From contig CAZHEA010000004.1 of the NCBI GenBank assembly GCA_964531165.1, positions 24,476 through 88,475 on the forward strand: DNA of 64,000 nt, written 5' to 3'. How positions within the stretch are numbered: position 1 is the first letter of the stretch; the number at the start of each line of letters is the position of its first letter. A program made the translations under genes and the position numbers. Under the pieces are notes generated by a model. The model was given only the letters and a program-made list of their open reading frames with translations, had not been told where the DNA came from and did not search any database. Below, piece after piece: positions 1 to 64,000 of the stretch. This DNA comes from an uncultured Thiotrichaceae bacterium. GTDB taxonomy: Bacteria > Pseudomonadota > Gammaproteobacteria > SZUA-229.

Positions 1-369
1 GCTGTATTTTCTGAAATACATGCACATCATTACGATCTGGTTGAAGAGGCGCAGCGCGCCAGAGTGTGGCTGGTGTCACCGACTACATTAATGGCGGTGT
101 TAACAACTGCACGTGCGGTATTAAAAGATAGTGCAACGCGAAAGCAGGTGCATTTAATTCAGGAGCATCTGGTCTCATTGGCAAAAGATTTTTCACGTTT
201 TAAGACGCGCATGGATAACCTGTCAAAACATATTCAGCAAGCCAGTAAAGATGTGGACGAAGTCAATACATCAGCAAAAAAAATCAGTTCGCGTTTTGAG
301 AAAATTGAAAAAGTCGAGCTACCTGACAGTGATTCAGGTGATGGGGTGAAGCTGGTTGAGTCTACTTGA
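1..369 (+). CDS. rmuC: DNA recombination protein RmuC, C-terminal part (5' truncated by window)
   Basis: Frame open from base 1: AVFSEIHAH...VWLVSPTTLMAVL...QEHL..LAKDFSRF..RMDNL, typical RmuC C-terminus. Confidence 0.9.
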   Translation, partial: AVFSEIHAHHYDLVEEAQRARVWLVSPTTLMAVLTTARAVLKDSATRKQVHLIQEHLVSLAKDFSRFKTRMDNLSKHIQQASKDVDEVNTSAKKISSRFEKIEKVELPDSDSGDGVKLVEST

Positions 370-396
370 TTTCACAAATGACGCCTTAATTAATAT

Positions 397-1638
397 ATGC
401 AAAATAAAACAATCAAAACTTCAGAACAACAATCAGCAGAGTTTAATACTGTAATGAATGTCTCATCAAAAAGGCAATGGCCAGTTGTTGTTGCTATTTT
501 AATGTCGGCATTATTTATTGCCTTTTTATTAACGGCATTTAAACCGCAGGCCGAAAAAAAAGCCATTAAAAGTTCGCCGCCGCAAGCGGAATATATTGTT
601 GCGCATAGTCAGTTAATGGCGGTGCCGGTTGTATCTCAGGGCAGTGTTAAAGCCAAAACTAGAATTAAACTGGTTGCTGAAGTGAGTGGTCGTATTACGC
701 AGATGGCGAAGCTGAAATTTAATGGTGGTTTTTTTAAAAATGACGAGTTGCTTTTAAGTATCGATGATACGGATTATCGACTTGCTATGAGCCGCGCTAA
801 AGCGCAGGTAGCGGCAGCACAACAGCAACTGGTTAAAGTTGAGATAGAAGCCGGCCAGGCTGAATATGATTTGCAACAAATAGGTCGAGACCCATCTAAA
901 TCCAGTGCTTATGCCTTGCGCAAACCACAGCTGGCGGAGGCCCGGGCAAGTTTGCAGGCTGCGCAGGCAGACCTGCAAATTGCGCGGCTAAAAATGCAAC
1001 GTACACGAGTTGTTGCGCCGTTTGCAGGACGGGTGGCGAGTAAGCAGGTGGATATCGGTCAGTATGTCAGTGCCGGTACCTTACTGGCTGATATTTATTC
1101 TACTGAAACGGTCACGGTACGTTTACCATTAAGTTTGCAGCAGACTGAATTGCTGGGTATTAAACTACGCCAAAATAAAAACCCGGCTGAAGCAGTTAGT
1201 ATTCGTTTGTTTTCTGAGTATGCCGAAAAAAAATATCAATGGAATGCTGTTTTTAGTCATACTGAAGGTGAACTGGATTTGCGTAATCGACTGGTTTATC
1301 TTGTTGCTGATGTGAATGAGCCTTATGCCAGTGACTCACAATTTCCCAATCGTCCACCATTAACACCGGGTATGTTTGTAAAGGCCGAATTGCGCGGACA
1401 GAAAAAAACATTATTTAAATTGCCCCGATCTGTTCTGCGATTTAACAATCATGTGTGGCTGGTTGATGCTCAAAATAAGTTGAAAATAATGCCGGTAACT
1501 GTGCTCACTAAAGATCGTGATTCGGTGTATATCAATCGTGGGCTGCAACAGGGTGATAGAGTTATTGTAAATGCCATTGATTTTCCGCTGAATGATATGT
1601 TGTTGTCTGCATCTGCATTAAAAGTCGATAATGAATAA
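397..1638 (+). CDS. RND efflux periplasmic adaptor (membrane fusion protein)
   Basis: N-terminal TM, EVSGRI lipoyl half, alpha-hairpin, RTRVVAPFAGRV, LTPGMFV; overlaps downstream RND permease. Confidence 0.9.
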   Translation: MQNKTIKTSEQQSAEFNTVMNVSSKRQWPVVVAILMSALFIAFLLTAFKPQAEKKAIKSSPPQAEYIVAHSQLMAVPVVSQGSVKAKTRIKLVAEVSGRITQMAKLKFNGGFFKNDELLLSIDDTDYRLAMSRAKAQVAAAQQQLVKVEIEAGQAEYDLQQIGRDPSKSSAYALRKPQLAEARASLQAAQADLQIARLKMQRTRVVAPFAGRVASKQVDIGQYVSAGTLLADIYSTETVTVRLPLSLQQTELLGIKLRQNKNPAEAVSIRLFSEYAEKKYQWNAVFSHTEGELDLRNRLVYLVADVNEPYASDSQFPNRPPLTPGMFVKAELRGQKKTLFKLPRSVLRFNNHVWLVDAQNKLKIMPVTVLTKDRDSVYINRGLQQGDRVIVNAIDFPLNDMLLSASALKVDNE

Positions 1639-4600
1639 GTTAATAGCCTGGTTTGCAGAAAATCAGGTGGCTGCCAATCTGGTAATGCTGTTGATTGTAG
1701 TGGCCGGCTTATTATCATTACAGACGACCCGTAAAGAATTAATCCCCAATATTTCATTAGATAAAGTTAGTATCAGTGTAGCCTTCCCCGGTGCATCACC
1801 GAAAGAAGTTGAGAGGACAATATGCATTCGAATTGAAGAAAATATATTTGATATTGAAGGCATTCGTAAATTAACCAGTCGGGCATCTGAAGGTGTATGT
1901 AGTGTTATTGCGAGCATTGAGTCGAGTTATCATTCGCGTGAAATCATGGATGAAATTAAATCGCGAATTGATACTATCTCGACTTTTCCTGAGCAGGCTG
2001 AACGCGCGTTAATACGTGAAATCAGTATTAAAAGTAGTGTCGCCAGTGTTGTTGTATCGGGTAATGCGGATGAGCGAACGCTGAAATATATTGCCCAAAA
2101 CGTACGTGATGAGTTAACAGAAATAAAAGGTATTACACAGGTTAAGCTGGTTAATGCCAGAAATTATGAACTTTCAATTGAATTATCTGAAAGTAGTTTA
2201 CATGAGTATGATTTAAATTTTGATGAGGTAGCTGGTGCGGTGCGTGTGGCTTCTCTGGATTTGCCCGCTGGGCGTTTAAAAACCAGCAGTGGTGATGTGT
2301 TGCTACGCACGCAGGCACAGGCCTACACCGGCGAAGAATACGAACAGTTAACCTTGCGGGCAAATGCTGATGGTAGTTCAATTAAACTGGCGGATGTGGC
2401 CACCATTATTGATGGTTTCGAGGATGTAGAGTTCAGCGGTGAATTCAATGGCAAGCCCGGGTTATTGATTACGGTTTACCGGGTGGGTGAACAAAATATT
2501 TTAGGAATTTCGGATAGCATAAAGCAATATATTGAAGAAAAGTCACCACAGTTACCCCATGGCATTGAATTAAATATCTGGCAGGATAAATCCAGTTATT
2601 TTAAGAGTCGTATGTATTTATTGATTCGCAATGCGATGACCGGTCTGTTGTTAGTGTTTTTAATTCTGGTGTTGTTCCTGCGTTTACGTCTGGCTTTCTG
2701 GGTAAGCCTGGGTATTCCGATTTCATTTATGGGCGCTTTCTGGCTATTGCCGCATGTTGATGGTTCCATCAATATGATTTCGATGTTTGGCTTTATTCTG
2801 GTGTTGGGAATTGTGGTGGATGATGCCATTGTGGTAGGGGAAAATATTCATAAGCACCATCTTCGAGGCAACCTGGGTTTAAAGGGGGCTATAGATGGTG
2901 CGCAGGAGGTTTCCAAGCCGGTAATATTTGCGGTGTTAACCAGCGTAGTGGCATTTATGCCTATCTTATTTCTGCCGGGTGCAGAAGGTCGTTTATGGAT
3001 GGTGATTCCGCAGGTGGTGATATTAACGCTGTTGTTTTCATTAGCTGAATGTTTATTTGTGTTGCCGGCACATTTAGCGCGGATTAAAACCCATGAGCAA
3101 AAAGAAAATCGTTTTACCCGTTTCCAGTCGGGTTTTTCAGACTGGTTGGATAATTTTATTGATACGGTTTATCGACCGACATTATTAAAAGTACTGAATT
3201 TTCGTTATATTACTTTATCGGCTTTTGTCGGTTTATTTATTGTTTTTGTGACGGTGCTGTATGCGGGCTGGATACATCTTCTGTTTTTCCCGAAAGTTGA
3301 AGGGGATATTGCTATTGCCAGTGTGAGTTTTTCGCAGGGCTCAAGCGTTGTTAAAACTGAGCAGGCGGTGGACAGAATTGAGGCAGCCGCATTGCAGCTT
3401 AAACAACAGTTAAAATTACGCACCGGTGTTGAGCAGATTGAAAATATTATTTCTACTGTTGGCATTCAGGCAATGAATCGCAGCGGTAAAAAAGGCGATC
3501 ATGTGGGTGAGGTCTCACTGGCTTTGCGGGCATCAGAGAAGCGTGAAATTGATAGCGCGGAAATATTGAAATTATGGCGGCAGGCGGTGGGGCAAATTCC
3601 GGCGGCGACACAGCTGACATATCAGTCGAGCATTCGCGATTCCGGGCCGGATATCAGTATTGATTTAACCGCACGCAACCCTGAAGTGTTATTGGCTGCA
3701 GCAAGAGAATTAAAAAAACAGTTGCAACAATATAACGGTGTTTATGATATTCAGGACAGTTTTGATGCGGGTAAGAAAGAGATTCGCTTACACCTGAAAC
3801 CAGCCGCTGAGCATTTAGGGATAAACGCTAAGCTGCTGGCACGACAGGTGCGACAGGCTTTTTATGGTGAAGAAGTACAACGTATACAGCGCGGGCGGGA
3901 TGATGTGAGGGTATTTGTGCGTTATCCTAAAGGCCAGCGCCAGTCGGTATATTTTTTAGAGAGCATGTTTATTCATCTGGATAATGGTGTTGATGTGCCA
4001 TTAACTGAAGTCGCTAATATAGAGTACAGTGCCAGCCCGGCAGAAATTTTACGTATTGATCGAAAGCGAGTGATTACGGTGAGTGCGCGGGTTGATCAAA
4101 GTATAGGCGTACCGGCGCAGATTAAGCAGAGCCTGAATGTTGATTTTCTTAATCGAATAGCAAAGCAGTTTAATGGCGTGAAGTGGAGCCTCTCCGGTAG
4201 TCAGAAAGATCAGGGTGACATGATCAGCTCGATGATTCGCGGGTTTATACTGGCTCTGATTGGTATTTATGCATTGATGGCGATTCCATTTAAATCCTAT
4301 ACACAGCCATTAATGGTGATGAGTGCGATTCCGTTTGGCCTTATTGGTGCGCTGCTAGGGCATATGTTATTGGGGCTGGATATTAGTCTGCTTTCACTGA
4401 GCGGCATGATCGCGGTTGCTGGGGTGGTGGTGAATGATAACCTGGTGCTGGTCGACTATATTAATCGTAAGCGTGAACAGGGGGTGGAGCTCAGTCTGGC
4501 GATTCGTGAGGCTGGCGCCGCTCGCTTTCGGCCAATTGTGTTAACGTCTCTGACAACGTTTGCTGGCTTAACACCGCTGATGCTTGAGCGCAGTGTGCAG

Positions 4601-4729
4601 GCACAGTTTCTGATTCCGATGGCGGTGTCTCTGGCATTCGGGGTGATGTTTGCGACAATTGTGAGTTTGCTGCTGGTTCCCGCCAGTTATTATGTACTGG
4701 AAGATATGAAGCGTAAATTTCGGTTTTGA
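1631..4729 (+). CDS. RND efflux permease (AcrB/AcrD/AcrF family)
   Basis: 1032 aa, two large periplasmic loops, GIVVDDAIVVGEN and RFRPIVLTSLTT motifs. Confidence 0.95.
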   Translation: MNKLIAWFAENQVAANLVMLLIVVAGLLSLQTTRKELIPNISLDKVSISVAFPGASPKEVERTICIRIEENIFDIEGIRKLTSRASEGVCSVIASIESSYHSREIMDEIKSRIDTISTFPEQAERALIREISIKSSVASVVVSGNADERTLKYIAQNVRDELTEIKGITQVKLVNARNYELSIELSESSLHEYDLNFDEVAGAVRVASLDLPAGRLKTSSGDVLLRTQAQAYTGEEYEQLTLRANADGSSIKLADVATIIDGFEDVEFSGEFNGKPGLLITVYRVGEQNILGISDSIKQYIEEKSPQLPHGIELNIWQDKSSYFKSRMYLLIRNAMTGLLLVFLILVLFLRLRLAFWVSLGIPISFMGAFWLLPHVDGSINMISMFGFILVLGIVVDDAIVVGENIHKHHLRGNLGLKGAIDGAQEVSKPVIFAVLTSVVAFMPILFLPGAEGRLWMVIPQVVILTLLFSLAECLFVLPAHLARIKTHEQKENRFTRFQSGFSDWLDNFIDTVYRPTLLKVLNFRYITLSAFVGLFIVFVTVLYAGWIHLLFFPKVEGDIAIASVSFSQGSSVVKTEQAVDRIEAAALQLKQQLKLRTGVEQIENIISTVGIQAMNRSGKKGDHVGEVSLALRASEKREIDSAEILKLWRQAVGQIPAATQLTYQSSIRDSGPDISIDLTARNPEVLLAAARELKKQLQQYNGVYDIQDSFDAGKKEIRLHLKPAAEHLGINAKLLARQVRQAFYGEEVQRIQRGRDDVRVFVRYPKGQRQSVYFLESMFIHLDNGVDVPLTEVANIEYSASPAEILRIDRKRVITVSARVDQSIGVPAQIKQSLNVDFLNRIAKQFNGVKWSLSGSQKDQGDMISSMIRGFILALIGIYALMAIPFKSYTQPLMVMSAIPFGLIGALLGHMLLGLDISLLSLSGMIAVAGVVVNDNLVLVDYINRKREQGVELSLAIREAGAARFRPIVLTSLTTFAGLTPLMLERSVQAQFLIPMAVSLAFGVMFATIVSLLLVPASYYVLEDMKRKFRF

Positions 4730-4921
4730 TCGTAACCCGCTCAAATTTTCGGCAAAATCGTATTTCAGGATCTATACTCATTAATTCTAAGTCTGTATAA
4801 ACAGGATAGATTGTCTTAATGTAATTAATTTCGCAGTATTGTTAGTTGGGAAATCACTAGAATGTTACCGGGAGCCGTACATTTCAGGAGGAGCTTCAGG
4901 GCGAAATTTCAGGGGTCATGT

Positions 4922-5287
4922 ATGGAAGATCAAGTGGAAAACCGCCGGCAATCGCCGCGGATTAGTTTAAAAGAAGCGCTCAATTTGAAAATCGTTTTCT
5001 CGTCTGAAAATCCGAATTTACTGGGTAAAACCTTATGTGGTTCAACGATTGATGTGTCTGCATCGGGTTTACGTATTGAGCTTAATCAGCAGATTAAAAT
5101 CGACAGTGTTCTGGATGTGTGGGTGACATTAAAAGAGAACGATAAAAAGTATTTTTTGACCGGCAATGTACGCTGGTGTCGCACATTGGAGACGGGTGAA
5201 TACTTTCAGATTGGAGTGGTATTACGTGAACGTTCTGACACGGTGACCGATCTGGACAGCTGGCAAGACGCGTTTAAAAATCGATAA
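4922..5287 (+). CDS. Single-domain PilZ protein (c-di-GMP receptor)
   Basis: ENRRQSPR (RxxxR) and DVSASG (DxSxxG); start re-assigned to ATG 4922. Confidence 0.85.
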   Translation: MEDQVENRRQSPRISLKEALNLKIVFSSENPNLLGKTLCGSTIDVSASGLRIELNQQIKIDSVLDVWVTLKENDKKYFLTGNVRWCRTLETGEYFQIGVVLRERSDTVTDLDSWQDAFKNR

Positions 5288-5470
5288 TGCTAAGGCGCTC
5301 CAGTGGTTGTCGTCTGTGTAGCGCTATTTCAAGCCCGCGGTTTGTATTGGTCGCTGTTGCTTTGTTTATTATTTATTTTGCTATTTGGTGAAGTTAGGGT
5401 AAGTTGTTTACAGGGAACGAAGATAACTGCACCCTAAATGATAACAACACCTGTCTGAAGGGAGCAAAAT

Positions 5471-6391
5471 ATGTCTAAGAAACATCCTGTTATTGCGGTT
5501 ACCGGTGCAAGTGGTGCAGGTACCACAGTTGTACAACAGGCATTCAAAGAAATTTTTTTCCGCCAGAAAATTAATGCCGCCTTTATTCAGGGTGATGGCT
5601 TTCTTCGTTATAACGAAACTGAAAGTGAAGCGTATATTTCTCAACAACTGGCCAAAAAACGCCATATTAGTTGTTATGGTCCCGACCTCAATGATTTTGC
5701 AAAATTACAGAGTTGTTTTCAGCAATATTCTGAAAATGGTAACTGTGATATGCGCTGTAAAGTGACATTAGAAAATCAGCATCTGCATAATGCTTCGATA
5801 GGTGAATTCACCCCATGGTTGCCTGGGCCTGATGATTCAGACTGCTTGTTTTATGAAGGAATGCATGGTGGTGTGGCGGCACAAACCTGGACCAGACGTA
5901 AATCTGAAAATGCCTCAGCTATTTTAAACGACAGGCGCAAGGCGAATGCCAATGGTGTAAATGCAGAACAGTATGTTGATTTGTTAATTGGTGTGGTTCC
6001 AGCCATTAATCTGGAATGGATTCAACGTATTAATCATGATCGTGTTAATCGTAAACAGTCTGCTGAGCAGGTGACGCAGAAAATTCTTGAGCAACTTCAG
6101 GATTATATTCATTTTATCGTGCCACAGTTTTCGGTTACGGATATTAATTTTCAGCGTGTGCCGGTGGTTGATACATCAAATCCGTTTGATTCTCAGCCGG
6201 TACCAACTGAAAAAGAAAGTATCGTTGTCATCAGTTTCAAAGAGCCGGAAAAGTACGATCTGGAAGATTATAAAGCGCGTATCGCCGGTGCTTTTGTATC
6301 AGGGCGAAAAAATCTAGTCGTGCCCGGAGGTAAAATGAGTCATGCACTGGATGTGATTTGTGCGCCATTAATAGAAGCACTGATTAAATGA
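5471..6391 (+). CDS. Phosphoribulokinase-family protein, divergent paralogue
   Basis: MSKKHPVIAVTGASGAGTT P-loop, YEGMHGG, INLEWIQ, DINFQRVPVVDTSNPF match proteobacterial PRK; several substrate residues replaced. Confidence 0.85.
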   Translation: MSKKHPVIAVTGASGAGTTVVQQAFKEIFFRQKINAAFIQGDGFLRYNETESEAYISQQLAKKRHISCYGPDLNDFAKLQSCFQQYSENGNCDMRCKVTLENQHLHNASIGEFTPWLPGPDDSDCLFYEGMHGGVAAQTWTRRKSENASAILNDRRKANANGVNAEQYVDLLIGVVPAINLEWIQRINHDRVNRKQSAEQVTQKILEQLQDYIHFIVPQFSVTDINFQRVPVVDTSNPFDSQPVPTEKESIVVISFKEPEKYDLEDYKARIAGAFVSGRKNLVVPGGKMSHALDVICAPLIEALIK

Positions 6392-6634
6392 TCTAAAAAG
6401 CACAGGCTTGGTATTTCTAGATAAATTTATCCGCATACCGTCAGTGTGATTTCTTAAGTAAAAAAGGACATTGCACTAATATTTGAGTTTTTATGTGTGA
6501 TGATAGCCCGCATCTTTATCAGTTGCCGAGTTTAAAAATGCGTGATGTTACTAATATATTTTATAAAAATTTAAAAAGTTTGCAGTGTCTACATAAATGT
6601 ATTTTTTAAATTATCAGAAAACGTTTTTACTTGG

Positions 6635-6901
6635 TTATTTTCCAATTCGGACTTCATCATAACGTCCGCTACTGCCGGTGAGTGATACATCATCATTTTC
6701 GGCCTCATTGCGTTTTTTCTCCGGTTTAGTCGAAAAAAAGTGATCAACAACCGAGCGGCTTTTATTCGGTGTTACCATTTTCTGTTTCTCATAGGTTCCC
6801 ATGCTTTCCACGGGTGAGCGGTTAACGACATAAATAATGCCAACACCGGTAATGACACCAAAGATGACAACTTTTAAAAATATGGAAACCGAGTTTTTCA
6901 T
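6635..6901 (-). CDS. Small hypothetical protein with N-terminal membrane anchor
   Basis: 88 aa ORF with hydrophobic N-terminal helix. Confidence 0.6.
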   Translation of the reverse strand: MKNSVSIFLKVVIFGVITGVGIIYVVNRSPVESMGTYEKQKMVTPNKSRSVVDHFFSTKPEKKRNEAENDDVSLTGSSGRYDEVRIGK

Positions 6902-6920
6902 AATCTGAATCTAACCTGTG

Positions 6921-7196
6921 TTAAGCCACTGTATTGACATATTTACCAATAATAGCACTTAAATTAGCATTGCAGGTTCGAGTTGATAGGCTTTTTCTGC
7001 GATGCAGGCTGCGCAGGCGTCTATTGTAAAGTACGGGTGTTTGCGCTCGTCTGCGTTCTTTATTCTTTCGACGTTCCAGTTTGCGCTGTATTTTTGTTGA
7101 GCCGATTGAGTCTTCGCTGGCAAAGGCTTTATTCAAGCGCCTGCGTTGGGTTAATGCGGAGATTTGGTTAGGCTGTATGGTTGGAATATTCGGCAT
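6921..7196 (-). CDS. Small Arg-rich hypothetical protein with ERR repeats
   Basis: ERRKNKERRR...NRR...HRRK and C-terminal IGKYVNTVA; ATG 7196 chosen (AGGGAG upstream), ORF open to 7238. Confidence 0.6.
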   Translation of the reverse strand: MPNIPTIQPNQISALTQRRRLNKAFASEDSIGSTKIQRKLERRKNKERRRAQTPVLYNRRLRSLHRRKSLSTRTCNANLSAIIGKYVNTVA

Positions 7197-7264
7197 AATA
7201 GTAAAGGTTAGTGTCTCCCTCAAACTATATATCGACATATTCTAGCGTTTCTTGAACAGGCTGT

Positions 7265-7300
7265 TTCCGGTGAGCAGGCATAAATTACCCCTCACCGGAA
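7265..7300 (-). terminator. Inverted repeat, possible terminator of the small KOW-like gene
   Basis: TTCCGGTGAG...CTCACCGGAA perfect 10-bp stem, no clear U-tract. Confidence 0.45.
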
Positions 7301-7323
7301 TACCCGTTAGGTGCTGGTTTGTA

Positions 7324-7512
7324 CTATGCGTTGTATGCGTACTGCTTGGCTGAATGTTTTTCCAGCTTATGGTTTAAAAAGCGGTAAGTGCCGCCAGAGT
7401 TAAATTTTATGACACTAAAGCCGTATGCGCTAACCTGATCAACCGTTACTTCCTGACCTGTGCTCTTAATGCGAACACGGTCACCAATATTTAATGTATT
7501 GTCGTTATTCAT
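7324..7512 (-). CDS. Small hypothetical protein, KOW/SH3-like
   Basis: LNIGDRVRIKSTGQEVTV pattern; GGAG RBS before ATG 7512. Confidence 0.65.
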   Translation of the reverse strand: MNNDNTLNIGDRVRIKSTGQEVTVDQVSAYGFSVIKFNSGGTYRFLNHKLEKHSAKQYAYNA

Positions 7513-7764
7513 TTTATGTCTCCAAATCACCAATTAGGGTTGTTATTTCAATGGACTACGCTTTAAAGTTAGACTAAGTTATTAACTAATGCAAGTAACT
7601 TTATGTAATTTATAGAAAAACAGCTGTATTTTGTGACGTAAGGTCGTATTTTGTAATAAAACAACCGACATTACAGCTGTAAAAATAATACGTTATGTAA
7701 GTAAGTTAGTTTAATTTGTTAGATAACGCAAGTATCCTCATGTTTTATATGAAGAAAAATAGCT

Positions 7765-9909
7765 CTAGCTTGGGCCGTTTACGGCTTCTTTTGTGACTTC
7801 GGGTGACTGTTTGAGCTCAATAACTGGATTGCTGGCATCAGTAATGATGATATTGGTTGCGGGTAATGGCGGGTTTTTAGCTAATACGGGTGGCATGCGA
7901 TCTTGCAGGCGCGTGACGGGTTTGTTCATTCTATATTCGTAAATCGCCATATAAGCTAGAACATTGCTGACGTATTCACGGGTTTCGGTGTAGGGAATCG
8001 TTTCTATCCAGCGTACGGCATCCATATTGTGTCGTTCAGGTAACCATTTTTCTACCCGATGGGGGCCGGCATTGTAAGCCGCGGTTGCCAGAACCTGCTG
8101 GCTATCCAGTTTGCTCAACATGCGCTCCAGGTAGCCTGTCCCCAGTCTAATGTTGGTGTTACTGCCCAATAGACTGTTTTTGCCGCGATAGCGTATTTTT
8201 AACTGTCTAGCCATATACCTTGCGGTATTGGGCATTAGCTGCATTAAGCCCATGGCTCCAACAGGGGAGCGGGCATCAGACATAAAGGCACTTTCCCGGC
8301 GGATAATGGCATAGGTCCAGGCCGGGTCTATTTTTCGCTGGTTTGACCAGTTAAAAACGTTCTTGTCTAAATGCATGGGAAACCTTAATTCAATATCATC
8401 ACGGTAACGGGTTTTGCCCATGGTAATAATCGCCCGGTCATGCCAGTTCCACGCCTGTGCAATTTTGGAGGCTGCCAGGCGTTGCTTGTTGTTAATCTGC
8501 TGAATCAGTTTATGCCATTCACGTCTGGCCGATAGCGTTTCTCCCATAAAATAAAACTCCCGGGCGCGTATCGCAGCGGGCTGTTTAAAAACGCTGTTCA
8601 TGACGTCTGGCGAAGGTTCTACTGGTTTTTCTTCAAATGCATAGGGCAGGCTCAGGTGGTCTGCAGCGAGAAAGCCGTAGTAGCTGCGCTTTTGAGACAA
8701 GTATTGATATATGCCCAGTGCATCATTTTCATTGCCTATTTGTTCATTGGCATGGGCCCACCAGTATTGCCAGCGATAATCTGACTGGTTGTGAGTACTT
8801 AAATCGCTGATGCTGTTGAGTACCTGTTGCCAGTCACCCTGGCGGATTGCGGTGCGAATACGCCATTCTTTAACGGCTTTATCTGCATAGGCATCAGGTA
8901 TTCTAGCTAGCCACAGTCCGGCATCCGGCATATGTTTGCGTGCCAGGCGCAAACCGAAGTGACGGATGAGTTCAGCATGTTGTTGTTGGCTAAAATGCGT
9001 CGGCAGGATTTGCTGGTTAAGCTGGTAATAGGCGGCGATGGCCTGGTCGATATCTTTATAGCTCAGTCGCATTAAACCATGTTGTAAAATCGCCATCTTA
9101 TCTGGGTGCTGAATATTGAGCATTTCGGCTGTGGTAACCAGTTGTGGCGATTTATGAATTTTTACCCATTTGCGTGCAATCTGCGCATCCTTAGCGGGCA
9201 TTGATTTAATCAGAAAGCGCGCCAGCCGGTGGTTATTAACTGACATTGCAAGTGTGAATCGCTGCCAGATGATTTGTGGTGACTGTTTTCCTGCATGCTG
9301 CCATTGTTTGAAAACTACATCGCAGGCCTTAGGTAGTGAGCTGGCGGATAGCCATAAATTTTCTATTTTTGGGTAGGCAATGGATTGTTGTTGAGTGTGT
9401 AAAAGAGCATTGAGGTATCTGCATTGAGCGGTTACGCCATAACCCGGCTGATAAATATCGATCAACCGCTGCCAGTTTTTATTGCGGGCGGCATGTTTAA
9501 TCAGCTTGCTACGAAAGCGGTTGCCAATCACCGTGTCTTCATTAGCCTGTAAAAAATGGTGAATCTGCCGGTTTGTTAAAACGGCGGGCTTAAACATTAA
9601 TGCATTGTATTGCAGGTAAGGTTGTAGAGGATAGTCTCTTAATTTGGCTGAAAGCTGGCGGAATTTATAATAATGGTGGTCTTTGTAAGCCTGCTGAGCC
9701 TGTTGATAGAGCTTGCGCTGATTGGCGAGCTGTAAGCTTTGCTGTGATGTCTGGCTGCTTGATAAGTTAAGCAAATCCAAATTGGTGGAAGCGTAGCTTG
9801 CAGAAAATACGCCCGGTAGCATCACGCCCGATAGCATCGCTAAGGGTAGCCACAGGCTAGAACGAAGAACGGACAGTAAAGCAGATGCTTGATGTCGTTG
9901 TTTTTGCAT
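7765..9909 (-). CDS. slt: Soluble lytic murein transglycosylase Slt70
   Basis: IIRRESAF, GAMGLMQLMP, AAYNAGP, IETIPYTETREYV; superhelical N-terminal region; start re-assigned to ATG 9909. Confidence 0.93.
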   Translation of the reverse strand: MQKQRHQASALLSVLRSSLWLPLAMLSGVMLPGVFSASYASTNLDLLNLSSSQTSQQSLQLANQRKLYQQAQQAYKDHHYYKFRQLSAKLRDYPLQPYLQYNALMFKPAVLTNRQIHHFLQANEDTVIGNRFRSKLIKHAARNKNWQRLIDIYQPGYGVTAQCRYLNALLHTQQQSIAYPKIENLWLSASSLPKACDVVFKQWQHAGKQSPQIIWQRFTLAMSVNNHRLARFLIKSMPAKDAQIARKWVKIHKSPQLVTTAEMLNIQHPDKMAILQHGLMRLSYKDIDQAIAAYYQLNQQILPTHFSQQQHAELIRHFGLRLARKHMPDAGLWLARIPDAYADKAVKEWRIRTAIRQGDWQQVLNSISDLSTHNQSDYRWQYWWAHANEQIGNENDALGIYQYLSQKRSYYGFLAADHLSLPYAFEEKPVEPSPDVMNSVFKQPAAIRAREFYFMGETLSARREWHKLIQQINNKQRLAASKIAQAWNWHDRAIITMGKTRYRDDIELRFPMHLDKNVFNWSNQRKIDPAWTYAIIRRESAFMSDARSPVGAMGLMQLMPNTARYMARQLKIRYRGKNSLLGSNTNIRLGTGYLERMLSKLDSQQVLATAAYNAGPHRVEKWLPERHNMDAVRWIETIPYTETREYVSNVLAYMAIYEYRMNKPVTRLQDRMPPVLAKNPPLPATNIIITDASNPVIELKQSPEVTKEAVNGPS

Positions 9910-10107
9910 TAAACCGGTTTCATAAATAATCAAAAAATTAAGTATTATCAACAGTTTAGTTATTCTAATTAAAATAAGCGTGAATATGCTCACAATTAGT
10001 CATTAAAACGATGAATGGTAGTGAATCATCTACAGACTAACACGGTGTACACCAAATGTTCATGTTCAATATCATTTAGACGGTTGATTGCTGATGACAA
10101 TATTAAA

Positions 10108-11280
10108 TTATCGTTTTGTACTCACAAAATATTTACGTTTATATTCAGTGGCGAGGTTGATAGCGACTTTTTTATCCTCCTGAGTTAGTTTTTTATATAA
10201 TGAATTTTTAGTTTTACGGGCATCTTTGACGTTACTGGCGGCGGCAACATAAAACCAGGCGTAAGCAATAGCTGAATTGGGCGGGACTCCTCTGCCAGTG
10301 TAGTAGGCAACACCTAAATCCATCTGGGCTTTTCCATAACCTTTTTCTGCGGCTTTATGAAACCAGGCGACACCTTTTTTATAGTCTTTAGTGACGCTAT
10401 AGCCCTGTACATATGCGCGGCCCAGATTGTATTGAGCAGGGCTAAAGTCCTGTGCCGCTGCTTTTTGATACCAGCTAACCGCTTTATTTAGATTTTTTTT
10501 GCTGCCAATGCCTTTTTCAAGCATCGCTCCTGTTTGATTCTGGGCTTCAGCACTGCCCTGTTTAGCGGCTTTTAAATACCATTTAAACGCTTTGTGTTTG
10601 TCTTTTTTAACGACATCACTGTTCAGATAAAGTTGTGCAAGGTTGATTTGTGCATTCGTATTGCCTGCCAATGCGGCTTTTTCAAACCATTTTTTTGCCT
10701 GCTTGGGTTTCTTCTTGATGCCGTCACCGGCTATATACATTTGTGCAAGATTGTTCTGGGCTTCTGTGTGCCCCTGCTTCGCCGCTTTTTTATACCAGTA
10801 TGCTGCTTTACCTGAGGATTTAGATACGCCGTCACCATAAAAATAAAGTTTACCTAAAATATACTGAGCCTCTTTATCTTTCTGGCGAGCCGCTTTTAAG
10901 AACCAGTTAGCAGCCGATTTGAAGCTGCGTTTAACGCCGACACCTTTCAGATACATTTGGCCAATCAGCGTTTGTGCCGGAAGGTGATTCTGTTTGGCTG
11001 CTTTAATTATCCACTCAGCAGCCTCACTTGGGTCTTTACGTTGGCCTTTTTGATCAAGATACATTTTGCCGATATTGAACTGAGCTGCCGCATCGCCTTT
11101 TTCGGCAAGTGGAAACCACAGCATTAAAGCAGTAGCAAAATCATCGTTTTTATAGGCGTCGCTGGCTCTTTCAGCATCAGTGGGTGGTTTGATTTTTTTG
11201 GACTTATCGGCTGCACCTGAGATAGAGGTGAAGCTAAAGATAATTAGAAAGCACAGGAGTCGAAAAAGCACGGAAGTCAT
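10108..11280 (-). CDS. Secreted Sel1-repeat protein
   Basis: Signal peptide plus about eight AQxxLGxxYxxGxGV...A..W..KAA.QG repeats. Confidence 0.93.
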   Translation of the reverse strand: MTSVLFRLLCFLIIFSFTSISGAADKSKKIKPPTDAERASDAYKNDDFATALMLWFPLAEKGDAAAQFNIGKMYLDQKGQRKDPSEAAEWIIKAAKQNHLPAQTLIGQMYLKGVGVKRSFKSAANWFLKAARQKDKEAQYILGKLYFYGDGVSKSSGKAAYWYKKAAKQGHTEAQNNLAQMYIAGDGIKKKPKQAKKWFEKAALAGNTNAQINLAQLYLNSDVVKKDKHKAFKWYLKAAKQGSAEAQNQTGAMLEKGIGSKKNLNKAVSWYQKAAAQDFSPAQYNLGRAYVQGYSVTKDYKKGVAWFHKAAEKGYGKAQMDLGVAYYTGRGVPPNSAIAYAWFYVAAASNVKDARKTKNSLYKKLTQEDKKVAINLATEYKRKYFVSTKR

Positions 11281-11320
11281 AGTCTGGTTATTTTATTGTG
11301 TTAGATAACGTTAGAGTATA

Positions 11321-11346
11321 GAAAAGAAACGGCTGAATTTCAGCCG
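11321..11346 (-). terminator. Intrinsic terminator after thioredoxin gene
   Basis: CGGCTGAATTTCAGCCG palindrome followed on the minus strand by TTTCTTTTC. Confidence 0.6.
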
Positions 11347-11361
11347 ACAATCGACGGATGT

Positions 11362-11709
11362 TCAATTACTATGTTGCTGAATAAACTCGCGCATAAAATG
11401 CAGAGGCTTAGCACCACTAAAACGACCGCGTTCTTCACCGTCAATAAATAAAATGAGCGTTGGGAATCCGCGCACCTGATAACGCCCTGCCAGTTTCATG
11501 TTTTCATCTTCATCGACTTCAACTTTAGCGATGCCCAGACTGTCGTTAAACTCAAACGCGAGTTTTTCGAGCAGCGGTGCAATTACCCGGCAGGGTGAGC
11601 ACCACTCAGCCCATAAATCAACCAGTATGGGTTTGTTGTGGGAAGCGTCAATCACTAACGATTGAAAGCTGTCGAGATCAACTATAAAAATATTATCGGG
11701 CTTTGACAT
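11362..11709 (-). CDS. Thioredoxin family protein
   Basis: WAEWCSPC active site, RGFPTL cis-Pro motif. Confidence 0.92.
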   Translation of the reverse strand: MSKPDNIFIVDLDSFQSLVIDASHNKPILVDLWAEWCSPCRVIAPLLEKLAFEFNDSLGIAKVEVDEDENMKLAGRYQVRGFPTLILFIDGEERGRFSGAKPLHFMREFIQQHSN

Positions 11710-11772
11710 AAATAAACAGGTTTAATAAACAAAAATTGTGGATGAATAAAAGTGTTAATAATCCGCTAAAGT

Positions 11773-13182
11773 TTAACTCAATGGCTGTATTTCGAGGGGC
11801 CAGTGAGTTTCTTTGATGTTCAGTTTCGATTTCAAATGATATAAAGCGGCCTGTAATGCCTCTTCTATAACCGGGTGATAGAAAGGCATGCGCAGGACAT
11901 CGTGTACTGTCATTTGCATTTCAATGCACCAGCATAGTAAGTGTCCGAGGTTTTCACCTTTTACGCAGGCCATCGATGCACCGAGTAATTTTCCGCTGTT
12001 GATATCGGCATATACTCGTATGAGCCCGCGGTTTTTGCCCATGATTAATGCGCGTCCGACCGGTGCCATTTTAATTTCACCAATGGCGGTGGTGTCTGCA
12101 TCGAGTTCAGAGAGTTTTGCGCCTACTGTGACAATATTTGGTTCACAAAAAGAAATAGCCAGCGGGGTTTTAATTCTAAATTCAGTGGGGTTGGTTTGCA
12201 TAATATTGTAGCCTGCAACCCGGCCTTCAAAACCTGCTTCGTGTAAAATGGGTTTATCCGCATTACAGTCGCCAGCAATATAAATTGAGCTGTCACCTAA
12301 TTGCATGGTGTTGGGGTTATAAACTGGTACTCCATTGGCAGAAAGTTCAAGACCAGTGGATTCAAGGTTGAGCTTATCAATATTCGGGCGGCGGCCCATA
12401 CTGGCAAATATTTTTTCAACTTCAATGGTTTTATCTCCGCCACTGACCTGTAGATTACCATTTTTCAACAGGCTGATTTCAGCTGCATTGCCCAGCCATA
12501 ATGGGAACTCTCTGCTAATAACTTCGATGGCGGTTTTATTGACCTCGATATCATCCAGACCGCTGATAATATTCTGTTGATCTATACCGGTTACATTGAC
12601 TCCCAGTCGGCTGAGTGACTGGCCAATTTCAAGGCCGATAACGCCCAGACCGATTACGGCAATGGATTCGGGTAAGGTTTCCAGCTCAAATATTTCATCA
12701 GTGGTTAAGATTTTATCAGCAAATTCATTCCATGCGGCAGGAATAATAGGGCGAGAACCGGTGGCAATAATAATGCGTCTGGCTTTTATGATGTCACCGG
12801 TTTCGGTTTCTAATGTGTTTGCATCAATAAAATGAACATTAGACTCGATGAGCTTGTCTTCAGGTAATATGTCAATGGAATTAGATAGTGTCTGGTCGAC
12901 AAAGGTGTCACGCAGATCCTGCACGTGCTCCATTGCATCTTCTTCGTTAATAGTGAGATGTTCTTTACCTTCTATGCCTTCGCGATCAAAGATAGTGCGG
13001 CGATGAAAGTCTTCGGCAACCTGAATCATGACTTTTGATGGCATGCAGCCGACTCTTGCACAGGTAGTACCCAGTTCGCCACCGTCGATTAAAACAAAAT
13101 TATCGGTGAAACGTTTTATCTGGCTCATGCAATACAGGCCGGCACTGCCCGCACCAATAATCGCAACTTCTACTTCTCTCAT
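11773..13182 (-). CDS. Dihydrolipoyl dehydrogenase-like flavoprotein disulfide reductase (stand-alone)
   Basis: GAGSAG FAD motif, GTTCARVGCMPSK disulfide, GLGVIGLE, C-terminal YHPVIEE. Confidence 0.88.
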   Translation of the reverse strand: MREVEVAIIGAGSAGLYCMSQIKRFTDNFVLIDGGELGTTCARVGCMPSKVMIQVAEDFHRRTIFDREGIEGKEHLTINEEDAMEHVQDLRDTFVDQTLSNSIDILPEDKLIESNVHFIDANTLETETGDIIKARRIIIATGSRPIIPAAWNEFADKILTTDEIFELETLPESIAVIGLGVIGLEIGQSLSRLGVNVTGIDQQNIISGLDDIEVNKTAIEVISREFPLWLGNAAEISLLKNGNLQVSGGDKTIEVEKIFASMGRRPNIDKLNLESTGLELSANGVPVYNPNTMQLGDSSIYIAGDCNADKPILHEAGFEGRVAGYNIMQTNPTEFRIKTPLAISFCEPNIVTVGAKLSELDADTTAIGEIKMAPVGRALIMGKNRGLIRVYADINSGKLLGASMACVKGENLGHLLCWCIEMQMTVHDVLRMPFYHPVIEEALQAALYHLKSKLNIKETHWPLEIQPLS

Positions 13183-13209
13183 GGGAATATCCTGCTGGTG
13201 TTAAAAAAT

Positions 13210-13773
13210 TTAATAAAAAGTGGTAGTGGTGATGTTGTCTTCATCGCGAATCATTTCACCGTTATGGATTTTAAACTGACCATTTTTTTTATCGGTAAAA
13301 TATAAATTTAAACTTTGTTTGATAACAGGAAAGGCCAGATGCTCCCAGTCAATGTCATGTTCGCTGAAAAGTTTTGTTTCCAGACTTTCCGTGCCTGGCT
13401 CAGAGAAACCATTGGCAAGTTGACCGCGGTACATAATGTAAACCTGTGATATGTGTGGAATACTAATGGTGCAGAAGAGCTGACTGTTATTGATTTTGGC
13501 GGTGGCTTCTTCAAAGGTTTCACGCTGTGCGGCTTCGAGTGTGGTTTCGTTGTTTTCCATAAAGCCGGCGGGCAGTGTCCATTGGCCAATACGTGGCTCG
13601 ATAGCGCGTTTACACAGCAAAATTTTGTTATCGTGTTCGGCAATGCAGCCGGCAATAATGCGCGGGTTTTGATAATGAATAAAATCACACACGGTGCACA
13701 CATAGCGCGGGCGGTTATCTCCTTCTGGAGTGGTAAGCTCTACCGCTTCACCACAGTGATTACAAAAATTCAT
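13210..13773 (-). CDS. Nudix hydrolase with N-terminal zinc ribbon
   Basis: CxxC...CxxC plus PAGFMENNETTLEAAQRETFEEA Nudix box. Confidence 0.9.
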   Translation of the reverse strand: MNFCNHCGEAVELTTPEGDNRPRYVCTVCDFIHYQNPRIIAGCIAEHDNKILLCKRAIEPRIGQWTLPAGFMENNETTLEAAQRETFEEATAKINNSQLFCTISIPHISQVYIMYRGQLANGFSEPGTESLETKLFSEHDIDWEHLAFPVIKQSLNLYFTDKKNGQFKIHNGEMIRDEDNITTTTFY

Positions 13774-13775
13774 TG

Positions 13776-14321
13776 TTAAAGTCCTTCGGGGTATTGACGC
13801 AGGGTGAGTGTATTGCCGCGTTGGCTAAATTCAAGGTGTTTTAAAAAACTCATCCCCAGCAGTATTTCATCACTTGTGTAACCCGGATTAATCGTAGCAC
13901 GAATATTGCTCAGTTTAATATCACCGAGGGATATTTCATTGAGGCGGGTCAGGTAAACTTGTGCATCGCCATTGGCTGTTTGATAGGTCGCAGCAGGCCC
14001 ACGGCGTAAATTAAGACGACGGGCAATCGCTTCGGGTATTGCTACATCGGTGGCACCGGTGTCTAGCATGAATGTCACCGGCTGAGAGTTAATACGGCCA
14101 TCGGCCACATAATGTCCCATTCGATTTCGCTGAAGTACCAGTTCCTTAATATCCCCGCTTAAAATAAGTGTATTAACTGATTGATTAGGGTTGTTCTGTT
14201 TGTCGAGAATATTAGAAAAAAACACCCCGAGTGCAGCAAATATACCCACCCACATCAGCCCCAGCATAACTGCACCGATCTTTTTTTGTTGCGAATGTTG
14301 AGGGGTTTGATTGTCTTGCAT
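13776..14321 (-). CDS. Membrane-anchored clan AA (retropepsin-like) aspartic protease
   Basis: N-terminal TM, FMLDTGAT, TANG flap, LLGMSFL. Confidence 0.92.
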   Translation of the reverse strand: MQDNQTPQHSQQKKIGAVMLGLMWVGIFAALGVFFSNILDKQNNPNQSVNTLILSGDIKELVLQRNRMGHYVADGRINSQPVTFMLDTGATDVAIPEAIARRLNLRRGPAATYQTANGDAQVYLTRLNEISLGDIKLSNIRATINPGYTSDEILLGMSFLKHLEFSQRGNTLTLRQYPEGL

Positions 14322-14388
14322 TGATACTTTATTTTAAGAAGGTTAGCTTGAAGACAATACTATCTGAAAAATGTCCTAAAATCAGTAA

Positions 14389-14754
14389 ATGGATACAGTA
14401 GAAAAAAGACGCGGACAGTGCCGCTACACCCGGCACGATAAATTATTTGTGCAGTTGCTCGTGGTCAGTGAAAAAGTTGATGTCAGCAAAGTGACACTAC
14501 TTTGTCATAGTTGTGATGCATCTATCAATGGTCTGAAAATTGAGATTGATCGTGAGCTGCCGGTTGATAGACCGGTAGATTTATGGATGGAATTTGACGG
14601 GCTGGATAAAAAGTTCTATCTGCGTGGTCATATATGCTGGTGCTGTGAATCTGCAGATTCTGTTGATCTGTATCAGCTAGGCGTTGAACTGGAAGATGCT
14701 CATGCAACAGATTATACCGACTGGATTGAACTACTCGCTAATTTTTCAGATTAA
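14389..14754 (+). CDS. Single-domain PilZ protein
   Basis: EKRRGQCR and DASING motifs; paralogous to 4922..5287. Confidence 0.8.
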   Translation: MDTVEKRRGQCRYTRHDKLFVQLLVVSEKVDVSKVTLLCHSCDASINGLKIEIDRELPVDRPVDLWMEFDGLDKKFYLRGHICWCCESADSVDLYQLGVELEDAHATDYTDWIELLANFSD

Positions 14755-14906
14755 CTAAGCCATTCTATAACCGTATTGTTGATCACATTTATGATGTAAA
14801 TTCATCATTTTGTTATATCAGCTATGTTATATTCGCGCCACAATTTAACGAATCAATTTATACATATCATTTTTATCCTGATTTTTAAAATGAGGAGGGG
14901 AATATC

Positions 14907-15584
14907 TTGTCTGAAGAAGAGAATACGCTACAGGAGAATGAGCTGGAAGAGCTGGTACTGCGCGAAAGCATTGTCAGTGCCACCGGTTTGAATGAGGGTA
15001 GCCTGCAAATTGGCATCAAGGGCGACCCGTCGTTGCGGGAAACTTCACTGGATCGTAAGCGTTATGAAAGTCCGGTGGATAAGGTAATTGTACCGTTGAT
15101 GGAAAATCTTGATGAGCTGATGTTAAATCGCAGTTGCTATCGAATTTTTATCGGTTTTAATAGTGGTGAAGTACGCACCAACTCTATTTTTGATCCATTA
15201 CGTGAAGAAATCCATTCTTCAGAAAAACTTGCGGATAAGGCATATCTTGATCGGCACTTCCCTAAAATTACTTACGCTGAAAAAATACAGGCGATGCGTA
15301 ATATTTATAGCTCGATACAGAGTAGCGAGCTATTTAATTCGGTTCCGGGATACTGGAAAAGTATATTTAATAAACGCCATCAGACCTGGGAGCCGATGAC
15401 ACGCGATGAAATTCATACCATTATGTCATCAATAACCGTCATGCGAGATCTACCAGATTTTTATTTACGTAATATTACCATTTGTATTGTGCAGGATTTA
15501 GTCCGCATGCAGTTTAACTGTGATGGTACGCAAATTATCAGTGCGGAAAATTATCAAAAATTTATTGAAGATAATATGCCATGA
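14907..15584 (+). CDS. Hypothetical cytoplasmic protein
   Basis: 225 aa ORF, strong GAGGAGGG RBS before TTG start; no recognisable family. Confidence 0.75.
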   Translation: MSEEENTLQENELEELVLRESIVSATGLNEGSLQIGIKGDPSLRETSLDRKRYESPVDKVIVPLMENLDELMLNRSCYRIFIGFNSGEVRTNSIFDPLREEIHSSEKLADKAYLDRHFPKITYAEKIQAMRNIYSSIQSSELFNSVPGYWKSIFNKRHQTWEPMTRDEIHTIMSSITVMRDLPDFYLRNITICIVQDLVRMQFNCDGTQIISAENYQKFIEDNMP

Positions 15585-15745
15585 AAGGTTGTTAGGGCTA
15601 GAGTTTGTTTTTCAATGACCGCTTTTACTCATCTATGCTTACATTGAGTTAGTGCGCATCAATGCGAAAAGTTTTAGTGCAGTCAGTGAACTGCGGTAAA
15701 AAAATTCGGCAATGACGATGCCGGTTTTATTTTACCGAAATCAAT

Positions 15746-16084
15746 TTATTTTAATGTAGCGCCCGCCAGTAAATCATCAAATGGCGAAGTTTGAATCGGG
15801 CCGATTTCAATGACTATTGTTTCATCTAACGGAATCTCATCCGACTCAAGGTGCGGCAATATTTCCTCAGATACTTGCATAATGGTAATCATGCCCTGCT
15901 GATTATTGGCATCACTTTCTGCATCTATGCTTTTCTGTAAATCGCTCAGGTATTCTTTAACCGTTATTAATCGAGCGGGTAAGTCCTGCTGTTGAAAAGC
16001 GGGCTTGAATCCGAGATGCAATTCTCGCAAACCAGTTTCACTATTGTCATTAATGGCTATTGTAAACGGGCCTTGTATTTCCAC
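15746..16084 (-). CDS. Hypothetical acidic protein
   Basis: ORF open to 16132; GTG 16084 is the likelier start; follows djlA co-directionally. Confidence 0.7.
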   Translation of the reverse strand: MEIQGPFTIAINDNSETGLRELHLGFKPAFQQQDLPARLITVKEYLSDLQKSIDAESDANNQQGMITIMQVSEEILPHLESDEIPLDETIVIEIGPIQTSPFDDLLAGATLK

Positions 16085-16168
16085 TGTAATCACCGGGTTA
16101 TATTTAAAATGAAAATAAATTTTAGCAAACAAATGACATCAGTGGTGATGTTTATTTGCAACTATTTC

Positions 16169-16945
16169 TTATCTGCTGTTTTTTATCTGATCATAGGCGG
16201 CTTTAATCTCCGCAGTTTTCTGATTCGCCAGTTTAATCATTTCCTCTGGCATGCCTTTGGCAACCAGTTTATCAGGATGATGTTGGCTCATTAAACGTCG
16301 GTAGCTTTTCTTCAGAGTGCTGTCAGAGACTTCGCTATCCACTCCCAGTACGGCATAGGCCTGACTTAAGCTGGGCTGTGCCGATGTGTTTACTGAGTGT
16401 TGTGAGTATTGTTGCTGTGCGCTTACCCTATTAATTATCTGATCGAGCTGTGCGGCTGAAAAGCCAATTTGCTGAGCAATGTGTTGCAGCGCTGCATGTT
16501 CAGCCCGGTCAAGCTTGTTGTCGGCATAAGCGGTTGCAATTAATATTTCCAGAAACATCTGCAGCAGATTGGTGCGTCGGTGACTTTCCTTTTTAAACTG
16601 CTCAAGCACCTCGTCGAGGGGAAAGTCATTTTGTTTGCCCTGGTTAAATAAATCAATAGCCGCCTTGCGCTGATTAGCATCTAAATTCATCTGCCCCATA
16701 ATGTTCTCGGCCATCTGAATTTCACTGCGTGATACCGTGCCATCAGCTTTAGCCAGATACCCCATCACGGAAAAAACCGTAGTGAAAAAAGCCAGTTGTA
16801 CGCGTTCGGTATTGCCGGGCTCGAGGCCGGCGATATTCAGTCCTTTATCAAGCTGGTGACCCACCGCCATACCCATCAGGGCACCCAGTGGCCCGCCCAG
16901 CATAAAGCCAAAGCCGCCGCCAACAATTTTTCCCCACCAGCTCAT
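16169..16945 (-). CDS. djlA: Co-chaperone DjlA
   Basis: WWGKIVGG N-terminal TM, TerB-like middle (AKADG.VS), C-terminal J domain with HHPDK. Confidence 0.96.
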   Translation of the reverse strand: MSWWGKIVGGGFGFMLGGPLGALMGMAVGHQLDKGLNIAGLEPGNTERVQLAFFTTVFSVMGYLAKADGTVSRSEIQMAENIMGQMNLDANQRKAAIDLFNQGKQNDFPLDEVLEQFKKESHRRTNLLQMFLEILIATAYADNKLDRAEHAALQHIAQQIGFSAAQLDQIINRVSAQQQYSQHSVNTSAQPSLSQAYAVLGVDSEVSDSTLKKSYRRLMSQHHPDKLVAKGMPEEMIKLANQKTAEIKAAYDQIKNSR

Positions 16946-17034
16946 GATGCTAACCTGTATTTCAGAGTGGCTGCAGGACGGTAGAAGCGATGTCTATTTA
17001 GTCTGTATTTGTGTGTATTCATTTTCATGTTCTT

Positions 17035-17286
17035 TTATTTTTTAAGCGACTTAAAGTCTTCGCCCAGTTGAGATCCTGTCCTTGTGACCGTTAGTGCGTG
17101 TAAAGATTCATCATCCGGAAACATTCGGCGTAAATCATCCAGTGTCAGCGATGAGCCTTTACGATCAAATTCAGCCCAGATAGCATCCCAGCGCGTATCG
17201 TCAAAATAAAATCCAACCGGTAGCATCGCCACCGGCAAATTATTAAAGTCGGTAATGACTTTGGGTTCAGTGAGCTTTCCGGCCAT
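17035..17286 (-). CDS. Small hypothetical protein coupled to the TRAP operon
   Basis: 83 aa; ATG one base after the dctM stop. Confidence 0.7.
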   Translation of the reverse strand: MAGKLTEPKVITDFNNLPVAMLPVGFYFDDTRWDAIWAEFDRKGSSLTLDDLRRMFPDDESLHALTVTRTGSQLGEDFKSLKK

Positions 17287-17287
17287 G

Positions 17288-18544
17288 CTATTTCCACCAT
17301 AAAGTTAATGCAGGTATATAGGATATCATAAGCAGCCAGATAAGCATGATGACTAAAAAGGGCAGGGTTGCGCGGAACAGGGTGAGAATGTTTTTGCCAA
17401 AGCGTTGAGAGGCGATAAATAAATTAATTCCCACCGGCGGTGTCATATAGCCGATTTCCAGATTGGCCAGAAACAGAATGCCGAGGTGTACGGGATCAAT
17501 ATTATAACGCAGAGCAAGAGGCATGATTAGCGGAACCACCACCACGATGGCTGAAAAAATATCCATCATTGCACCTATGAGCAATAAGAAGATATTCAGC
17601 AACAGCAAAAACTGCAATTGACTATCGATATGGCTCTCAATGAGTGTCAGTAATTTTGTCGGTAGCTGGGTATCTATTAACAGGTTTGTCAGCCCCATTG
17701 CCATTCCTAGTATCACTAGAATGCTACCAACTAAAATGGATGTGTCGGTAAGTATTTTCGGCAGGTCTTTAGCGAGTTTTATCTGTTTGTAAATGCGGGT
17801 TTCTATAAATAAAGCATAGGCGGCGGTAACGGCAGCGGCTTCGGTTACGGTAACAAAACCACCGAAGATGCCGGTAATAATAAATACCGGTAAGAAAATA
17901 TCCCACTTGCTGGCATTGACGGCGCTAACCAGTTGGTGGGCTGAAAATTGTTGCTGAGGATGATGCCATGCGAGAGATGATTTGTAGCTATACAGTGACA
18001 ACATAATTAATAAAATAATTCCCGGTACGATACCGGCTAAAAATAGATCGTCAATATTGGTGCCGGAGACAATGCCATACAAAAGAATCGCCAGACTGGG
18101 TGGAAATAATAAACCCAAAGAACCGGAGGATGTTAGTAGGCCTAAAGAAAAATTTTCTGAATAGTTAGCTTTGATAAATAACGGGTAGAGCAGTCCACCC
18201 AGGGCGATAATAGTAACCCCGGATGCGCCGGTGAAAGCGGTGAAAAATGAGCAGGAAACAATGGCTGCGATAGAAAGTCCACCGGGCATCCAGCCGAGCA
18301 GTGCATTAAATAAAGTGAGCAAACGATTTGCACTGCCACCTGCGGCCATTACCATGCCGGCAAATGTGAATAATGGAATGGTGATTAAATTTGGCTGGTT
18401 GGCCAGTCGGTATAATTCAATAATTAAAATAACCGGGTTCAGCTCGGATTCGATGCTGGCATAAATGCCTCCGGCAGCTAATACAATAAACAGGGGTAGG
18501 CCAACGATGGCGAGTAAAAATAATGCTATTAACAAAATAGACAT
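17288..18544 (-). CDS. dctM: TRAP transporter large permease (DctM)
   Basis: Polytopic; IPLFTFAG, GSLGLLFPPS, IDPVHLG, TPPVGINLF. Confidence 0.93.
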   Translation of the reverse strand: MSILLIALFLLAIVGLPLFIVLAAGGIYASIESELNPVILIIELYRLANQPNLITIPLFTFAGMVMAAGGSANRLLTLFNALLGWMPGGLSIAAIVSCSFFTAFTGASGVTIIALGGLLYPLFIKANYSENFSLGLLTSSGSLGLLFPPSLAILLYGIVSGTNIDDLFLAGIVPGIILLIMLSLYSYKSSLAWHHPQQQFSAHQLVSAVNASKWDIFLPVFIITGIFGGFVTVTEAAAVTAAYALFIETRIYKQIKLAKDLPKILTDTSILVGSILVILGMAMGLTNLLIDTQLPTKLLTLIESHIDSQLQFLLLLNIFLLLIGAMMDIFSAIVVVVPLIMPLALRYNIDPVHLGILFLANLEIGYMTPPVGINLFIASQRFGKNILTLFRATLPFLVIMLIWLLMISYIPALTLWWK

Positions 18545-19032
18545 TAGTTACTTTTAGGTAGTTTTAAAGTAAATGAACTTAAGAAAAAATGCAGGCTAAG
18601 GGTGAAGAAACCCAGAGGGACAACCAGAGCAAGATATAATGCCAGTTGCTCATTGGCGGGTGCGTAGCGATACTCGTCTAGCCAGAATTGCAATGCATAC
18701 CAGAGCGAGATGCTACAAATGACGCCGCTAACTATACTAAGCGGTTGCTTAAGTTTCTGTTTAAGCGCGGGGTCAAGCAGGCTGTTGATAAAGTCCATTT
18801 TGATATGCTGACTGTTCTCGCAGGCCAGTGCTGCACCCATAAAAGTAATAAATAAAACCAGATGCCGGGATATAACATCAATATCAGAAAACCCTAGCTC
18901 AAAGACATTGCGTAGAATAACCTGTGAAAGCGATAATATGAGTAACAGTAGTAAGCTGGTCGCTGCAATAAACTTCTCCATTTGGATAAGTTTATTTTTC
19001 ATGGTTAGAATTAAATTTTCCTGAACTGACAT
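18544..19032 (-). CDS. dctQ: TRAP transporter small permease (DctQ)
   Basis: Four TM helices, QVILRN and HIKMD motifs, located between dctP and dctM. Confidence 0.88.
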   Translation of the reverse strand: MSVQENLILTMKNKLIQMEKFIAATSLLLLLILSLSQVILRNVFELGFSDIDVISRHLVLFITFMGAALACENSQHIKMDFINSLLDPALKQKLKQPLSIVSGVICSISLWYALQFWLDEYRYAPANEQLALYLALVVPLGFFTLSLHFFLSSFTLKLPKSN

Positions 19033-19057
19033 GGTGTAGGGGTTCTGATGGAATTAT

Positions 19058-20083
19058 TTAATGTTGTTTTCGATAATTTTCTAAAAGTTTTTTAGCCTGA
19101 GTAAAGTTTTCTTCCGGAATATAGCCGGACTCTGCCAGGTCTTTAGCAGCCTGGTCTCGAATAATCAGCATCTGTGACTTCTCATCGTCACTCCAGTCCC
19201 ACATAAATTTTATACCACTTTTTTTCAGTAGCTGTATACTTTTTTTGTTGTCTCGACGAGACACCAGATTGATCTCGGCCCCGACCGCTTTGCCGGTGGT
19301 TTGAAGTAGTGTTTGTAAATCGGTGGGTAAGCTTTTAAAGAAACGCTGACTGACTATGAGTCCGCCGATGCCGTTGGTGATCGGAATGTTGGATGCATAT
19401 TTTAATTTTGTGTGCCACTGCATAGCCAGTGCACCGAAAGGGGAATTATAAACGGTGTCGATGCTGCCATGACTGGCTGAGAGTTGAGTGTAAACATCCA
19501 TAATAGATAATGGCACAGGGGATACTCCCGCTGCTTTGGAAAAAGCTTGACCCATTGGGTCGCCTTGCCATAGCCAGATGTGACGTTGCTTTAGCTGTTC
19601 CAGTGAGTTGATCGGCAGTTTGGAAAAAAAGTGTAGAAAGCCTATTTCTGGCCAGCCGATTAATTCGAAGCCTTTTTCTCTAAAACCATTTTCAATATCC
19701 GGCATGATTTGCTTACGCACGTAATCAGATTCATCTGTGTTGCGAAATAAAAATGGCATTTCCAGAACTCGAGCCGGTGAATAAATGCGGCCTATGCCAT
19801 AACCGGTGAAGAAAGCCCCCTGTAATTGTCGACTGCGAATTTTTCTCAAAACATCGGGCTCATCACCCATCACTCCACCCGGGTAAATTTTTAGTTTCAG
19901 CCGGCCGTTACTTTTCGTCTGTAATTCTTTAGACCAGTTTTGAACGATTTTCATCCATGCTGTATCAGCCGGAATGAGAGAGGCGAATTTCAAGGTGTAG
20001 TTTTTTTCGGCATGTGCAGAACTGAAAATTAATAGAAAGAGTAAGGTTGATTTAAGCAGTGTCGTCGCTATTTTTAAAACCAT
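19058..20083 (-). CDS. dctP: TRAP substrate-binding protein (DctP/TatP type)
   Basis: Signal peptide, LKFASLIP, SNGRLKLKIYPGGVMGDE. Confidence 0.92.
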   Translation of the reverse strand: MVLKIATTLLKSTLLFLLIFSSAHAEKNYTLKFASLIPADTAWMKIVQNWSKELQTKSNGRLKLKIYPGGVMGDEPDVLRKIRSRQLQGAFFTGYGIGRIYSPARVLEMPFLFRNTDESDYVRKQIMPDIENGFREKGFELIGWPEIGFLHFFSKLPINSLEQLKQRHIWLWQGDPMGQAFSKAAGVSPVPLSIMDVYTQLSASHGSIDTVYNSPFGALAMQWHTKLKYASNIPITNGIGGLIVSQRFFKSLPTDLQTLLQTTGKAVGAEINLVSRRDNKKSIQLLKKSGIKFMWDWSDDEKSQMLIIRDQAAKDLAESGYIPEENFTQAKKLLENYRKQH

Positions 20084-20955
20084 TCCGATTCCTTTTCAAG
20101 TAGCAGTTGTGCTTTTTGTTTTGCAATATTATTGATTAATGCGAAGTCGATATTTATATCGGCCTGTGTATTAATGACTTTGTTTAAATGCAGGTTAAAG
20201 CTTTGTTGATCAAGCCTCTGTCGGTCAAGAAATTGTGCCTGTAATAAGTCAATAATTAAAAGTCGATTATTATTCAATGCACGGGCTTTTTCGAAATGCT
20301 TTTCAGATAATTCAAGTTTGCCGCCTAACATGGGTGACCGGCTGCCATAGTAAACCCCGAAAAAGATATGAGGTCCGGCCATGTAAAAACTTTCGTCAAG
20401 CTCCAGTACCCGTTGCATTAACATGACGGCGCGGGGTAAATCTGCAATGGCTTCTGCTTTGTCGCGGTTGTGGTCTATCCATTTTGCCCAGTTTGATGCA
20501 GCCCAGAAAAGTGCAGCAATTTCATCTTCATCAATATTGTTTAATTTGTTCTGTAGTGTGTCGAGCTCACCGAACAAAATATTTCTGCTTAATCCGTTTT
20601 GTTGTAAGTTATTAATTGCATGGTTTAGTCCGCGGCGATAAAAACGTGCTGCACGCTGTGCATCATTATCTTCAACAAAGCCATAGGCATATCCGTAATA
20701 GGCCTGAGCTGCATAATTGCGAAGTTTTTCGTTGTCGGGTGAATTAATAATCATGCCTTCCATAAGCTCGATATTAGGCGGCATGGCGGCAGCGGCAAGC
20801 TGTAAATCGGCTTCACGATTGAGAGCCAGCATGCCGCCTTCAATCATCGGCATTGAGGCTTTAACCGTCAGTTCTGCCATTGAGCAGGCGCTAAGCTGGA
20901 TGACGATATAGGCGAAGAAGATTCTACGAAGTGTTAACGGCAGTAATTGTTTCAT
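20074..20955 (-). CDS. TRAP T-component lipoprotein (TatT)
   Basis: Lipobox LSAC, TPR-like helices, RVLELDESFY.AG, MLGG....SEKHFEKA; first gene of TRAP operon. Confidence 0.85.
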   Translation of the reverse strand: MKQLLPLTLRRIFFAYIVIQLSACSMAELTVKASMPMIEGGMLALNREADLQLAAAAMPPNIELMEGMIINSPDNEKLRNYAAQAYYGYAYGFVEDNDAQRAARFYRRGLNHAINNLQQNGLSRNILFGELDTLQNKLNNIDEDEIAALFWAASNWAKWIDHNRDKAEAIADLPRAVMLMQRVLELDESFYMAGPHIFFGVYYGSRSPMLGGKLELSEKHFEKARALNNNRLLIIDLLQAQFLDRQRLDQQSFNLHLNKVINTQADINIDFALINNIAKQKAQLLLEKESEWF

Positions 20956-21162
20956 TTTACAGATGTCTGTTTTTAGGTTGTCAGCGTATTATGGCTCAAG
21001 CATAACACAGTGTTTTATCAGATGTGATTGCATTTGCGGGAACAATGAAGTTTGGTTAAAAAGAAAATTTAACTGAACTTTAATGCTTCGGAGCCTGCAG
21101 TAAAGAAGGTAGTTTTAGTATGGGTACTGTAGGTGGCCGGGTGTTTCAGTTGGCAACAAACA

Positions 21163-21915
21163 TTATGCCGTTTCTGCTTGCCGCCAGTTTATTAAAATAT
21201 TTTTTACACGTCCATCCATAACCTTAATGGCTTTAAATGGCTGGCCATTCCATAATCGCGGAAAGACTCTGCGATGCGTTGGAAAAACAAGCCCATCAAA
21301 TATTTTGTGGTCTTCACAAAGATGGCTGCCAATGGCTAATGGGCTAATGACATCGGCGGTATAGTCCTGGCGTTTAAGCAGGCCTTTCTGATCGAAGTAA
21401 AAAACCTGCTGGTTGCAGTGAGTCGGTATATTGCCAGGGTAACGAACATTCAATGTGCTGAGAATATTGCCGTCATTGTCTAAAAAATCTTCACCCTGGT
21501 GGCATTCAAAACCTTTGCTCTGAAAAATATAAGGGCTGCAGTTGTAGTTCCACAGGGCATAGCCCAGAAAGTAAATTAAGTCGAGGTGGTCCCAGTGCAG
21601 GCGGGGCTTGGTTTTTAGTTCATCGCAATTACGGTAGTTGCGTTCACAGTAGACTTTATCGTTGGCATTAAATATATAAACGTCAAAACCATCGAATATA
21701 CCCGTGTGGCCTTTTTCGGGAAAATCGTGAATGCTCACATAGGGTTTGTCAGTAAAAATATTGGCATTGATATTGGGAAGCCAGGGGGATTTAAATTTGG
21801 TAAGTAAAATCGGGCCGAAAATATCCATTTGCATTTGAATAGACTCGACCATTTGCCAGCGCTCAATGCCACCGTGGGCATTGCAGATTCGGTTAATTAA
21901 ATCATTTGTCACCAT
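21163..21915 (-). CDS. Hypothetical protein (AHGG..RW N-terminus, beta-rich)
   Basis: 250 aa ORF divergent from a TetR gene; function not recognised. Confidence 0.75.
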   Translation of the reverse strand: MVTNDLINRICNAHGGIERWQMVESIQMQMDIFGPILLTKFKSPWLPNINANIFTDKPYVSIHDFPEKGHTGIFDGFDVYIFNANDKVYCERNYRNCDELKTKPRLHWDHLDLIYFLGYALWNYNCSPYIFQSKGFECHQGEDFLDNDGNILSTLNVRYPGNIPTHCNQQVFYFDQKGLLKRQDYTADVISPLAIGSHLCEDHKIFDGLVFPTHRRVFPRLWNGQPFKAIKVMDGRVKNILINWRQAETA

Positions 21916-21968
21916 GGCTGGCTCCGGTTTGTTTTTACTTAAGCTTTATCGGCTGTTGTTCTTGATGC

Positions 21969-21987
21969 ATGTGGGCACTGTCCACAT
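21969..21987. promoter_or_regulatory. Candidate TetR operator
   Basis: ATGTGGGCA-C-TGTCCACAT palindrome (8/9 arm match) in the divergent intergenic region. Confidence 0.65.
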
Positions 21988-22032
21988 TGTCTAATTTAAT
22001 GATAGACTATAGCCTTGTCAACGGCTATTTGG

Positions 22033-22743
22033 ATGCGAAACTTGGAGCAGCTTAGTTATCATCACGGAGATTTACGCAATTCATTGGTAAATGTGGGCTT
22101 AACGATGCTCAATGATAAAGGTGTTGCGGGTGTAAGTCTGCGTGAAATAGCACGTAATATAGGTGTCGGGCATAATGCGCCTTACCGGCATTTTCGGAAT
22201 AAGCAGAAACTGTTAGAGGCTATCGCCGAATCGGGTTTTCGCAAACTTAAAGCCCGTAACACCCGCCTTGAGCTGGAATTCGCCAATGACCCTGAATCGC
22301 AGTTATTCGAAAGTGCGATGCACATTATTAGCATGGCTGCTGAGCAGCCTAACTTGTTTCAACTGATGTTTGGTGGTCATCTGCAATTTCAGGTGCAGCC
22401 ACAAAATAGTGGCTGTGATTTAAAGCAGGCGGCGGATGAGGCGATGCAGAGCCTGGTCGGTATTATTAAAAACGGCCAGAAGCTGGATGTGTTTATTAAT
22501 GGCGATCCCGCCACTTTGGCGCTCAGTGCGATGTCGATGGTGCAGGGTGTGGCGATGATGGTGTCTTCGGGTAAGCTGCGGCCACAAATACAAATTATGT
22601 CTGCCGGCAGGTCTGTAAGGAAGTCTACCGGGCAAGAAACAACACAAAATAAAACCTGGGCAAATCAACAAACCTTATTACGCGGCATGGTGCTGCAATT
22701 GTTTGATGTGTTTTTGCTGGGGTTAAAACAGAAAACCGAATAA
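22033..22743 (+). CDS. TetR/AcrR family transcriptional regulator
   Basis: YHHGDLR, SLREIARNIGVGHNAPYRHFRNK helix-turn-helix; ATG 22033 (ORF open from 22015). Confidence 0.93.
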   Translation: MRNLEQLSYHHGDLRNSLVNVGLTMLNDKGVAGVSLREIARNIGVGHNAPYRHFRNKQKLLEAIAESGFRKLKARNTRLELEFANDPESQLFESAMHIISMAAEQPNLFQLMFGGHLQFQVQPQNSGCDLKQAADEAMQSLVGIIKNGQKLDVFINGDPATLALSAMSMVQGVAMMVSSGKLRPQIQIMSAGRSVRKSTGQETTQNKTWANQQTLLRGMVLQLFDVFLLGLKQKTE

Positions 22744-22776
22744 ATGTCTTTCAATCAAATAAAAATAGAAAAATAA

Positions 22777-23658
22777 ATGCTTAAAAAAATTATTATACTG
22801 ACCGGGCTTCCGGTAATTGCGTTACTCGCCGCATATTTTTATGGGGTTTACCAAAATAATCGAGATGTAGTCTATCCGCAAACGGCTCAAATACAACAGC
22901 AGTTAGAGCAGTCGATTCAGTGGCTTAAAAACAATGAAACTCAAATTTTAGCCCAGCCCAATGCAATGTTGTGGTGGATGTTATTTGAAGTGCAAAAGCT
23001 ATCGGCTGACCCGCGCATTGTGGATTTGTTAAACCAGTATTACCTGCGCTATCCGCGCATAAAACAAAGCGTATGGGGGCCGCTGTTTGATGGCGTGGCG
23101 CACAGAAACTTAGGCGGCTATTCGGTGCAGGGGCTGCCTTACTACAATCAGCATTTTGTTTATGCGTTAAATTGCGCTGCTGATATAGCCGATGATTCTT
23201 TTATTGTTGAGAAACAGAATCAGGCAGACTTCTGTCACCAGTCTGCGTATTTTTATCGCCCTGCCTGTATAACCCACCAGTTAATGGGTATTAATTTTTT
23301 ATTCATCAAACAATGCAATTTGCTGCCCGATATCGATGAAGTGAGTCAGTCATTGCAGCGGGATATTGTTGGTCAGTTAACCTGGGATATTCGCGTGGTG
23401 GATGTTTATTTGCAGCGCGTGTTAATGCTGTTAATTACCGGGGCTGAAGCCAGCATAAAACCAGTGTGGATTCAGCAGGTATTAGATCATCAATTAGCCG
23501 ATGGTGGTTGGGGGGATTTTGATCGATTGCTGGGCAGTGGAACGGGGCGTTCCATTGGTTTTAGCTCGAAAGTGATATCACTGGGGCAGGAAAAAAGCAG
23601 TTTTCATGCGACCGCACAGGGGGTGTATATTTTGAGTTATTTAGTGGCGAATCAATAA
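22777..23658 (+). CDS. Hypothetical membrane-anchored protein, possibly alpha/alpha-barrel
   Basis: N-terminal TM; QW-like motif HQLADGGWG. Confidence 0.7.
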   Translation: MLKKIIILTGLPVIALLAAYFYGVYQNNRDVVYPQTAQIQQQLEQSIQWLKNNETQILAQPNAMLWWMLFEVQKLSADPRIVDLLNQYYLRYPRIKQSVWGPLFDGVAHRNLGGYSVQGLPYYNQHFVYALNCAADIADDSFIVEKQNQADFCHQSAYFYRPACITHQLMGINFLFIKQCNLLPDIDEVSQSLQRDIVGQLTWDIRVVDVYLQRVLMLLITGAEASIKPVWIQQVLDHQLADGGWGDFDRLLGSGTGRSIGFSSKVISLGQEKSSFHATAQGVYILSYLVANQ

Positions 23659-23730
23659 ATTGTAGTCGGTCTTAAAAAAGGGATGTGGAAATTTGTATTA
23701 TGCTGATCGCTATCGACAGGAGTATTAGCA

Positions 23731-23806
23731 GGGGGCAGAGTCAAATTTGATTCGGCTAAGCGATCAGCCTGCATCGTTCTTACGTATCAAGTTTGACTCA
23801 GATTCC
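23731..23806. repeat. Degenerate GGGGTCAGAGTC-type palindromic repeat
   Basis: GAGTCAAATTTGAT (23738-23751) vs ATCAAGTTTGACTC (23786-23799), 13/14 inverted match; ends resemble the element at 63255. Confidence 0.6.
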
Positions 23807-23900
23807 GTTGACTTATAATCCAGCTGAAAAACCTAAATAATACCTGACTAATATACTATGGTATAATCCCGTGCTTTGAATATAAGTCAGAATCCAAACT

Positions 23901-24287
23901 GTGCCATCTTCTCAGCTATTGTCCATTGTCGAAATCGGCGGCTATCCAAATTTTACGGCGTTGTACCAGCAAAAAGGTTTTGCGGTAGAGCAGGTGGACA
24001 GCATGCGTAAGGCGACTAAACTACTGAAAAAGTTGAAGCCGTCTGTGGTAGTCGCGGAGTTTAATTTTCAGTCGGATTTTCGTGACCGCACCAGCAGTCT
24101 GGAAACCCTTATGGCGACGGTGCAGCGTATTCCTGATTGCCGGGTGATTGTGTTTTATGAAAAAGACCAGTTGCCGCAACTGCAGCGGGTGCTGGCGATA
24201 TTCGATATTTTTTCCACCATTGCTTTCCCGATTGAAGAGTCGGTGATAAGTGATGTGATAGATAGTGCGTTGGAGTCGATTGCATGA
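23901..24287 (+). CDS. Hypothetical protein, atypical receiver-like fold
   Basis: beta/alpha pattern KPSVVVAEF with Glu at the usual phospho-Asp position; stop overlaps next start (ATGA). Confidence 0.75.
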   Translation: MPSSQLLSIVEIGGYPNFTALYQQKGFAVEQVDSMRKATKLLKKLKPSVVVAEFNFQSDFRDRTSSLETLMATVQRIPDCRVIVFYEKDQLPQLQRVLAIFDIFSTIAFPIEESVISDVIDSALESIA

Positions 24288-24970
24288 GTGTAGAAATGTT
24301 GTTTTCAAAGCTGCCGGGATGCCGTGAGCGCTTGTTAAAGCGGCAGTTTGAAAATCCTTTATTCGGTGACATTACCATTGAGCCCTTTGATATTCAGGAT
24401 GCTCGCCGTGAAGATTCGGCAGATGTGGAAGCCTTTATTAATGATTTTCGTGATTTGGTGGTACGGGTAACCGAGCTGGAACCCAGCGCAGATGCGGAGT
24501 TGGTGCTAAAACTCAAAGAAGCGCTGGATAAAACCTACGAAGCCAGCGCCGGGTTAGCGGGTGATCAAAACGAAATTCGCGAAATGATAAAACGCCTGCT
24601 AGGCATGATGATGCAAAGCATGTGGAAAGCAGTCGGCAATGATGCCATGGGCATCTCCAAACTGGAAATGGAAGAGCAGGCACGACAGGCGCATTTTGCT
24701 TTATTACAGCACGCTTTTATTGCCGATTTACTGGCCCCGGACAGTGTGATTAATGAGGCGCTGATGGTGCCCAGTCTGTTGAGTGAGGCCGCCGAAACGG
24801 TGATTCTGGCAGTGCAATTGTTCGATCCGGAACAACAGCAACTGGTGTATCAGCAGGGTGTTGAGCTATTGAAAGGGCTGGATGATGCGCACCCGCGGGT
24901 ACAGCAAGCCCGGCAACGTTTGCAGGATATTGCCAGCGTAATGGCACCAGCGAACCAGCAGCCGGGTTAA
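24284..24970 (+). CDS. Hypothetical alpha-helical protein
   Basis: 228 aa ORF coupled to upstream gene; PGCRERLLKRQFENPLF N-terminus. Confidence 0.8.
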   Translation: MSVEMLFSKLPGCRERLLKRQFENPLFGDITIEPFDIQDARREDSADVEAFINDFRDLVVRVTELEPSADAELVLKLKEALDKTYEASAGLAGDQNEIREMIKRLLGMMMQSMWKAVGNDAMGISKLEMEEQARQAHFALLQHAFIADLLAPDSVINEALMVPSLLSEAAETVILAVQLFDPEQQQLVYQQGVELLKGLDDAHPRVQQARQRLQDIASVMAPANQQPG

Positions 24971-25043
24971 GCAGGGTTGGAAAAAACCTAAATCACCTCC
25001 ATATTGAAGCAGATAATCAGTTACACAATTTAGAGAAAGTATT

Positions 25044-25748
25044 ATGAAAGACTCAGGCATAAGACCCGAAACAGGCATTTTAGAATCATCCACCGATGAA
25101 GAGGCGCGCGCTTATTTAGAAGAGCAGCTGCGTAATCACCAGTTTGAATTAACCCAGTTGGCCCGCGATGCAGACCCGATTGACGTAGCAAAAGTTAAAA
25201 TGGATATTGCCAACGCGCAGTTGGGCTTAGAGCAAAATGAGAATGCCTGGAACGAATCGAAAGCTGCCTTTGAGGCGTTTATTGAAAAAGAAGATTGGGC
25301 CAGTGCCATCGAAGCTTGCGATATTATGTATCAATGCGAGCAACCTGCGTCAATTCAGGCGCTGGTGCACGGGGTGTGGTTATCAGTGACATATCCGGTG
25401 GACCCGGAATACACCATCGGTATGATGAGTTACATTGTTGATGAAACGCCGAATGATTCGGATGGTGCGGCGGTTGCTGCAGCGACTGCCCAGTATATTG
25501 TCGATATTCGTGCCTCGGATGAGAAGCACGATAGTCTGTCGTTCTTAACCAAGAACATGATCACCAAAGTCGCCCAGCGCCACTCGGATGTAAACAGTCA
25601 GGACAAGCTGGATTTCTGGATGGAAAAAATGAATTTGAAAGATCCGGAAAAATTCCTGCCGATGATGGGCTCGGTGATTGACGCGATTGCTAATGGCCAG
25701 TGGTGGTTTGACCGTGATGCGCTGCGCGCCAAGTTGCCGGTGAATTGA
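25044..25748 (+). CDS. Hypothetical acidic helical (TPR-like) protein
   Basis: 234 aa ORF; GVWLSVTYPVDPE and DETP.DSDGAAVAAA blocks. Confidence 0.8.
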   Translation: MKDSGIRPETGILESSTDEEARAYLEEQLRNHQFELTQLARDADPIDVAKVKMDIANAQLGLEQNENAWNESKAAFEAFIEKEDWASAIEACDIMYQCEQPASIQALVHGVWLSVTYPVDPEYTIGMMSYIVDETPNDSDGAAVAAATAQYIVDIRASDEKHDSLSFLTKNMITKVAQRHSDVNSQDKLDFWMEKMNLKDPEKFLPMMGSVIDAIANGQWWFDRDALRAKLPVN

Positions 25749-25776
25749 TTGTGTGAGGCGGGCGGGTGAGAGAGGA

Positions 25777-25856
25777 TTAAATCCCGCCTGGTTTGCCTTT
25801 TTAAAGAGGGGAGCATGTAAACGCCCTCCTGGCAAAAGAGAGGTCAGGGATATTTC
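25777..25856. repeat. Possible decayed CCCC-TTT/AAA-GGGG REP-like pair between convergent genes
   Basis: AAATCCCGCC..CCTTTTTAAAGAGGGGAG and CCCTCCTGGCAAAAGAGAGG..AGGGATATTT in opposing orientation; heavily degenerate. Confidence 0.35.
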
Positions 25857-25884
25857 CCCGGCTCTTTGAATCATTCGTTGTTAT

Positions 25885-26169
25885 TTAGTCTTTATCTTTA
25901 GTCGATTTCAACCCATGCATCTTGACCACATTGGTTTTAGGCTTGTCGCCTTTATATATTGGCCGGTGTAAACTCGGCTTGCCCAGAGCTTCAGATATTT
26001 CTTTCTCGCGGGCAGCGATCAGTAAAAAACCCTTGCGTACATCTTCCATGGTGTTTTCACTTAAAGGGTGCTTCATGCCCGGGTCCGGAGTGATATCGCG
26101 GATCACACTGGAAATGACTTTACGTAGGGTAATTAGTACATCGAGTTCTTTCTTTAAATCGGTTTCCAT
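25885..26169 (-). CDS. Small hypothetical protein
   Basis: RKVISSVIRDITPDPGMKHPLS...IAAREKE; ATG 26169 with AGGA upstream. Confidence 0.75.
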   Translation of the reverse strand: METDLKKELDVLITLRKVISSVIRDITPDPGMKHPLSENTMEDVRKGFLLIAAREKEISEALGKPSLHRPIYKGDKPKTNVVKMHGLKSTKDKD

Positions 26170-26316
26170 AAAAATCCTGTCGGCCTGACCAGTAGGCGTG
26201 ATATTAGCGGGCAAAGTTGCGTTGAATAAATTATAACCTGTATGGGAAGATAATTTACCCTATTATTAGTATTTGCTATAATACTTGACCAGTTTACTAC
26301 GTTATTGTGAGTTCCT

Positions 26317-26556
26317 ATGCCTTATTATGTATATAAAGTCCAATCCGCCGAGCTTGTGATGTTAAAGCAGCTTGATCTAGTGAAAACCTTCGACAAGTTT
26401 AAAGAAGCTAAAAGCTACGCTCGCGATTTGCGTTCCAACCAGGAAGAGATGGATGTCTCTGAAGTGAAGGTGATGTTTGCTGACAACCAGCTGGCTGCCG
26501 AAGAAATGCTGATGGAGAAGCGCGATAAGCCTATTACCATGGAGCATGAAAAGTAG
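26317..26556 (+). CDS. Small hypothetical protein
   Basis: 79 aa; MPYYVYK...FKEAK..AR...VKVMFA.N.L.AEE. Confidence 0.75.
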   Translation: MPYYVYKVQSAELVMLKQLDLVKTFDKFKEAKSYARDLRSNQEEMDVSEVKVMFADNQLAAEEMLMEKRDKPITMEHEK

Positions 26557-26562
26557 CGAAAT

Positions 26563-27027
26563 ATGGATGAAGATAGCTACCGTGAGGTTTATAACCGTAT
26601 TAACACGGCGCCCTGCGTATTTGAAAAAGGTATTCTGTCGCTAAAGTCGCAGTGCTCTTATCAACATAAGTTTCACCTTGCCGACCGTCATTGCGTGGGC
26701 TGTACCGATACGGTGATGCAGATAAACTGCAAGGCGTTTCTCGATCATCTGCGCCAGCAAACCCGCTTTGTCTTTAAGATTAGTATCGACGGGCCGTTGC
26801 CGCATAATAAAGAAATTAAGGTACAAAATGGCGGTATGCAGGGTATGCAGCAAATTTTGTTGAAAAATTCGCACGCCGATGATGTAAATCAATCCCTGCC
26901 GGATATTGCGGCGTTAATGCTGAAATCCATTGAGCGCTATGGGAATATTGAAGCGGTGCCGTATAATTTAATTATGCCCAGTGTGACCAATTATAAAACC
27001 CGCCCGAAGCGACAGAAGAAATCGTAA
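26563..27027 (+). CDS. Hypothetical Cys-containing protein
   Basis: Five Cys in the N-terminal half (PCVFEK, QC, HCVGC, NC); LPHNKEIKVQNGG. Confidence 0.78.
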   Translation: MDEDSYREVYNRINTAPCVFEKGILSLKSQCSYQHKFHLADRHCVGCTDTVMQINCKAFLDHLRQQTRFVFKISIDGPLPHNKEIKVQNGGMQGMQQILLKNSHADDVNQSLPDIAALMLKSIERYGNIEAVPYNLIMPSVTNYKTRPKRQKKS

Positions 27028-27111
27028 TAATTGCCGTATCAGCAGTGCGTAGTTTGCTATAGTTGCAGTGGCAGTGCGGATAAATAAAACTAAATTTAAA
27101 AGAGGAAATTC

Positions 27112-27432
27112 ATGCGTCGAGCAAGAACCGTAGAAGAGTATGTGGCGTGGATAAAAGATGCACTTTATGAGGTGGAAGATATGCGTGCCTCTATTGAATA
27201 TGATGAAGAAGGCATGGGAGCCGCCCGGCCTTACATTGAAGATATAGAGCGCAGCCTGAAAGATATTTTTCAACTGATGGAGTCCGGGGATTATTGCTGG
27301 AATACCGGTGACCTTTCGTATGTGTCTGTTATCCGTGATTTAGATGAAAGTGTGGTGCCGTTTCGCCAGCTGTTAATTCGTATTAATGAAACCCATAAAG
27401 TCGGCCTTGAAACGCAGGACGATCAGGAATAA
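27112..27432 (+). CDS. Small acidic hypothetical protein
   Basis: 106 aa; AGAGGA RBS; PFRQLL.RINETHKVGL. Confidence 0.78.
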   Translation: MRRARTVEEYVAWIKDALYEVEDMRASIEYDEEGMGAARPYIEDIERSLKDIFQLMESGDYCWNTGDLSYVSVIRDLDESVVPFRQLLIRINETHKVGLETQDDQE

Positions 27433-27434
27433 TT

Positions 27435-28040
27435 ATGCCCCATAACAAGGATGAGTTTGAACATAATTCTACCCATAATTCTACAGGGGACAGTCCCTGG
27501 AAAACCCTTAGTACACAACCGGTTTATAATAATGCGTGGATAAAAGTTGAAGAGCATCAGGTTATTAATCCGGGGGGAGGTAATGGTATTTATGGCAAGG
27601 TGAGTTTTAAAAATCAGGCGGTGGGCATTATTCCAGTGGATGATGAAGGCAATACCTGGATTGTTGGTCAGCATCGCTATACATTAAACGAATGGTCGTG
27701 GGAAATCCCCATGGGTGGCTCGCCCATTAAAGAGGATAACGTCAAAACTGCAAAGCGTGAACTCGAAGAGGAAACCGGCTTAATCGCAGGAAAAATAACG
27801 AAACTATTACATCTTCATCCATCAAATTCTATCACCGACGAGCAGGGCTATGTTTTTTTGGCTACTGATTTAAGTGATGGGGTTCAGGCGCTTGAAGATA
27901 CGGAAAAAGATATACAGGTAAAAAAGCTGCCCTTTAATGATGTGGTTGAAATGGCAAAAAACGGTGAAATAACAGATGCTATCAGCGTCGCCGGTATTTT
28001 TTATCTGGCACTTAACTGGGATCAGCTGGTTAATAAATGA
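27435..28040 (+). CDS. Nudix hydrolase, ADP-ribose pyrophosphatase-like
   Basis: WEIPMGG...AKRELEEETG, GEITDAIS. Confidence 0.9.
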   Translation: MPHNKDEFEHNSTHNSTGDSPWKTLSTQPVYNNAWIKVEEHQVINPGGGNGIYGKVSFKNQAVGIIPVDDEGNTWIVGQHRYTLNEWSWEIPMGGSPIKEDNVKTAKRELEEETGLIAGKITKLLHLHPSNSITDEQGYVFLATDLSDGVQALEDTEKDIQVKKLPFNDVVEMAKNGEITDAISVAGIFYLALNWDQLVNK

Positions 28041-28208
28041 AATGATAAAAATAGATAAAATAAAGCGTTAGCCGGTTGTCAGCTATCAGGTGGAATTAAT
28101 AGTGGGTGAGCGCTTACCTGTCACTATAATATCAATCAGGCTATCTTTTTATTGGTGAGTCAAATAAACACTGTGATAGCCGTTTAACAGAATTAATTTC
28201 AGCATCCG

Positions 28209-28688
28209 ATGAGGCGCTATATCGTGCAAAAAAAGCCGGTCGAAACTGTGTCAGCTAATGAGCGTGTTAGCGCGGCGGTGGCAACATTGTTAATACAGAA
28301 TAATAAAATATTACTAGGCCGACGATTTTCTGATAACAACATTGAGAGTACGTTTGAGGGCTGGCAATGCCCCGGTGGCTATTTGTTGGAAGGTGAAACA
28401 ATAGAGCAATCGGCTAAACGAATATGCAAACAAAAAGCCGGTATTATTATTGGCGGACTACGTGCCGGGCCTTATAGTAATAATCTGTTTTCTGAATCCT
28501 TACATACGGTTAGCCTGTATGTAATTGCGGATAGTTATCAGATCGTTGATTCGCGGCAATTCAATAGTTCATTGTTTAAATGGAGCTGGTTTACTATTAG
28601 TCGCTTGCCCGCGCCACTATATCTGCCATTGAAAAATGTATTTAATGGTCGAGAAAATATTTATATAACTGATAGTGATAGCGGGTAG
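28209..28688 (+). CDS. Nudix-fold protein with degenerate Nudix box
   Basis: ILLGRR..GWQCPGGYLLEGETIEQSAKRICKQKAG; RExxEE replaced. Confidence 0.75.
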   Translation: MRRYIVQKKPVETVSANERVSAAVATLLIQNNKILLGRRFSDNNIESTFEGWQCPGGYLLEGETIEQSAKRICKQKAGIIIGGLRAGPYSNNLFSESLHTVSLYVIADSYQIVDSRQFNSSLFKWSWFTISRLPAPLYLPLKNVFNGRENIYITDSDSG

Positions 28689-28787
28689 TCAGAACAAATG
28701 TTACTACAATGAGCTATATAATTAATAGTATAAACAATAGCGAAAAGCGCTAGCAAACCAGTCACCAATGATAAAAGTGCAGGGGTT

Positions 28788-31652
28788 ATGAACGATAAAA
28801 CCAGAGCGTCAATGCAGGATCAGTGGGAAAGCGCAATGCTGGATGCGGGAAGCGCGGCATGGGTGGAAGGTTTGTATGAAAGCTATTTGCAAAACCCAAA
28901 TGATGTCGATAGTCAGTGGCGAGAGTACTTTGGTACCTTACCCAGAATTAATGGTGTGTTGAAAGATACCATTCACTCCGAAGTAAAACAGCAATTCCGG
29001 CGAATTACTGAAAAGAGCGGCGGCACTCAATTGCCGCCATCTCAATCTGTTTCGACTTCTGCGCTTGAGCATGAACGAAAGCAGGTTAAAGTTCTGCAGC
29101 TGATTAATGCATATCGTTTTCGCGGGCATCAAAAAGCGGATGTCGATCCGCTGGGGCGGACTCATACTCCATCTGTTGATGACCTGTCACTTGAAAGCCA
29201 CCAGCTGAGTGATGCTGATTTACAAACGGTGTTTGCTACCGGCTCGCTGTGCGGCCCTGACGAAACGACGTTGCAGGAAATATACAATATTATTAATGAT
29301 GCCTATTGCCGCTCAATAGGTGTCGAGTATATGCACATTACTGAAACCGGAGAAAAGCGCTGGATACAGCAGCGCATAGAGACCGTTAGAGGGCAGGCTG
29401 ATTTAACGGCAACGGAAAAGAAAAATTTATTGAAAAGGCTGATTGCGGCAGAAGGCCTGGAAAAGTATTTACACACAAAGTATGTCGGGCAAAAACGCTT
29501 TTCACTGGAAGGTGGTGAAACACTTATTCCATTAATTCATGAGGCTATTCAACGTTCCGCCAGCCACGGTATGAAAGAAGTCGTGATTGGCATGGCACAT
29601 CGCGGACGATTGAATATGCTGGTGAATGTCATGGGCAAAACGCCAACAGAACTGTTTAGTGAGTTTGAAGGTACTAAAGCCAGTAGCGGACACATGGGTG
29701 ATGTAAAGTATCACATGGGTTTTTCATCTGACCTGCAAACAGATAAAGGTGATATTCACCTTGCGCTGGCATTTAACCCGTCACATCTTGAAATTGTTGC
29801 ACCGGTTGTTGAGGGTGCAGTGCGTGCGCGTCAGGAGCACAGAAAAGATACCGAAGGTGTTGAAGTGTTGCCGATACAGATTCATGGTGATGCGGCGATT
29901 GCGGGCCAGGGTGTGGTGATGGAAACGCTACAAATGTCACAGTCAAGAGGCTATTCCACAAAAGGTAGCCTGCATATTGTAGTGAATAATCAAATTGGTT
30001 TTACCACCAGTAATATTCAGGATAGTCGGTCAACTCATTATTGCACTGATGTCGCCAAGATGGTGGATGCACCAATCTTTCATGTGAACTCGGATGATCC
30101 GGAAGCGGTAATGTTAGTGACGCAAATTGCGCTGGATTACCGTATGGCATTTAAAAAAGATGTGGTGATTGATCTAATTTGTTACCGCCGCCATGGTCAC
30201 AATGAAGCTGATGAACCAGCGGCAACTCAGCCGCTGATGTATAAAAAAATAGCAGCACTGGCAAGCACGCGTACCTTGTATGCTGAAAAATGTGTGCAGG
30301 AAAATATTATTTCAGAAGAAAAAATTAATACGTTGATGCGTCATTATCGGGATGAACTGGACGCAGGGAACTGCGTGGTACCGGGTATATTAAACAGCCA
30401 TAATTTATCTTATGCATTTCATATTGATTGGCATGCTTATGAAAATATTGATCAGCAAGACGAAGCAGAAACAGCAATAAATATGGAAAGATTGCGTTTG
30501 TTGTGTGAGCAATTAGAAAAGCGTCCGCCGGGTTTTGAGTTGCAGCCGCGAGTTGAAAAAATCATGCAGGATCGTCATAAAATGGCGATGGGTGCGCTGG
30601 ATATTGACTGGGGTTTTGCTGAAACTCTGGCGTATGCGAGTCTGGTAACTGAAGGCTATGCGGTTAGATTATCCGGCCAGGATTCCGGTCGCGGTACGTT
30701 TTTTCATCGTCATTCGGTCTGGCATAATCAACTTGATGGCAGCACCTATGTGCCATTAAGAAACATGGCCGAAGAGCAGGCCAATTTTTTAGTGATTGAC
30801 TCATTACTTTCAGAAGCGGCCGTGCTGGCATTTGAATATGGTTATGCCACAGCTGAGCCGGAAACGCTGGTAATATGGGAAGCGCAATTTGGCGATTTTG
30901 CTAATGGCGCACAGGTGGTGATCGATCAGTTTATTGTTGCCGGCGAACAGAAGTGGAATCGTCTGTGTGGGTTAACGATGTTATTGCCACACGGATATGA
31001 GGGGCAGGGTGCTGAGCATTCATCGGCCAGGCTGGAACGGTATTTACAGTTGTGTGCGCAAAATAATATTCAGGTTTGTGTGCCGAGTACACCCGCACAA
31101 ATATTTCATTTATTGCGTCGACAAATTATCAGAAAAAAACGCAAACCATTAATCGTAATGACGCCTAAAAGTTTATTGCGACATAAGTTAGCGGTAAATA
31201 CGCTTGATGATATTTGTAGCGGTCAGTTTCAACGTGTTATAGGTGAAATTGATGATGTGGTAAATGAAAAAGTGAAACGCGTTATTATGTGTAGCGGCAA
31301 AGTTTTTTATGAGTTGTTAATTCAGCGGCGTGCAGCAGAATTAAATAATGTTGTGATTATTCGCATTGAAGAGCTGTATCCATTTCCTGCAGAGTCTTTA
31401 AATATTGCACTGGATCAGTATAAAAACGCCGAGCAGTTAATCTGGTGTCAGGAAGAGCCTAAAAACCAGGGTGCATGGGATTATTTTGAACCGCGCTTTG
31501 CCGCAAAATTAGATCATCCATGTATGGTGGAGTATGTGGGGCGTGAACCATCAGCTGCGCCGGCGGTGGGTTCGGCAAAAGTTCATGCACAGCAGCAGAA
31601 AAAATTAGTGAATGAAGCGCTGGGATTGACGGATGATAAACAAAAAAATTAG
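28788..31652 (+). CDS. sucA: 2-oxoglutarate dehydrogenase E1
   Basis: KRFSLEGGE, GMAHRGRLN, GDVKYHMG, HGDAA ThDP motif, WEAQFGDF. Confidence 0.98.
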   Translation: MNDKTRASMQDQWESAMLDAGSAAWVEGLYESYLQNPNDVDSQWREYFGTLPRINGVLKDTIHSEVKQQFRRITEKSGGTQLPPSQSVSTSALEHERKQVKVLQLINAYRFRGHQKADVDPLGRTHTPSVDDLSLESHQLSDADLQTVFATGSLCGPDETTLQEIYNIINDAYCRSIGVEYMHITETGEKRWIQQRIETVRGQADLTATEKKNLLKRLIAAEGLEKYLHTKYVGQKRFSLEGGETLIPLIHEAIQRSASHGMKEVVIGMAHRGRLNMLVNVMGKTPTELFSEFEGTKASSGHMGDVKYHMGFSSDLQTDKGDIHLALAFNPSHLEIVAPVVEGAVRARQEHRKDTEGVEVLPIQIHGDAAIAGQGVVMETLQMSQSRGYSTKGSLHIVVNNQIGFTTSNIQDSRSTHYCTDVAKMVDAPIFHVNSDDPEAVMLVTQIALDYRMAFKKDVVIDLICYRRHGHNEADEPAATQPLMYKKIAALASTRTLYAEKCVQENIISEEKINTLMRHYRDELDAGNCVVPGILNSHNLSYAFHIDWHAYENIDQQDEAETAINMERLRLLCEQLEKRPPGFELQPRVEKIMQDRHKMAMGALDIDWGFAETLAYASLVTEGYAVRLSGQDSGRGTFFHRHSVWHNQLDGSTYVPLRNMAEEQANFLVIDSLLSEAAVLAFEYGYATAEPETLVIWEAQFGDFANGAQVVIDQFIVAGEQKWNRLCGLTMLLPHGYEGQGAEHSSARLERYLQLCAQNNIQVCVPSTPAQIFHLLRRQIIRKKRKPLIVMTPKSLLRHKLAVNTLDDICSGQFQRVIGEIDDVVNEKVKRVIMCSGKVFYELLIQRRAAELNNVVIIRIEELYPFPAESLNIALDQYKNAEQLIWCQEEPKNQGAWDYFEPRFAAKLDHPCMVEYVGREPSAAPAVGSAKVHAQQQKKLVNEALGLTDDKQKN

Positions 31653-31714
31653 AGCATGATAAAAGTAATTATTAAACAATAATAATTAAGATTGAATAAA
31701 ACAGGAAAGAAAAA

Positions 31715-34389
<2,675 letters not shown>

Positions 34390-34537
34390 ACTATATTAAG
34401 TAAAAACTAAAATATCGAAAATTAAAAATAGATGTAAGTTTTAGTTGTGCATGCAGGTATGAAAAAAACAGACATTAAAATAATGTTATTTTAACAACGC
34501 ATTGCTCCTTTATATTTGAGAGCAAGTGGAGAAAAAC

Positions 34538-35722
34538 ATGAATTTACACGAATACCAGTCCAAACATTTATTTCAGCAATACGGTATGCCTGTGCCTGAT
34601 AATCGTGTGGTGAGTTCAGTGGCGGATGTGTCTGCAGCACTGGACGCACTGGATACGGAAAAATGGGTGATAAAAGCACAGGTACATGCGGGTGGACGAG
34701 GCAAGGCAGGAGGTGTGAAGTTAACAGATAAACGCGATGAAGTGACTCACTTTGTTGGTGAAATGCTGGGTACGAATTTAGTCACATTTCAAACCGACGC
34801 AAAAGGCCAGCCGATTAATCACGTGCTAATTGAAGAAACCTGCAATATTGAAAACGAACTATATTTAGGCGCGGTGATTGACCGTGCTACACGTCGTGTA
34901 GTGATTATGGCATCCACCGAAGGCGGCGTTGAAATTGAAAAAGTAGCTGAACAAACGCCAGAAAAAATTCTGCGCACAACGCTCGACCCAATGCTGGGAT
35001 TGATGCCGTACCAGTGTCGCAAGCTGGCTTTTGGTTTAGGTTTGCATGGCGACCAGGTTAAACAGTTTACAAAATTGTTATCTGGACTGGCGAAGCTGTT
35101 TATTGAAAAAGATTTAGGTCTGGTTGAAATTAATCCGTTGGTGGTGACCAAAGAAGGCAATTTGTTATGTCTCGATGGAAAAATCAATATCGATGATAAT
35201 GCGATTTATCGGCAGCCTGCATTAATGGAAATGCGTGATGCATCGCAGGAAGATGAGCGGGAGAACCGTGCCAAAGAATGGGACTTAAATTATATTGCTT
35301 TAGATGGCAGTATTGGTTGTATGGTAAATGGCGCAGGTCTGGCGATGGCGACTATGGATTTAATTAAATTACACGGTGGTGATCCGGCAAACTTTTTAGA
35401 TGTGGGTGGTGGTGCGACCAAAGAGCGAGTTGCAGAAGCATTTAAAATTATTTTATCTGATAGCAATGTTAAAACCGTATTAGTTAATATTTTTGGTGGC
35501 ATTGTGCGTTGCGACCTGATCGCCGAGGGCATTATTGGTGCCATTGAAGATGTGGGGGTTAAGGTTCCGATTGTGGTTCGGCTGGAGGGTAATAATGCGC
35601 AAATTGGTTCTGAGTTATTAAAAAATAGCGGCCTGAATATTACCGCCGCCAGTGGCTTAATTGATGCGGCTGAAAAAGCCGTTGCCGCCGCCAAAGATAA
35701 TACAACGGGAACAAAGTCATGA
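34538..35722 (+). CDS. sucC: Succinyl-CoA synthetase beta subunit
   Basis: [33 protein letters not shown]. Confidence 0.98.
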
Positions 35723-36594
35723 GTGTATTAATTAACAGTGAAACCAAAGTTATCTGTCAGGGCTTTACCGGCAAGCAGGGCACGTTTCATTCTGAGCAGG
35801 CGATCGCTTATGGAACGCAAATGGTCGGCGGTGTTACGCCAGGCAAAGGCGGGCAAATACATTTAGATCTGCCAGTGTTTAATACTGTGCGTGATGCGGT
35901 GAATCATACTGCGGCTACGGCATCTGTCATTTATGTGCCAGCTCCATTTTGTAAAGATTCTATTTTAGAAGCAGTCGATGCAGGTATTGAATTAATTGTT
36001 TGTATTACTGAAGGTATTCCCACACTGGATATGCTGGAAGTTAAAATTGCTGTAGATCAGGCCGGAGCTAAACTAATTGGCCCCAACTGTCCAGGTGTTA
36101 TTACACCCGGTGAATGTAAAATTGGCATAATGCCAGGTGAAATTCATTTGCCGGGCAAGGTTGGTATTGTATCTCGATCTGGTACATTAACCTATGAAGC
36201 GGTTAAACAAACCACCGATTTAGGCTTTGGCCAAACCACCTGTATAGGTATAGGTGGCGACCCGATACCCGGTATGAATTTTGTGGACTGTCTGCGAATG
36301 TTTGAAGCTGATCCACAAACCGAAGCGATTTTAATGGTAGGTGAAATCGGCGGTACGGCGGAAGAAGAAGCAGCAGAATTTATTCAGACCAGTGTGTCTA
36401 AACCGGTAGCCGGTTTTATTGCCGGTGGCACAGCGCCCAAAGGTAAACGCATGGGGCATGCAGGGGCGATTATTGCTGGTGGTAAAGGCACGGCGGAAGA
36501 AAAATTTAAAGCATTAGAAGCCGCAGGTGTCACGATTACACGTTCGCCGGCGGGGTTAGGCGCTGCGGTTGCTGAAGCCACGGGCTGGAAATGA
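35719..36594 (+). CDS. sucD: Succinyl-CoA synthetase alpha subunit
   Basis: [24 protein letters not shown] phospho-His. Confidence 0.98.
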
Positions 36595-36656
36595 AATTTC
36601 AAAAATTAAGACAATGAAATCAGTCTTTATTGAGGCGTCTATTTATTCATAGGCAG

Positions 36657-37190
36657 TTATAAATCGGTTTTCTTTGTATGTAACGCTTCTGTTGTTATTT
36701 TATACTCAATTGAGCGAAAGTATGCATCGATGTAGTTCGAGCCGATGCCTGAAATATGATTGAGTATTTTTGGTAAGAGATCAGGTATCTGCTTCTCTTC
36801 CAGTATGGTGAGTGTTGAAAGCTGACCGCCTTCGCGGGGATCGACAGTAAAGTGTAAGGTGCCTGAATTTACAGATTTATTGTCTATTTTTTCAATCGTA
36901 TATAGGTGCTCTGCTTGAAGGCGAGTAGCTTGTAATGTGTTGTGACTCCATCTTCATTAATCTCCTTCCACTCGCACGTATGTAGACGTGCCGGGTATTT
37001 CTGTAACTGAATAAATATTTTTGCGCCACTGAGGGTATTGTTTGAAATCAAATATGAGCAGCCAGACATATTCGGCAGAACGATTATATGTATGGCTGTC
37101 GCTGTCGCGATAAATGCTGGGTAATGTGTTGGCATACAAGAAAATGCTGACGATTAAAGAGATAAGTAAAATAAAAGCGGCTTGTTTCAT
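36657..37190 (-). pseudogene. SRPBCC (START-like) family gene disrupted by two compensating frameshifts
   Basis: N-part (VW..IFDFKQYPQWR) and C-part (IEKIDNKSVNSGTLHFTV...YIDAYFRSI...KTDL*) share a frame; middle WKEINEDG..YKL is in the +1 frame; in-frame TAA TGA near 36954-36959. Confidence 0.7.
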
Positions 37191-37236
37191 AAATTAACTA
37201 TCAAATTAATTGGCTGATTTAATCTCTGCTGGCAGT

Positions 37237-37755
37237 TTATACAGGGCCAATGTTGATGCCTAAAGAAATGCGGCATATTGTGCTTAAGTTTTTACTGACT
37301 TTATGGGGTAAATCAGGAGGAAAAAAAACAAACATTCCCTGTTCCGGTTCTACCTGTATTTTTATGGGTGCCTTTTCAAGCTGCAGCGTACCAGACTCTT
37401 CAGCAACCTGTATGTAATATACGGCAGAAAGTAATTCATCATCATCATCATGACGATGCATTGTAGTTTCATCGCCTGGATTCATTACATTAAACCACAG
37501 CCCGGCTTTGAGTGAGTTAGCGGAGCAATCTAGAATATCGGCTGCAAACGTTCTGGCGGCGATTAATATCTGTGAAAGCGCAGGAATTTTATCATTATTA
37601 ATATAAATATTTTCATAGCGATCGCCAAAGAAATGCGATTTACGCGTTAGGTCATCGTCTATATGTTTATTGAGACCCTCAATAAGCCGTTTATTTATAT
37701 TCTGAAAATCGTCCAGGTGTTGAGTGTTCAGGGTGAAGTATTTTAAGTTATTCAT
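37237..37755 (-). CDS. Putative 2OG-Fe(II) oxygenase
   Basis: WFNVMNPG..T.MHRH...LSAVYY...FFPPDLPHKV...RISLGIN. Confidence 0.85.
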   Translation of the reverse strand: MNNLKYFTLNTQHLDDFQNINKRLIEGLNKHIDDDLTRKSHFFGDRYENIYINNDKIPALSQILIAARTFAADILDCSANSLKAGLWFNVMNPGDETTMHRHDDDDELLSAVYYIQVAEESGTLQLEKAPIKIQVEPEQGMFVFFPPDLPHKVSKNLSTICRISLGINIGPV

Positions 37756-38240
37756 ATATTAGAATATTCGCTCTTAATGCTATAAGCCATGATATCAACT
37801 TTTTCTTGATGATAGAAGGTGCTTTCAATTAGTTGCCAACCACGCCTGAGATAAAAGTTCATTTTATCCGCAGTGAATAAATAGAGTGTTTTAATCTGCT
37901 TCTGTTGAGCGCACCTGATGCAGCGCTCGATAAGTTGAGTTGCGACCCCCTGATTACGGTAGTCGCTATGCACGTAAACGCTAGCTAACCATGGCCCCAA
38001 ATGCCGGTGAGTCTCCATGTCTGATTCCACAAGGCTGGCAGAGCCTACAGGCTGATTTTTGCTAAGTGCCACAAAACAGGTGGGTATGTCTACTGAACTT
38101 ATATAAGAGCGATAGAGCATAATACGTAAATCAGTAGTTAAATCTGGACTGATAAGATGCCACTGATTCTGGTGCCATTGAGCAATAGTCGGGATGAACT
38201 CAGCATGATCGCCTAAAAAGTGAATTTTAACAGAATCCAA
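37752..38240 (-). CDS. GNAT family N-acetyltransferase
   Basis: PWLASVYVHSDYRNQGVAT acetyl-CoA motif, FYLRRGW. Confidence 0.9.
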   Translation of the reverse strand: MDSVKIHFLGDHAEFIPTIAQWHQNQWHLISPDLTTDLRIMLYRSYISSVDIPTCFVALSKNQPVGSASLVESDMETHRHLGPWLASVYVHSDYRNQGVATQLIERCIRCAQQKQIKTLYLFTADKMNFYLRRGWQLIESTFYHQEKVDIMAYSIKSEYSNI

Positions 38241-38364
38241 TGTGTAGCTACCTGCAATGCATGAAAAAAACGTCTATTCTAATAGGTATTCAAAATTATT
38301 GTGCAGAATTAAGTAAGCATTAATTATAAATGACAAACCAGTTAATAACGAAAGAGTGAAATAT

Positions 38365-38949
38365 ATGAAAAACAACAAAATTTTAATTGTTGATGATACC
38401 CCCTCAATACATGAAGATTTTCGAAAAATATTAATGTCATCAAATACATCGGCTGGTGACCTTGACGAAATGGCGGATAGCCTGTTTGGAACAACTGAGC
38501 AGGATCCGGTGTTTAAAGATATTAACTATGAATTAGAGTCAGCGTTTCAAGGCGAAGAAGCTTTGAAAATGATTGAAAAAGCTGAGCTGGAAGGTGATGG
38601 CTATTCACTGATTTTTATGGATGTACGTATGCCACCAGGACTGGATGGAATCAAAACCATCGCCAAAATTTGGGAGCAATATCCGAGTATGGAAATTGTT
38701 ATTTGTACGGCATATTCAGATTATTCATGGGTAGACATTATTGACATATTAGGTCCGTCAGATCATTTGTTGGTACTAAAAAAGCCATTTGATGCAGATG
38801 AAGCGCAACAAATGGCGCTGGCTATGACTCGTAGAGCCGCCAAGTCATCAGAGCAACTAAGGCAGATTGATAGTTTGAAGTCTAGTTTGTATGAATGTCA
38901 CGAAAATGTTGAAAGGCTTAAAAAAGAAATAGAAGATAAAAAAATATAA
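38365..38949 (+). CDS. Response regulator: receiver domain plus short coiled coil
   Basis: ILIVDD, FMDVRMPPGLDG, CTAYSD, LKKPF. Confidence 0.9.
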   Translation: MKNNKILIVDDTPSIHEDFRKILMSSNTSAGDLDEMADSLFGTTEQDPVFKDINYELESAFQGEEALKMIEKAELEGDGYSLIFMDVRMPPGLDGIKTIAKIWEQYPSMEIVICTAYSDYSWVDIIDILGPSDHLLVLKKPFDADEAQQMALAMTRRAAKSSEQLRQIDSLKSSLYECHENVERLKKEIEDKKI

Positions 38950-39023
38950 TTAAGGAGGTATACATTTATCTGTAATTAAAAAAACATCAGATCATATACG
39001 TAGAAATTTTAAAAATAAATAAA

Positions 39024-40778
39024 ATGAGTGTAGTTAAAAATCTCAGTATTGAAAAAAAACTCATAATTGTCTATATGAGTATTACAGGTGTGATTTTGAC
39101 GCTTGGGTTTTCAATTGTCGCTAATATTAATTATACCAGCTCTAAAAATGATGTTATTCGCGGTCTAAATGTAGTGGCTGAAATAGTTGCTGATAGTAGT
39201 GCTACATCACTGGCTTTTGCAGATGCGTTATCTGCAAGTACGTACCTAATGTTATTGAAATCTCAGCCTTCTATTGTTTATGCCTGTATTCGTACGGCCG
39301 AAAATAAAATGTTTGTTGAGTATGAATTCAAAAAATCCCCAAAAAATATCTGTGATAGTTTCAATAGAATAGAAGACACCAGAGTAGACGGTGAGTATCT
39401 TGATGTATACAAGCCTATAGAGTTAGATGGCTATATGGTCGGCAGCTTGCAGATAAAATCAAGTTTAAAAGATTTAACCGATCGAACAATAAAGAGTGCC
39501 TATATCTCGCTGCTTATATTTATAGGCTTGATGCTACCGGCAGTGTTTGTATCAAAAAAAATATTGCGCTATATAACCGATCCGATAAAAAATCTTAAGG
39601 ACATTGCGAAAACGGTAACCAAAAATAAAGATTATAGTTTACGCATGAAAAAATCATCTGATGACGAGTTAGGTGTGTTGATAGATGCATTCAACAATAT
39701 GTTAGAACAGATACAAAATAGAGATCAGGAGCTTGTTAAAGAGAAAGATAAGGCGGAAATTTCGGCTGTTACGGCAAAAGACTATGCGCTACAAACTGAG
39801 AAAATAAATCGTCAACTGGAAAGCGAGATAAAAGAAAGATCAAGAATCGAGTGTGAGTTGAAAGATCTGAATGAGACGCTGGAAGAAAAAGTCAATGACC
39901 GAACGTCAGAGCTAAAAGAGTTGAATGTAAAAATTGCTGATATCGCGAGAAGTGCAGGCATGGCTGAAGTGGCTAGTGGAGTTCTGCATAACGTGGGTAA
40001 TGTATTAAATAGTGTCAATGTGTCTGCATCAGTGATAAGGGAAAAAGTTAGAAGTACAAAAGCAGGGAATTTGACGAGAGTGGTGTCCATGCTTGAAAAA
40101 AATCAGAATAACATAGCAGAATTTATCAGTAGTGATGATACCGGGAAACAAATACCAAAATTTTTAGCATTGTTGGCAGAACAATTAAGCAAGGAAAAAG
40201 ACAGCATGTATGCAGAGCTGGATGATCTGGTGAATAATATAGATCACATAAAAAATGTTATCAGTATGCAGCAATCATATGCGGGTAGTTATGGTGTTAG
40301 AGAAAAGGTTGTGTTGTCTGATTTAATTGAAGATGCATTGAGAATGAATGTGCAGGGCATGGGCGAATATGGTGTGAGAGTAGTCAGATCCTATAAAAGC
40401 ATCGCACAATTATATGTGGATAAGCATAAGGTTCTGCAGATAATGATAAATCTTATAAGTAATGCAAAGCATGCAATTATAGAAAGTGATAAGGATGTAA
40501 AAAATTTAACAATTAAAATATCTACGGATGGGGAGTTTGCAAAACTGGAAGTTAGTGATACGGGTATTGGAATTGCAAAGCAGGATATAGAACACCTGTT
40601 TGAATACGGCTTTAAAAAGCGCCGTGATGGGCATGGCTTCGGCTTGCACCATAGCGCAATAGTGGCAAACGAGTTGGGTGGTAGGATTTCAGTTGAAAGC
40701 GATGGCCCTGATAAGGGCGCGAGTTTTTATTTATGGTTGCCATATAATGACACCAAAATCAGGCAAACTAGCCCATGA
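39024..40778 (+). CDS. Membrane sensor histidine kinase (periplasmic sensor, HAMP, HisKA, HATPase)
   Basis: Two TMs, [26 protein letters not shown]-box, [20 protein letters not shown]. Confidence 0.93.
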
Positions 40779-42955
40779 AAGAGCATAAGAATCGTAGGAT
40801 ATTAATCATCGATGATGACACCAGAATACATGAGGATTTCAGAAAAATTCTGGGTGAAAAAGAAAATAAAACTGAATATGATGAAATTGAGGCGAGTTTG
40901 TTTTCTGATGATGAGATTGGCCCGGCATCCATTGAGTATGAGCTGGATTCAGCATATCAGGGTGAAGAAGGCTGTAAAAAAGTTGTTGCTGCAAATGCGG
41001 AAGGTCGGCCTTATGCAATGGCATTTATTGATATGCGTATGCCACCAGGCTGGGATGGTCTTGAAACAATAAAAAATATATGGGTAATTGATTCGCAGAT
41101 TCAACTGGTTATATGTACAGCGTATTCAGATTATTCGTGGAATGAAGTGCTTTATCATCTTGGGGCATCTGATCGATTAATTATTCTAAAAAAACCATTT
41201 GATATGGTTGAAGTCCAGCAGTTATCAACTGCACTTACAACCAAATGGAACTTAAGCAAAGAAAGCATTTCACGTTTACATCAAATTGAAGAGTCAGAGG
41301 AAAAATATCGTACGGTTGTTGATAGTGTAGAAGATACAATTATGACACTGGATAAAGATGGTAATATTTTGTTCGTAAACCATAATCCATGGAGAATGAT
41401 CAATCAGGCGGTTGGCGGAAATTATTACATAGACATCAAGGATGGCTATCGTGAAAAGATAATGAATACGGTTAAAGAAGTGTTTGAAAAAGGCGAAAAT
41501 AGAAATATAGAATATGCAATGTCTAAGGGTAATAATGAAATTTCATGGTCAGAGGGACGAATCACTCCTTATTATAAAAACGATGAAGTAGTTGCCGTAA
41601 CTTTAGTTGCTAGTGATATTTCAGCAAGAAAAGCGCTTAACTGGCAGTTACGCCATGATGAGTTGACTGGCCTGGCTAATCGTACGGAGTTTTCAAGTTT
41701 TGTAGATGCTGGTATCAATGAAATATCACACACTGGAAAGAAGTTTGTTTTATTCATAGATCTTGATCATTTCAATTTAATTAATGAATTTTTCGGTCAT
41801 GAGTTGGGTGATAAATTATTGATTGCCGTTTCTAAGTTGTTAAATAAAAAAATCGGTAAAAATGAAATTCTGGCAAGGCTGGGAGGGGATGAGTTTGCTA
41901 TTTACAAATGTATAGAGGCTGATGAAACGGGAGTGAAAGAGTTCGCTGCATCTATAAATGAAATGCTAAAGCAACCGTTAAATATAGATGGTTTCGATAT
42001 ATATCCGTCAGCCAGTATCGGCGTTGTTGTAATAGAAGACACTGATCGCTCTGTGACGCGACTGCTACAGGATGGCGATACTGCTTTGTATCATGCTAAA
42101 TCAAGAGGTAGAAATCGTTTTGAGTGTTTTGATAAAAATATGCGAGAACGTGTAGTTAAGCGTGTGAATCTTGGAAATGAACTACGACAGGCAATTGAAA
42201 AAAATGAGTTTGAAACATATTATCAGCCATTTACTAACTTAAATGAAAAAAGAGTTAGTGGGTTTGAGGCGCTGATTAGATGGAATCACCCTGATAAAGG
42301 TATAATTTTACCGGATGAATTTATTCCGGTAGCTGAGGAAACAGGCTTGATTTTTCTGATAACACGAAAAATGTTAGACATGGTTTGTAAGCAAATTAAA
42401 AGTTGGCTTGATCTAGGCCTGGAGGACATAAAAGTTGCAGTTAACTGCTCGGCTAGAGATTTTAATGAGCAAAATATGCAAGAAATTATGCAAGAAACAG
42501 CGAAGAAATATAATGTTGGTTTTAATCAGCTGGAACTGGAATTAACCGAAGGCAGCATTATGGATGATGTGGAAAAAACGATTGAGAATATGCAAAAGTT
42601 AACTGATATGGGATTGAATATTTCAATTGATGATTTCGGTACCGGGTATTCGTCTTTCAGTTATATTAAAAGGTTTGCTATCGACAAGCTGAAAATTGAT
42701 CGCGAATTTATAAAAGATACACCGGAGGATGATGATGACGTGGCAATTGTGGAGGCAATTATAGCAATGGCCCACCGGCTAAAGCTGAAGGTTGTTGCTG
42801 AAGGCGTTGAAACAGCAGAGCAGCTTGAGTTTCTTAAAAAAGCCAAATGCGATGTTATTCAGGGCTATTTGTTAGGTGAGCCAATGACAGCAGAAGAAGC
42901 GACAAGACGATTGCAGGCTCAAGACTGGCCTAATCAGAATCTTATTAAAACATAA
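40775..42955 (+). CDS. REC-PAS-GGDEF-EAL c-di-GMP enzyme
   Basis: Receiver (FIDMRMPPGWDG), PAS, RLGGDEF, FEALIRW, DDFGTGYSS. Confidence 0.95.
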   Translation: MKEHKNRRILIIDDDTRIHEDFRKILGEKENKTEYDEIEASLFSDDEIGPASIEYELDSAYQGEEGCKKVVAANAEGRPYAMAFIDMRMPPGWDGLETIKNIWVIDSQIQLVICTAYSDYSWNEVLYHLGASDRLIILKKPFDMVEVQQLSTALTTKWNLSKESISRLHQIEESEEKYRTVVDSVEDTIMTLDKDGNILFVNHNPWRMINQAVGGNYYIDIKDGYREKIMNTVKEVFEKGENRNIEYAMSKGNNEISWSEGRITPYYKNDEVVAVTLVASDISARKALNWQLRHDELTGLANRTEFSSFVDAGINEISHTGKKFVLFIDLDHFNLINEFFGHELGDKLLIAVSKLLNKKIGKNEILARLGGDEFAIYKCIEADETGVKEFAASINEMLKQPLNIDGFDIYPSASIGVVVIEDTDRSVTRLLQDGDTALYHAKSRGRNRFECFDKNMRERVVKRVNLGNELRQAIEKNEFETYYQPFTNLNEKRVSGFEALIRWNHPDKGIILPDEFIPVAEETGLIFLITRKMLDMVCKQIKSWLDLGLEDIKVAVNCSARDFNEQNMQEIMQETAKKYNVGFNQLELELTEGSIMDDVEKTIENMQKLTDMGLNISIDDFGTGYSSFSYIKRFAIDKLKIDREFIKDTPEDDDDVAIVEAIIAMAHRLKLKVVAEGVETAEQLEFLKKAKCDVIQGYLLGEPMTAEEATRRLQAQDWPNQNLIKT

Positions 42956-43065
42956 TTCAGTATGTTCAATATCTATCACTGCTTAATAATTGATTAGCTA
43001 ATTTGGTTTAATATCTAAGTGGCAAGTATTTAACTTCCTGTTAAAATAGCCCGTTCTATAAATCT

Positions 43066-43836
43066 GTGACTATCATGAAAAAAGACAATCAGTCAAAATA
43101 TCAGTCTAATACAAGCCTTGATGTCCTGTATGCACAACCACGTGAAGCAATTTCAGGTTTTGTATTTGATGAAGCCGTGGTAAAAGTTTTTGAAGATATG
43201 ATAGGGCGATCGGTTCCCGGGTATGCGACTTTACTTTCAATGCTGCCGGTACTGGCAAGATCTTTTGTAACCAATAACAGTTGTTGTTATGATTTAGGCT
43301 GTTCTTTAGGTGCTGCTACTCTAGCAATTCAACAGGGTATTGAAGAAGATAATGTAGATATTATTTCGATTGATAATTCTTCTGCAATGGTTAAGCAGTG
43401 TCAAATATTAACAGACCAGCATAGAAGAAAGGCCAATGTTATTGTTAAACAGGCTGATATTTGTGATGTAAGTTTAAGTAATGCTTCTCTTGTTGTAATG
43501 AATTTCACCCTGCAGTTTATAGCTGAAGAATTACGTAGTGAGTTAGTTAATAAAATATATAACTCTTTAAACTCAGGTGGTGCTTTCGTGCTTTCGGAAA
43601 AAATAAAGTTCAATGATGAGATGGAGCAAAGCAGGCAAACATCGCTTCATCATCTGTTTAAAAAAGCAAATGGCTACTCGGATCTTGAAATTAGTCAGAA
43701 GCGTTCAGCGCTGGATAATGTTTTAATAGCTGAAACCATAGAGCAGCATATCGATAGAATAAAGAAAGCCGGATTTTCAGAGGTCTTTGTCTGGTTTCAG
43801 TGCTTTAATTTCGTATCATTTTTAGCGGTCAAATAA
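43066..43836 (+). CDS. cmoA: Carboxy-S-adenosyl-L-methionine synthase CmoA
   Basis: FVFDE.VV.VF.DMI.RSVPGY, YDLGCSLGA, NGYSDLEISQKR. Confidence 0.96.
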   Translation: MTIMKKDNQSKYQSNTSLDVLYAQPREAISGFVFDEAVVKVFEDMIGRSVPGYATLLSMLPVLARSFVTNNSCCYDLGCSLGAATLAIQQGIEEDNVDIISIDNSSAMVKQCQILTDQHRRKANVIVKQADICDVSLSNASLVVMNFTLQFIAEELRSELVNKIYNSLNSGGAFVLSEKIKFNDEMEQSRQTSLHHLFKKANGYSDLEISQKRSALDNVLIAETIEQHIDRIKKAGFSEVFVWFQCFNFVSFLAVK

Positions 43837-43847
43837 AAGTATATAAA

Positions 43848-44819
43848 ATGAATGTAAGTCGATTGTATGAATTAATGCGGGATACTGAGTTAGCTGCATG
43901 GTTAAATGTATTAGACGCACAGATTAGTAAAGGTTTGTGTAATGATACTTATGGGAAGCTAGATAACTGGCAGGCGGCTATAAAGGAACTGCCTGAATTG
44001 AGTTCTTCAAAAATTGATTTAAACGCTGATAAAGTATCGGTGTTTTCAGAAAATAAATTACAGAGTGTCGCCAAAGAAAATTTAAAAAACACCCTAAAAA
44101 AACTTATGCCATGGAGAAAAGGGCCATATTTTATACATGGAGTTGATATTGATACTGAATGGCGATCGGATTTTAAGTGGCAACGGTTGTCTGAAAAAAT
44201 AAAGCCACTACAGGGAAAAACGGTGCTGGATGTTGGTTGCGGAAACGGTTATCACAGTTGGCGCATGCGTGGTATGGGTGCAGATCTAGTTATTGGTATT
44301 GATCCGTCACCGCTGTTTGTTATGCAGTTTCAGGCGCTGCAGCATTTTATTAATGATGATCGTGTTTATGTGTTACCTCTGGGGATTGAAGCGGTGCCGA
44401 AAAACTTGCGTGGTTTTGATACGGTATTTTCAATGGGTGTTTTTTATCATCGTAAATCCCCCATGGAGCACTTATCGCAGTTAAAACAATGCTTAAAACC
44501 CGGTGGCGAACTGGTGCTGGAAACGCTGGTAATAAAAGGTGACGAACTGGAGGTGTTAATGCCACGGGACCGTTATGCACAGATGCGTAATGTATGGTTT
44601 TTACCGAGCAGTAAAGCCATGATAAAATGGCTGCTTCGCAGTGGTTTTAAAAATGTAAAACTGATTGATGAAACAGTTACCAGTCTGGAAGAACAACGCA
44701 CAACCGAATGGATGCAGTTTCACTCATTAAAAGAGTTTTTAGATCCAAATGATAGTAGTAAAACAATAGAAGGATATGATGCGCCATTAAGAGCGGTATT
44801 TACCGCAGAGGCATCATAA
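43848..44819 (+). CDS. cmoB: tRNA cmo5U34 carboxymethyltransferase CmoB
   Basis: PWRKGP, IDTEWRSDFKW, DVGCGNGYH, RYAQMRNVWFLPS. Confidence 0.97.
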   Translation: MNVSRLYELMRDTELAAWLNVLDAQISKGLCNDTYGKLDNWQAAIKELPELSSSKIDLNADKVSVFSENKLQSVAKENLKNTLKKLMPWRKGPYFIHGVDIDTEWRSDFKWQRLSEKIKPLQGKTVLDVGCGNGYHSWRMRGMGADLVIGIDPSPLFVMQFQALQHFINDDRVYVLPLGIEAVPKNLRGFDTVFSMGVFYHRKSPMEHLSQLKQCLKPGGELVLETLVIKGDELEVLMPRDRYAQMRNVWFLPSSKAMIKWLLRSGFKNVKLIDETVTSLEEQRTTEWMQFHSLKEFLDPNDSSKTIEGYDAPLRAVFTAEAS

Positions 44820-46703
44820 GCGGTTATGTTTGTTGGTCAGCCTGGTTCGAATTATACCTGCTATAACGGCAAATATTATTATTAAAGCCGGAAGCAGAGC
44901 AATGTTAATAATCTTAAGTTGATTTCCCAGACTTTCAATGTCAACACTAAGTGCGTGTTGCACATTGCGTAAGTCGTTTCTGATAGAAATATGTTGTGCT
45001 CGGAACTGAGCTATTTCATTCAGCTGCTGAGGATTTAATGAATTTTTTGCAGAAGATTCGTTGGCTTTTTCCTGTAAATTTTTTATTTTAAAACCGATTT
45101 CACTCAGTTTCTCCTGCAGTATTCGCTCCTTTATACGATATTGTTGATCAGCTGCTGCGCGTAAATTAGCCACTTTTGTAAATGGACGAAGTGAACGACC
45201 CCGGCTGCGTAGGTTGATTAAATCATTACTGCCGCTTAAATTTTCTAATGCGTTAATAACAAACTTGTCGTTATCTGCGCGGGGCATGGCTGCTCTTTGT
45301 CCATAAAAATCCTGGAAGTCTACCCAGAATAAATCTCTTAGCATATCTGTATCCGCTACAATAATTAAGTTTACAGATTGTGTTGATTTTTTTAAATGTT
45401 CTGTGGTTGCGTGGTTTCCAATGCCATCAGGAAATGCTGTATCTACCGGGCCGGTTATACGGGCAGCTATTACAAAAGGTATGCCACCCGCAACATACAT
45501 TTGCAACAGTTCTTCGGGACTGGTAAAAAACTGAATGCTGCTAGCATCAATGGCCATAGACTGGTCGCTGGTTTTTATCAGTGGAATAAATTCAGTGCTG
45601 GCCGACGGTGTCTGGCGTAAAATGCCGGAGCTTGCCATTACGATATTCTGCACATTGCGTGTCACAACATCGGATGAATTAAAATTCTGGTTATTTAACG
45701 TAAGCCATGCGACATAATCGACTTCACCTTTTTCCAGTCCACCAACTCGGGCTTTAATGCGTGTAGCGGCTTTGCGATCACCGGCAATGAATCCTTTAAC
45801 CAGTTCAATCCCCCATGCGCTTAATAGTTTGTCTGGAATCGAGTCACGAACAGGGGTTGAGTAGTTATCAACTGTACTGGTGATTTTGTCGACAGATACA
45901 TCAGCTTCAGAGAATGCATCAACAAACATCAGTGTGCGGCCACCGTTAAGTACAAACTGATCAATGGCAAACAGTGTTTTAGTATCCAGATTTCTTGGAT
46001 GTACAACCATTAATGTATTAACCGTGTCAGGGATACGTGTTAGCTCGAGGGGTAATTGCTGAACATTGAAGGAGCGTTTTATCTGACTTAGCATAAACCA
46101 TTCGCGTGTTTTATTCAGGTAACTGTTTGCAGCGCTACCATCGAGTGGCAGTTTTGATATTAATCCAACCGTCGGGCGTTGTGCATTTGTTAAGTTATAA
46201 ATGAGTTTAGAAATTTCGTATTCAAGAATGTCTTCCTGAGAGGATTGAAAGTAACTGATGGTTTTCCAGTCGCCGGATGAGTTAATGCCTGCAAGTCCGA
46301 AATAGGCAAGACTGCCAGCGCTATCTGCGGGAATGCCTTGTAGCTTATAATACATGGCTTCGGCTTCTTCATCTGAAAAAGGTGTCGGGTTTATGATTTC
46401 TAATATTATGTTGTTTTTACTTGTTAATGCGTATTCCTCGAGTAGTTCTTTTATGCGCTGCGCATAAGTGGCTGTTGAGGGTGATGTGCCTAATAGTTTT
46501 TCAGAAAAATAAAATTTTAAGGTAAGCGGTTTTTGTAGAGTGTGTAAAATATTCTTGGTTCCTTCAGATAAAGTGTAAAGTTTATCTGAAGTCATATCTA
46601 TTTTTATGTTTGTTAAAAACACAGTTGATAATAAATTTATTACCAATAATGAAAGCGCGATTGTGAGCAATGTATAAGTTGATTTTAATTTTCTATTATT
46701 CAT
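44814..46703 (-). CDS. GldG-like ABC auxiliary component
   Basis: DMTSDKLYTLSEGT, LEYEISKLI, IDQFVLNGG, IIVADTDML, coiled coil and C-terminal TM. Confidence 0.88.
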   Translation of the reverse strand: MNNRKLKSTYTLLTIALSLLVINLLSTVFLTNIKIDMTSDKLYTLSEGTKNILHTLQKPLTLKFYFSEKLLGTSPSTATYAQRIKELLEEYALTSKNNIILEIINPTPFSDEEAEAMYYKLQGIPADSAGSLAYFGLAGINSSGDWKTISYFQSSQEDILEYEISKLIYNLTNAQRPTVGLISKLPLDGSAANSYLNKTREWFMLSQIKRSFNVQQLPLELTRIPDTVNTLMVVHPRNLDTKTLFAIDQFVLNGGRTLMFVDAFSEADVSVDKITSTVDNYSTPVRDSIPDKLLSAWGIELVKGFIAGDRKAATRIKARVGGLEKGEVDYVAWLTLNNQNFNSSDVVTRNVQNIVMASSGILRQTPSASTEFIPLIKTSDQSMAIDASSIQFFTSPEELLQMYVAGGIPFVIAARITGPVDTAFPDGIGNHATTEHLKKSTQSVNLIIVADTDMLRDLFWVDFQDFYGQRAAMPRADNDKFVINALENLSGSNDLINLRSRGRSLRPFTKVANLRAAADQQYRIKERILQEKLSEIGFKIKNLQEKANESSAKNSLNPQQLNEIAQFRAQHISIRNDLRNVQHALSVDIESLGNQLKIINIALLPALIIIFAVIAGIIRTRLTNKHNRL

Positions 46704-46705
46704 TT

Positions 46706-47440
46706 TCAGTCAGCCTTTTTTATATCAACAATAATGATATTGGCTAACAGCCAACTGGCGATAAAGGAAAAAAAGAAAACAATGTCTTTTATGTCGATGA
46801 TACCTTTCATGATGGAATTGAAGTGGCTTGTAATGCTCATGCTACTGATAGTGCTGATTAAAATTTGCGGCAGCCATTGCTGAAATAAGTCGAGCACCAG
46901 AGGTGTGCCGGAAAGTATAAAGATAAAACAGATTACAACAGCGATGATAAATGCGATCACCTGATTTTTTGAAAATGCAGAAACACATGAACCAATTGCC
47001 AGATAGGCTCCGGCCATGAGAAAACTGCCTATATAGCCGGCAAATATAACCGGGTTATCTGGATTGCCCAGATAGTTTACGGTGAGCCATATAGGGAAAG
47101 TCAGCATGAGTGCAATACCGCTGAATAACCACGCGGCAAGGTATTTTCCGGTAACCGCTTGCATAGTTGATACCGGTAGCGTCATTAATAATTCAATGGT
47201 ACCTGATTTTCTTTCTTCGGCCCATAATCGCATTGATAATGCGGGAATCAAAAATAAATACAATAGAGGGTGGTAATCAAAAAAAGGCACTAAATCTGCC
47301 TGCTCACGCTCAAACCAGCCACCAATATAAAATGTAAAAACGCCATTTAAGGCGAGAAATATGACAATGAAAACATAGGCTAATGGTGTTGAAAAATAAC
47401 TGTAAAACTCACGTTTAAAAATAGCACTAATTATTAGCAT
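46706..47440 (-). CDS. GldF-like ABC-2 permease
   Basis: REFYSYFSTPLAYVF, MRLWAEERKSGTIELLMTLP. Confidence 0.92.
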   Translation of the reverse strand: MLIISAIFKREFYSYFSTPLAYVFIVIFLALNGVFTFYIGGWFEREQADLVPFFDYHPLLYLFLIPALSMRLWAEERKSGTIELLMTLPVSTMQAVTGKYLAAWLFSGIALMLTFPIWLTVNYLGNPDNPVIFAGYIGSFLMAGAYLAIGSCVSAFSKNQVIAFIIAVVICFIFILSGTPLVLDLFQQWLPQILISTISSMSITSHFNSIMKGIIDIKDIVFFFSFIASWLLANIIIVDIKKAD

Positions 47441-47450
47441 GAATAAACTT

Positions 47451-48422
47451 TTAACAATTGGTCGTTGTGTTTTTTTGTGGATCAGGTTGCCGCGTTAAAT
47501 ATCGAAATACATCGTCAAGTTTTCCCGGGATGACAAAGGCCTCTTCAATATTCCAGCCTTTACTGTGTATCATATTGGTGATGGATGTCAAAATGTATGC
47601 GGAGCTTACAGGGTTAATTATAAAGTAGTTAGACTGTGAGTGAAAAGACACATTCGCAACTCCGTTGAGCTGTTCAATTTTCTGCTGAGCTTGTGGCGGG
47701 CTCTGTCCGGCAAACTTCAATTTCACTGAGTTATGTGAAGGTGATAAAGCCTGTAACTCATCTGCACTCCCGTCAAACACCATATTTCCCTGCGCCATAA
47801 TTGCAACATGTTTACAAATGGCATTTACCTCTTCCAGAATATGAGTAGAGATAAGGATGGCTTTATCCTCTGACATTTCATTAATCAGTTTTCTGACTTC
47901 ATGTTTTTGATTGGGGTCGAGCCCGTCAGTCGGTTCATCCATAATAAGAATCAATGGGTCGTGCAAAATGGCTTGCGCCAGACCGACGCGGCGCTTAAAG
48001 CCTTTAGATAATGTGTCTATTGTTTTATGTAAGACGCTACCGAGGTTAGTTCTGTCAACGGCGGTATTTATTTGTTGTTTTTTTTGCCTGCCGGTATAGC
48101 CTCGAATATCAGCAATGAATCCCAGAAAACCTGCTGTTGTCATGTCGCCATATGCCGGTGCACCTTCTGGCAGATAGCCAATCATTTTTTTTATTTCAAG
48201 GGGGTGTTTTTCGACATCCAGATTGTTAACCAGTACGCTACCCGAGTCTGCAGACATAAAACCGGTAATTATTTTCATGGTAGTCGATTTGCCAGCACCA
48301 TTAGGGCCGAGAAAACCCATGACCTCACCTTTGTTTACATTAAAGCTAATGTCATTAATCGCATTGAACTGGTTAAATGATTTGCATAAGTTTTTAACTG
48401 AAATTTGAGTGTTGCCTGACAT
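47451..48422 (-). CDS. GldA-like ABC ATP-binding protein
   Basis: GPNGAGKST, LSKGFKRRVG, DEPTDGLDP. Confidence 0.94.
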   Translation of the reverse strand: MSGNTQISVKNLCKSFNQFNAINDISFNVNKGEVMGFLGPNGAGKSTTMKIITGFMSADSGSVLVNNLDVEKHPLEIKKMIGYLPEGAPAYGDMTTAGFLGFIADIRGYTGRQKKQQINTAVDRTNLGSVLHKTIDTLSKGFKRRVGLAQAILHDPLILIMDEPTDGLDPNQKHEVRKLINEMSEDKAILISTHILEEVNAICKHVAIMAQGNMVFDGSADELQALSPSHNSVKLKFAGQSPPQAQQKIEQLNGVANVSFHSQSNYFIINPVSSAYILTSITNMIHSKGWNIEEAFVIPGKLDDVFRYLTRQPDPQKNTTTNC

Positions 48423-48423
48423 A

Positions 48424-49029
48424 TTACAATCCATTGGTGTCTTTGATTGAGGCTGATGTTAAATCTGCTGGATGATGTTGTGGATTATAGGTGGTAAATA
48501 TCTGTTCTGTGAGTTTTTTATCTCTGAACCATATCTGAAATATCCAGTCACCCTCGACTAATTCGTAGTCTTCATTAAATGCATAACCATCAAATGCAAT
48601 GACCTGGCCAATGCTGGTACGGCCACGAAAAATTCTGTCCCAGCCAGTTGAGATACTACCATCCGGTAATGTCATCGGCGGGTGAATAAGTACCTTGCGT
48701 AATTCTACCGTGGGTTTTTTGACTTCATCTCTGGGCAGGTTCAGTAGTCGATAGCGGTATGCAAAAAAGGTATCTTTTAGCAGAGGGATTTTACGGGTTT
48801 GCTGGCTGAGAGTTAAAACCGGTTTGCTAATGATTTTTCCGGTATTGGTGCTTAAGTCATTACGGACTCGACCTTTTCTTTGTGCGCGGTATATTCCGTA
48901 TTCAAAAATTTTACCTTCAGGCAGGGATGGTAAAACGGATTTTTTTTCTGCGGATGTAAGACTGGATTCGCTATTTTGATTACAGCTGGCTAGCGCGATT
49001 AAGGTTAAGGCAATTAATCCATGCTTCAT
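48424..49029 (-). CDS. Lipoprotein, DUF3859-like domain
   Basis: Lipobox LASC; EYGIY, T.KIP....FAYRY, HPPM, ELVEGDWIFQIW. Confidence 0.75.
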   Translation of the reverse strand: MKHGLIALTLIALASCNQNSESSLTSAEKKSVLPSLPEGKIFEYGIYRAQRKGRVRNDLSTNTGKIISKPVLTLSQQTRKIPLLKDTFFAYRYRLLNLPRDEVKKPTVELRKVLIHPPMTLPDGSISTGWDRIFRGRTSIGQVIAFDGYAFNEDYELVEGDWIFQIWFRDKKLTEQIFTTYNPQHHPADLTSASIKDTNGL

Positions 49030-49125
49030 AAATTAACTCTATAGGTTTAAAAAGTCTGTCACGCTGAATCAAGTGTACTCATTGATTAGCGCGACAAAAA
49101 CAGGTTTTATTTTTAACTAACGGAT

Positions 49126-49824
49126 TTACGGATATTGAAACCACGCCTCGCGGGTAGCCGGTGACAGCCCGTGGCTCATACTATCGGTGCAGTGCGAGAC
49201 CACGCGAATTAAGAAAGCGGTATTTTCCTGTCCCGCAACTCTGGGGTCTGCAATAGCGGTGGCTACATTGGGGTGACCCTCATGTCCCGGGCGTGATGTA
49301 GTGGTTTTCTGAAATGGATAAGCACCGCCGACAACAGGGAAATCCAGCTCAATTTCAAATTCACCCTTACCTTTATTGTTGGTGCTGAATGAATTAGCTG
49401 AGGCTGGAGCCCCAGTAGGATCAACCCATGGGCTGATGGCATTTAAGCCATCGAGTTCAGTGCCGGCTGCCAGTGGTGTTGCGCCACCGCCGGTTAATGG
49501 GCTGCCGGCGGAGTTTAGCCCGGCCTTACCTTTAATACGTACCCAGACAGTGAACAGAGTATTGGGCGCGGCATTTTTTAATTCAACTTCAACTTTGCTG
49601 CCCAGGCCTTTTTGTGATATTTCAAGTTTGGCCGTTGCATCCTGCCATGCATTGCCGCTGGGATCGATCGGGCAATTAGCTTCGACCGTATCGCCGCTAC
49701 CACTGCTGGAGCCGGGTGCACGACGCGGCATGTCATCGTCAATGACAGCTGAACCGGCAAATACAAATTGACTGATGCTTAAGCCAATTAATGTGGTGAG
49801 TATTTTCTTCTGATATATTTTCAT
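49126..49824 (-). CDS. Secreted hypothetical protein with His/Cys motif
   Basis: Signal peptide (VFA), AGGGG RBS, GHEGHP and SHCTDSMSHG motifs. Confidence 0.8.
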   Translation of the reverse strand: MKIYQKKILTTLIGLSISQFVFAGSAVIDDDMPRRAPGSSSGSGDTVEANCPIDPSGNAWQDATAKLEISQKGLGSKVEVELKNAAPNTLFTVWVRIKGKAGLNSAGSPLTGGGATPLAAGTELDGLNAISPWVDPTGAPASANSFSTNNKGKGEFEIELDFPVVGGAYPFQKTTTSRPGHEGHPNVATAIADPRVAGQENTAFLIRVVSHCTDSMSHGLSPATREAWFQYP

Positions 49825-49845
49825 TTTATTTCCCCTAAATTTAGG

Positions 49846-49893
49846 TAAAAAAAATAAAAGGTGATTAAAGACGCAGGTCTTTAATGGCCTTTT
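49846..49893 (-). terminator. Terminator/attenuator-like hairpin just upstream of the RBS of 49824
   Basis: AAAAGGTGATTAAAGAC-GCAG-GTCTTTAATGGCCTTTT stem (15/17 Watson-Crick) followed by T8 on the minus strand. Confidence 0.6.
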
Positions 49894-50048
49894 AAATACG
49901 ACTGAAGGCGCTGGCTTTAGTGTGTCCTACACGAGTGGTTTCCCGGGCTCGGTAAGTTATATCAACAACTCACCGGCCGGGTTTTATTTATTGTTATTAG
50001 ATTGCGTTTTATTGTGGGTTTTTATGTCACGTCTTTAACGCTATATAT

Positions 50049-51644
50049 TTATTGTACAAAAGCTTCGTGAATTACCATCAGCATGCGCGGATCAACGAAG
50101 TCGTCAACGGCAACATTATTACCATTGGCTCTACCCAGAAAAGTAGCAATAGGTTGTGCACAACCGGAGTTAACACCACCCACACCATACGTGCTTTGTG
50201 CGCCGGTTTGTTCACCTGTGCAGGTGCCGTCTGTAGCATCGGCATCTTCTGGTTGTATGGAATATTCACCCACACCACCACCCTGCACAAAACATTCTGC
50301 AGGTGGTACGGCACCGGTTACTGAACAGCCTGGATTGAAAGCAGAAGCGGCAATGAGTAATGTCTCAACATCACAGGCAGTGCCATTAACGCCCGGACCA
50401 CCAATATTTTCACAGGCAATCGCTGACATGCGGTTAGGTCTGATACCGGCAATAACATTTACCCCCGGATCCAGCCCAATGGTACGAGATGGTACGCTTT
50501 CGCCAAAATCAACCACCTGAACTTTCTGGCGGAAAACAGACGGGTTGCAGCCACCAGGGCCAACTTCACCTTCCAGGCAGTTACGTGAACGTTCGCGGTC
50601 AGTTACGTAGATGGTGCCGTCTTCATCAAGTCCCCATGCGCGTAATGAGTCGCGTCGAGATGGGTCATCTGCCGGCTTACCGGGACGTAGATCGATCCAG
50701 CGCGTTACGATAGAGTGATTTTTATCTTTATTGAGTTTGAAGGTTTTCTTTTTGTCATGATGCCCATCATCGTGGTGTCTTTTTTTGCTGCCTTTATTGC
50801 AGCCTACGCCACAACTGGTTTTTTGAATGCCGGCTTTCCAGTCAACCATCGCAATCGCGGCACCGTGAAACATGCTGACACCCATGCCTTCAGAGGTAAA
50901 TGCCAGACCGGCCATACAGGTCCAGCGTGCATCTTTATCTTCAGGTTGGGAATACTCATCTATGACTTCCATGGTTTCCTGATCGAGAACCAGTAAACGG
51001 CTATTGGCAGAGCGCGCAGCGGTTTGATATACCGGAGGGAAGAAAAGATTAGAGGCGTTACCGCTGGAGTGAGTATTGCCGCTGGGGCTTACTGAATCGG
51101 AATTTTGTGCATTAAAAAAGTTAGCATCACAAATAGCCTGAATAATATTGCCATTGGGCATCATCTGGTTACCCAATGGACGAGGCAAAGAGCCCCGGCC
51201 AGCCGGTCCAGTCGGATTACCTAATAGCGGGCGGAAAGAAACGGTGCGAATGGGCGTGCCGTCTCGATGAAACTGCGTAAGTGACTGCTGGCCTGCACTG
51301 GCAATAAATGCATGGCCATTTAAACCGCCGGATAGCACGCCAGTAGGCTTAAATGGACCGGGGCATTCCTGACCGGGAGGGCATATCGGGCCGCCTGCAT
51401 TTGCAGGAGAGAAAGGGTTGGCAACGGTAATGCCTCGTGCGCCGGTTACAATATTTACTTCCAGTACCTGCCCCGGCCCGTTGGCCGCTGCAAACGGTGA
51501 GTTCATGGCATCTGCCATCATAAAGTTAGCTTCAAGACATGCGGGTCCGCCTACACCATCAAGCCCGTGTGCAACGGCATGGCCTGTCGATAGGCTTAAT
51601 CCAATGGCGTAAGCCAGGCCAATTGAAATTCGTTTTATTTTCAT
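50049..51644 (-). CDS. Secreted Cys-rich hypothetical protein, possibly beta-propeller
   Basis: Signal peptide (AVA/H), 15 Cys, HHDDGHHD insert, propeller-like GLDEDGTIYVTD strand motif. Confidence 0.82.
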   Translation of the reverse strand: MKIKRISIGLAYAIGLSLSTGHAVAHGLDGVGGPACLEANFMMADAMNSPFAAANGPGQVLEVNIVTGARGITVANPFSPANAGGPICPPGQECPGPFKPTGVLSGGLNGHAFIASAGQQSLTQFHRDGTPIRTVSFRPLLGNPTGPAGRGSLPRPLGNQMMPNGNIIQAICDANFFNAQNSDSVSPSGNTHSSGNASNLFFPPVYQTAARSANSRLLVLDQETMEVIDEYSQPEDKDARWTCMAGLAFTSEGMGVSMFHGAAIAMVDWKAGIQKTSCGVGCNKGSKKRHHDDGHHDKKKTFKLNKDKNHSIVTRWIDLRPGKPADDPSRRDSLRAWGLDEDGTIYVTDRERSRNCLEGEVGPGGCNPSVFRQKVQVVDFGESVPSRTIGLDPGVNVIAGIRPNRMSAIACENIGGPGVNGTACDVETLLIAASAFNPGCSVTGAVPPAECFVQGGGVGEYSIQPEDADATDGTCTGEQTGAQSTYGVGGVNSGCAQPIATFLGRANGNNVAVDDFVDPRMLMVIHEAFVQ

Positions 51645-51831
51645 TTTTTAATACCCCGTAAAAAATTTAGATGGTTATTAATTTGTGGTTGTTTTAAGTA
51701 ATTCAGTCGATATTAAAATAGCGAATGGGTGATTACATATTTAAAAATTCCACTCTTTACAGTCTGGGTTGTATGCGTATAAATATTTTTTAGATGACTC
51801 TTGTATCATCGAATATAAATTTACGTCATGA

Positions 51832-51863
51832 ATAAGTAGAGGCCGCAGGCTGTGGTTTTATTC
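51832..51863 (-). promoter_or_regulatory. Candidate ECF sigma target promoter
   Basis: GAATAAAACCACAGCCTGCGGCCTCTACTTAT, same -35/-10 blocks and spacing as the motif before the sigma gene. Confidence 0.75.
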
Positions 51864-52180
51864 TTAGTTTTTTCAGGTAATTATTTTTATATGTGTTTTC
51901 AAGCGCTTATGAAAATGTTTTTTAAAATAAATTTAAGTATTGGCTGGCGATGCTGGGTGATTAAGTCTGGATAGGCGGTGAAATTAAAGGTTGGTTGCAA
52001 AGTTTTCAAAATTAATTAATAAAAACGATCAATTACGAATTCTTAAAAAGGCTTTATGGTGTTATTAAGGATGGCATAAAAAAACATAAAATTGTTAAAT
52101 GAAAATTATGCTTTTGTGTGGGAATTTATGTTTTTATGCACGAATAAGAAATGGTTTTTTAAGCTGAGGTATGGGGTAAA

Positions 52181-52918
52181 TTATATCTGCTTCAATGAGT
52201 TAACTTTTTTATATTTCCAGCCATCACGTATATAATCGATAATGTGATCCATGGCGGGTCGATCAGTTTGTACCTTGTCAATAAATTTAAGATTAATGCC
52301 TTTTTCATGTAAATATTTAATGGAGTTTGCACAGGCAATAAAATAAACATTGTCATATTTATTCATAATATCGTTAATCTGTTTTTCAAAAGGAGATGAA
52401 CCTGTACGCATTAAGTCCAGTCCGCCGGCATTGGCAACAACCGCAATTTGCCCGCCGTTGTTTTTGTGAGATTGCAGAAATTTTTCAGTATATGCCAGTG
52501 CGGTGGCAAACTTTTTAGTATCTGATTCGCTGATATGCAGCAATATGCGTTCACCATTGTGTTGTGATTCGCTTAATGGCGTTTCTGCAATAATATCGGA
52601 TTTATATTTGCCAAAATAAAATCCAAATGTCCCTGAACCGAGAGCAATGGAAATAGCGGTTATTGAAGCAACTAATGTCAGCGTGAAATTATGCCATTGG
52701 CTGGTGTGTAACGTATGCTTATTTTCAAATGGCAGTGGCGGATTGTTAAAACCAAGACGGACTAAATCTTTAGCGCGACGTAACTGGTAAACATGCTCGC
52801 GCACCTGTGGGTTTTTATCCATTTCAGTAATAATGGCTTCACTGATTTCGGCGTCTAATTGTCCGTCAACAAAGGCATTTAATGTCTGTTCGTCAAAACT
52901 GTTATATGCGTTCATCAC
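52181..52918 (-). CDS. Transmembrane anti-sigma factor with C-terminal DsrE/DsrF-like domain
   Basis: LNAFVDGQLD anti-sigma N-terminus, one TM, then ILLHIS...VVANAGGLDL...FIACANS...GWKY; coupled to sigma gene. Confidence 0.82.
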   Translation of the reverse strand: MMNAYNSFDEQTLNAFVDGQLDAEISEAIITEMDKNPQVREHVYQLRRAKDLVRLGFNNPPLPFENKHTLHTSQWHNFTLTLVASITAISIALGSGTFGFYFGKYKSDIIAETPLSESQHNGERILLHISESDTKKFATALAYTEKFLQSHKNNGGQIAVVANAGGLDLMRTGSSPFEKQINDIMNKYDNVYFIACANSIKYLHEKGINLKFIDKVQTDRPAMDHIIDYIRDGWKYKKVNSLKQI

Positions 52919-53454
52919 TATTTTACTCTGCGAATAGGGGTGGCGGATAATGGCTGGCGAGTGATGCGGCTGTCCATTTGTACTAATAAGTTTTTTCTTG
53001 CACGGTGTAGACGACTCATTACCGTTCCAATGGGAATTTCGAGGATGTTAGCGACATCGCAATACGAAAATTCTTCCAGGTCAACTAATGAAATAACCTG
53101 ACGTTCTACGGCGGGCAGTTTAGATATGGCGTAACGCACCTGGTTGACCAGTTGGCGCTCCTGACAAATTGTAGAGGGGCCGGAATCCTCACAGGGTATT
53201 TGTTCGTTCAGATCGTCATGATGTTTGTTTTTACGTAAATGGCGATACCATTTATTGTTTAAAATACGGTAAAGCCAGGCAAACAACTGTTCTTCATTGC
53301 GTAACTGAGCACTTTTATCTATGCTGGTGGCAATAGCCTCCTGGACTAAGTCATCCGCCAGCATTCTGTCTCCGCACCAGGCAAGTGCGACTCGATAGAG
53401 TCGCCCGCGGGAATCGGCAATTTTGTTTTGTAATGCGCTCTGGTTTTTTATCAT
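52918..53454 (-). CDS. ECF RNA polymerase sigma factor
   Basis: ADDLVQEA, AWLYRILNN (region 2); FSYCDVANILEIPIGTVMSRLHRAR (region 4). Confidence 0.95.
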   Translation of the reverse strand: MIKNQSALQNKIADSRGRLYRVALAWCGDRMLADDLVQEAIATSIDKSAQLRNEEQLFAWLYRILNNKWYRHLRKNKHHDDLNEQIPCEDSGPSTICQERQLVNQVRYAISKLPAVERQVISLVDLEEFSYCDVANILEIPIGTVMSRLHRARKNLLVQMDSRITRQPLSATPIRRVK

Positions 53455-53456
53455 AT

Positions 53457-53488
53457 ATAACTAGATACCGGTATTGTGGGTTTTATTC
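53457..53488 (-). promoter_or_regulatory. Candidate autoregulatory ECF promoter, near-leaderless
   Basis: GAATAAAACCCACAATACCGGTATCTAGTTAT; TCTA ends 7 nt before the sigma ATG; no RBS. Confidence 0.75.
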
Positions 53489-53521
53489 ATTTAATTTCAA
53501 GACAAAGGCTGACGATATCCT

Positions 53522-54028
53522 GTGATACGTATTTATAAACGTAATAAATGGTTCAGATTTAGTGTTCAGTTCATGGTGTTTTTGCTGATTGTTTTTGCGC
53601 TGCGTAGCTGGCAGGGTAGGCACCATATTCAGGGTGAGGCGCCGATTATTGTCGCGCAACAACTAAACGGCCGACATTTTGATTTGCGTGAGCAGCAGTC
53701 TAAACCAATATTAGTGCATTTTTGGGCAACCTGGTGTCCGGTGTGTCAGTTTGAAAACCGCAATATTGCAAATCTGGCCGATGATTATGAAGTGATCACA
53801 CTGGTATCATGGAGTGAAGGGGCCGCGCAGGTGAGGGCCTTTCTGCAAAAAGAAAACCTGAAATTACCGGTCATTGTTGATGAAGATGGTGAATGGGCGA
53901 AACTTTACGGCGTTAAAGCGGTGCCCGCCAGTTTTATTGTTGATGCGCACGGGATGATTCGGTTTGTGGAAACCGGTTATACCTCGGAAGCCGGGCTGAG
54001 GCTGCGCATGTGGTGGTTGCAAAATTGA
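53522..54028 (+). CDS. Membrane-anchored TlpA-like thiol-disulfide oxidoreductase
   Basis: N-terminal TM, HFWATWCPVC, YGVKAVPASF. Confidence 0.9.
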   Translation: MIRIYKRNKWFRFSVQFMVFLLIVFALRSWQGRHHIQGEAPIIVAQQLNGRHFDLREQQSKPILVHFWATWCPVCQFENRNIANLADDYEVITLVSWSEGAAQVRAFLQKENLKLPVIVDEDGEWAKLYGVKAVPASFIVDAHGMIRFVETGYTSEAGLRLRMWWLQN

Positions 54029-54178
54029 CTGGCTGCTAACCGTCTATAATGTTGTTTTATGCGAATAAATAGATTAAGTAAGAAAATAGATCGTAACTGG
54101 TAAATCCATAAAAAAGCAGTGATAATCCACCGATATAAAAAATATCAATAAGAATGTTAAAACAGGGTAATCATATAA

Positions 54179-55987
54179 ATGGAAATAGAATTAATTCAAG
54201 AACCTGATGTTCAAAGTCTGCCTGGCTTGTTTCGCGAACGATTAAATAGAACCCCCGACCGTAATGCTTACCGGCAATATGATATTGCTAGTCAGAAATG
54301 GACGCAATCGACCTGGCAGGAGATGGCCAATGAAGTGGCCCGTTGGCAGGCGGCGTTTGTGAAAGACGGTTTGCAGCCCGGTGATAAAGTCGCGATTATG
54401 GTGAAAAACAGTCGTGAGTGGGTGGTCTTTGATCAGGCTGCACTTGGGCTGGGTTTAGTGACGGTACCTCTTTATGTCGATGATCGTCCGGATAACGTGG
54501 CTTACATTATTAATCACGCCGAAATCAAAATTCTATTTGTGCAGGATCGTCCCCAGTGGCATCGCTTATTGAAGGCCGAAATGGATCTCGGTGGCCTGCA
54601 ACGCATTATCAGTTTAAAGCGTATTTCAGAGGATGATGAGCCGGATGACAGCAAACTGGAATCATTATCTGACTGGTTATTTGGTTTAACCGGTGAATTG
54701 CAGACCCTTGAGTGTAGCCTGGATGATCTGGCTTCAATCGTCTATACGTCGGGCACTACCGGACGCTCGAAGGGGGTGATGTTATCCCACCGCAATATTC
54801 TGGCGAATGCTTTTGGCGCTGCAGTGTGTAATGACTGGACGGCTGATGAGCGTTTTCTATCATTTTTACCACTGTCGCATATGCTGGAGCGTACGGCCGG
54901 TTATTATCTGCCAATTATTCTTGGTGCAGAAGTTATCTATGCACGTTCAATAGCGACTCTTGGTGATGATTTACAGAATATTCATCCGACAGTGCTGATT
55001 TCGGTGCCACGTATTTACGAGCGGGTATACGGCAAAATTCAGGAAGGCTTAAAGCAGAAGTCATTTATCGCGAAGTTTTTATTCAAATCGGCCGTCAGTG
55101 TCGGCTGGCGAAAATTTTTATGCGATCAGGGACGCGCCGGATGGCATCCTAAACTGGTCTTCTGGCCACTATTAGATAAGTTGGTTGCCTCCAAAGTGCT
55201 GGAGAAGCTCGGTGGCGAAATGCGCATTGCGATTTGTGGTGGTGCAGCGCTGTCGGAAGAAGTGGCTAAATTATTTATTGGGTTAGGTTTGCCGTTATTG
55301 CAGGGTTATGGGTTAACTGAATCGAGTCCGGTGGTGTGTGTCAATCGTCCGGCAGATAATATTCCCGCCAGCATTGGCACGGCGCTGGAAAATACGCAAA
55401 TTCGTATTGCTGAAAAAGACGAGCTGCAAAGTAAAGGCCCCTGCTCAATGCTCGGTTACTGGAAAAATGAACAGGCTACCCAGGATACATTCACTGAAGA
55501 TGGCTGGCTCAAAAGCGGCGATAAAGCCCGCATTGATGAAGGTGGCCACGTATTTATCACCGGCCGTCTGAAAGATATTATGGTACTAGCCAATGGTGAA
55601 AAAATTCCTCCCAACGATATGGAAATGGCGATTGCACTGGATTCATTATTTGAACAGGTCATGATTATTGGTGAAGCGCGCTCGTTTTTAACCGCGGTAC
55701 TGGTACTCGACCCGGATGCCTGGGCAGATATGGCAGTAACGTTAAATATTCATCCGGAATCACCGGAAGCCTTTTCTGATCGTAAAATTGAAAAAGCTAT
55801 TCTTAGACGGGTATCGATCCGTTTAAAGGACTTTCCCGGTTATGCAAAAATTCGTCGTGCCCATATTACACTGGAGCCATGGACAGTGGATGGTGGTCTG
55901 CTGACACCAACTCTGAAAATTAAACGTCCGAAAGTGATGAAGCAATTCGACAAGGAAATTGAAGCGTTATACGAAGAGCACAAATAG
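54179..55987 (+). CDS. Long-chain fatty acid-CoA ligase (AMP-dependent synthetase)
   Basis: YTSGTTGRSKG, QGYGLTES, LLTPTLKIKR. Confidence 0.92.
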   Translation: MEIELIQEPDVQSLPGLFRERLNRTPDRNAYRQYDIASQKWTQSTWQEMANEVARWQAAFVKDGLQPGDKVAIMVKNSREWVVFDQAALGLGLVTVPLYVDDRPDNVAYIINHAEIKILFVQDRPQWHRLLKAEMDLGGLQRIISLKRISEDDEPDDSKLESLSDWLFGLTGELQTLECSLDDLASIVYTSGTTGRSKGVMLSHRNILANAFGAAVCNDWTADERFLSFLPLSHMLERTAGYYLPIILGAEVIYARSIATLGDDLQNIHPTVLISVPRIYERVYGKIQEGLKQKSFIAKFLFKSAVSVGWRKFLCDQGRAGWHPKLVFWPLLDKLVASKVLEKLGGEMRIAICGGAALSEEVAKLFIGLGLPLLQGYGLTESSPVVCVNRPADNIPASIGTALENTQIRIAEKDELQSKGPCSMLGYWKNEQATQDTFTEDGWLKSGDKARIDEGGHVFITGRLKDIMVLANGEKIPPNDMEMAIALDSLFEQVMIIGEARSFLTAVLVLDPDAWADMAVTLNIHPESPEAFSDRKIEKAILRRVSIRLKDFPGYAKIRRAHITLEPWTVDGGLLTPTLKIKRPKVMKQFDKEIEALYEEHK

Positions 55988-56048
55988 TTGCATGGATTGT
56001 TTTCGCCAGCTGACGCCTACGGGCCTATACTTGCAGGATATTTAATGT

Positions 56049-56444
56049 ATGTCAGAAGACTCACTACCCGAACATAAAATCCCGGTAATACGTGTGCCCG
56101 CCATGCCGGCTGATCTAAATCAGGGGGGCACCGTATTTGGTGGCTGGATTATGTCGCAGGTAGATATTGCCGGTAGTATTCCCGCGGCACAGCGAGCCGG
56201 AGGTACGATTGTTACCCGTGCAGTGGATTCATTTGAATTCAAAAAACCGGTATTTGCAGGGGATTTATTAAGTTGCTATGCGCAGGTCGTGTCCGTGGGC
56301 AGAACCTCTATTACTGTCTGTGTGGAAGTATTTGCGCAGAGCATGCATAAAGGCGTCATTACAACAAAAAGGGTGACTGAAGCCCGGCTGGTGTATGTGG
56401 CGATAGATGAAAATGGCCGACCGCGGGCGCTGCCGGATCAATAG
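56049..56444 (+). CDS. yciA: Acyl-CoA thioesterase, YciA-like hotdog fold
   Basis: MPADLN.GG.VFGGWIMSQVDIAG, VGRTSI. Confidence 0.88.
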   Translation: MSEDSLPEHKIPVIRVPAMPADLNQGGTVFGGWIMSQVDIAGSIPAAQRAGGTIVTRAVDSFEFKKPVFAGDLLSCYAQVVSVGRTSITVCVEVFAQSMHKGVITTKRVTEARLVYVAIDENGRPRALPDQ

Positions 56445-56556
56445 TAAATCATACAGAACAGGCTGAAATATCTATTCTGTATTTAACGTTGATTATTACG
56501 CTATCTTGCGTATTATCAGTAAAAAATACAATTTCTAATGTAATAGGAAGGTTAAA

Positions 56557-57903
56557 ATGTTGCTAAAAATCAAATCGGCAAAGAAGCTGGCTGCGCTGGC
56601 CGTTTCTTCTGCCATCGTCAGTAGTAGTTTGTTTTACACATCAGCACAGGCAGCAGGCTTTCAATTAATTGAAAACAGTGCCAGGGGGCAGGGCAATGCT
56701 TTTGCCGGTGCAGCGGCTACGGCTAATGATGCATCAACAATCTGGTTTAACCCCGCGGGCATGACCAAACTTAAAAACAAACAGATATCGGTTGTTGGGC
56801 ATATCATTTTACCGGACTCGTCGTTTACAAATGACGGTTCAACTGATGGTTTAGGTAATAACTTGAACGGTGCAGATGATGAAGGCGGCAGTACGGCTTT
56901 TGTTGGTAACCTTTATTGGGTAACCGATGTGGGTGCAACCAAGTTCGGTCTGGGTATTACCACTCCATTTGGTTTAACCACAGAATATAATGATACCTGG
57001 CGTGGACGTTATCACGGTGTAAAAACGGCCATGTCTACCCTTAACTTCAATCCGAGTATTGCGCGTGAAGTCACCGACAAATTATCGATTGGTGGCGGTA
57101 TTAATATTTTATTGGCAGACATTGAGTTAACCAGTGCGATTGATTTTGGTTCTTTGCTTGGCGCACCTCAACAAGTTGATGGTTTTGCCGATTTATCAGC
57201 CGATAATTTAACCTTTAATGAATTTTCCTGGGGCGTGAATCTGGGTATGACCTACGATTTCACTAAAGACACCCGGCTGGGCATTGCATGGCGGTCTGAA
57301 ATCGAAGTGGCGGCAGAGGGTAAAGCAAAATTCAGTGTGCCAACCGCTGCGGCTCCGGTATTGGGAAGTGGTGCATTTCAGGATACCCGTTTAACTGCGA
57401 AAGTGACTTTACCGCAAAATATTGCTGTTAGTGTAAAACATGACGTCGGAGAAGTGACGTTATTAGCAGATGTTACCTGGACTGGCTGGAGCTCATTTGA
57501 AGAGTTGCGTATTCAGTATGCTAATCCAGTACAGCCCGATAGTGTCACCACCGAAGCATGGGAAGATACTTTCCGTTTTTCCATTGGTGCCGATTATAAG
57601 CTCAATAAAAAAATGACATTGCGCACCGGTGTTGCGTATGATCAGACGCCGGTTCCCGACCCGGAACACCGTACTCCACGTATTCCAGGTAATGACCGTA
57701 CCTGGTTATCATTTGGTATGACCTATGTTATGAGCCCGGAGATTATTATGGACTTTGGTTATTCTCATCTGTTTATTGATGATTCAAAAATTGACCATAC
57801 ACTCGAAAGCAGCCTTCAACCATTAAACGCGACATTATCAGGAACATATGAAGCAGCGGTTGATATCTTAAGTGCTCAGTTAACCTGGAATTATGACCTT
57901 TAA
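56557..57903 (+). CDS. fadL: FadL/TodX family outer-membrane hydrophobic-compound channel
   Basis: AGFQLIENSA.GQGNAFAG, DASTIWFNPAGM, RTPRIP..DR.W. Confidence 0.92.
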   Translation: MLLKIKSAKKLAALAVSSAIVSSSLFYTSAQAAGFQLIENSARGQGNAFAGAAATANDASTIWFNPAGMTKLKNKQISVVGHIILPDSSFTNDGSTDGLGNNLNGADDEGGSTAFVGNLYWVTDVGATKFGLGITTPFGLTTEYNDTWRGRYHGVKTAMSTLNFNPSIAREVTDKLSIGGGINILLADIELTSAIDFGSLLGAPQQVDGFADLSADNLTFNEFSWGVNLGMTYDFTKDTRLGIAWRSEIEVAAEGKAKFSVPTAAAPVLGSGAFQDTRLTAKVTLPQNIAVSVKHDVGEVTLLADVTWTGWSSFEELRIQYANPVQPDSVTTEAWEDTFRFSIGADYKLNKKMTLRTGVAYDQTPVPDPEHRTPRIPGNDRTWLSFGMTYVMSPEIIMDFGYSHLFIDDSKIDHTLESSLQPLNATLSGTYEAAVDILSAQLTWNYDL

Positions 57904-57923
57904 GAAGGGTTGGAGAAATTAAA

Positions 57924-60191
57924 ATGCGATTAACAAAAATAATTTTAGCCGCTGCGGTTGGTTTTACACTGGCGGCCTGTTCGGATCAAGACACACCATT
58001 ACAGGATTCACTTAAAGGAAATACTGTTGATGCCATTAGTAATTATGACCTGGGTAATTCTGTACTGCCTTTTCCAAATGATTTTCTGTTTGCCGGCTCA
58101 GTTGATGGAACCATCAATATACCGGGTCTGGATGAAACCGATCTGGCTAACCCGCAGGTTGCCTTAAATGGCCTGGATGGTTTCTCTACTGTAGCACCTA
58201 TTTCTACCGGTTTTACCGGTGCAATTGATGCGAGTTCAATTAGCGGAACTTCAGTACGTGTTTATCCGGTAACGAAAGCGGGTTCAAGCCCGGGCGGTGC
58301 TATAAATAGTGTTGATACTGCTCTTGTATTTGGTGTTGATTATGTTGCCACTTTATCGAGTGTTGATTCAAGCCATTCGACACTGGCAATTGTTCCACTG
58401 AAGCCATTAAATGAAATGTCTGCATATGCTGTCGTTATTACTAATGATTTAAAAAGTGTGATCGGTAATGCAATGGGGATTTCCGGGTCTTATGCACTAA
58501 CTAGAGGCCCAGCAACTATTTATGATCTGGCGGTAGACCCTTTAACAGCAACTACTTTGGAAATTAGAGGCGCCATAAATGTGCTTTCTTTGCAGCCTCC
58601 AGCTGATGCTGATGAAGCGGCGATAAGAGCTGCGGGTGTGAGTGCGCAGACGCTTGAAGGTATCCGTTTAACGATTGTTAATCCATCAGAGCAGGCGTTA
58701 GTTGCCGCTACCGATCTTGAGTCAGCGGATATTATTTTGCACTGGTCGTTTACCACACAATCAACCACCGCTGTCCTGGGTGCAACCATGGCGCGAACAA
58801 TTGCTGACGGACCACAGTTGTTTATAAACACAACCCCCGAACCTAATATGCCAGTTGCAGCAGATATATTTACAGGAACGCTGACGGTTCCGTATTATTT
58901 AGACGTCGCGGCGAATGTAAATGATCCAGCGCCACTGCTTTCTATCTGGAAAAACTCTGCTGCAGGAGGCTTACCGTTAAGTTATCTAACTGCCGGTGCA
59001 ACACAGGACCCTGCGTATGTGACACCGTTAAAAATTTCCACACAGGAAATACCGGTTATTCTTTCTACACCTGCAAATGGTTGTGGTGATGGTACGGCCG
59101 ATTGTCCGGTGGTGATTTATCAGCACGGCATTACCAGCAACCGTACGACTATGCTGGCACTTGCTGATTCAATGGCGAGTGTAGGCTATGCCGTGATTGC
59201 GATTGATATGCCTATGCACGGGGTAACTGGAAATGAAGGTAGTACCAGTATCGCACCGTATTTCTATGAGCGTGGTTTTGGTGCTCAGGGAGATATAGGA
59301 GAAAGGACGTTTGATTTAAATCTGGTGACGCAGGATCCGGGAACAGGCGCTACTGTTGCTCCCACACCAGATCCAGGTGGTATCACCGACTCGTCGGGTA
59401 CGCATTTTATTAATCTGGCAAATTTACAAAACTCTCGCGACAATATTCGTCAGGCAGTTTCTGATTTATTTGCCCTAAAAGAAGCGTTGGCAGCAGCCGA
59501 CTTTAATGGCCCGGCCACCGGCGGCGGTTTCAATACGGCAGCTGGTGAAGTGAAGTTTTTAGGCCATTCATTAGGTGGCATCGTGGGGACTACTTTCCTT
59601 GCCTTTGATGGAAATATGGGGGATGCGGTACTTGCAATGTCCGGTGGAGGAATCGCTAAATTACTGGATGGTTCTGCGGCATTCGGACCGGTTATCGCAG
59701 GTGGTTTAGCCGCTAATGGTGTGAATAAAGGTACAGCAGATTATGAGGCATTTTTAGGTGTGGCTCAGGCTGTAATTGATTCTGGCGATCCGATTAATCA
59801 CGCAAGTGCGGCTGCAACTTCTCGCGGAATACTGTTCTTTGAAGTGGTTGGCGGCGGCGGTGTGCCATCGGATACCGTTGTACCTAATCGCGTGCCGGAC
59901 GGTAACGATACAAGTAATACTGTACCGGGGCCATTATCCGGCACTGATCCACTGGTTGGTGTTGACGCCGATGTGGCTAACCCGGGTTTAGGTTTAACTC
60001 AGTATGGCCAGAATGCAGCAGGTCCGAATCTTCTGGGGCTTGTGCGCTACAATTCAGGTGATCATGCATCCATATTGTCGCCGGCTGCGAACCCTGCTGT
60101 AACAACAGAAATGCAGACAGAAGCGGCTACTTTTATGTTTAATGGGAATCTTGTCATTAATAGTGAAAGTGGCGTAATTGTTATACCTTAA
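57924..60191 (+). CDS. Lipoprotein lipase/phospholipase, Pla-1/Cef/VolA-like
   Basis: Lipobox LAAC, PFPND, LDGFST, IYQHGIT, GHSLGG nucleophile, GDH; directly after fadL. Confidence 0.88.
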   Translation: MRLTKIILAAAVGFTLAACSDQDTPLQDSLKGNTVDAISNYDLGNSVLPFPNDFLFAGSVDGTINIPGLDETDLANPQVALNGLDGFSTVAPISTGFTGAIDASSISGTSVRVYPVTKAGSSPGGAINSVDTALVFGVDYVATLSSVDSSHSTLAIVPLKPLNEMSAYAVVITNDLKSVIGNAMGISGSYALTRGPATIYDLAVDPLTATTLEIRGAINVLSLQPPADADEAAIRAAGVSAQTLEGIRLTIVNPSEQALVAATDLESADIILHWSFTTQSTTAVLGATMARTIADGPQLFINTTPEPNMPVAADIFTGTLTVPYYLDVAANVNDPAPLLSIWKNSAAGGLPLSYLTAGATQDPAYVTPLKISTQEIPVILSTPANGCGDGTADCPVVIYQHGITSNRTTMLALADSMASVGYAVIAIDMPMHGVTGNEGSTSIAPYFYERGFGAQGDIGERTFDLNLVTQDPGTGATVAPTPDPGGITDSSGTHFINLANLQNSRDNIRQAVSDLFALKEALAAADFNGPATGGGFNTAAGEVKFLGHSLGGIVGTTFLAFDGNMGDAVLAMSGGGIAKLLDGSAAFGPVIAGGLAANGVNKGTADYEAFLGVAQAVIDSGDPINHASAAATSRGILFFEVVGGGGVPSDTVVPNRVPDGNDTSNTVPGPLSGTDPLVGVDADVANPGLGLTQYGQNAAGPNLLGLVRYNSGDHASILSPAANPAVTTEMQTEAATFMFNGNLVINSESGVIVIP

Positions 60192-60215
60192 AGATAGGCG
60201 CCATCAGTAAAATAT

Positions 60216-60246
60216 AAAATGCCCTCAGCCAGATGAGGGCATTTTT
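60216..60246. terminator. Bidirectional intrinsic terminator
   Basis: AAAATGCCCTCA-GCCAGA-TGAGGGCATTTT between convergent genes. Confidence 0.85.
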
Positions 60247-60254
60247 ATCAGGGG

Positions 60255-60743
60255 CTAAAGATTTGTTTTCCACGTTGGTTCTAAATGGCAATTAATTATT
60301 TTATTTTTAAGTAACCACTCAAGTGCATCCTCTGCATCTTCTTCAAGCCACGCCTGACTAGATCCCAACCGAAACGTATACCCCCATTCATCCATATCCG
60401 CAAACATTCGTTCACGCCCAAAGCCATCAATAAAATCACTCAGTAAAATTGATAAATAACACACCGCATTTTCTTCATCAAAATCACCGCCGACATTAGT
60501 ATGTAAAACTTTTCGGCGGGTTTCATCCATGCAAACATAATGACAGGATTCATGTAGTGCGGAATGTACCGGTGTGTCGTTACGCACATATAAATTATTT
60601 TTTATAATGCCGGCTTCCGGATCGCCGAACCAGCTCCCAGGAATTTTTTTATTATCTTCGGCTTTGTGAATAATTAAACCGTAACGATCTAACAACTGTT
60701 GAAGTTGTAAAAAATCAATGTCGGCGCAGGTGAGTATTGTCAT
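60255..60743 (-). CDS. Hypothetical protein with HExxH motif
   Basis: IPGSWFG..EAG, TPVHSALHESCH, EENAVCYL, DMDEWGYTFRLGS. Confidence 0.8.
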   Translation of the reverse strand: MTILTCADIDFLQLQQLLDRYGLIIHKAEDNKKIPGSWFGDPEAGIIKNNLYVRNDTPVHSALHESCHYVCMDETRRKVLHTNVGGDFDEENAVCYLSILLSDFIDGFGRERMFADMDEWGYTFRLGSSQAWLEEDAEDALEWLLKNKIINCHLEPTWKTNL

Positions 60744-60773
60744 AGAATGATTTACTGAAAAAATAAAAAATTT

Positions 60774-60868
60774 TTACTGCAAATGAACGCGATTTTATGC
60801 TTGTACGCCTGCAGCGCTCTACGCTTTAGCATTTATTATTAGCGTATACTCGCGTTCATTTGCGGTAA
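60774..60868. repeat. Long imperfect palindrome (REP-like)
   Basis: 28-bp arms 60774-60801 and 60841-60868, 24/28 inverted match, core GCAAATGAACGCGA. Confidence 0.75.
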
Positions 60869-60872
60869 GTGT

Positions 60873-61490
60873 TTATGCTTTTGTTTTTTTAAGTTGTTGA
60901 GCCAGCGCATTCAACGCAATCGCCCGATGACTAATTTTATTTTTAGCTTCCAAACTTAATTCCGCTGCCGTACAGGCTTGTTCCGGTAACCAGAAAATCG
61001 GATCGTAACCAAAACCACCATCACCCTGTGGTGCTGTTAAAATCCTGCCTTCCAGAGAGCCCTGGGTAATAATCGGTGTCGGGTCATTTTCACTTTCTAA
61101 ATAAACCATTACACACCAGTATCTCGCTGTGCGGTTTTCTTCGGCTACTTCTTTTAATTCATCCAGCATTTTTTCATAGTTTTGTGTGTCGCTTGCACCT
61201 TCACCAGAATAACGTGCCGAATAAATGCCGGGACGTTTATCTAGTGCATCCACTTCAATTCCAGAGTCGTCGGCAATGGCAGGCAGGCCGGTGAGCTTTG
61301 TTGCGTGACGGGCTTTTTTAAGTGCATTTTCCACAAAGGTTAAACCGTCTTCAACCGCTTCCGGTACATCGTATTCAGTTTGTGGAATAACGGTAATGCC
61401 ATGTTCAGATAATAAATTATTTATTTCCCGAACCTTGCCCGCATTGCCGCTGGCCAGAACAATTTTATCTGATATTGTTTTTTTGCTCAT
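60873..61490 (-). CDS. rdgB: dITP/XTP pyrophosphatase RdgB
   Basis: [31 protein letters not shown]. Confidence 0.96.
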
Positions 61491-62203
61491 ATTTTGAGTG
61501 CCTGTTGTTGAATTTGAATTAACTCACTAATACCTTTTTTTGCCAGCTCCAGCATGGCATTTAATTCGTCCTGATTAAACGCATGGCCTTCGGCGGTACC
61601 CTGAACTTCAATGAATGCATTGGCGTCGTTCATGACAACGTTCATATCAGTTTCCGCACTGGAGTCTTCATCGTAATCTAAATCAAGAACTGCGGTGCCC
61701 TGGTAAATGCCGACTGAAACAGAAGCAACATTACCCAGTAGTGGGTTCTTACTGATTTTATTATTATCCAGTAAAAACTGTACTGCATCGACTAATGCTA
61801 CAAACCCCCCGGTAATAGATGCGGTGCGGGTACCGCCATCTGCCTGTATTACATCGCAATCGATGGTAATCATATTCTCACCTAAGGCCTTCAGGTCAAT
61901 AGCCGCGCGCAGTGAACGCGCTATTAACCGCTGAATTTCCATGGTGCGCCCACTCTGTTTACCGCCCGCTGCTTCGCGGCGCATACGCAACCCGGTGGAG
62001 CGCGGGAGCATGCCGTATTCTGCTGTTACCCAGCCTGAGCCCTTGCCGCGTAACCAGCCCGGTACCTTGCTTTCCACCGTGGCGGTGCATAATACTTTGG
62101 TCTTTCCAAACTCCACCAGCACCGAACCCTCGGCATGCATGGTGTAGTTACGGGTGATTTTGACATCACGCATCCGGTTTACTTCACGGTTGCTGGGGCG
62201 CAT
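61487..62203 (-). CDS. rph: Ribonuclease PH
   Basis: [29 protein letters not shown]; ATG 62203. Confidence 0.97.
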
Positions 62204-62329
62204 AAGTTTTCCTGGAAAATGAGTTGTGCGAATTATACGTTTTTCACCGGCGAAAGTCATAATCGTAATGGCATCAGTGATACACTCATAATCGACCCTT
62301 TAAGCAAAACCAATAACACAGGTGAACCT

Positions 62330-63196
62330 ATGACACGTAGTATGACGGCTTTTTCCAGAAGCGCGGAAGAGCAGAACTGGGGCTCATTAGTGTGGGAGCT
62401 CCGTTCAGTTAATCATCGCTACCTTGATGTGGTTATTAAATTACCGGAAGAATTACGCAGTATTGAAAATACAGTGCGCAGTCGTCTAACAAAAAAAATT
62501 AAGCGCGGAAAAATTGAATGTAATTTACGATTTAAAACAGCTGAAACTCAGCAAACCGAGCTATGTGTGAATGAAAAACTGGCGGATGAAGTATTAAAAG
62601 CCTGTCAGTTAATCAGCAAGAAATTACATCAGCCCAGTGAAATGAATGTGATTGAAGTTTTAAAGTGGCCCGGTGTAATAGATGCACCGCAGTCAGATTT
62701 AAAGCCGGTGGCAGATAGGGCGCTGAATAGTTTTGATGAGGCGTTAAATGCTCTGTGTGAATCCCGTGAAAGCGAAGGTCAGCGTTTGCAGGTATTAATT
62801 GAAAGGCGTTGTGTCGCAATGCAGAAAATTGTAAAAGAAGAAAGGCAGCGTCGACCGAAAATTTTAGAACAGATGCGGGTAAAATTGTTATCAAAGATAT
62901 CTGAATTAAAAGTCGAGTATGATGCGGATCGCTTTGAGCAAGAGCTGGTTTATATTGCTCAGAAAATGGATGTCGATGAAGAGCTCGATCGTCTGGATAG
63001 CCACTTTGTCGAAATTGAAAAGAGTTTAAAAGGCCATGAACCGGTTGGCCGCAGACTGGATTTTATTATGCAGGAGTTTAATCGTGAAGCGAATACATTA
63101 GGCTCTAAGTCTACGAATATTAAAACGACACAGGCGGCGGTGGAACTGAAAGTGCTGATTGAGCAGATGCGTGAGCAGGTACAGAATATAGAATAA
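62330..63196 (+). CDS. yicC: YicC/YloC family endoribonuclease
   Basis: SMTAF, ELRSVNHRYL, EELDRL, GRRLDF..QE.NREANTLGSK, EQMREQVQNIE; divergent from rph. Confidence 0.96.
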   Translation: MTRSMTAFSRSAEEQNWGSLVWELRSVNHRYLDVVIKLPEELRSIENTVRSRLTKKIKRGKIECNLRFKTAETQQTELCVNEKLADEVLKACQLISKKLHQPSEMNVIEVLKWPGVIDAPQSDLKPVADRALNSFDEALNALCESRESEGQRLQVLIERRCVAMQKIVKEERQRRPKILEQMRVKLLSKISELKVEYDADRFEQELVYIAQKMDVDEELDRLDSHFVEIEKSLKGHEPVGRRLDFIMQEFNREANTLGSKSTNIKTTQAAVELKVLIEQMREQVQNIE

Positions 63197-63210
63197 AATA
63201 ATTACATAAA

Positions 63211-63417
63211 TGTAGGAGCGAACTTCAAGTGCGCGAAGTAGTGCATGGATGTACGGGGTCGGAGTCATGCCCGTAATAAACGATGTTTCCTGGTGTGTAC
63301 TCACGGGCATGACTCCGACCCCTGAGGTTAGAGGTTAATATTGTCTGGTGTACACTCCGTGGATGATTCTGATTTAAGGCTTAGAAAACGCTTCGCGAGC
63401 TGAAGCTCGCTCCTACA
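63211..63417. repeat. GTAG-family REP doublet (REPIN-like) enclosing a second palindromic element
   Basis: TGTAGGAGCGAACTTCAAGTGCGCGAAG (63211-63238) and inverted CTTCGCGAGCTGAAGCTCGCTCCTACA (63391-63417). Confidence 0.85.
63255..63322. repeat. GGGGTC-type palindrome with perfect 20-bp arms
   Basis: GGGGTCGGAGTCATGCCCGT / ACGGGCATGACTCCGACCCC. Confidence 0.85.
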
Positions 63418-63441
63418 AAGCGCTCGCTATTTTAAACGGGC

Positions 63442-63471
63442 AAAAAAAGAGCGCTCTGATGAGCGCTCTTT
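63442..63471 (-). terminator. Intrinsic terminator of the FKBP gene
   Basis: GAGCGCTC-TGAT-GAGCGCTC stem with T7 on the minus strand. Confidence 0.85.
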
Positions 63472-63496
63472 AAAACTATCAGATAATTAAAAAGCT

Positions 63497-64000
63497 TTAC
63501 GGCTTCTTAATTTCCAGTAATTCAATTTCAAATAGCAGCACCTGATTAGGGCCTATATTTGCACCGGCACCGCGTTCACCGTAAGCCAGTTCGGATGGAA
63601 TATAGAGTTTCCATTTTGAACCCACTTTCATTAGTTGCAGCGCTTCTGTCCAGCCTTTAATCACGCCATTAACCGGGAAAGTTGCTGGTGCATTACGCTT
63701 GTAAGAACTATCAAATACTTTACCGTCAATCGTTGTGCCGGTGTAATGGGTTACCACGGTGTCAGATGCTTTAGGCATGTCGCCCTTGCCTTCGGTGATC
63801 ACTTCATACTGTAAACCACTTTCAGTTGTTTTGATGCCGTCTTTGGTTTTGTTGGCGGCCAGGAATTTTTCGCCGTCTGCTTTACCTGCAGTGGCCATTT
63901 CTGCCTGTTTAGTCTGCTGTGCTTCCATCATGGTTTTCTGGAAAGCCTGCATGGTGGCTTGCATTTCTTCCGGTGTCATTTTTGGATCAGCACCGGATAA
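63497..64000 (-). CDS. FKBP-type peptidyl-prolyl isomerase (FkpA/FklB/Mip-like), 5' end outside window
   Basis: [42 protein letters not shown]; frame open to window end. Confidence 0.95.

Follow-up and report, generated by a model that had tools for sequence, protein, structure and literature searches.

Seven small soluble proteins encoded side by side in the genome of an uncultured Thiotrichaceae bacterium (g1 to g7) are probably accessories, so far undescribed, of cytoplasmic sulfur oxidation by the reverse-Dsr pathway, with an adaptor or regulatory layer as their probable place in it. Many environmentally important bacteria and symbionts use the Dsr pathway to oxidise stored sulfur, and to our knowledge its regulation and the delivery of sulfur to it are still open questions. 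The seven families stay below Pfam and NCBIfam thresholds and track dsrA almost perfectly over about 60 genome families; they are testable candidate accessory factors, and extra metagenome markers for oxidative-type Dsr metabolism.

The window (the whole stretch of DNA analysed, 64,000 nt of assembly GCA_964531165.1, contig CAZHEA010000004.1) holds the block at positions 23901..27432. On the forward strand, g1 (23901..24287, 128 aa), an acidic receiver-like protein and likely pseudo-receiver, shares a 4-base overlap with g2 (24284..24970, 228 aa), an acidic protein of no known family, and is followed by g3 (25044..25748, 234 aa), an acidic TPR-like protein. The reverse strand carries g4 (25885..26169, 94 aa; basic, pI 9.4), which as a listed ORF extends to 26214 (109 aa); the shorter form is more likely because homologues begin at Met16 of the ORF. 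Forward again are g5 (26317..26556, 79 aa; beginning MPYYVY and ending MEHEK), g6 (26563..27027, 154 aa; basic, pI 9.1), which starts 6 bases past g5, and g7 (27112..27432, 106 aa; acidic), which is coupled to a NUDIX gene, its stop lying 2 bases ahead of that gene at 27435. An earlier note on this DNA had described three forward, one reverse and three forward ORFs with overlapping or short joints, and except for the start of g4 the coordinates match exactly. A consensus scan alone placed a terminator-like hairpin just downstream of g4 (25845..25860, reverse strand), which says nothing on function, and a promoter-like site in the divergent spacer between g4 and g5 (26254..26282, forward strand; 10/12 match with a TG extension); by the same scan, promoter-like sites in the block region are no more numerous than in shuffles.

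The seven are real, conserved, soluble proteins and more than chance ORFs: for every one of them, dozens of further genome families hold homologues with E < 1e-10. The maximum Kyte-Doolittle hydropathy over any 19-residue window is 1.61 and no signal peptide is apparent at any N-terminus, in agreement with the earlier description of proteins free of signal peptides and transmembrane segments; mobile genes had been called absent as well, and no mobile-element domain lies inside or adjoining the block. None of the seven reaches a cut-off in Pfam or NCBIfam, and profile searches of Pfam, NCBIfam and the PDB matched none of them to an enzyme family, or to a sulfurtransferase, Fe-S assembly or chaperone family. 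In the 3.58-Mb genome from which the window comes (hereafter the own genome) each family is single-copy except for one g1 paralogue, and all are gathered within one 3.5-kb stretch.

Profile searches with each family covered 200 other Gammaproteobacteria genomes at least 90% complete, 61 with dsrA and 139 without. Among the 61, g4 was found in 53, g6 in 46, g1, g3 and g5 in 45 each, g7 in 31 and g2 in 28; among the 139, g5 was found in 1 and each of the other six families in 0. The score distributions had two modes, and for g2 and g3 a tail of weak hits was absent. The sole exception, for g5, is a genome 90% complete in 430 contigs, and another member of its genus has dsrA. In a larger sample of 300 genomes, g3 occurred in 69/92 with dsrA and 0/208 without. 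An autotrophy control gave the same picture: the RuBisCO large subunit was present in 25 of 68 genomes searched, and the seven families were found in none of the 11 of these 25 that are without dsrA. It is because the families are confined to dsrA-bearing genomes that we regard them as probable undescribed Dsr helpers. The earlier note had proposed a resemblance to hypothetical families of reverse-Dsr sulfur oxidisers, and in this sample of the class the families are confined to genomes with dsrA, g5 showing the one exception; the phyletic patterns, which it had suggested comparing with sulfur-oxidation genes by profiles, agree with one another in that all track dsrA.

Any one family is absent from between 8 and 33 of the 61 dsrA-bearing genomes, and one 1.1-Mb genome with dsrA carries none of the seven, so that an accessory role fits better than a core one. 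Among the dsrA-bearing genomes certain pairs co-occur more often than chance would give (g4 with g5, p = 4e-6; g1 with g6, p = 1.5e-4; g1 with g3, p = 3.5e-4), with significance inflated by kinship, and g7 shows no association with any of g1 to g6 (p 0.25 to 1.0). Because the sampled genomes are related, counts and p-values alike overstate independence, and part of the dsrA pattern could reflect the common ancestry of sulfur-oxidising lineages.

The own genome has the Dsr pathway. Its dsrA and dsrB were unmatched, as was dsrA in three further genomes of the same family that have the block (90%, 93% and 100% complete). In the own genome the miss of dsrA is attributable to an assembly break, since one contig (C24) starts inside dsrK and continues through dsrLJOPNR, and another (C39) breaks off 0.5 kb upstream of dsrQ. 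The genome also has dsrQ, Cas6-like and DsrC-like genes, and soxB. After dsrR, here and at a locus of another genome (L217), come genes for a histidine kinase, a NarL-type regulator and a rhodanese; given the kinase and the regulator, these dsr loci have signalling genes of their own. Rhodanese genes are found near dsr loci.

Physical linkage to dsr genes was observed for g3 in other lineages. At 69 g3 loci, dsrA or dsrB lay inside the fetched 10 kb in 32, dsrQ stood immediately ahead of g3 in 28, a Cas6-like gene immediately after it in 36, and a DsrC-like gene was present in 36. The normal site of g3 is a unit divergent from dsrAB and made up of dsrQ (TauD-like), g3, an orphan Cas6/Cmx6-like gene and a DsrC-like gene. 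A TauD-like gene divergent from dsrA is known as dsrQ (Lenk et al. 2012, as reported in PMC7596348), and in that passage of PMC7596348 dsrQ is the only gene of the unit to be named. Like our seven families in the role proposed for them, the dsrQ/Cas6-like/DsrC-like unit is a group of accessory genes linked to dsr and without an assigned function, and g3 belongs to it in other lineages; g1, g2 and g4 to g7 are not members. In the own genome these three genes are on a separate contig without g3: the gap between dsrQ and the Cas6-like gene is 297 bases, with no g3 in it, and g3 is on the contig of the window. In this lineage, g3 has departed the dsrQ unit and now stands with the other six families.

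Elsewhere the dsrQ unit is flanked by g1 relatives. Six g1 loci, drawn from 6 families, were chosen because the coordinates of g1 and dsrA lay 3.5-4.8 kb apart; all 6 show dsrBA divergent from dsrQ and the Cas6-like gene, with the g1 relative convergent 1-2 kb farther, and a DsrC-like gene follows the Cas6-like gene in 5/6. For g6 the link is a single locus, L217, where a 132-aa g6-like gene (a paralogue) lies immediately 3' of dsrR. For g2, g4, g5 and g7, the loci inspected showed no dsr linkage.

The complete seven-gene block was found in family f1 only, that of the own genome, where it is syntenic with NUDIX-sucAB, plus a few unplaced metagenome-assembled loci such as L070 and L074. Several relatives have inserts of 2-3 kb that interrupt the block, most genomes have the seven genes dispersed, and at 15 distant g3 loci the neighbours are unrelated housekeeping genes. 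Sub-clusters nevertheless recur in other families (g4 divergent from g5-g6, g1-g6, g2-g3), and at L133, in another family, six of the seven are regrouped as g3-g1-g2-g4 (reverse)...g5-g6 inside 5 kb, in an order that differs from the window. The proposal that the cluster would be conserved elsewhere was thus upheld at the level of these sub-clusters, and six genes reordered in another family argue for re-assembly and not for one arrangement inherited. A single system would be a tentative reading: in most genomes the genes are scattered, and among dsrA-bearing genomes g7 keeps no association with g1 to g6.

Of the individual proteins, g3 (pI 4.4) has a confident AlphaFold2 model (pLDDT 94.4) with eleven helices, and in two fold searches, including Foldseek, nearly all top matches are TPR or other helical-repeat proteins, so that a TPR-like fold of stacked helical repeats is predicted. 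Residues 12-195 align with TPR adaptors and regulators (LGN/Pins, kinesin light chain, Rap/PlcR, LapB) at Z 10-13.5, with an rmsd of 3-5 A over 150-180 residues, such Z values being common among helical repeats. Unlike the known TPR adaptors, g3 has a conserved C-terminal motif, WWFDRD, in a segment without counterpart among them, and matches no TPR sequence family at E <= 0.1 in Pfam; a PDB profile search returned Rap phosphatase J alone (E 0.31).

The receiver-like character of g1 comes from sub-threshold matches, to VpsR (PF20161; 22.5 bits, cut-off 23.7) and to Response_reg (PF00072; 16.2 bits, cut-off 30.2); in an alignment of 24 sequences, 7 matched VpsR weakly and 3 matched Response_reg weakly, and the motif E-F-N-x-Q-x-x-F-R-D-R is invariant. 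In size and in this weak signal g1 is like single-domain and pseudo-receivers (the CheY-like fold, and the N-terminal domain of VpsR, PF20161). It differs from receivers in that all its scores fall under curated cut-offs, and it may differ at the phospho-acceptor site, where a weak alignment by hhalign with the own genome's NarL-type regulator sets an invariant Glu53 at the position of the Asp, at a match probability of 1.7%. A two-component context is at hand in the histidine kinase and NarL-type regulator at the end of the own genome's dsr cluster.

In g6, four of the 5 cysteines (C18, C31, C47 and C56) are invariant in alignments of 22 and of 59 sequences, a pattern that fits Cys4 metal- or cluster-binding proteins and makes such binding putative; the protein also has a basic tail. 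Its structure model (pLDDT 92.9) matched nothing in the PDB, the best values being E 0.28 by Foldseek and Z 3.8 by VIA, and the fold may be new. The family comprises 682 representative clusters, nearly all of those listed being stand-alone proteins of about 150 aa. The near-constant upstream partner of g6 is g5, which adjoins it in 20/40 g6-centred loci, and in many families g4 is divergent from the pair. Most listed members of the g4 family measure 91-103 aa. The NCBI label of g4 relatives, 'segregation and condensation protein A', is unsupported, neither g4 nor 17 members having a Pfam or NCBIfam match; ScpA is far longer than proteins of this size. For g2, which adjoins g3 in several other families, there was no usable Atlas match. 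The earlier characterisation of g3 as TPR-like and acidic and of g6 as Cys-rich accordingly stands, and that of g1 as a pseudo-receiver does so to the extent that sub-threshold matches make it receiver-like.

Fold, charge and distribution make an adaptor or regulatory mechanism the most likely one. None of g1 to g7 resembles an enzyme, and the set would lie outside the catalytic core of Dsr. g3 would act as a TPR-like scaffold and g1 as a receiver-like protein with a putative Glu in place of the phospho-acceptor Asp, g4 and g6 (the latter with its four invariant cysteines) are candidate nucleic acid or metal binders, being small and basic, and g2, g5 and g7 may be their small acidic partners; together they would tune or assemble the Dsr machinery according to cytoplasmic sulfur or redox state. 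The accessory role in cytoplasmic sulfur oxidation that the earlier note had proposed is thus supported by co-occurrence with dsrA and by the dsr linkage of g3, g1 and the g6-like gene, and its 'globule mobilisation' found no support. A bolder version, which we regard as unlikely, would make the g4, g5-g6 trio a new cysteine-based sensor of cytoplasmic sulfane sulfur, with a fold that has no solved relative; with g1 and g3 it would make the supply of globule sulfur govern how DsrAB, DsrC and the dsrQ/Cas6-like unit are expressed or assembled, and the families would be a missing non-catalytic layer of rDsr.

The proteins might instead be factors for assembly or sulfur trafficking and not regulators, g3 scaffolding DsrC-like, DsrQ and Cas6-like proteins and the cysteines of g6 carrying metal, an Fe-S cluster or persulfide sulfur toward DsrEFH, DsrC and DsrAB. 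The encoding of g3 between dsrQ and the Cas6-like gene, with a DsrC-like gene at 36/69 loci, is consistent with this, as are the four cysteines invariant in 59 g6 sequences, the g6-like gene right after the IscA-like dsrR in L217 and the rhodanese genes near dsr loci. Yet none of the seven matched a family of sulfurtransferases, Fe-S assembly proteins or chaperones, and absence from the 1.1-Mb genome with dsrA, and of each family from 8-33/61, would be odd for obligatory maturation factors; we hold this explanation to be possible but somewhat doubtful. Common descent offers another account, in which seven unrelated lineage-specific genes match dsrA through shared ancestry and the block is inherited synteny devoid of functional meaning. 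The restriction of the full block to f1 and a few unplaced loci, its synteny with NUDIX-sucAB, the inserts that break it in several relatives, the dispersed genes and varying g3 neighbours elsewhere, the independence of g7 among dsrA-bearing genomes and the non-independence of related genomes as samples are all compatible with such a history. It is nonetheless improbable in view of the 0/139 for six families and 1/139 for g5 among genomes without dsrA, the families' absence from the 11 RuBisCO-positive ones, the adjacency of g3, g1 and the g6-like gene to dsr genes in many different families, the regrouping of six genes at L133, and the packing of every one of the seven dsr-restricted families into 3.5 kb of a genome of 3.58 Mb.

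An accessory layer of the kind we favour has a precedent in DsrR and DsrS of Allochromatium vinosum, encoded by promoter-distal accessory genes with reported roles in post-transcriptional control. These are small, soluble, non-catalytic proteins limited to Dsr-type sulfur oxidisers, as is proposed for g1 to g7; a difference is that DsrR is IscA-like (Fe-S_biosyn), a family matched by none of the seven. The A. vinosum cluster is given in PMC3368242 as dsrABEFHCMKLJOPNRS, and the g6-like gene in L217 takes the slot directly after dsrR, suggestive of the position of DsrS.

The seven ORFs of the block (g1 to g7) encode real families that, in a sample of the class and with one exception for g5, are restricted to dsrA-bearing genomes, which upholds the phyletic tie to sulfur oxidation that the earlier note had suggested. 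They were found at exactly the positions first read: g1 (23901-24287, forward, 128 aa) and g2 (24284-24970, forward, 228 aa), which share 4 bases; g3 (25044-25748, forward, 234 aa); g4 (25885-26214, reverse, 109 aa); g5 (26317-26556, forward, 79 aa) and, after a gap of 6 bases, g6 (26563-27027, forward, 154 aa), so that the overlapping or short joints are also as described; and g7 (27112-27432, forward, 106 aa). For g4 a product of 94 aa (25885-26169) is more likely, because its homologues start at Met16 of the ORF. The divergent g4 and g5 share a 147-base spacer containing the region's best promoter-like site by a consensus scan, in which the count of such sites across the region was not above chance. 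The description of unannotated, soluble proteins holds, as none of the seven ORFs lies above a Pfam or NCBIfam cut-off and none has a hydrophobic stretch or signal-like N-terminus; g1, g2, g3, g5 and g7 are acidic (pI 4.4-5.2), and g4 and g6 are basic (pI 9.4 and 9.1). A TRAP transporter, TetR and two hypothetical genes lie upstream, two NUDIX genes, sucAB-lpd and sucCD lie downstream, and, as the earlier note had it, no mobile-element gene is near the block. In the genome that holds the window, g2 to g7 are single-copy and g1 has one paralogue, all seven families being represented within the 3.5-kb block. The paralogue, on contig C35 (L220:8529-9017, E 2.5e-16), and a gene for an ABC-F ATPase diverge from each other, as g3 and an ABC-F gene do in two distant loci (L069, L086).

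Distribution was assessed with alignments that combined syntenic with distant loci (A1 and A8 for g3, A2 for g1, A3 for g2, A4 for g4, A5 for g5, A6 and A9 for g6, A7 for g7), used as profiles against a class sample of at most two genomes per family, each at least 90% complete. We found g3 in 70 of 300 scored genomes and dsrA in 92 of 301: apart from the window's own genome, all 69 carriers of g3 have dsrA, 23 dsrA genomes are without g3, and none of the 208 genomes without a dsrA match carries it. For the other six families the search covered a subset of 200 of these genomes: 61 dsrA-bearing genomes, where g1 occurs in 45, g2 in 28, g4 in 53, g5 in 45, g6 in 46 and g7 in 31, and 139 genomes without dsrA, where g5 occurs once and the other five families (0/139 each) are absent. 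The sole exception, G136, is a 90% complete assembly in 430 contigs with a dsrA-bearing congeneric genome. All seven families are present in 13 of the 61 dsrA-bearing genomes and at least five in 39; one dsrA-bearing genome of 1.1 Mb has none.

The organism itself is a Dsr-type sulfur oxidiser. Its genome (3.58 Mb in 186 contigs, 94.9% complete, with the window on contig 4) contains soxB, and one contig (C24) opens within dsrK, which is followed by dsrL, J, O, P, N and R. There is no match to dsrA in this assembly, which we attribute to an assembly break, because C24 starts inside dsrK and, on another contig (C39), 0.5 kb separates a TauD-like gene from the contig end upstream of it; that end probably joins the missing dsrAB. 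Across the genome and 40 relatives, dsrA lies above the cut-off in 23 of 41, most of its own family included; three block-bearing relatives (G003, G009 and G013) gave no dsrA match. The dsrL gene on C24 (L219:1387-3512) is split over two overlapping reading frames (1387-1737 and 1575-3512), through a frameshift or an error in sequencing. A phosphoribulokinase-family gene lies at 5471-6391 of the window, and the RuBisCO large subunit found no match in the 94.9%-complete genome.

Three of the seven families are physically tied to dsr loci. Among g3 loci from 69 g3-positive genomes, taken with up to 10 kb on either side, dsrA and dsrB are present in 32, a TauD-like gene directly precedes g3 in 28, an orphan Cas6/Cmx6-like gene (PF09559, with TIGR02807 just above cut-off) directly follows it in 36, and a DsrC-like gene is present in 36. 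The recurrent order is dsrC-H-F-E-B-A on one side and, divergent from it, the TauD-like gene, g3, the Cas6-like gene and the DsrC-like gene; PMC7596348 gives the TauD-like gene the name dsrQ, crediting Lenk et al. 2012. Beside dsrAB, 36 of the 69 genomes conserve a CRISPR-type Cas6 that has no CRISPR context. The window's own genome has dsrQ and the Cas6-like and DsrC-like genes at the end of C39 (L218:9168-11771), where 297 bases separate the first two and g3 is missing, being found in the window instead. In a quick tree of g3, a branch with SH-aLRT 92 (below the tool's mark of 95) separates off the 28 sequences without dsr linkage, the window's included, compatible with a departure of g3 from the dsr locus in one move. 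Six g1 loci from six families, chosen since their g1 and dsrA coordinates lie 3.5-4.8 kb apart, all have dsrBA divergent from dsrQ and the Cas6-like gene (and, in five, a DsrC-like gene after it) and a convergent g1 relative 1-2 kb further, and in L217 a 132-aa g6-like gene lies directly 3' of dsrR. A conserved ORF of 223-236 aa follows the g1 relatives flanking the dsrQ unit (L223, L227 and L228; for example L227:6197-6907); no homology to g2 is detectable in it (hhalign probability 0.08%).

As to whether the seven genes form one module, the full block is syntenic beside NUDIX-sucAB within its own family, several relatives having 2-3-kb inserts between g3 and g4. Clustering elsewhere, as the earlier note's module implies, stands in part: sub-clusters recur, and six of the seven genes lie together in a locus of another family (L133, with g3-g1-g2, then g4 on the reverse strand, then g5-g6, inside 5 kb and in an order that differs from the window), but the genes are dispersed in most of the distant genomes. 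Fifteen distant g3 loci have unrelated neighbours (Glu_synthase-like, UbiE-type methyltransferase, ABC-F, ApbE, DUF2058, DUF502, MutH). In 40 g6-centred loci, g5 and g6 are neighbours in 20, with a divergent g4 in 8, and the only other recurrent neighbours are two small clusters, each found in 6 loci; g1 adjoins g6, and g2 adjoins g3, in several families of genomes. Among the dsrA-bearing genomes, which are related, the pairs g4-g5, g1-g6, g1-g3, g2-g3 and g3-g6 co-occur beyond chance, and g7 does so with none of the other six. Complex prediction for g5 with g6 scored 0.00 and gave no verdict, speaking neither for nor against binding.

Profile searches of solved structures with A1 to A7 returned nothing significant, and gave no lead for g2, g5 or g7 (g2 being also without a usable Protein Atlas match). 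The acidic g3 was rightly described as TPR-like: its AlphaFold2 model (pLDDT 94.4) has eleven helices, the best Foldseek rows are weak matches to TPR or other helical-repeat proteins (best E 0.018), and VIA-align gives Z 10-13.5, a range common for helical repeats, against LGN/Pins, kinesin light chain, BtubC and Rap/PlcR over residues 12-195. The Cys-rich protein is g6, with four cysteines invariant in 59 sequences; its model (pLDDT 92.9) has no fold match in the PDB (Foldseek best E 0.28, VIA best Z 3.8). Of its 682 representative clusters, the 150 listed are nearly all stand-alone proteins of about 135-170 aa; a search for fusions at 285-2000 aa found none (weak evidence), and a 416-aa frame in L206 looked at as a possible fusion has no Pfam domain. 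A relationship of g6 to g2 was rejected by profile comparison. The proposed pseudo-receiver, g1, shows receiver and VpsR signals, but both are sub-threshold; a weak alignment places an invariant Glu at the acceptor-Asp position. Relatives of g4 are named 'segregation and condensation protein A' by NCBI, and in the Protein Atlas g4 meets only its own clusters under the automatic name 'ScpA'; no Pfam or NCBIfam model backs this name, which on a 94-aa family looks like a propagated mislabel.

From the TPR-like and receiver-like folds, the small charged proteins, the variable presence of the families and their absence from the reduced dsrA-bearing genome, we infer that the seven proteins are accessory and non-catalytic; most likely they would serve the cytoplasmic Dsr pathway as a layer of adaptors or regulators. 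The main rival to this role is one in assembly or sulfur trafficking. The earlier note had proposed an accessory system for cytoplasmic sulfur oxidation or globule mobilisation: the dsrA restriction and the dsr linkage favour the former, but nothing specifically indicates sulfur-globule mobilisation. That the block consists of unrelated housekeeping hypotheticals kept by synteny is overturned by the same co-occurrence and linkage. The null hypothesis for the match with dsrA is phylogenetic inertia alone; the sampled genomes are related, and the Fisher values, computed without species-tree correction, overstate independence. In an autotrophy control, the RuBisCO large subunit was found in 25 of 68 genomes searched, and none of the 11 of these without dsrA has any of the seven families. 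The literature records and article passages searched gave no description or name for the seven families, dsrQ alone being named.

Signalling genes also adjoin dsr loci. After dsrR, both the window's own genome (L219:8487-11039) and L217 (7497-10294) encode a HisKA_3 histidine kinase, a response regulator of the NarL type and a rhodanese, and a NarL-type regulator and rhodanese adjoin the dsrQ unit in L032 (7257-8480); the kinase and regulator may be a dsr-dedicated two-component system. About 0.5 kb past the rhodanese that closes the trio lies a VgrG-like gene (Phage_GPD, Phage_base_V; L219:11515-13257). Within the window, G+C falls to 0.35-0.40 at 37000-47000, a stretch with genes for a receiver protein, a CHASE8 histidine kinase, a REC-GGDEF-EAL protein and two methyltransferases, which may be an acquired signalling island.

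Follow-up and report, generated by a model that had tools for sequence, protein, structure and literature searches.

The window analysed here is a 64,000-nucleotide stretch of DNA from an uncultured Thiotrichaceae bacterium. It contains a gene for an extracytoplasmic function (ECF) sigma factor, a neighbouring anti-sigma gene and a series of genes for envelope proteins, and every feature described in the initial annotation is present where it was placed. The genes and elements are as follows.

54179-55987: acyl-CoA synthetase gene, the conserved partner of the TlpA-like gene
53522..54028 (+): TlpA/ResA-like thioredoxin-fold gene, CPVC, 168 aa, judged to lie outside the ECF system
53462..53488 (-): ECF-type promoter motif GAATAAAACCCACAATACCGGTATCTA, 5' of the sigma gene
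52918..53454 (-): ECF sigma gene, 178 aa, from Pfam and NCBIfam
52181..52918 (-): anti-sigma gene, 245 aa (244 with the ATG at 52915 as start codon)
52199..52555 (-): DsrE-fold (MTH1491/COG1416-type) domain of the anti-sigma factor, residues 122-240, from profile and fold comparison
51837..51863 (-): the other ECF-type promoter motif, GAATAAAACCACAGCCTGCGGCCTCTA, some 190 nt 5' of the P531 gene
50049..51644 (-): P531 gene, 531 aa, predicted secreted, 15 Cys, modelled as a six-bladed beta-propeller
49845..49894 (-): strong hairpin, then a U-run, between the P531 and P232 genes, resembling a terminator or attenuator, from folding against shuffles
49126..49824 (-): P232 gene, 232 aa, predicted secreted, without known family
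48424..49029 (-): DUF3859 lipoprotein gene, lipobox LASC, from a Pfam match and its position beside P531
44814..48434 (-): ABC transporter gene block
47451-48434 (-): ATPase gene of the block
46706-47440 (-): ABC-2 permease gene of the block
44814-46703 (-): ABC_transp_aux (GldG-like) gene of the block

The small sigma factor consists of regions 2 and 4 of sigma-70 (Sigma70_r2, E 2e-11, and Sigma70_r4_2, E 2.6e-14, in a Pfam search) and scores 80.2 bits against the NCBIfam model TIGR02937, sigma70-ECF (cut-off 42.9), which makes it a member of the ECF group (group 4); its best NCBIfam equivalogs are all under their cut-offs. Its stop codon overlaps or abuts the start of the anti-sigma gene (taGTGATG), and this pairing with a cognate anti-sigma factor in one operon is kept in nearly all loci in which the upstream side is present. 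In two loci, L086 and L088, the sigma gene adjoins that of P531 without an anti-sigma gene behind it. The domain matches and the abutting genes agree with the proposal that an ECF sigma factor is here coupled to a transmembrane anti-sigma factor.

The anti-sigma protein has a predicted N-terminal anti-sigma domain, one membrane helix (helix 74-110 of the model) and a C-terminal domain that is predicted to face the periplasm. The initial annotation described this outer domain as DsrE-like, and profile and fold comparisons agree. A profile made from 36 homologues finds MTH1491 (1l1s) in the PDB with E 1.1e-14 over residues 122-237, the Cys column being aligned. For the AF2 model (pLDDT 85), 1l1s is also the top Foldseek match (E 6e-8, TM(target) 0.86), and VIA-align over 48,161 chains gives 1l1s a Z of 16.9 (rmsd 1.8 Å, 110 residues aligned), with only DsrE-type folds in ranks 1-9 (ST0148, YchN, BT1422, DsrEFH, TusBCD and others). 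The Pfam DsrE model itself, PF02635, is silent (no match at E ≤ 1), and the assignment is to the fold and not to the Pfam family. The single cysteine pointed out in IACANS is indeed the only one in the protein: C196, within FIACANS (codon 52331-52333), is invariant in 36/36 aligned homologues, as are D18, H128, G165, G166, N190, F193, A195, G233, W234 and Y236. The profile alignment pairs it with the second cysteine (Cys72) of the FCACSN motif of MTH1491. To our knowledge, no member of the branch formed by the nearest solved relatives, MTH1491 and ST0148, has a known function, and carriage of sulfane sulfur by C196 is therefore an extrapolation from DsrE and TusD. The N-terminal part, modelled as helices 10-58, resembles RslA and RsiW (VIA-align Z 6.2 and 6.0, respectively); its profile match to MucA is weak (E 1.3), and a paralogue has weak zf-HC2 and RseA_N matches. 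The zinc-binding anti-sigma (ZAS) motif, H-x3-C-x2-C, is absent from the protein, the sole cysteine of which sits C-terminally.

The sequence GAATAAA-N16-TCTA stands 5' of the sigma gene as well as of the P531 gene. In its longer form, GAATAAAACC-N13-TCTA, it is exact at 53462-53488(-) and at 51837-51863(-), as expected from the earlier report of a common promoter-like motif before the sigma gene and the operon for secreted proteins. The window has no match besides these two, even when up to two mismatches are tolerated; the window alone does not demonstrate significance, since shuffled versions contain a mean of 0.69 matches and 13 of 100 shuffles reach two. It is the other loci that establish this putative promoter as more than chance. 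A relaxed form, GAATA[AT][AT]-N16-TC, was sought up to 260 nt upstream of genes; because this window first revealed the motif, and its relaxation followed inspection of other loci, the expression is partly fitted, and many of the loci counted are kin (L011 and L051 are identical in sequence). With these provisos, it precedes the sigma gene in 52/66 loci, the P531 gene in 11/13 and, in sister systems considered below, a gene for a stand-alone DsrE-like protein in 32/33, compared with 538 of 20,000 random 280-nt windows (2.7%). It is rare before the genes that follow (P232, 0/9; DUF3859, 1/13; anti-sigma, 2/60; porin, 0/21). Across loci the consensus and the spacing are kept, and the spacer sequence is variable. 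Conservation of the same motif upstream of both gene types in other genomes is the reason for which the sigma factor most likely autoregulates and drives the predicted promoter at 51837-51863. The TCTA before the sigma gene ends 7 nt ahead of the ATG, which predicts a sigma mRNA with little or no leader; in 20 of the 52 motif-bearing loci, TC is 8-12 nt away from the first in-frame sigma start. Genome-wide, the strict motif shows no excess over chance (six matches, 4.6 expected). Two of the six are those at this locus, three lack an ORF of at least 60 aa starting within 450 nt downstream, and the last is followed only by a 95-aa ORF of doubtful reality. The regulon would therefore be small, and the motif alone is insufficient to define it.

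The two downstream proteins, annotated initially as secreted and of unknown family, have kept that description: both have signal-peptide-like N-termini, and neither P531 nor P232 matches a family. For P531, Pfam offers only NHL at E 0.18, NCBIfam has no match, a profile search of the PDB is empty, and profile searches retrieve nothing outside its own small family. Its model (pLDDT 75, pTM 0.79) is nevertheless a six-bladed beta-propeller (VIA-align Z 19.6-22.7 over 240-270 residues), with long insertions that make up about half of the protein. Nine of its cysteines are invariant. A25-H26 is likewise invariant, in 33/33 homologues, and H26 follows a signal-peptidase site of the Ala-x-Ala type, so that His26 is predicted to be the mature N-terminus; behind it lies a Met-rich segment, C36-LEANFMMADAMN. 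The P531 gene adjoins the sigma gene in 11 of 14 P531 loci and in two orientations, being divergent in most loci and, in the window and L074, co-oriented with it and downstream. P232 has no match in Pfam or NCBIfam or in a PDB profile search; its invariant residues include C51 and a C-terminal H211-C212-x-D214-x3-H218. The spacer between the two genes folds, as a whole, with a z of -3.9, equalled by none of 200 shuffles.

P531 and P232 had been envisaged as an enzyme pair, which gene order does not support. The P232 gene lies beside that of P531 in 8/14 loci and was not found there in 5 of the 13 complete on that side, whereas the DUF3859 lipoprotein gene is present in 13/14 and in every one of the 13 complete loci; the constant partner of P531, as a putative functional association, is the lipoprotein and not P232. 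The DUF3859 assignment is sound (PF12975, 33.9 bits against a cut-off of 24, E 3.4e-8). The ABC transporter genes are packed closely together and against the DUF3859 gene, with overlaps or gaps of no more than 10 nt, and the GldG-type auxiliary gene is present behind P531 in 7/13 loci mapped.

Anti-sigma homologues number 114 at E ≤ 1e-3. The family occurs in 23/41 related genomes (21/24 within the bacterium's own family), and 56 of its loci are in named genomes, including Thiogranum, Thiohalobacter and Sulfuritalea; genome G000 has SoxB above the cut-off. The same kind of predicted switch is recurrent among many sulfur-oxidising bacteria. In the sister systems, the motif precedes a gene for a secreted, stand-alone DsrE-like protein, which is followed by a porin gene (Porin_O_P/Porin_4-like). 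The stand-alone proteins carry signal peptides, share the cysteine (FxAC.NT) and have Gln (VLQISD) at the position of the anti-sigma factor's His; one reaches 19.9 bits against Pfam DsrE, under the cut-off of 22.7. In about 23 loci, the sensor domain is homologous to the product of a neighbouring target gene. In the anti-sigma tree, P531-linked systems are mixed with porin-linked ones, with at least three label changes needed. A target set comprising a secreted DsrE-like protein and an anion-type porin argues that what the family handles is a sulfur compound in the periplasm, probably an anion.

The explanation that we consider probable is an ECF/anti-sigma module with a DsrE-fold periplasmic sensor and a regulon of P531, P232, the DUF3859 lipoprotein and the ABC transporter, the TlpA-like gene being a bystander. 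The single-pass anti-sigma factor would hold the sigma factor by its cytoplasmic N-terminal domain, exposing to the periplasm the DsrE-fold domain with its invariant Cys and invariant His. The sigma factor would be freed by a periplasmic signal, for which the likeliest candidates are modification of C196 by a reactive sulfur species and a shift in the oligomeric state of this fold, which forms trimers. Anti-sigma factors of this kind usually give up their sigma factor through regulated proteolysis. The free sigma factor would transcribe from (G)GAATA(A/T)(A/T)-N16-TCT(A/C) promoters, its targets being its own operon, here from a promoter abutting the start codon, and the operon of P531, P232, the DUF3859 lipoprotein and, probably, the GldG-type ABC transporter. 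In the sister systems, the target would instead be the secreted stand-alone DsrE-like protein, then the anion-type porin.

The same module might alternatively read a metal, such as copper, through C196 and H128, which are both invariant in the sensor domain; a His beside a Cys suits a metal site equally well. On this reading, the regulon would serve to handle metal in the periplasm, a set in which P531 has an N-terminal His of the 'histidine brace' kind next to the Met-rich segment, and P232 contributes its invariant C51 and His-Cys-x-Asp-x3-His. Copper is scarce and toxic in sulfidic water, and histidine braces and Met-rich loops bind copper. However, there is no sequence or fold match to copper protein families, P531 resembling only generic six-bladed propellers and P232 nothing by PDB profile; pLDDT is <50 over the first 38 residues of the P531 model, so no site geometry can be read there. 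Moreover, the Gln of the stand-alone proteins is ill suited to a shared Cys/His site, and the sister regulon points to an anion. We regard the metal reading as unlikely.

It also seems improbable that the DsrE-fold domain serves for docking rather than chemical sensing, joining secreted partners (stand-alone DsrE-like proteins or regulon products) in mixed trimers and signalling how abundant they are or in what state of folding, much as partner-switching or envelope-protein feedback control works. The homology of sensor and target product in the sister loci speaks for this, and MTH1491 is described as a homotrimer with Cys70 and Cys72 (PMC5495134). On the other hand, loci of the window type have no stand-alone DsrE-like gene nearby; G000 has only a distant match (33% identity) on contig C135, in an assembly that is 94.9% complete and in which the second system is truncated where a contig stops. 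That a single Cys is strictly invariant in sensor and stand-alone proteins alike also suggests chemistry there. A further speculative and improbable reading, which we would put forward only tentatively, is a so far undescribed persulfide-sensing relay in the periplasm. Secreted DsrE-like carriers and the anti-sigma domain would exchange sulfane sulfur or form mixed trimers, the loading of one Cys setting sigma activity; P531, with the DUF3859 lipoprotein as its docking site, would act in the envelope as a new enzyme on polysulfide, polythionate or elemental sulfur through its N-terminal His and a free Cys. If true, this would close part of the gap in the understanding of extracytoplasmic sulfur handling by sulfur oxidisers.

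The divergent, membrane-anchored CxxC gene of the initial annotation is present as described: it begins 67 bp from the sigma gene, and its WATWCPVC motif, N-terminal hydrophobic stretch and thioredoxin fold (AhpC-TSA, E 3.6e-19; Redoxin, E 1.8e-18, in Pfam) identify a TlpA/ResA/DsbE-type protein, with all NCBIfam equivalogs under their cut-offs. Its membership of the system did not survive comparison. A TlpA homologue stands beside the sigma/anti-sigma pair in none of the other 67 loci examined. In 13/13 relatives, the TlpA orthologues adjoin an acyl-CoA synthetase gene, with no sigma gene in these 3.5-kb loci; in G011, the orthologue is about 190 kb away from the sigma/P531 locus. There is no ECF motif upstream of the gene on its strand (0/1), and we therefore rejected it as a member of the ECF system: by gene order, it is a presumptive bystander that pairs with the acyl-CoA synthetase flank. 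The earlier model as a whole, with TlpA either resetting the sensor Cys or folding the 15-Cys target and with P531 and P232 as an enzyme pair, can draw on the divergent arrangement, the cysteine content of P531 and weak TlpA-like matches (27-29% identity) that L075 and L087 show at 2-6 kb from P531 or P232, but is very improbable given this lack of linkage, the inconstancy of P232 and the presence of at least eight other TlpA-like genes in G000.

The locus represents a real and apparently undescribed variant of an ECF/anti-sigma system; a literature search found no mention of a DsrE-type extracytoplasmic domain together with ECF sigma or anti-sigma factors. Like class I anti-sigma factors (RsiW/RslA/RseA-like), the present one has a predicted N-terminal helical domain, one membrane helix and a gene directly behind that of the sigma factor; unlike them, its N-terminal domain is without Cys and hence has no zinc motif. 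The DsrE/DsrF-like proteins MTH1491 (1l1s), ST0148 (2pd2), YchN (1jx7), DsrEFH (2hy5) and TusBCD (2d1p) have the fold in common with the anti-sigma domain (Z 16.9-10.7), and the Cys of MTH1491 falls in the same column as C196. These proteins are soluble and, as far as is known, cytoplasmic, whereas the present domain follows a putative anti-sigma domain and a membrane helix in one polypeptide, the sister genes bear a signal peptide and the Pfam DsrE cut-off is not reached. P531 shares its core fold with six-bladed propellers (YWTD of LRP6, NHL, SMP-30/DFPase lactonases) but has no sequence relation to them, its own traits being the insertions, the nine invariant cysteines and the invariant mature N-terminal His.

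The ECF26-type RpoE1 and RpoE4 of Sinorhizobium meliloti, described as mediating a sulfite response, are activated by sulfur compounds, namely thiosulfate, taurine and probably sulfite (PMC3511301). According to the same account (PMC3511301), each is co-transcribed with a membrane anti-sigma factor, is autoregulated and controls a very small regulon of periplasmic proteins, a likeness to what is predicted here from sequence. Their anti-sigma factors carry a COG5662 domain, however, where the present one has the DsrE fold, and their targets as given there (the sulfite dehydrogenase SorT, a cytochrome c and a pseudoazurin; PMC3511301) are unlike the regulon proposed here.

What is new at this locus is the sensor domain of an otherwise well-known kind of system, together with an orphan regulon, and we regard the finding as real. 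An ECF sigma factor is paired with an anti-sigma factor that carries a DsrE-fold domain with an invariant Cys and an invariant His, and genes for secreted proteins of 531 and 232 aa (P531 and P232) lie downstream. The features are as follows, with families according to Pfam and NCBIfam.

44814-48434, minus strand: three ABC-transporter genes (Pfam/NCBIfam), which together with the DUF3859 gene overlap or lie at most 10 nt apart
48424-49029, minus strand: DUF3859 gene (Pfam/NCBIfam)
49126-49824, minus strand: P232, 232 aa, in no Pfam or NCBIfam family
50049-51644, minus strand: P531, 531 aa, in no Pfam or NCBIfam family
between P531 and the anti-sigma gene, minus strand: AT-rich spacer of 536 bp
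52181-52918, minus strand: anti-sigma gene, in no Pfam or NCBIfam family
52918-53454, minus strand: ECF sigma gene (Pfam and NCBIfam)
53522-54028, divergent from the sigma gene and 67 bp from it: TlpA-like gene with a thioredoxin fold and a CPVC motif (Pfam/NCBIfam)
next after the TlpA-like gene: acyl-CoA synthetase gene, the two genes spanning 53522-55987

The anti-sigma factor has 114 homologues at E<=1e-3, each of about 240 aa, some of which carry a DsrE/DsrF family label in one source; the Pfam DsrE model does not reach the domain of the window's protein. An alignment of 36 homologues has 11 invariant positions, including H128 and C196, the latter being the only Cys in the window's anti-sigma factor. 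A profile built from this alignment matches MTH1491 (PDB 1l1s) with E 1.1e-14 over residues 122-237, FIAC being aligned with FCAC. The AlphaFold model (pLDDT 85) comprises three N-terminal helices, a long helix (74-110) and an alpha/beta domain, and MTH1491 ranks first for it both in Foldseek and in an exhaustive VIA-align search (Z 16.9, rmsd 1.8 A, 110 residues); the next VIA-align matches are ST0148, YchN, BT1422, DsrEFH and TusBCD, beyond which Z is below 8. By the same method the N-terminal helices resemble the anti-sigma factors RslA and RsiW (Z ~6). Since the profile matches MTH1491 and the structure searches put it first, the initial annotation, which had proposed a DsrE-like outer domain with a single Cys, was right as to the fold, and its Cys count is confirmed. 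From the place of the anti-sigma domain and the single helix, the sensor is predicted to lie in the periplasm. MTH1491 is described as a homotrimer with Cys70 and Cys72 (PMC5495134); for this closest branch (MTH1491/COG1416) our search of the literature found no functional study. A second DsrE-fold anti-sigma factor of the same genome (locus L078, contig C120 of G000, 21-728), with a domain 35% identical, lies at a contig start, its sigma gene falling off the assembly; its neighbours are a DUF302 gene and a gene for an SBP_bac_11 solute-binding protein.

Among 41 related genomes the anti-sigma factor was found in 23, including 21 of the 24 that belong to the same family and 1 of the 16 from the class's other families. 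With each species represented by one genome, a scan yielded 56 anti-sigma loci, under names that include Thiogranum, Thiohalobacter, Thiotrichales, Sulfuritalea and Rhodocyclales. Thiogranum longum and Thiohalobacter thiocyanaticus are cultured bacteria with a member of this family. In the window's own genome (assembly 94.9% complete) SoxB is over the cut-off, and dsrA was not found over the cut-off. When the eight window proteins were mapped on 68 loci and all ORFs were clustered, the sigma/anti-sigma pair emerged as the constant unit, with conserved linkage to one of two alternative neighbour sets. One set, P531 and its followers, is found in the window and in loci L002, L003 (the same sequence as L027), L032, L034, L037 and L040. 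The other, in about 23 loci, consists of a gene for a protein of 145-185 aa followed by one for a Porin_O_P/Porin_4-like protein of about 440 aa. The smaller protein has a signal peptide, a KPFAE motif and a DsrE-like body that is 27% identical to the sensor domain and keeps the same Cys (FxAC.NT).

Further P531 loci were taken from genomes retrieved by searching with P531 itself, which gave 14 in all (the window, L027, L032, L034, L037, L040, L074-L077 and L086-L089), many of them kin and not independent. The sigma gene adjoins P531 in 11 of the 14 and a DsrE-type anti-sigma gene in 9; an ABC auxiliary gene is present in 7 of the 13 loci mapped. P531 is mostly divergent from the sigma gene, and downstream of it on the same strand in the window and L074; with two orientations occurring, the linkage has outlasted rearrangement. 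P531 and P232 had been proposed as an enzyme pair, which is partly wrong: they occur together in 8 of the 14 loci, P232 was not found in 5 and is cut in 1, and it is DUF3859 that follows P531 in 13, the fourteenth (L037) ending at a contig edge. At L016 (6325-6999) a distant P232 homologue (42% identity) points away from a sigma/anti-sigma pair with which it is divergent, and the P531 gene of that genome is on a separate contig, so P232-like genes can accompany the pair without P531. In the anti-sigma tree the two locus types are intermixed, at least three changes being needed for the P531 label, and in two Thiogranum genomes (L086, 5144-6761, and L088, 9127-9549) the sigma gene is divergent from P531 with no anti-sigma gene of its own after it. 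Given the mixed tree and these sigma factors lacking an anti-sigma, paralogous systems with a common promoter type are likely to engage in cross-talk. The next gene on the sigma strand of L086 encodes a Crp/Fnr-like regulator by Pfam, and a homologue occupies the same position in L088.

One promoter type stands before the sigma gene and before the first gene of each neighbour set. The window holds two copies of GAATAAAACC-N13-TCTA, which is not significant alone, as two matches also occur in 13 of 100 shuffles. The motif that the initial annotation saw before both sigma and P531 is nevertheless borne out by its recurrence: the same element precedes both genes in other genomes, where the intergenic regions otherwise do not align, and GGAATA(A/T)(A/T)-N16-TCT(A/C) precedes the stand-alone DsrE-like gene. 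Counted as GAATA[AT][AT]-N16-TC within 260 nt upstream of each gene, the motif is found at 52/66 sigma genes, 11/13 P531 genes and 32/33 stand-alone DsrE-like genes, with 3/8 for the ABC ATPase, 2/60 for the anti-sigma gene, 1/13 for DUF3859, 0/9 for P232, 0/21 for the porin, 0/1 for TlpA and 538/20,000 for random 280-nt windows, although these counts are somewhat favourable because the pattern was relaxed after some of the loci had been seen. Redundant loci (L001-L003, L069-L073, L079-L085 and L090-L103) and matches that were short or stopped before the N-terminus were excluded; the duplicates L011 and L051 were both kept. The -10 part, (C/G)(A/G)TCT, is close to the CGTC-like -10 element that is usual for ECF promoters. 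A scan for sigma-70 and terminator consensus sequences was uninformative, with 26 promoter-like sites against 22.7 expected.

In 20 sigma genes, the window's among them, an in-frame start first appears 8-12 nt past the TC, so the sigma mRNA is predicted to be leaderless or nearly so. The P531 leader, of about 80-190 nt, folds no better than shuffles (z -0.97) and has no Rfam match; since Rfam, searched at E<=1 over 48000-54300, yielded nothing except three sub-threshold matches of eukaryote type, it contains no known RNA element. The strict form of the motif occurs six times in the genome (4.6 expected), twice at this locus. At three of the other four sites no ORF of at least 60 aa begins in the next 450 nt downstream, and the fourth is followed only by a questionable ORF of 95 aa, so the regulon seems to be very small. 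Upstream of P232, at 49998-50022 (minus strand), a 13-nt stretch, AAAACCCACAATA, exactly matches a portion of the sigma promoter, with TCTA 8 nt on and the GAAT core lost, and looks like a decayed copy of that promoter. In L075 (genome G186, 7559-7830) P232 stands behind a 29-residue remnant of the P531 C-terminus and has a GAATAAA-N16-TCTA of its own, this region being a rearranged copy of the operon.

The TlpA-like gene had been drawn into the system by the initial annotation, and here the proposal fails. No other locus among the 68 has a TlpA homologue beside the pair, and there is no motif on the gene's strand. In each of 13 relatives examined the orthologue (44-65% identity) adjoins the gene for acyl-CoA synthetase, and those 3.5-kb loci contain no sigma gene; in G011, a genome that has the window-type system, the orthologue lies about 190 kb from it. 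The gene stands beside sigma by chance of insertion. The anatomy and promoter first proposed thus survive, whereas the TlpA component and part of the notion of a pair do not.

P531 is strongly conserved, being 88% identical on a contig whose anti-sigma factor is 69% identical, and rare: a sample of 300 genomes from across the class had it in 4. When 1.84 billion representatives were searched with its profile, 56 proteins came up at E<=1e-3, of which four cover the full profile and the others are fragments, with no member of any other family; PDB profile searches with P531 and with P232 gave nothing below E 0.1. The P531 model (pLDDT 75, pTM 0.79) is a six-bladed propeller that matches YWTD, NHL and DFPase/SMP-30 propellers with Z 20-22.7 over some 250-270 residues, the other half being insertions. 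Foldseek gave generic propellers only (TM <=0.40 relative to the query), and SMP-30/NHL-like clusters in a protein atlas (0.93) are leads only. A link to nitrous-oxide reductase or arylsulfotransferase was rejected, the matches being no better than those to unrelated propellers. Nine Cys are invariant among the homologues and two more nearly so; nine being odd, one may be free. The G+C content of P531 and P232 (0.47-0.52 over 49000-51500; 0.34-0.43 in the anti-sigma gene, spacers and ABC genes), together with the presence of the window-type system in just 2 of 12 genomes of the genus, suggests acquisition by transfer.

For P232 neither the protein atlas (unnamed clusters) nor the PDB profile search revealed relatives of known function; its C-terminal segment, SHC-x-D-x3-HGLSP-x2-REAWFQYP, is nearly invariant. 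The spacer between P531 and P232 (49825-50048, minus strand) folds strongly (z -3.9) into two hairpins; the one at about 49845-49894 (minus strand), second of the two, is followed by a U-run just before the P232 ribosome-binding site. It may be an internal attenuator, and with such a spacer P232 may be expressed below the level of P531. All DUF3859 proteins have a lipobox. Modelled as a complex, mature P531 and the DUF3859 domain scored 0.58 (best of three controls 0.02), with run agreement of at least 42% of contacts and partner pLDDT of at least 82, a weak hint that the lipoprotein docks the propeller. In calibration 58 of 80 solved complexes passed the mark used, as did 2 of 110 mismatched pairs; at <=0.60, however, just 7 of the 80 and both of these mismatches passed it, a calibration that is only rough because our own alignments were used.

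How might such a system work? The DsrE-fold domain would be exposed to the periplasm, where a sulfur species (persulfide, polysulfide or another thiol-reactive anion) could modify C196, or the oligomer could be altered; the sigma factor, once freed, would transcribe its own gene and the P531 operon, whose products would deal, in the envelope, with that compound or with its effects. We infer a sulfur anion as the signal mainly because the sister regulon comprises a secreted DsrE-like protein and an anion-type porin, and also because the family, going by the named loci, is restricted to sulfur oxidisers. Alternatively, the sensor might read a metal and the P531 set handle copper: A25-H26 of P531 is invariant, with a signal-peptidase-type site just before H26, so that the mature N-terminus should be His, and a Met-rich segment follows, but nothing beyond these two features speaks for copper. 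A docking or feedback role for the domain is a further alternative.

DsrE-type proteins are regarded as cytoplasmic sulfur carriers, and to our knowledge the sensing of extracytoplasmic reduced sulfur species by sulfur oxidisers is poorly understood. The sensor is compact and testable (one Cys, one His, one membrane helix, one sigma factor, more than 100 homologues), and besides it the locus family offers a clearly defined promoter and two small alternative regulons, of periplasmic DsrE-like proteins with a porin or of a strongly conserved protein family that has no detectable relatives. The system should be easy to move into a reporter host, where it could help to find the signal and act as an orthogonal switch; even should the signal not be sulfur, it is still a new type of sensor domain in ECF signalling. 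Among the papers listed by our literature search, none describes an anti-sigma factor with a DsrE-like domain, periplasmic DsrE-like proteins under ECF control, or DUF3859, although supplementary neighbourhood tables of ECF groups may list the architecture. Functionally, the closest precedent is provided by two ECF26 sigma factors of S. meliloti, RpoE1 and RpoE4, which, as described in PMC3511301, answer to compounds that generate sulfite and govern sulfite dehydrogenase; the anti-sigma domain described there is of a different kind from the DsrE-fold domain reported here.
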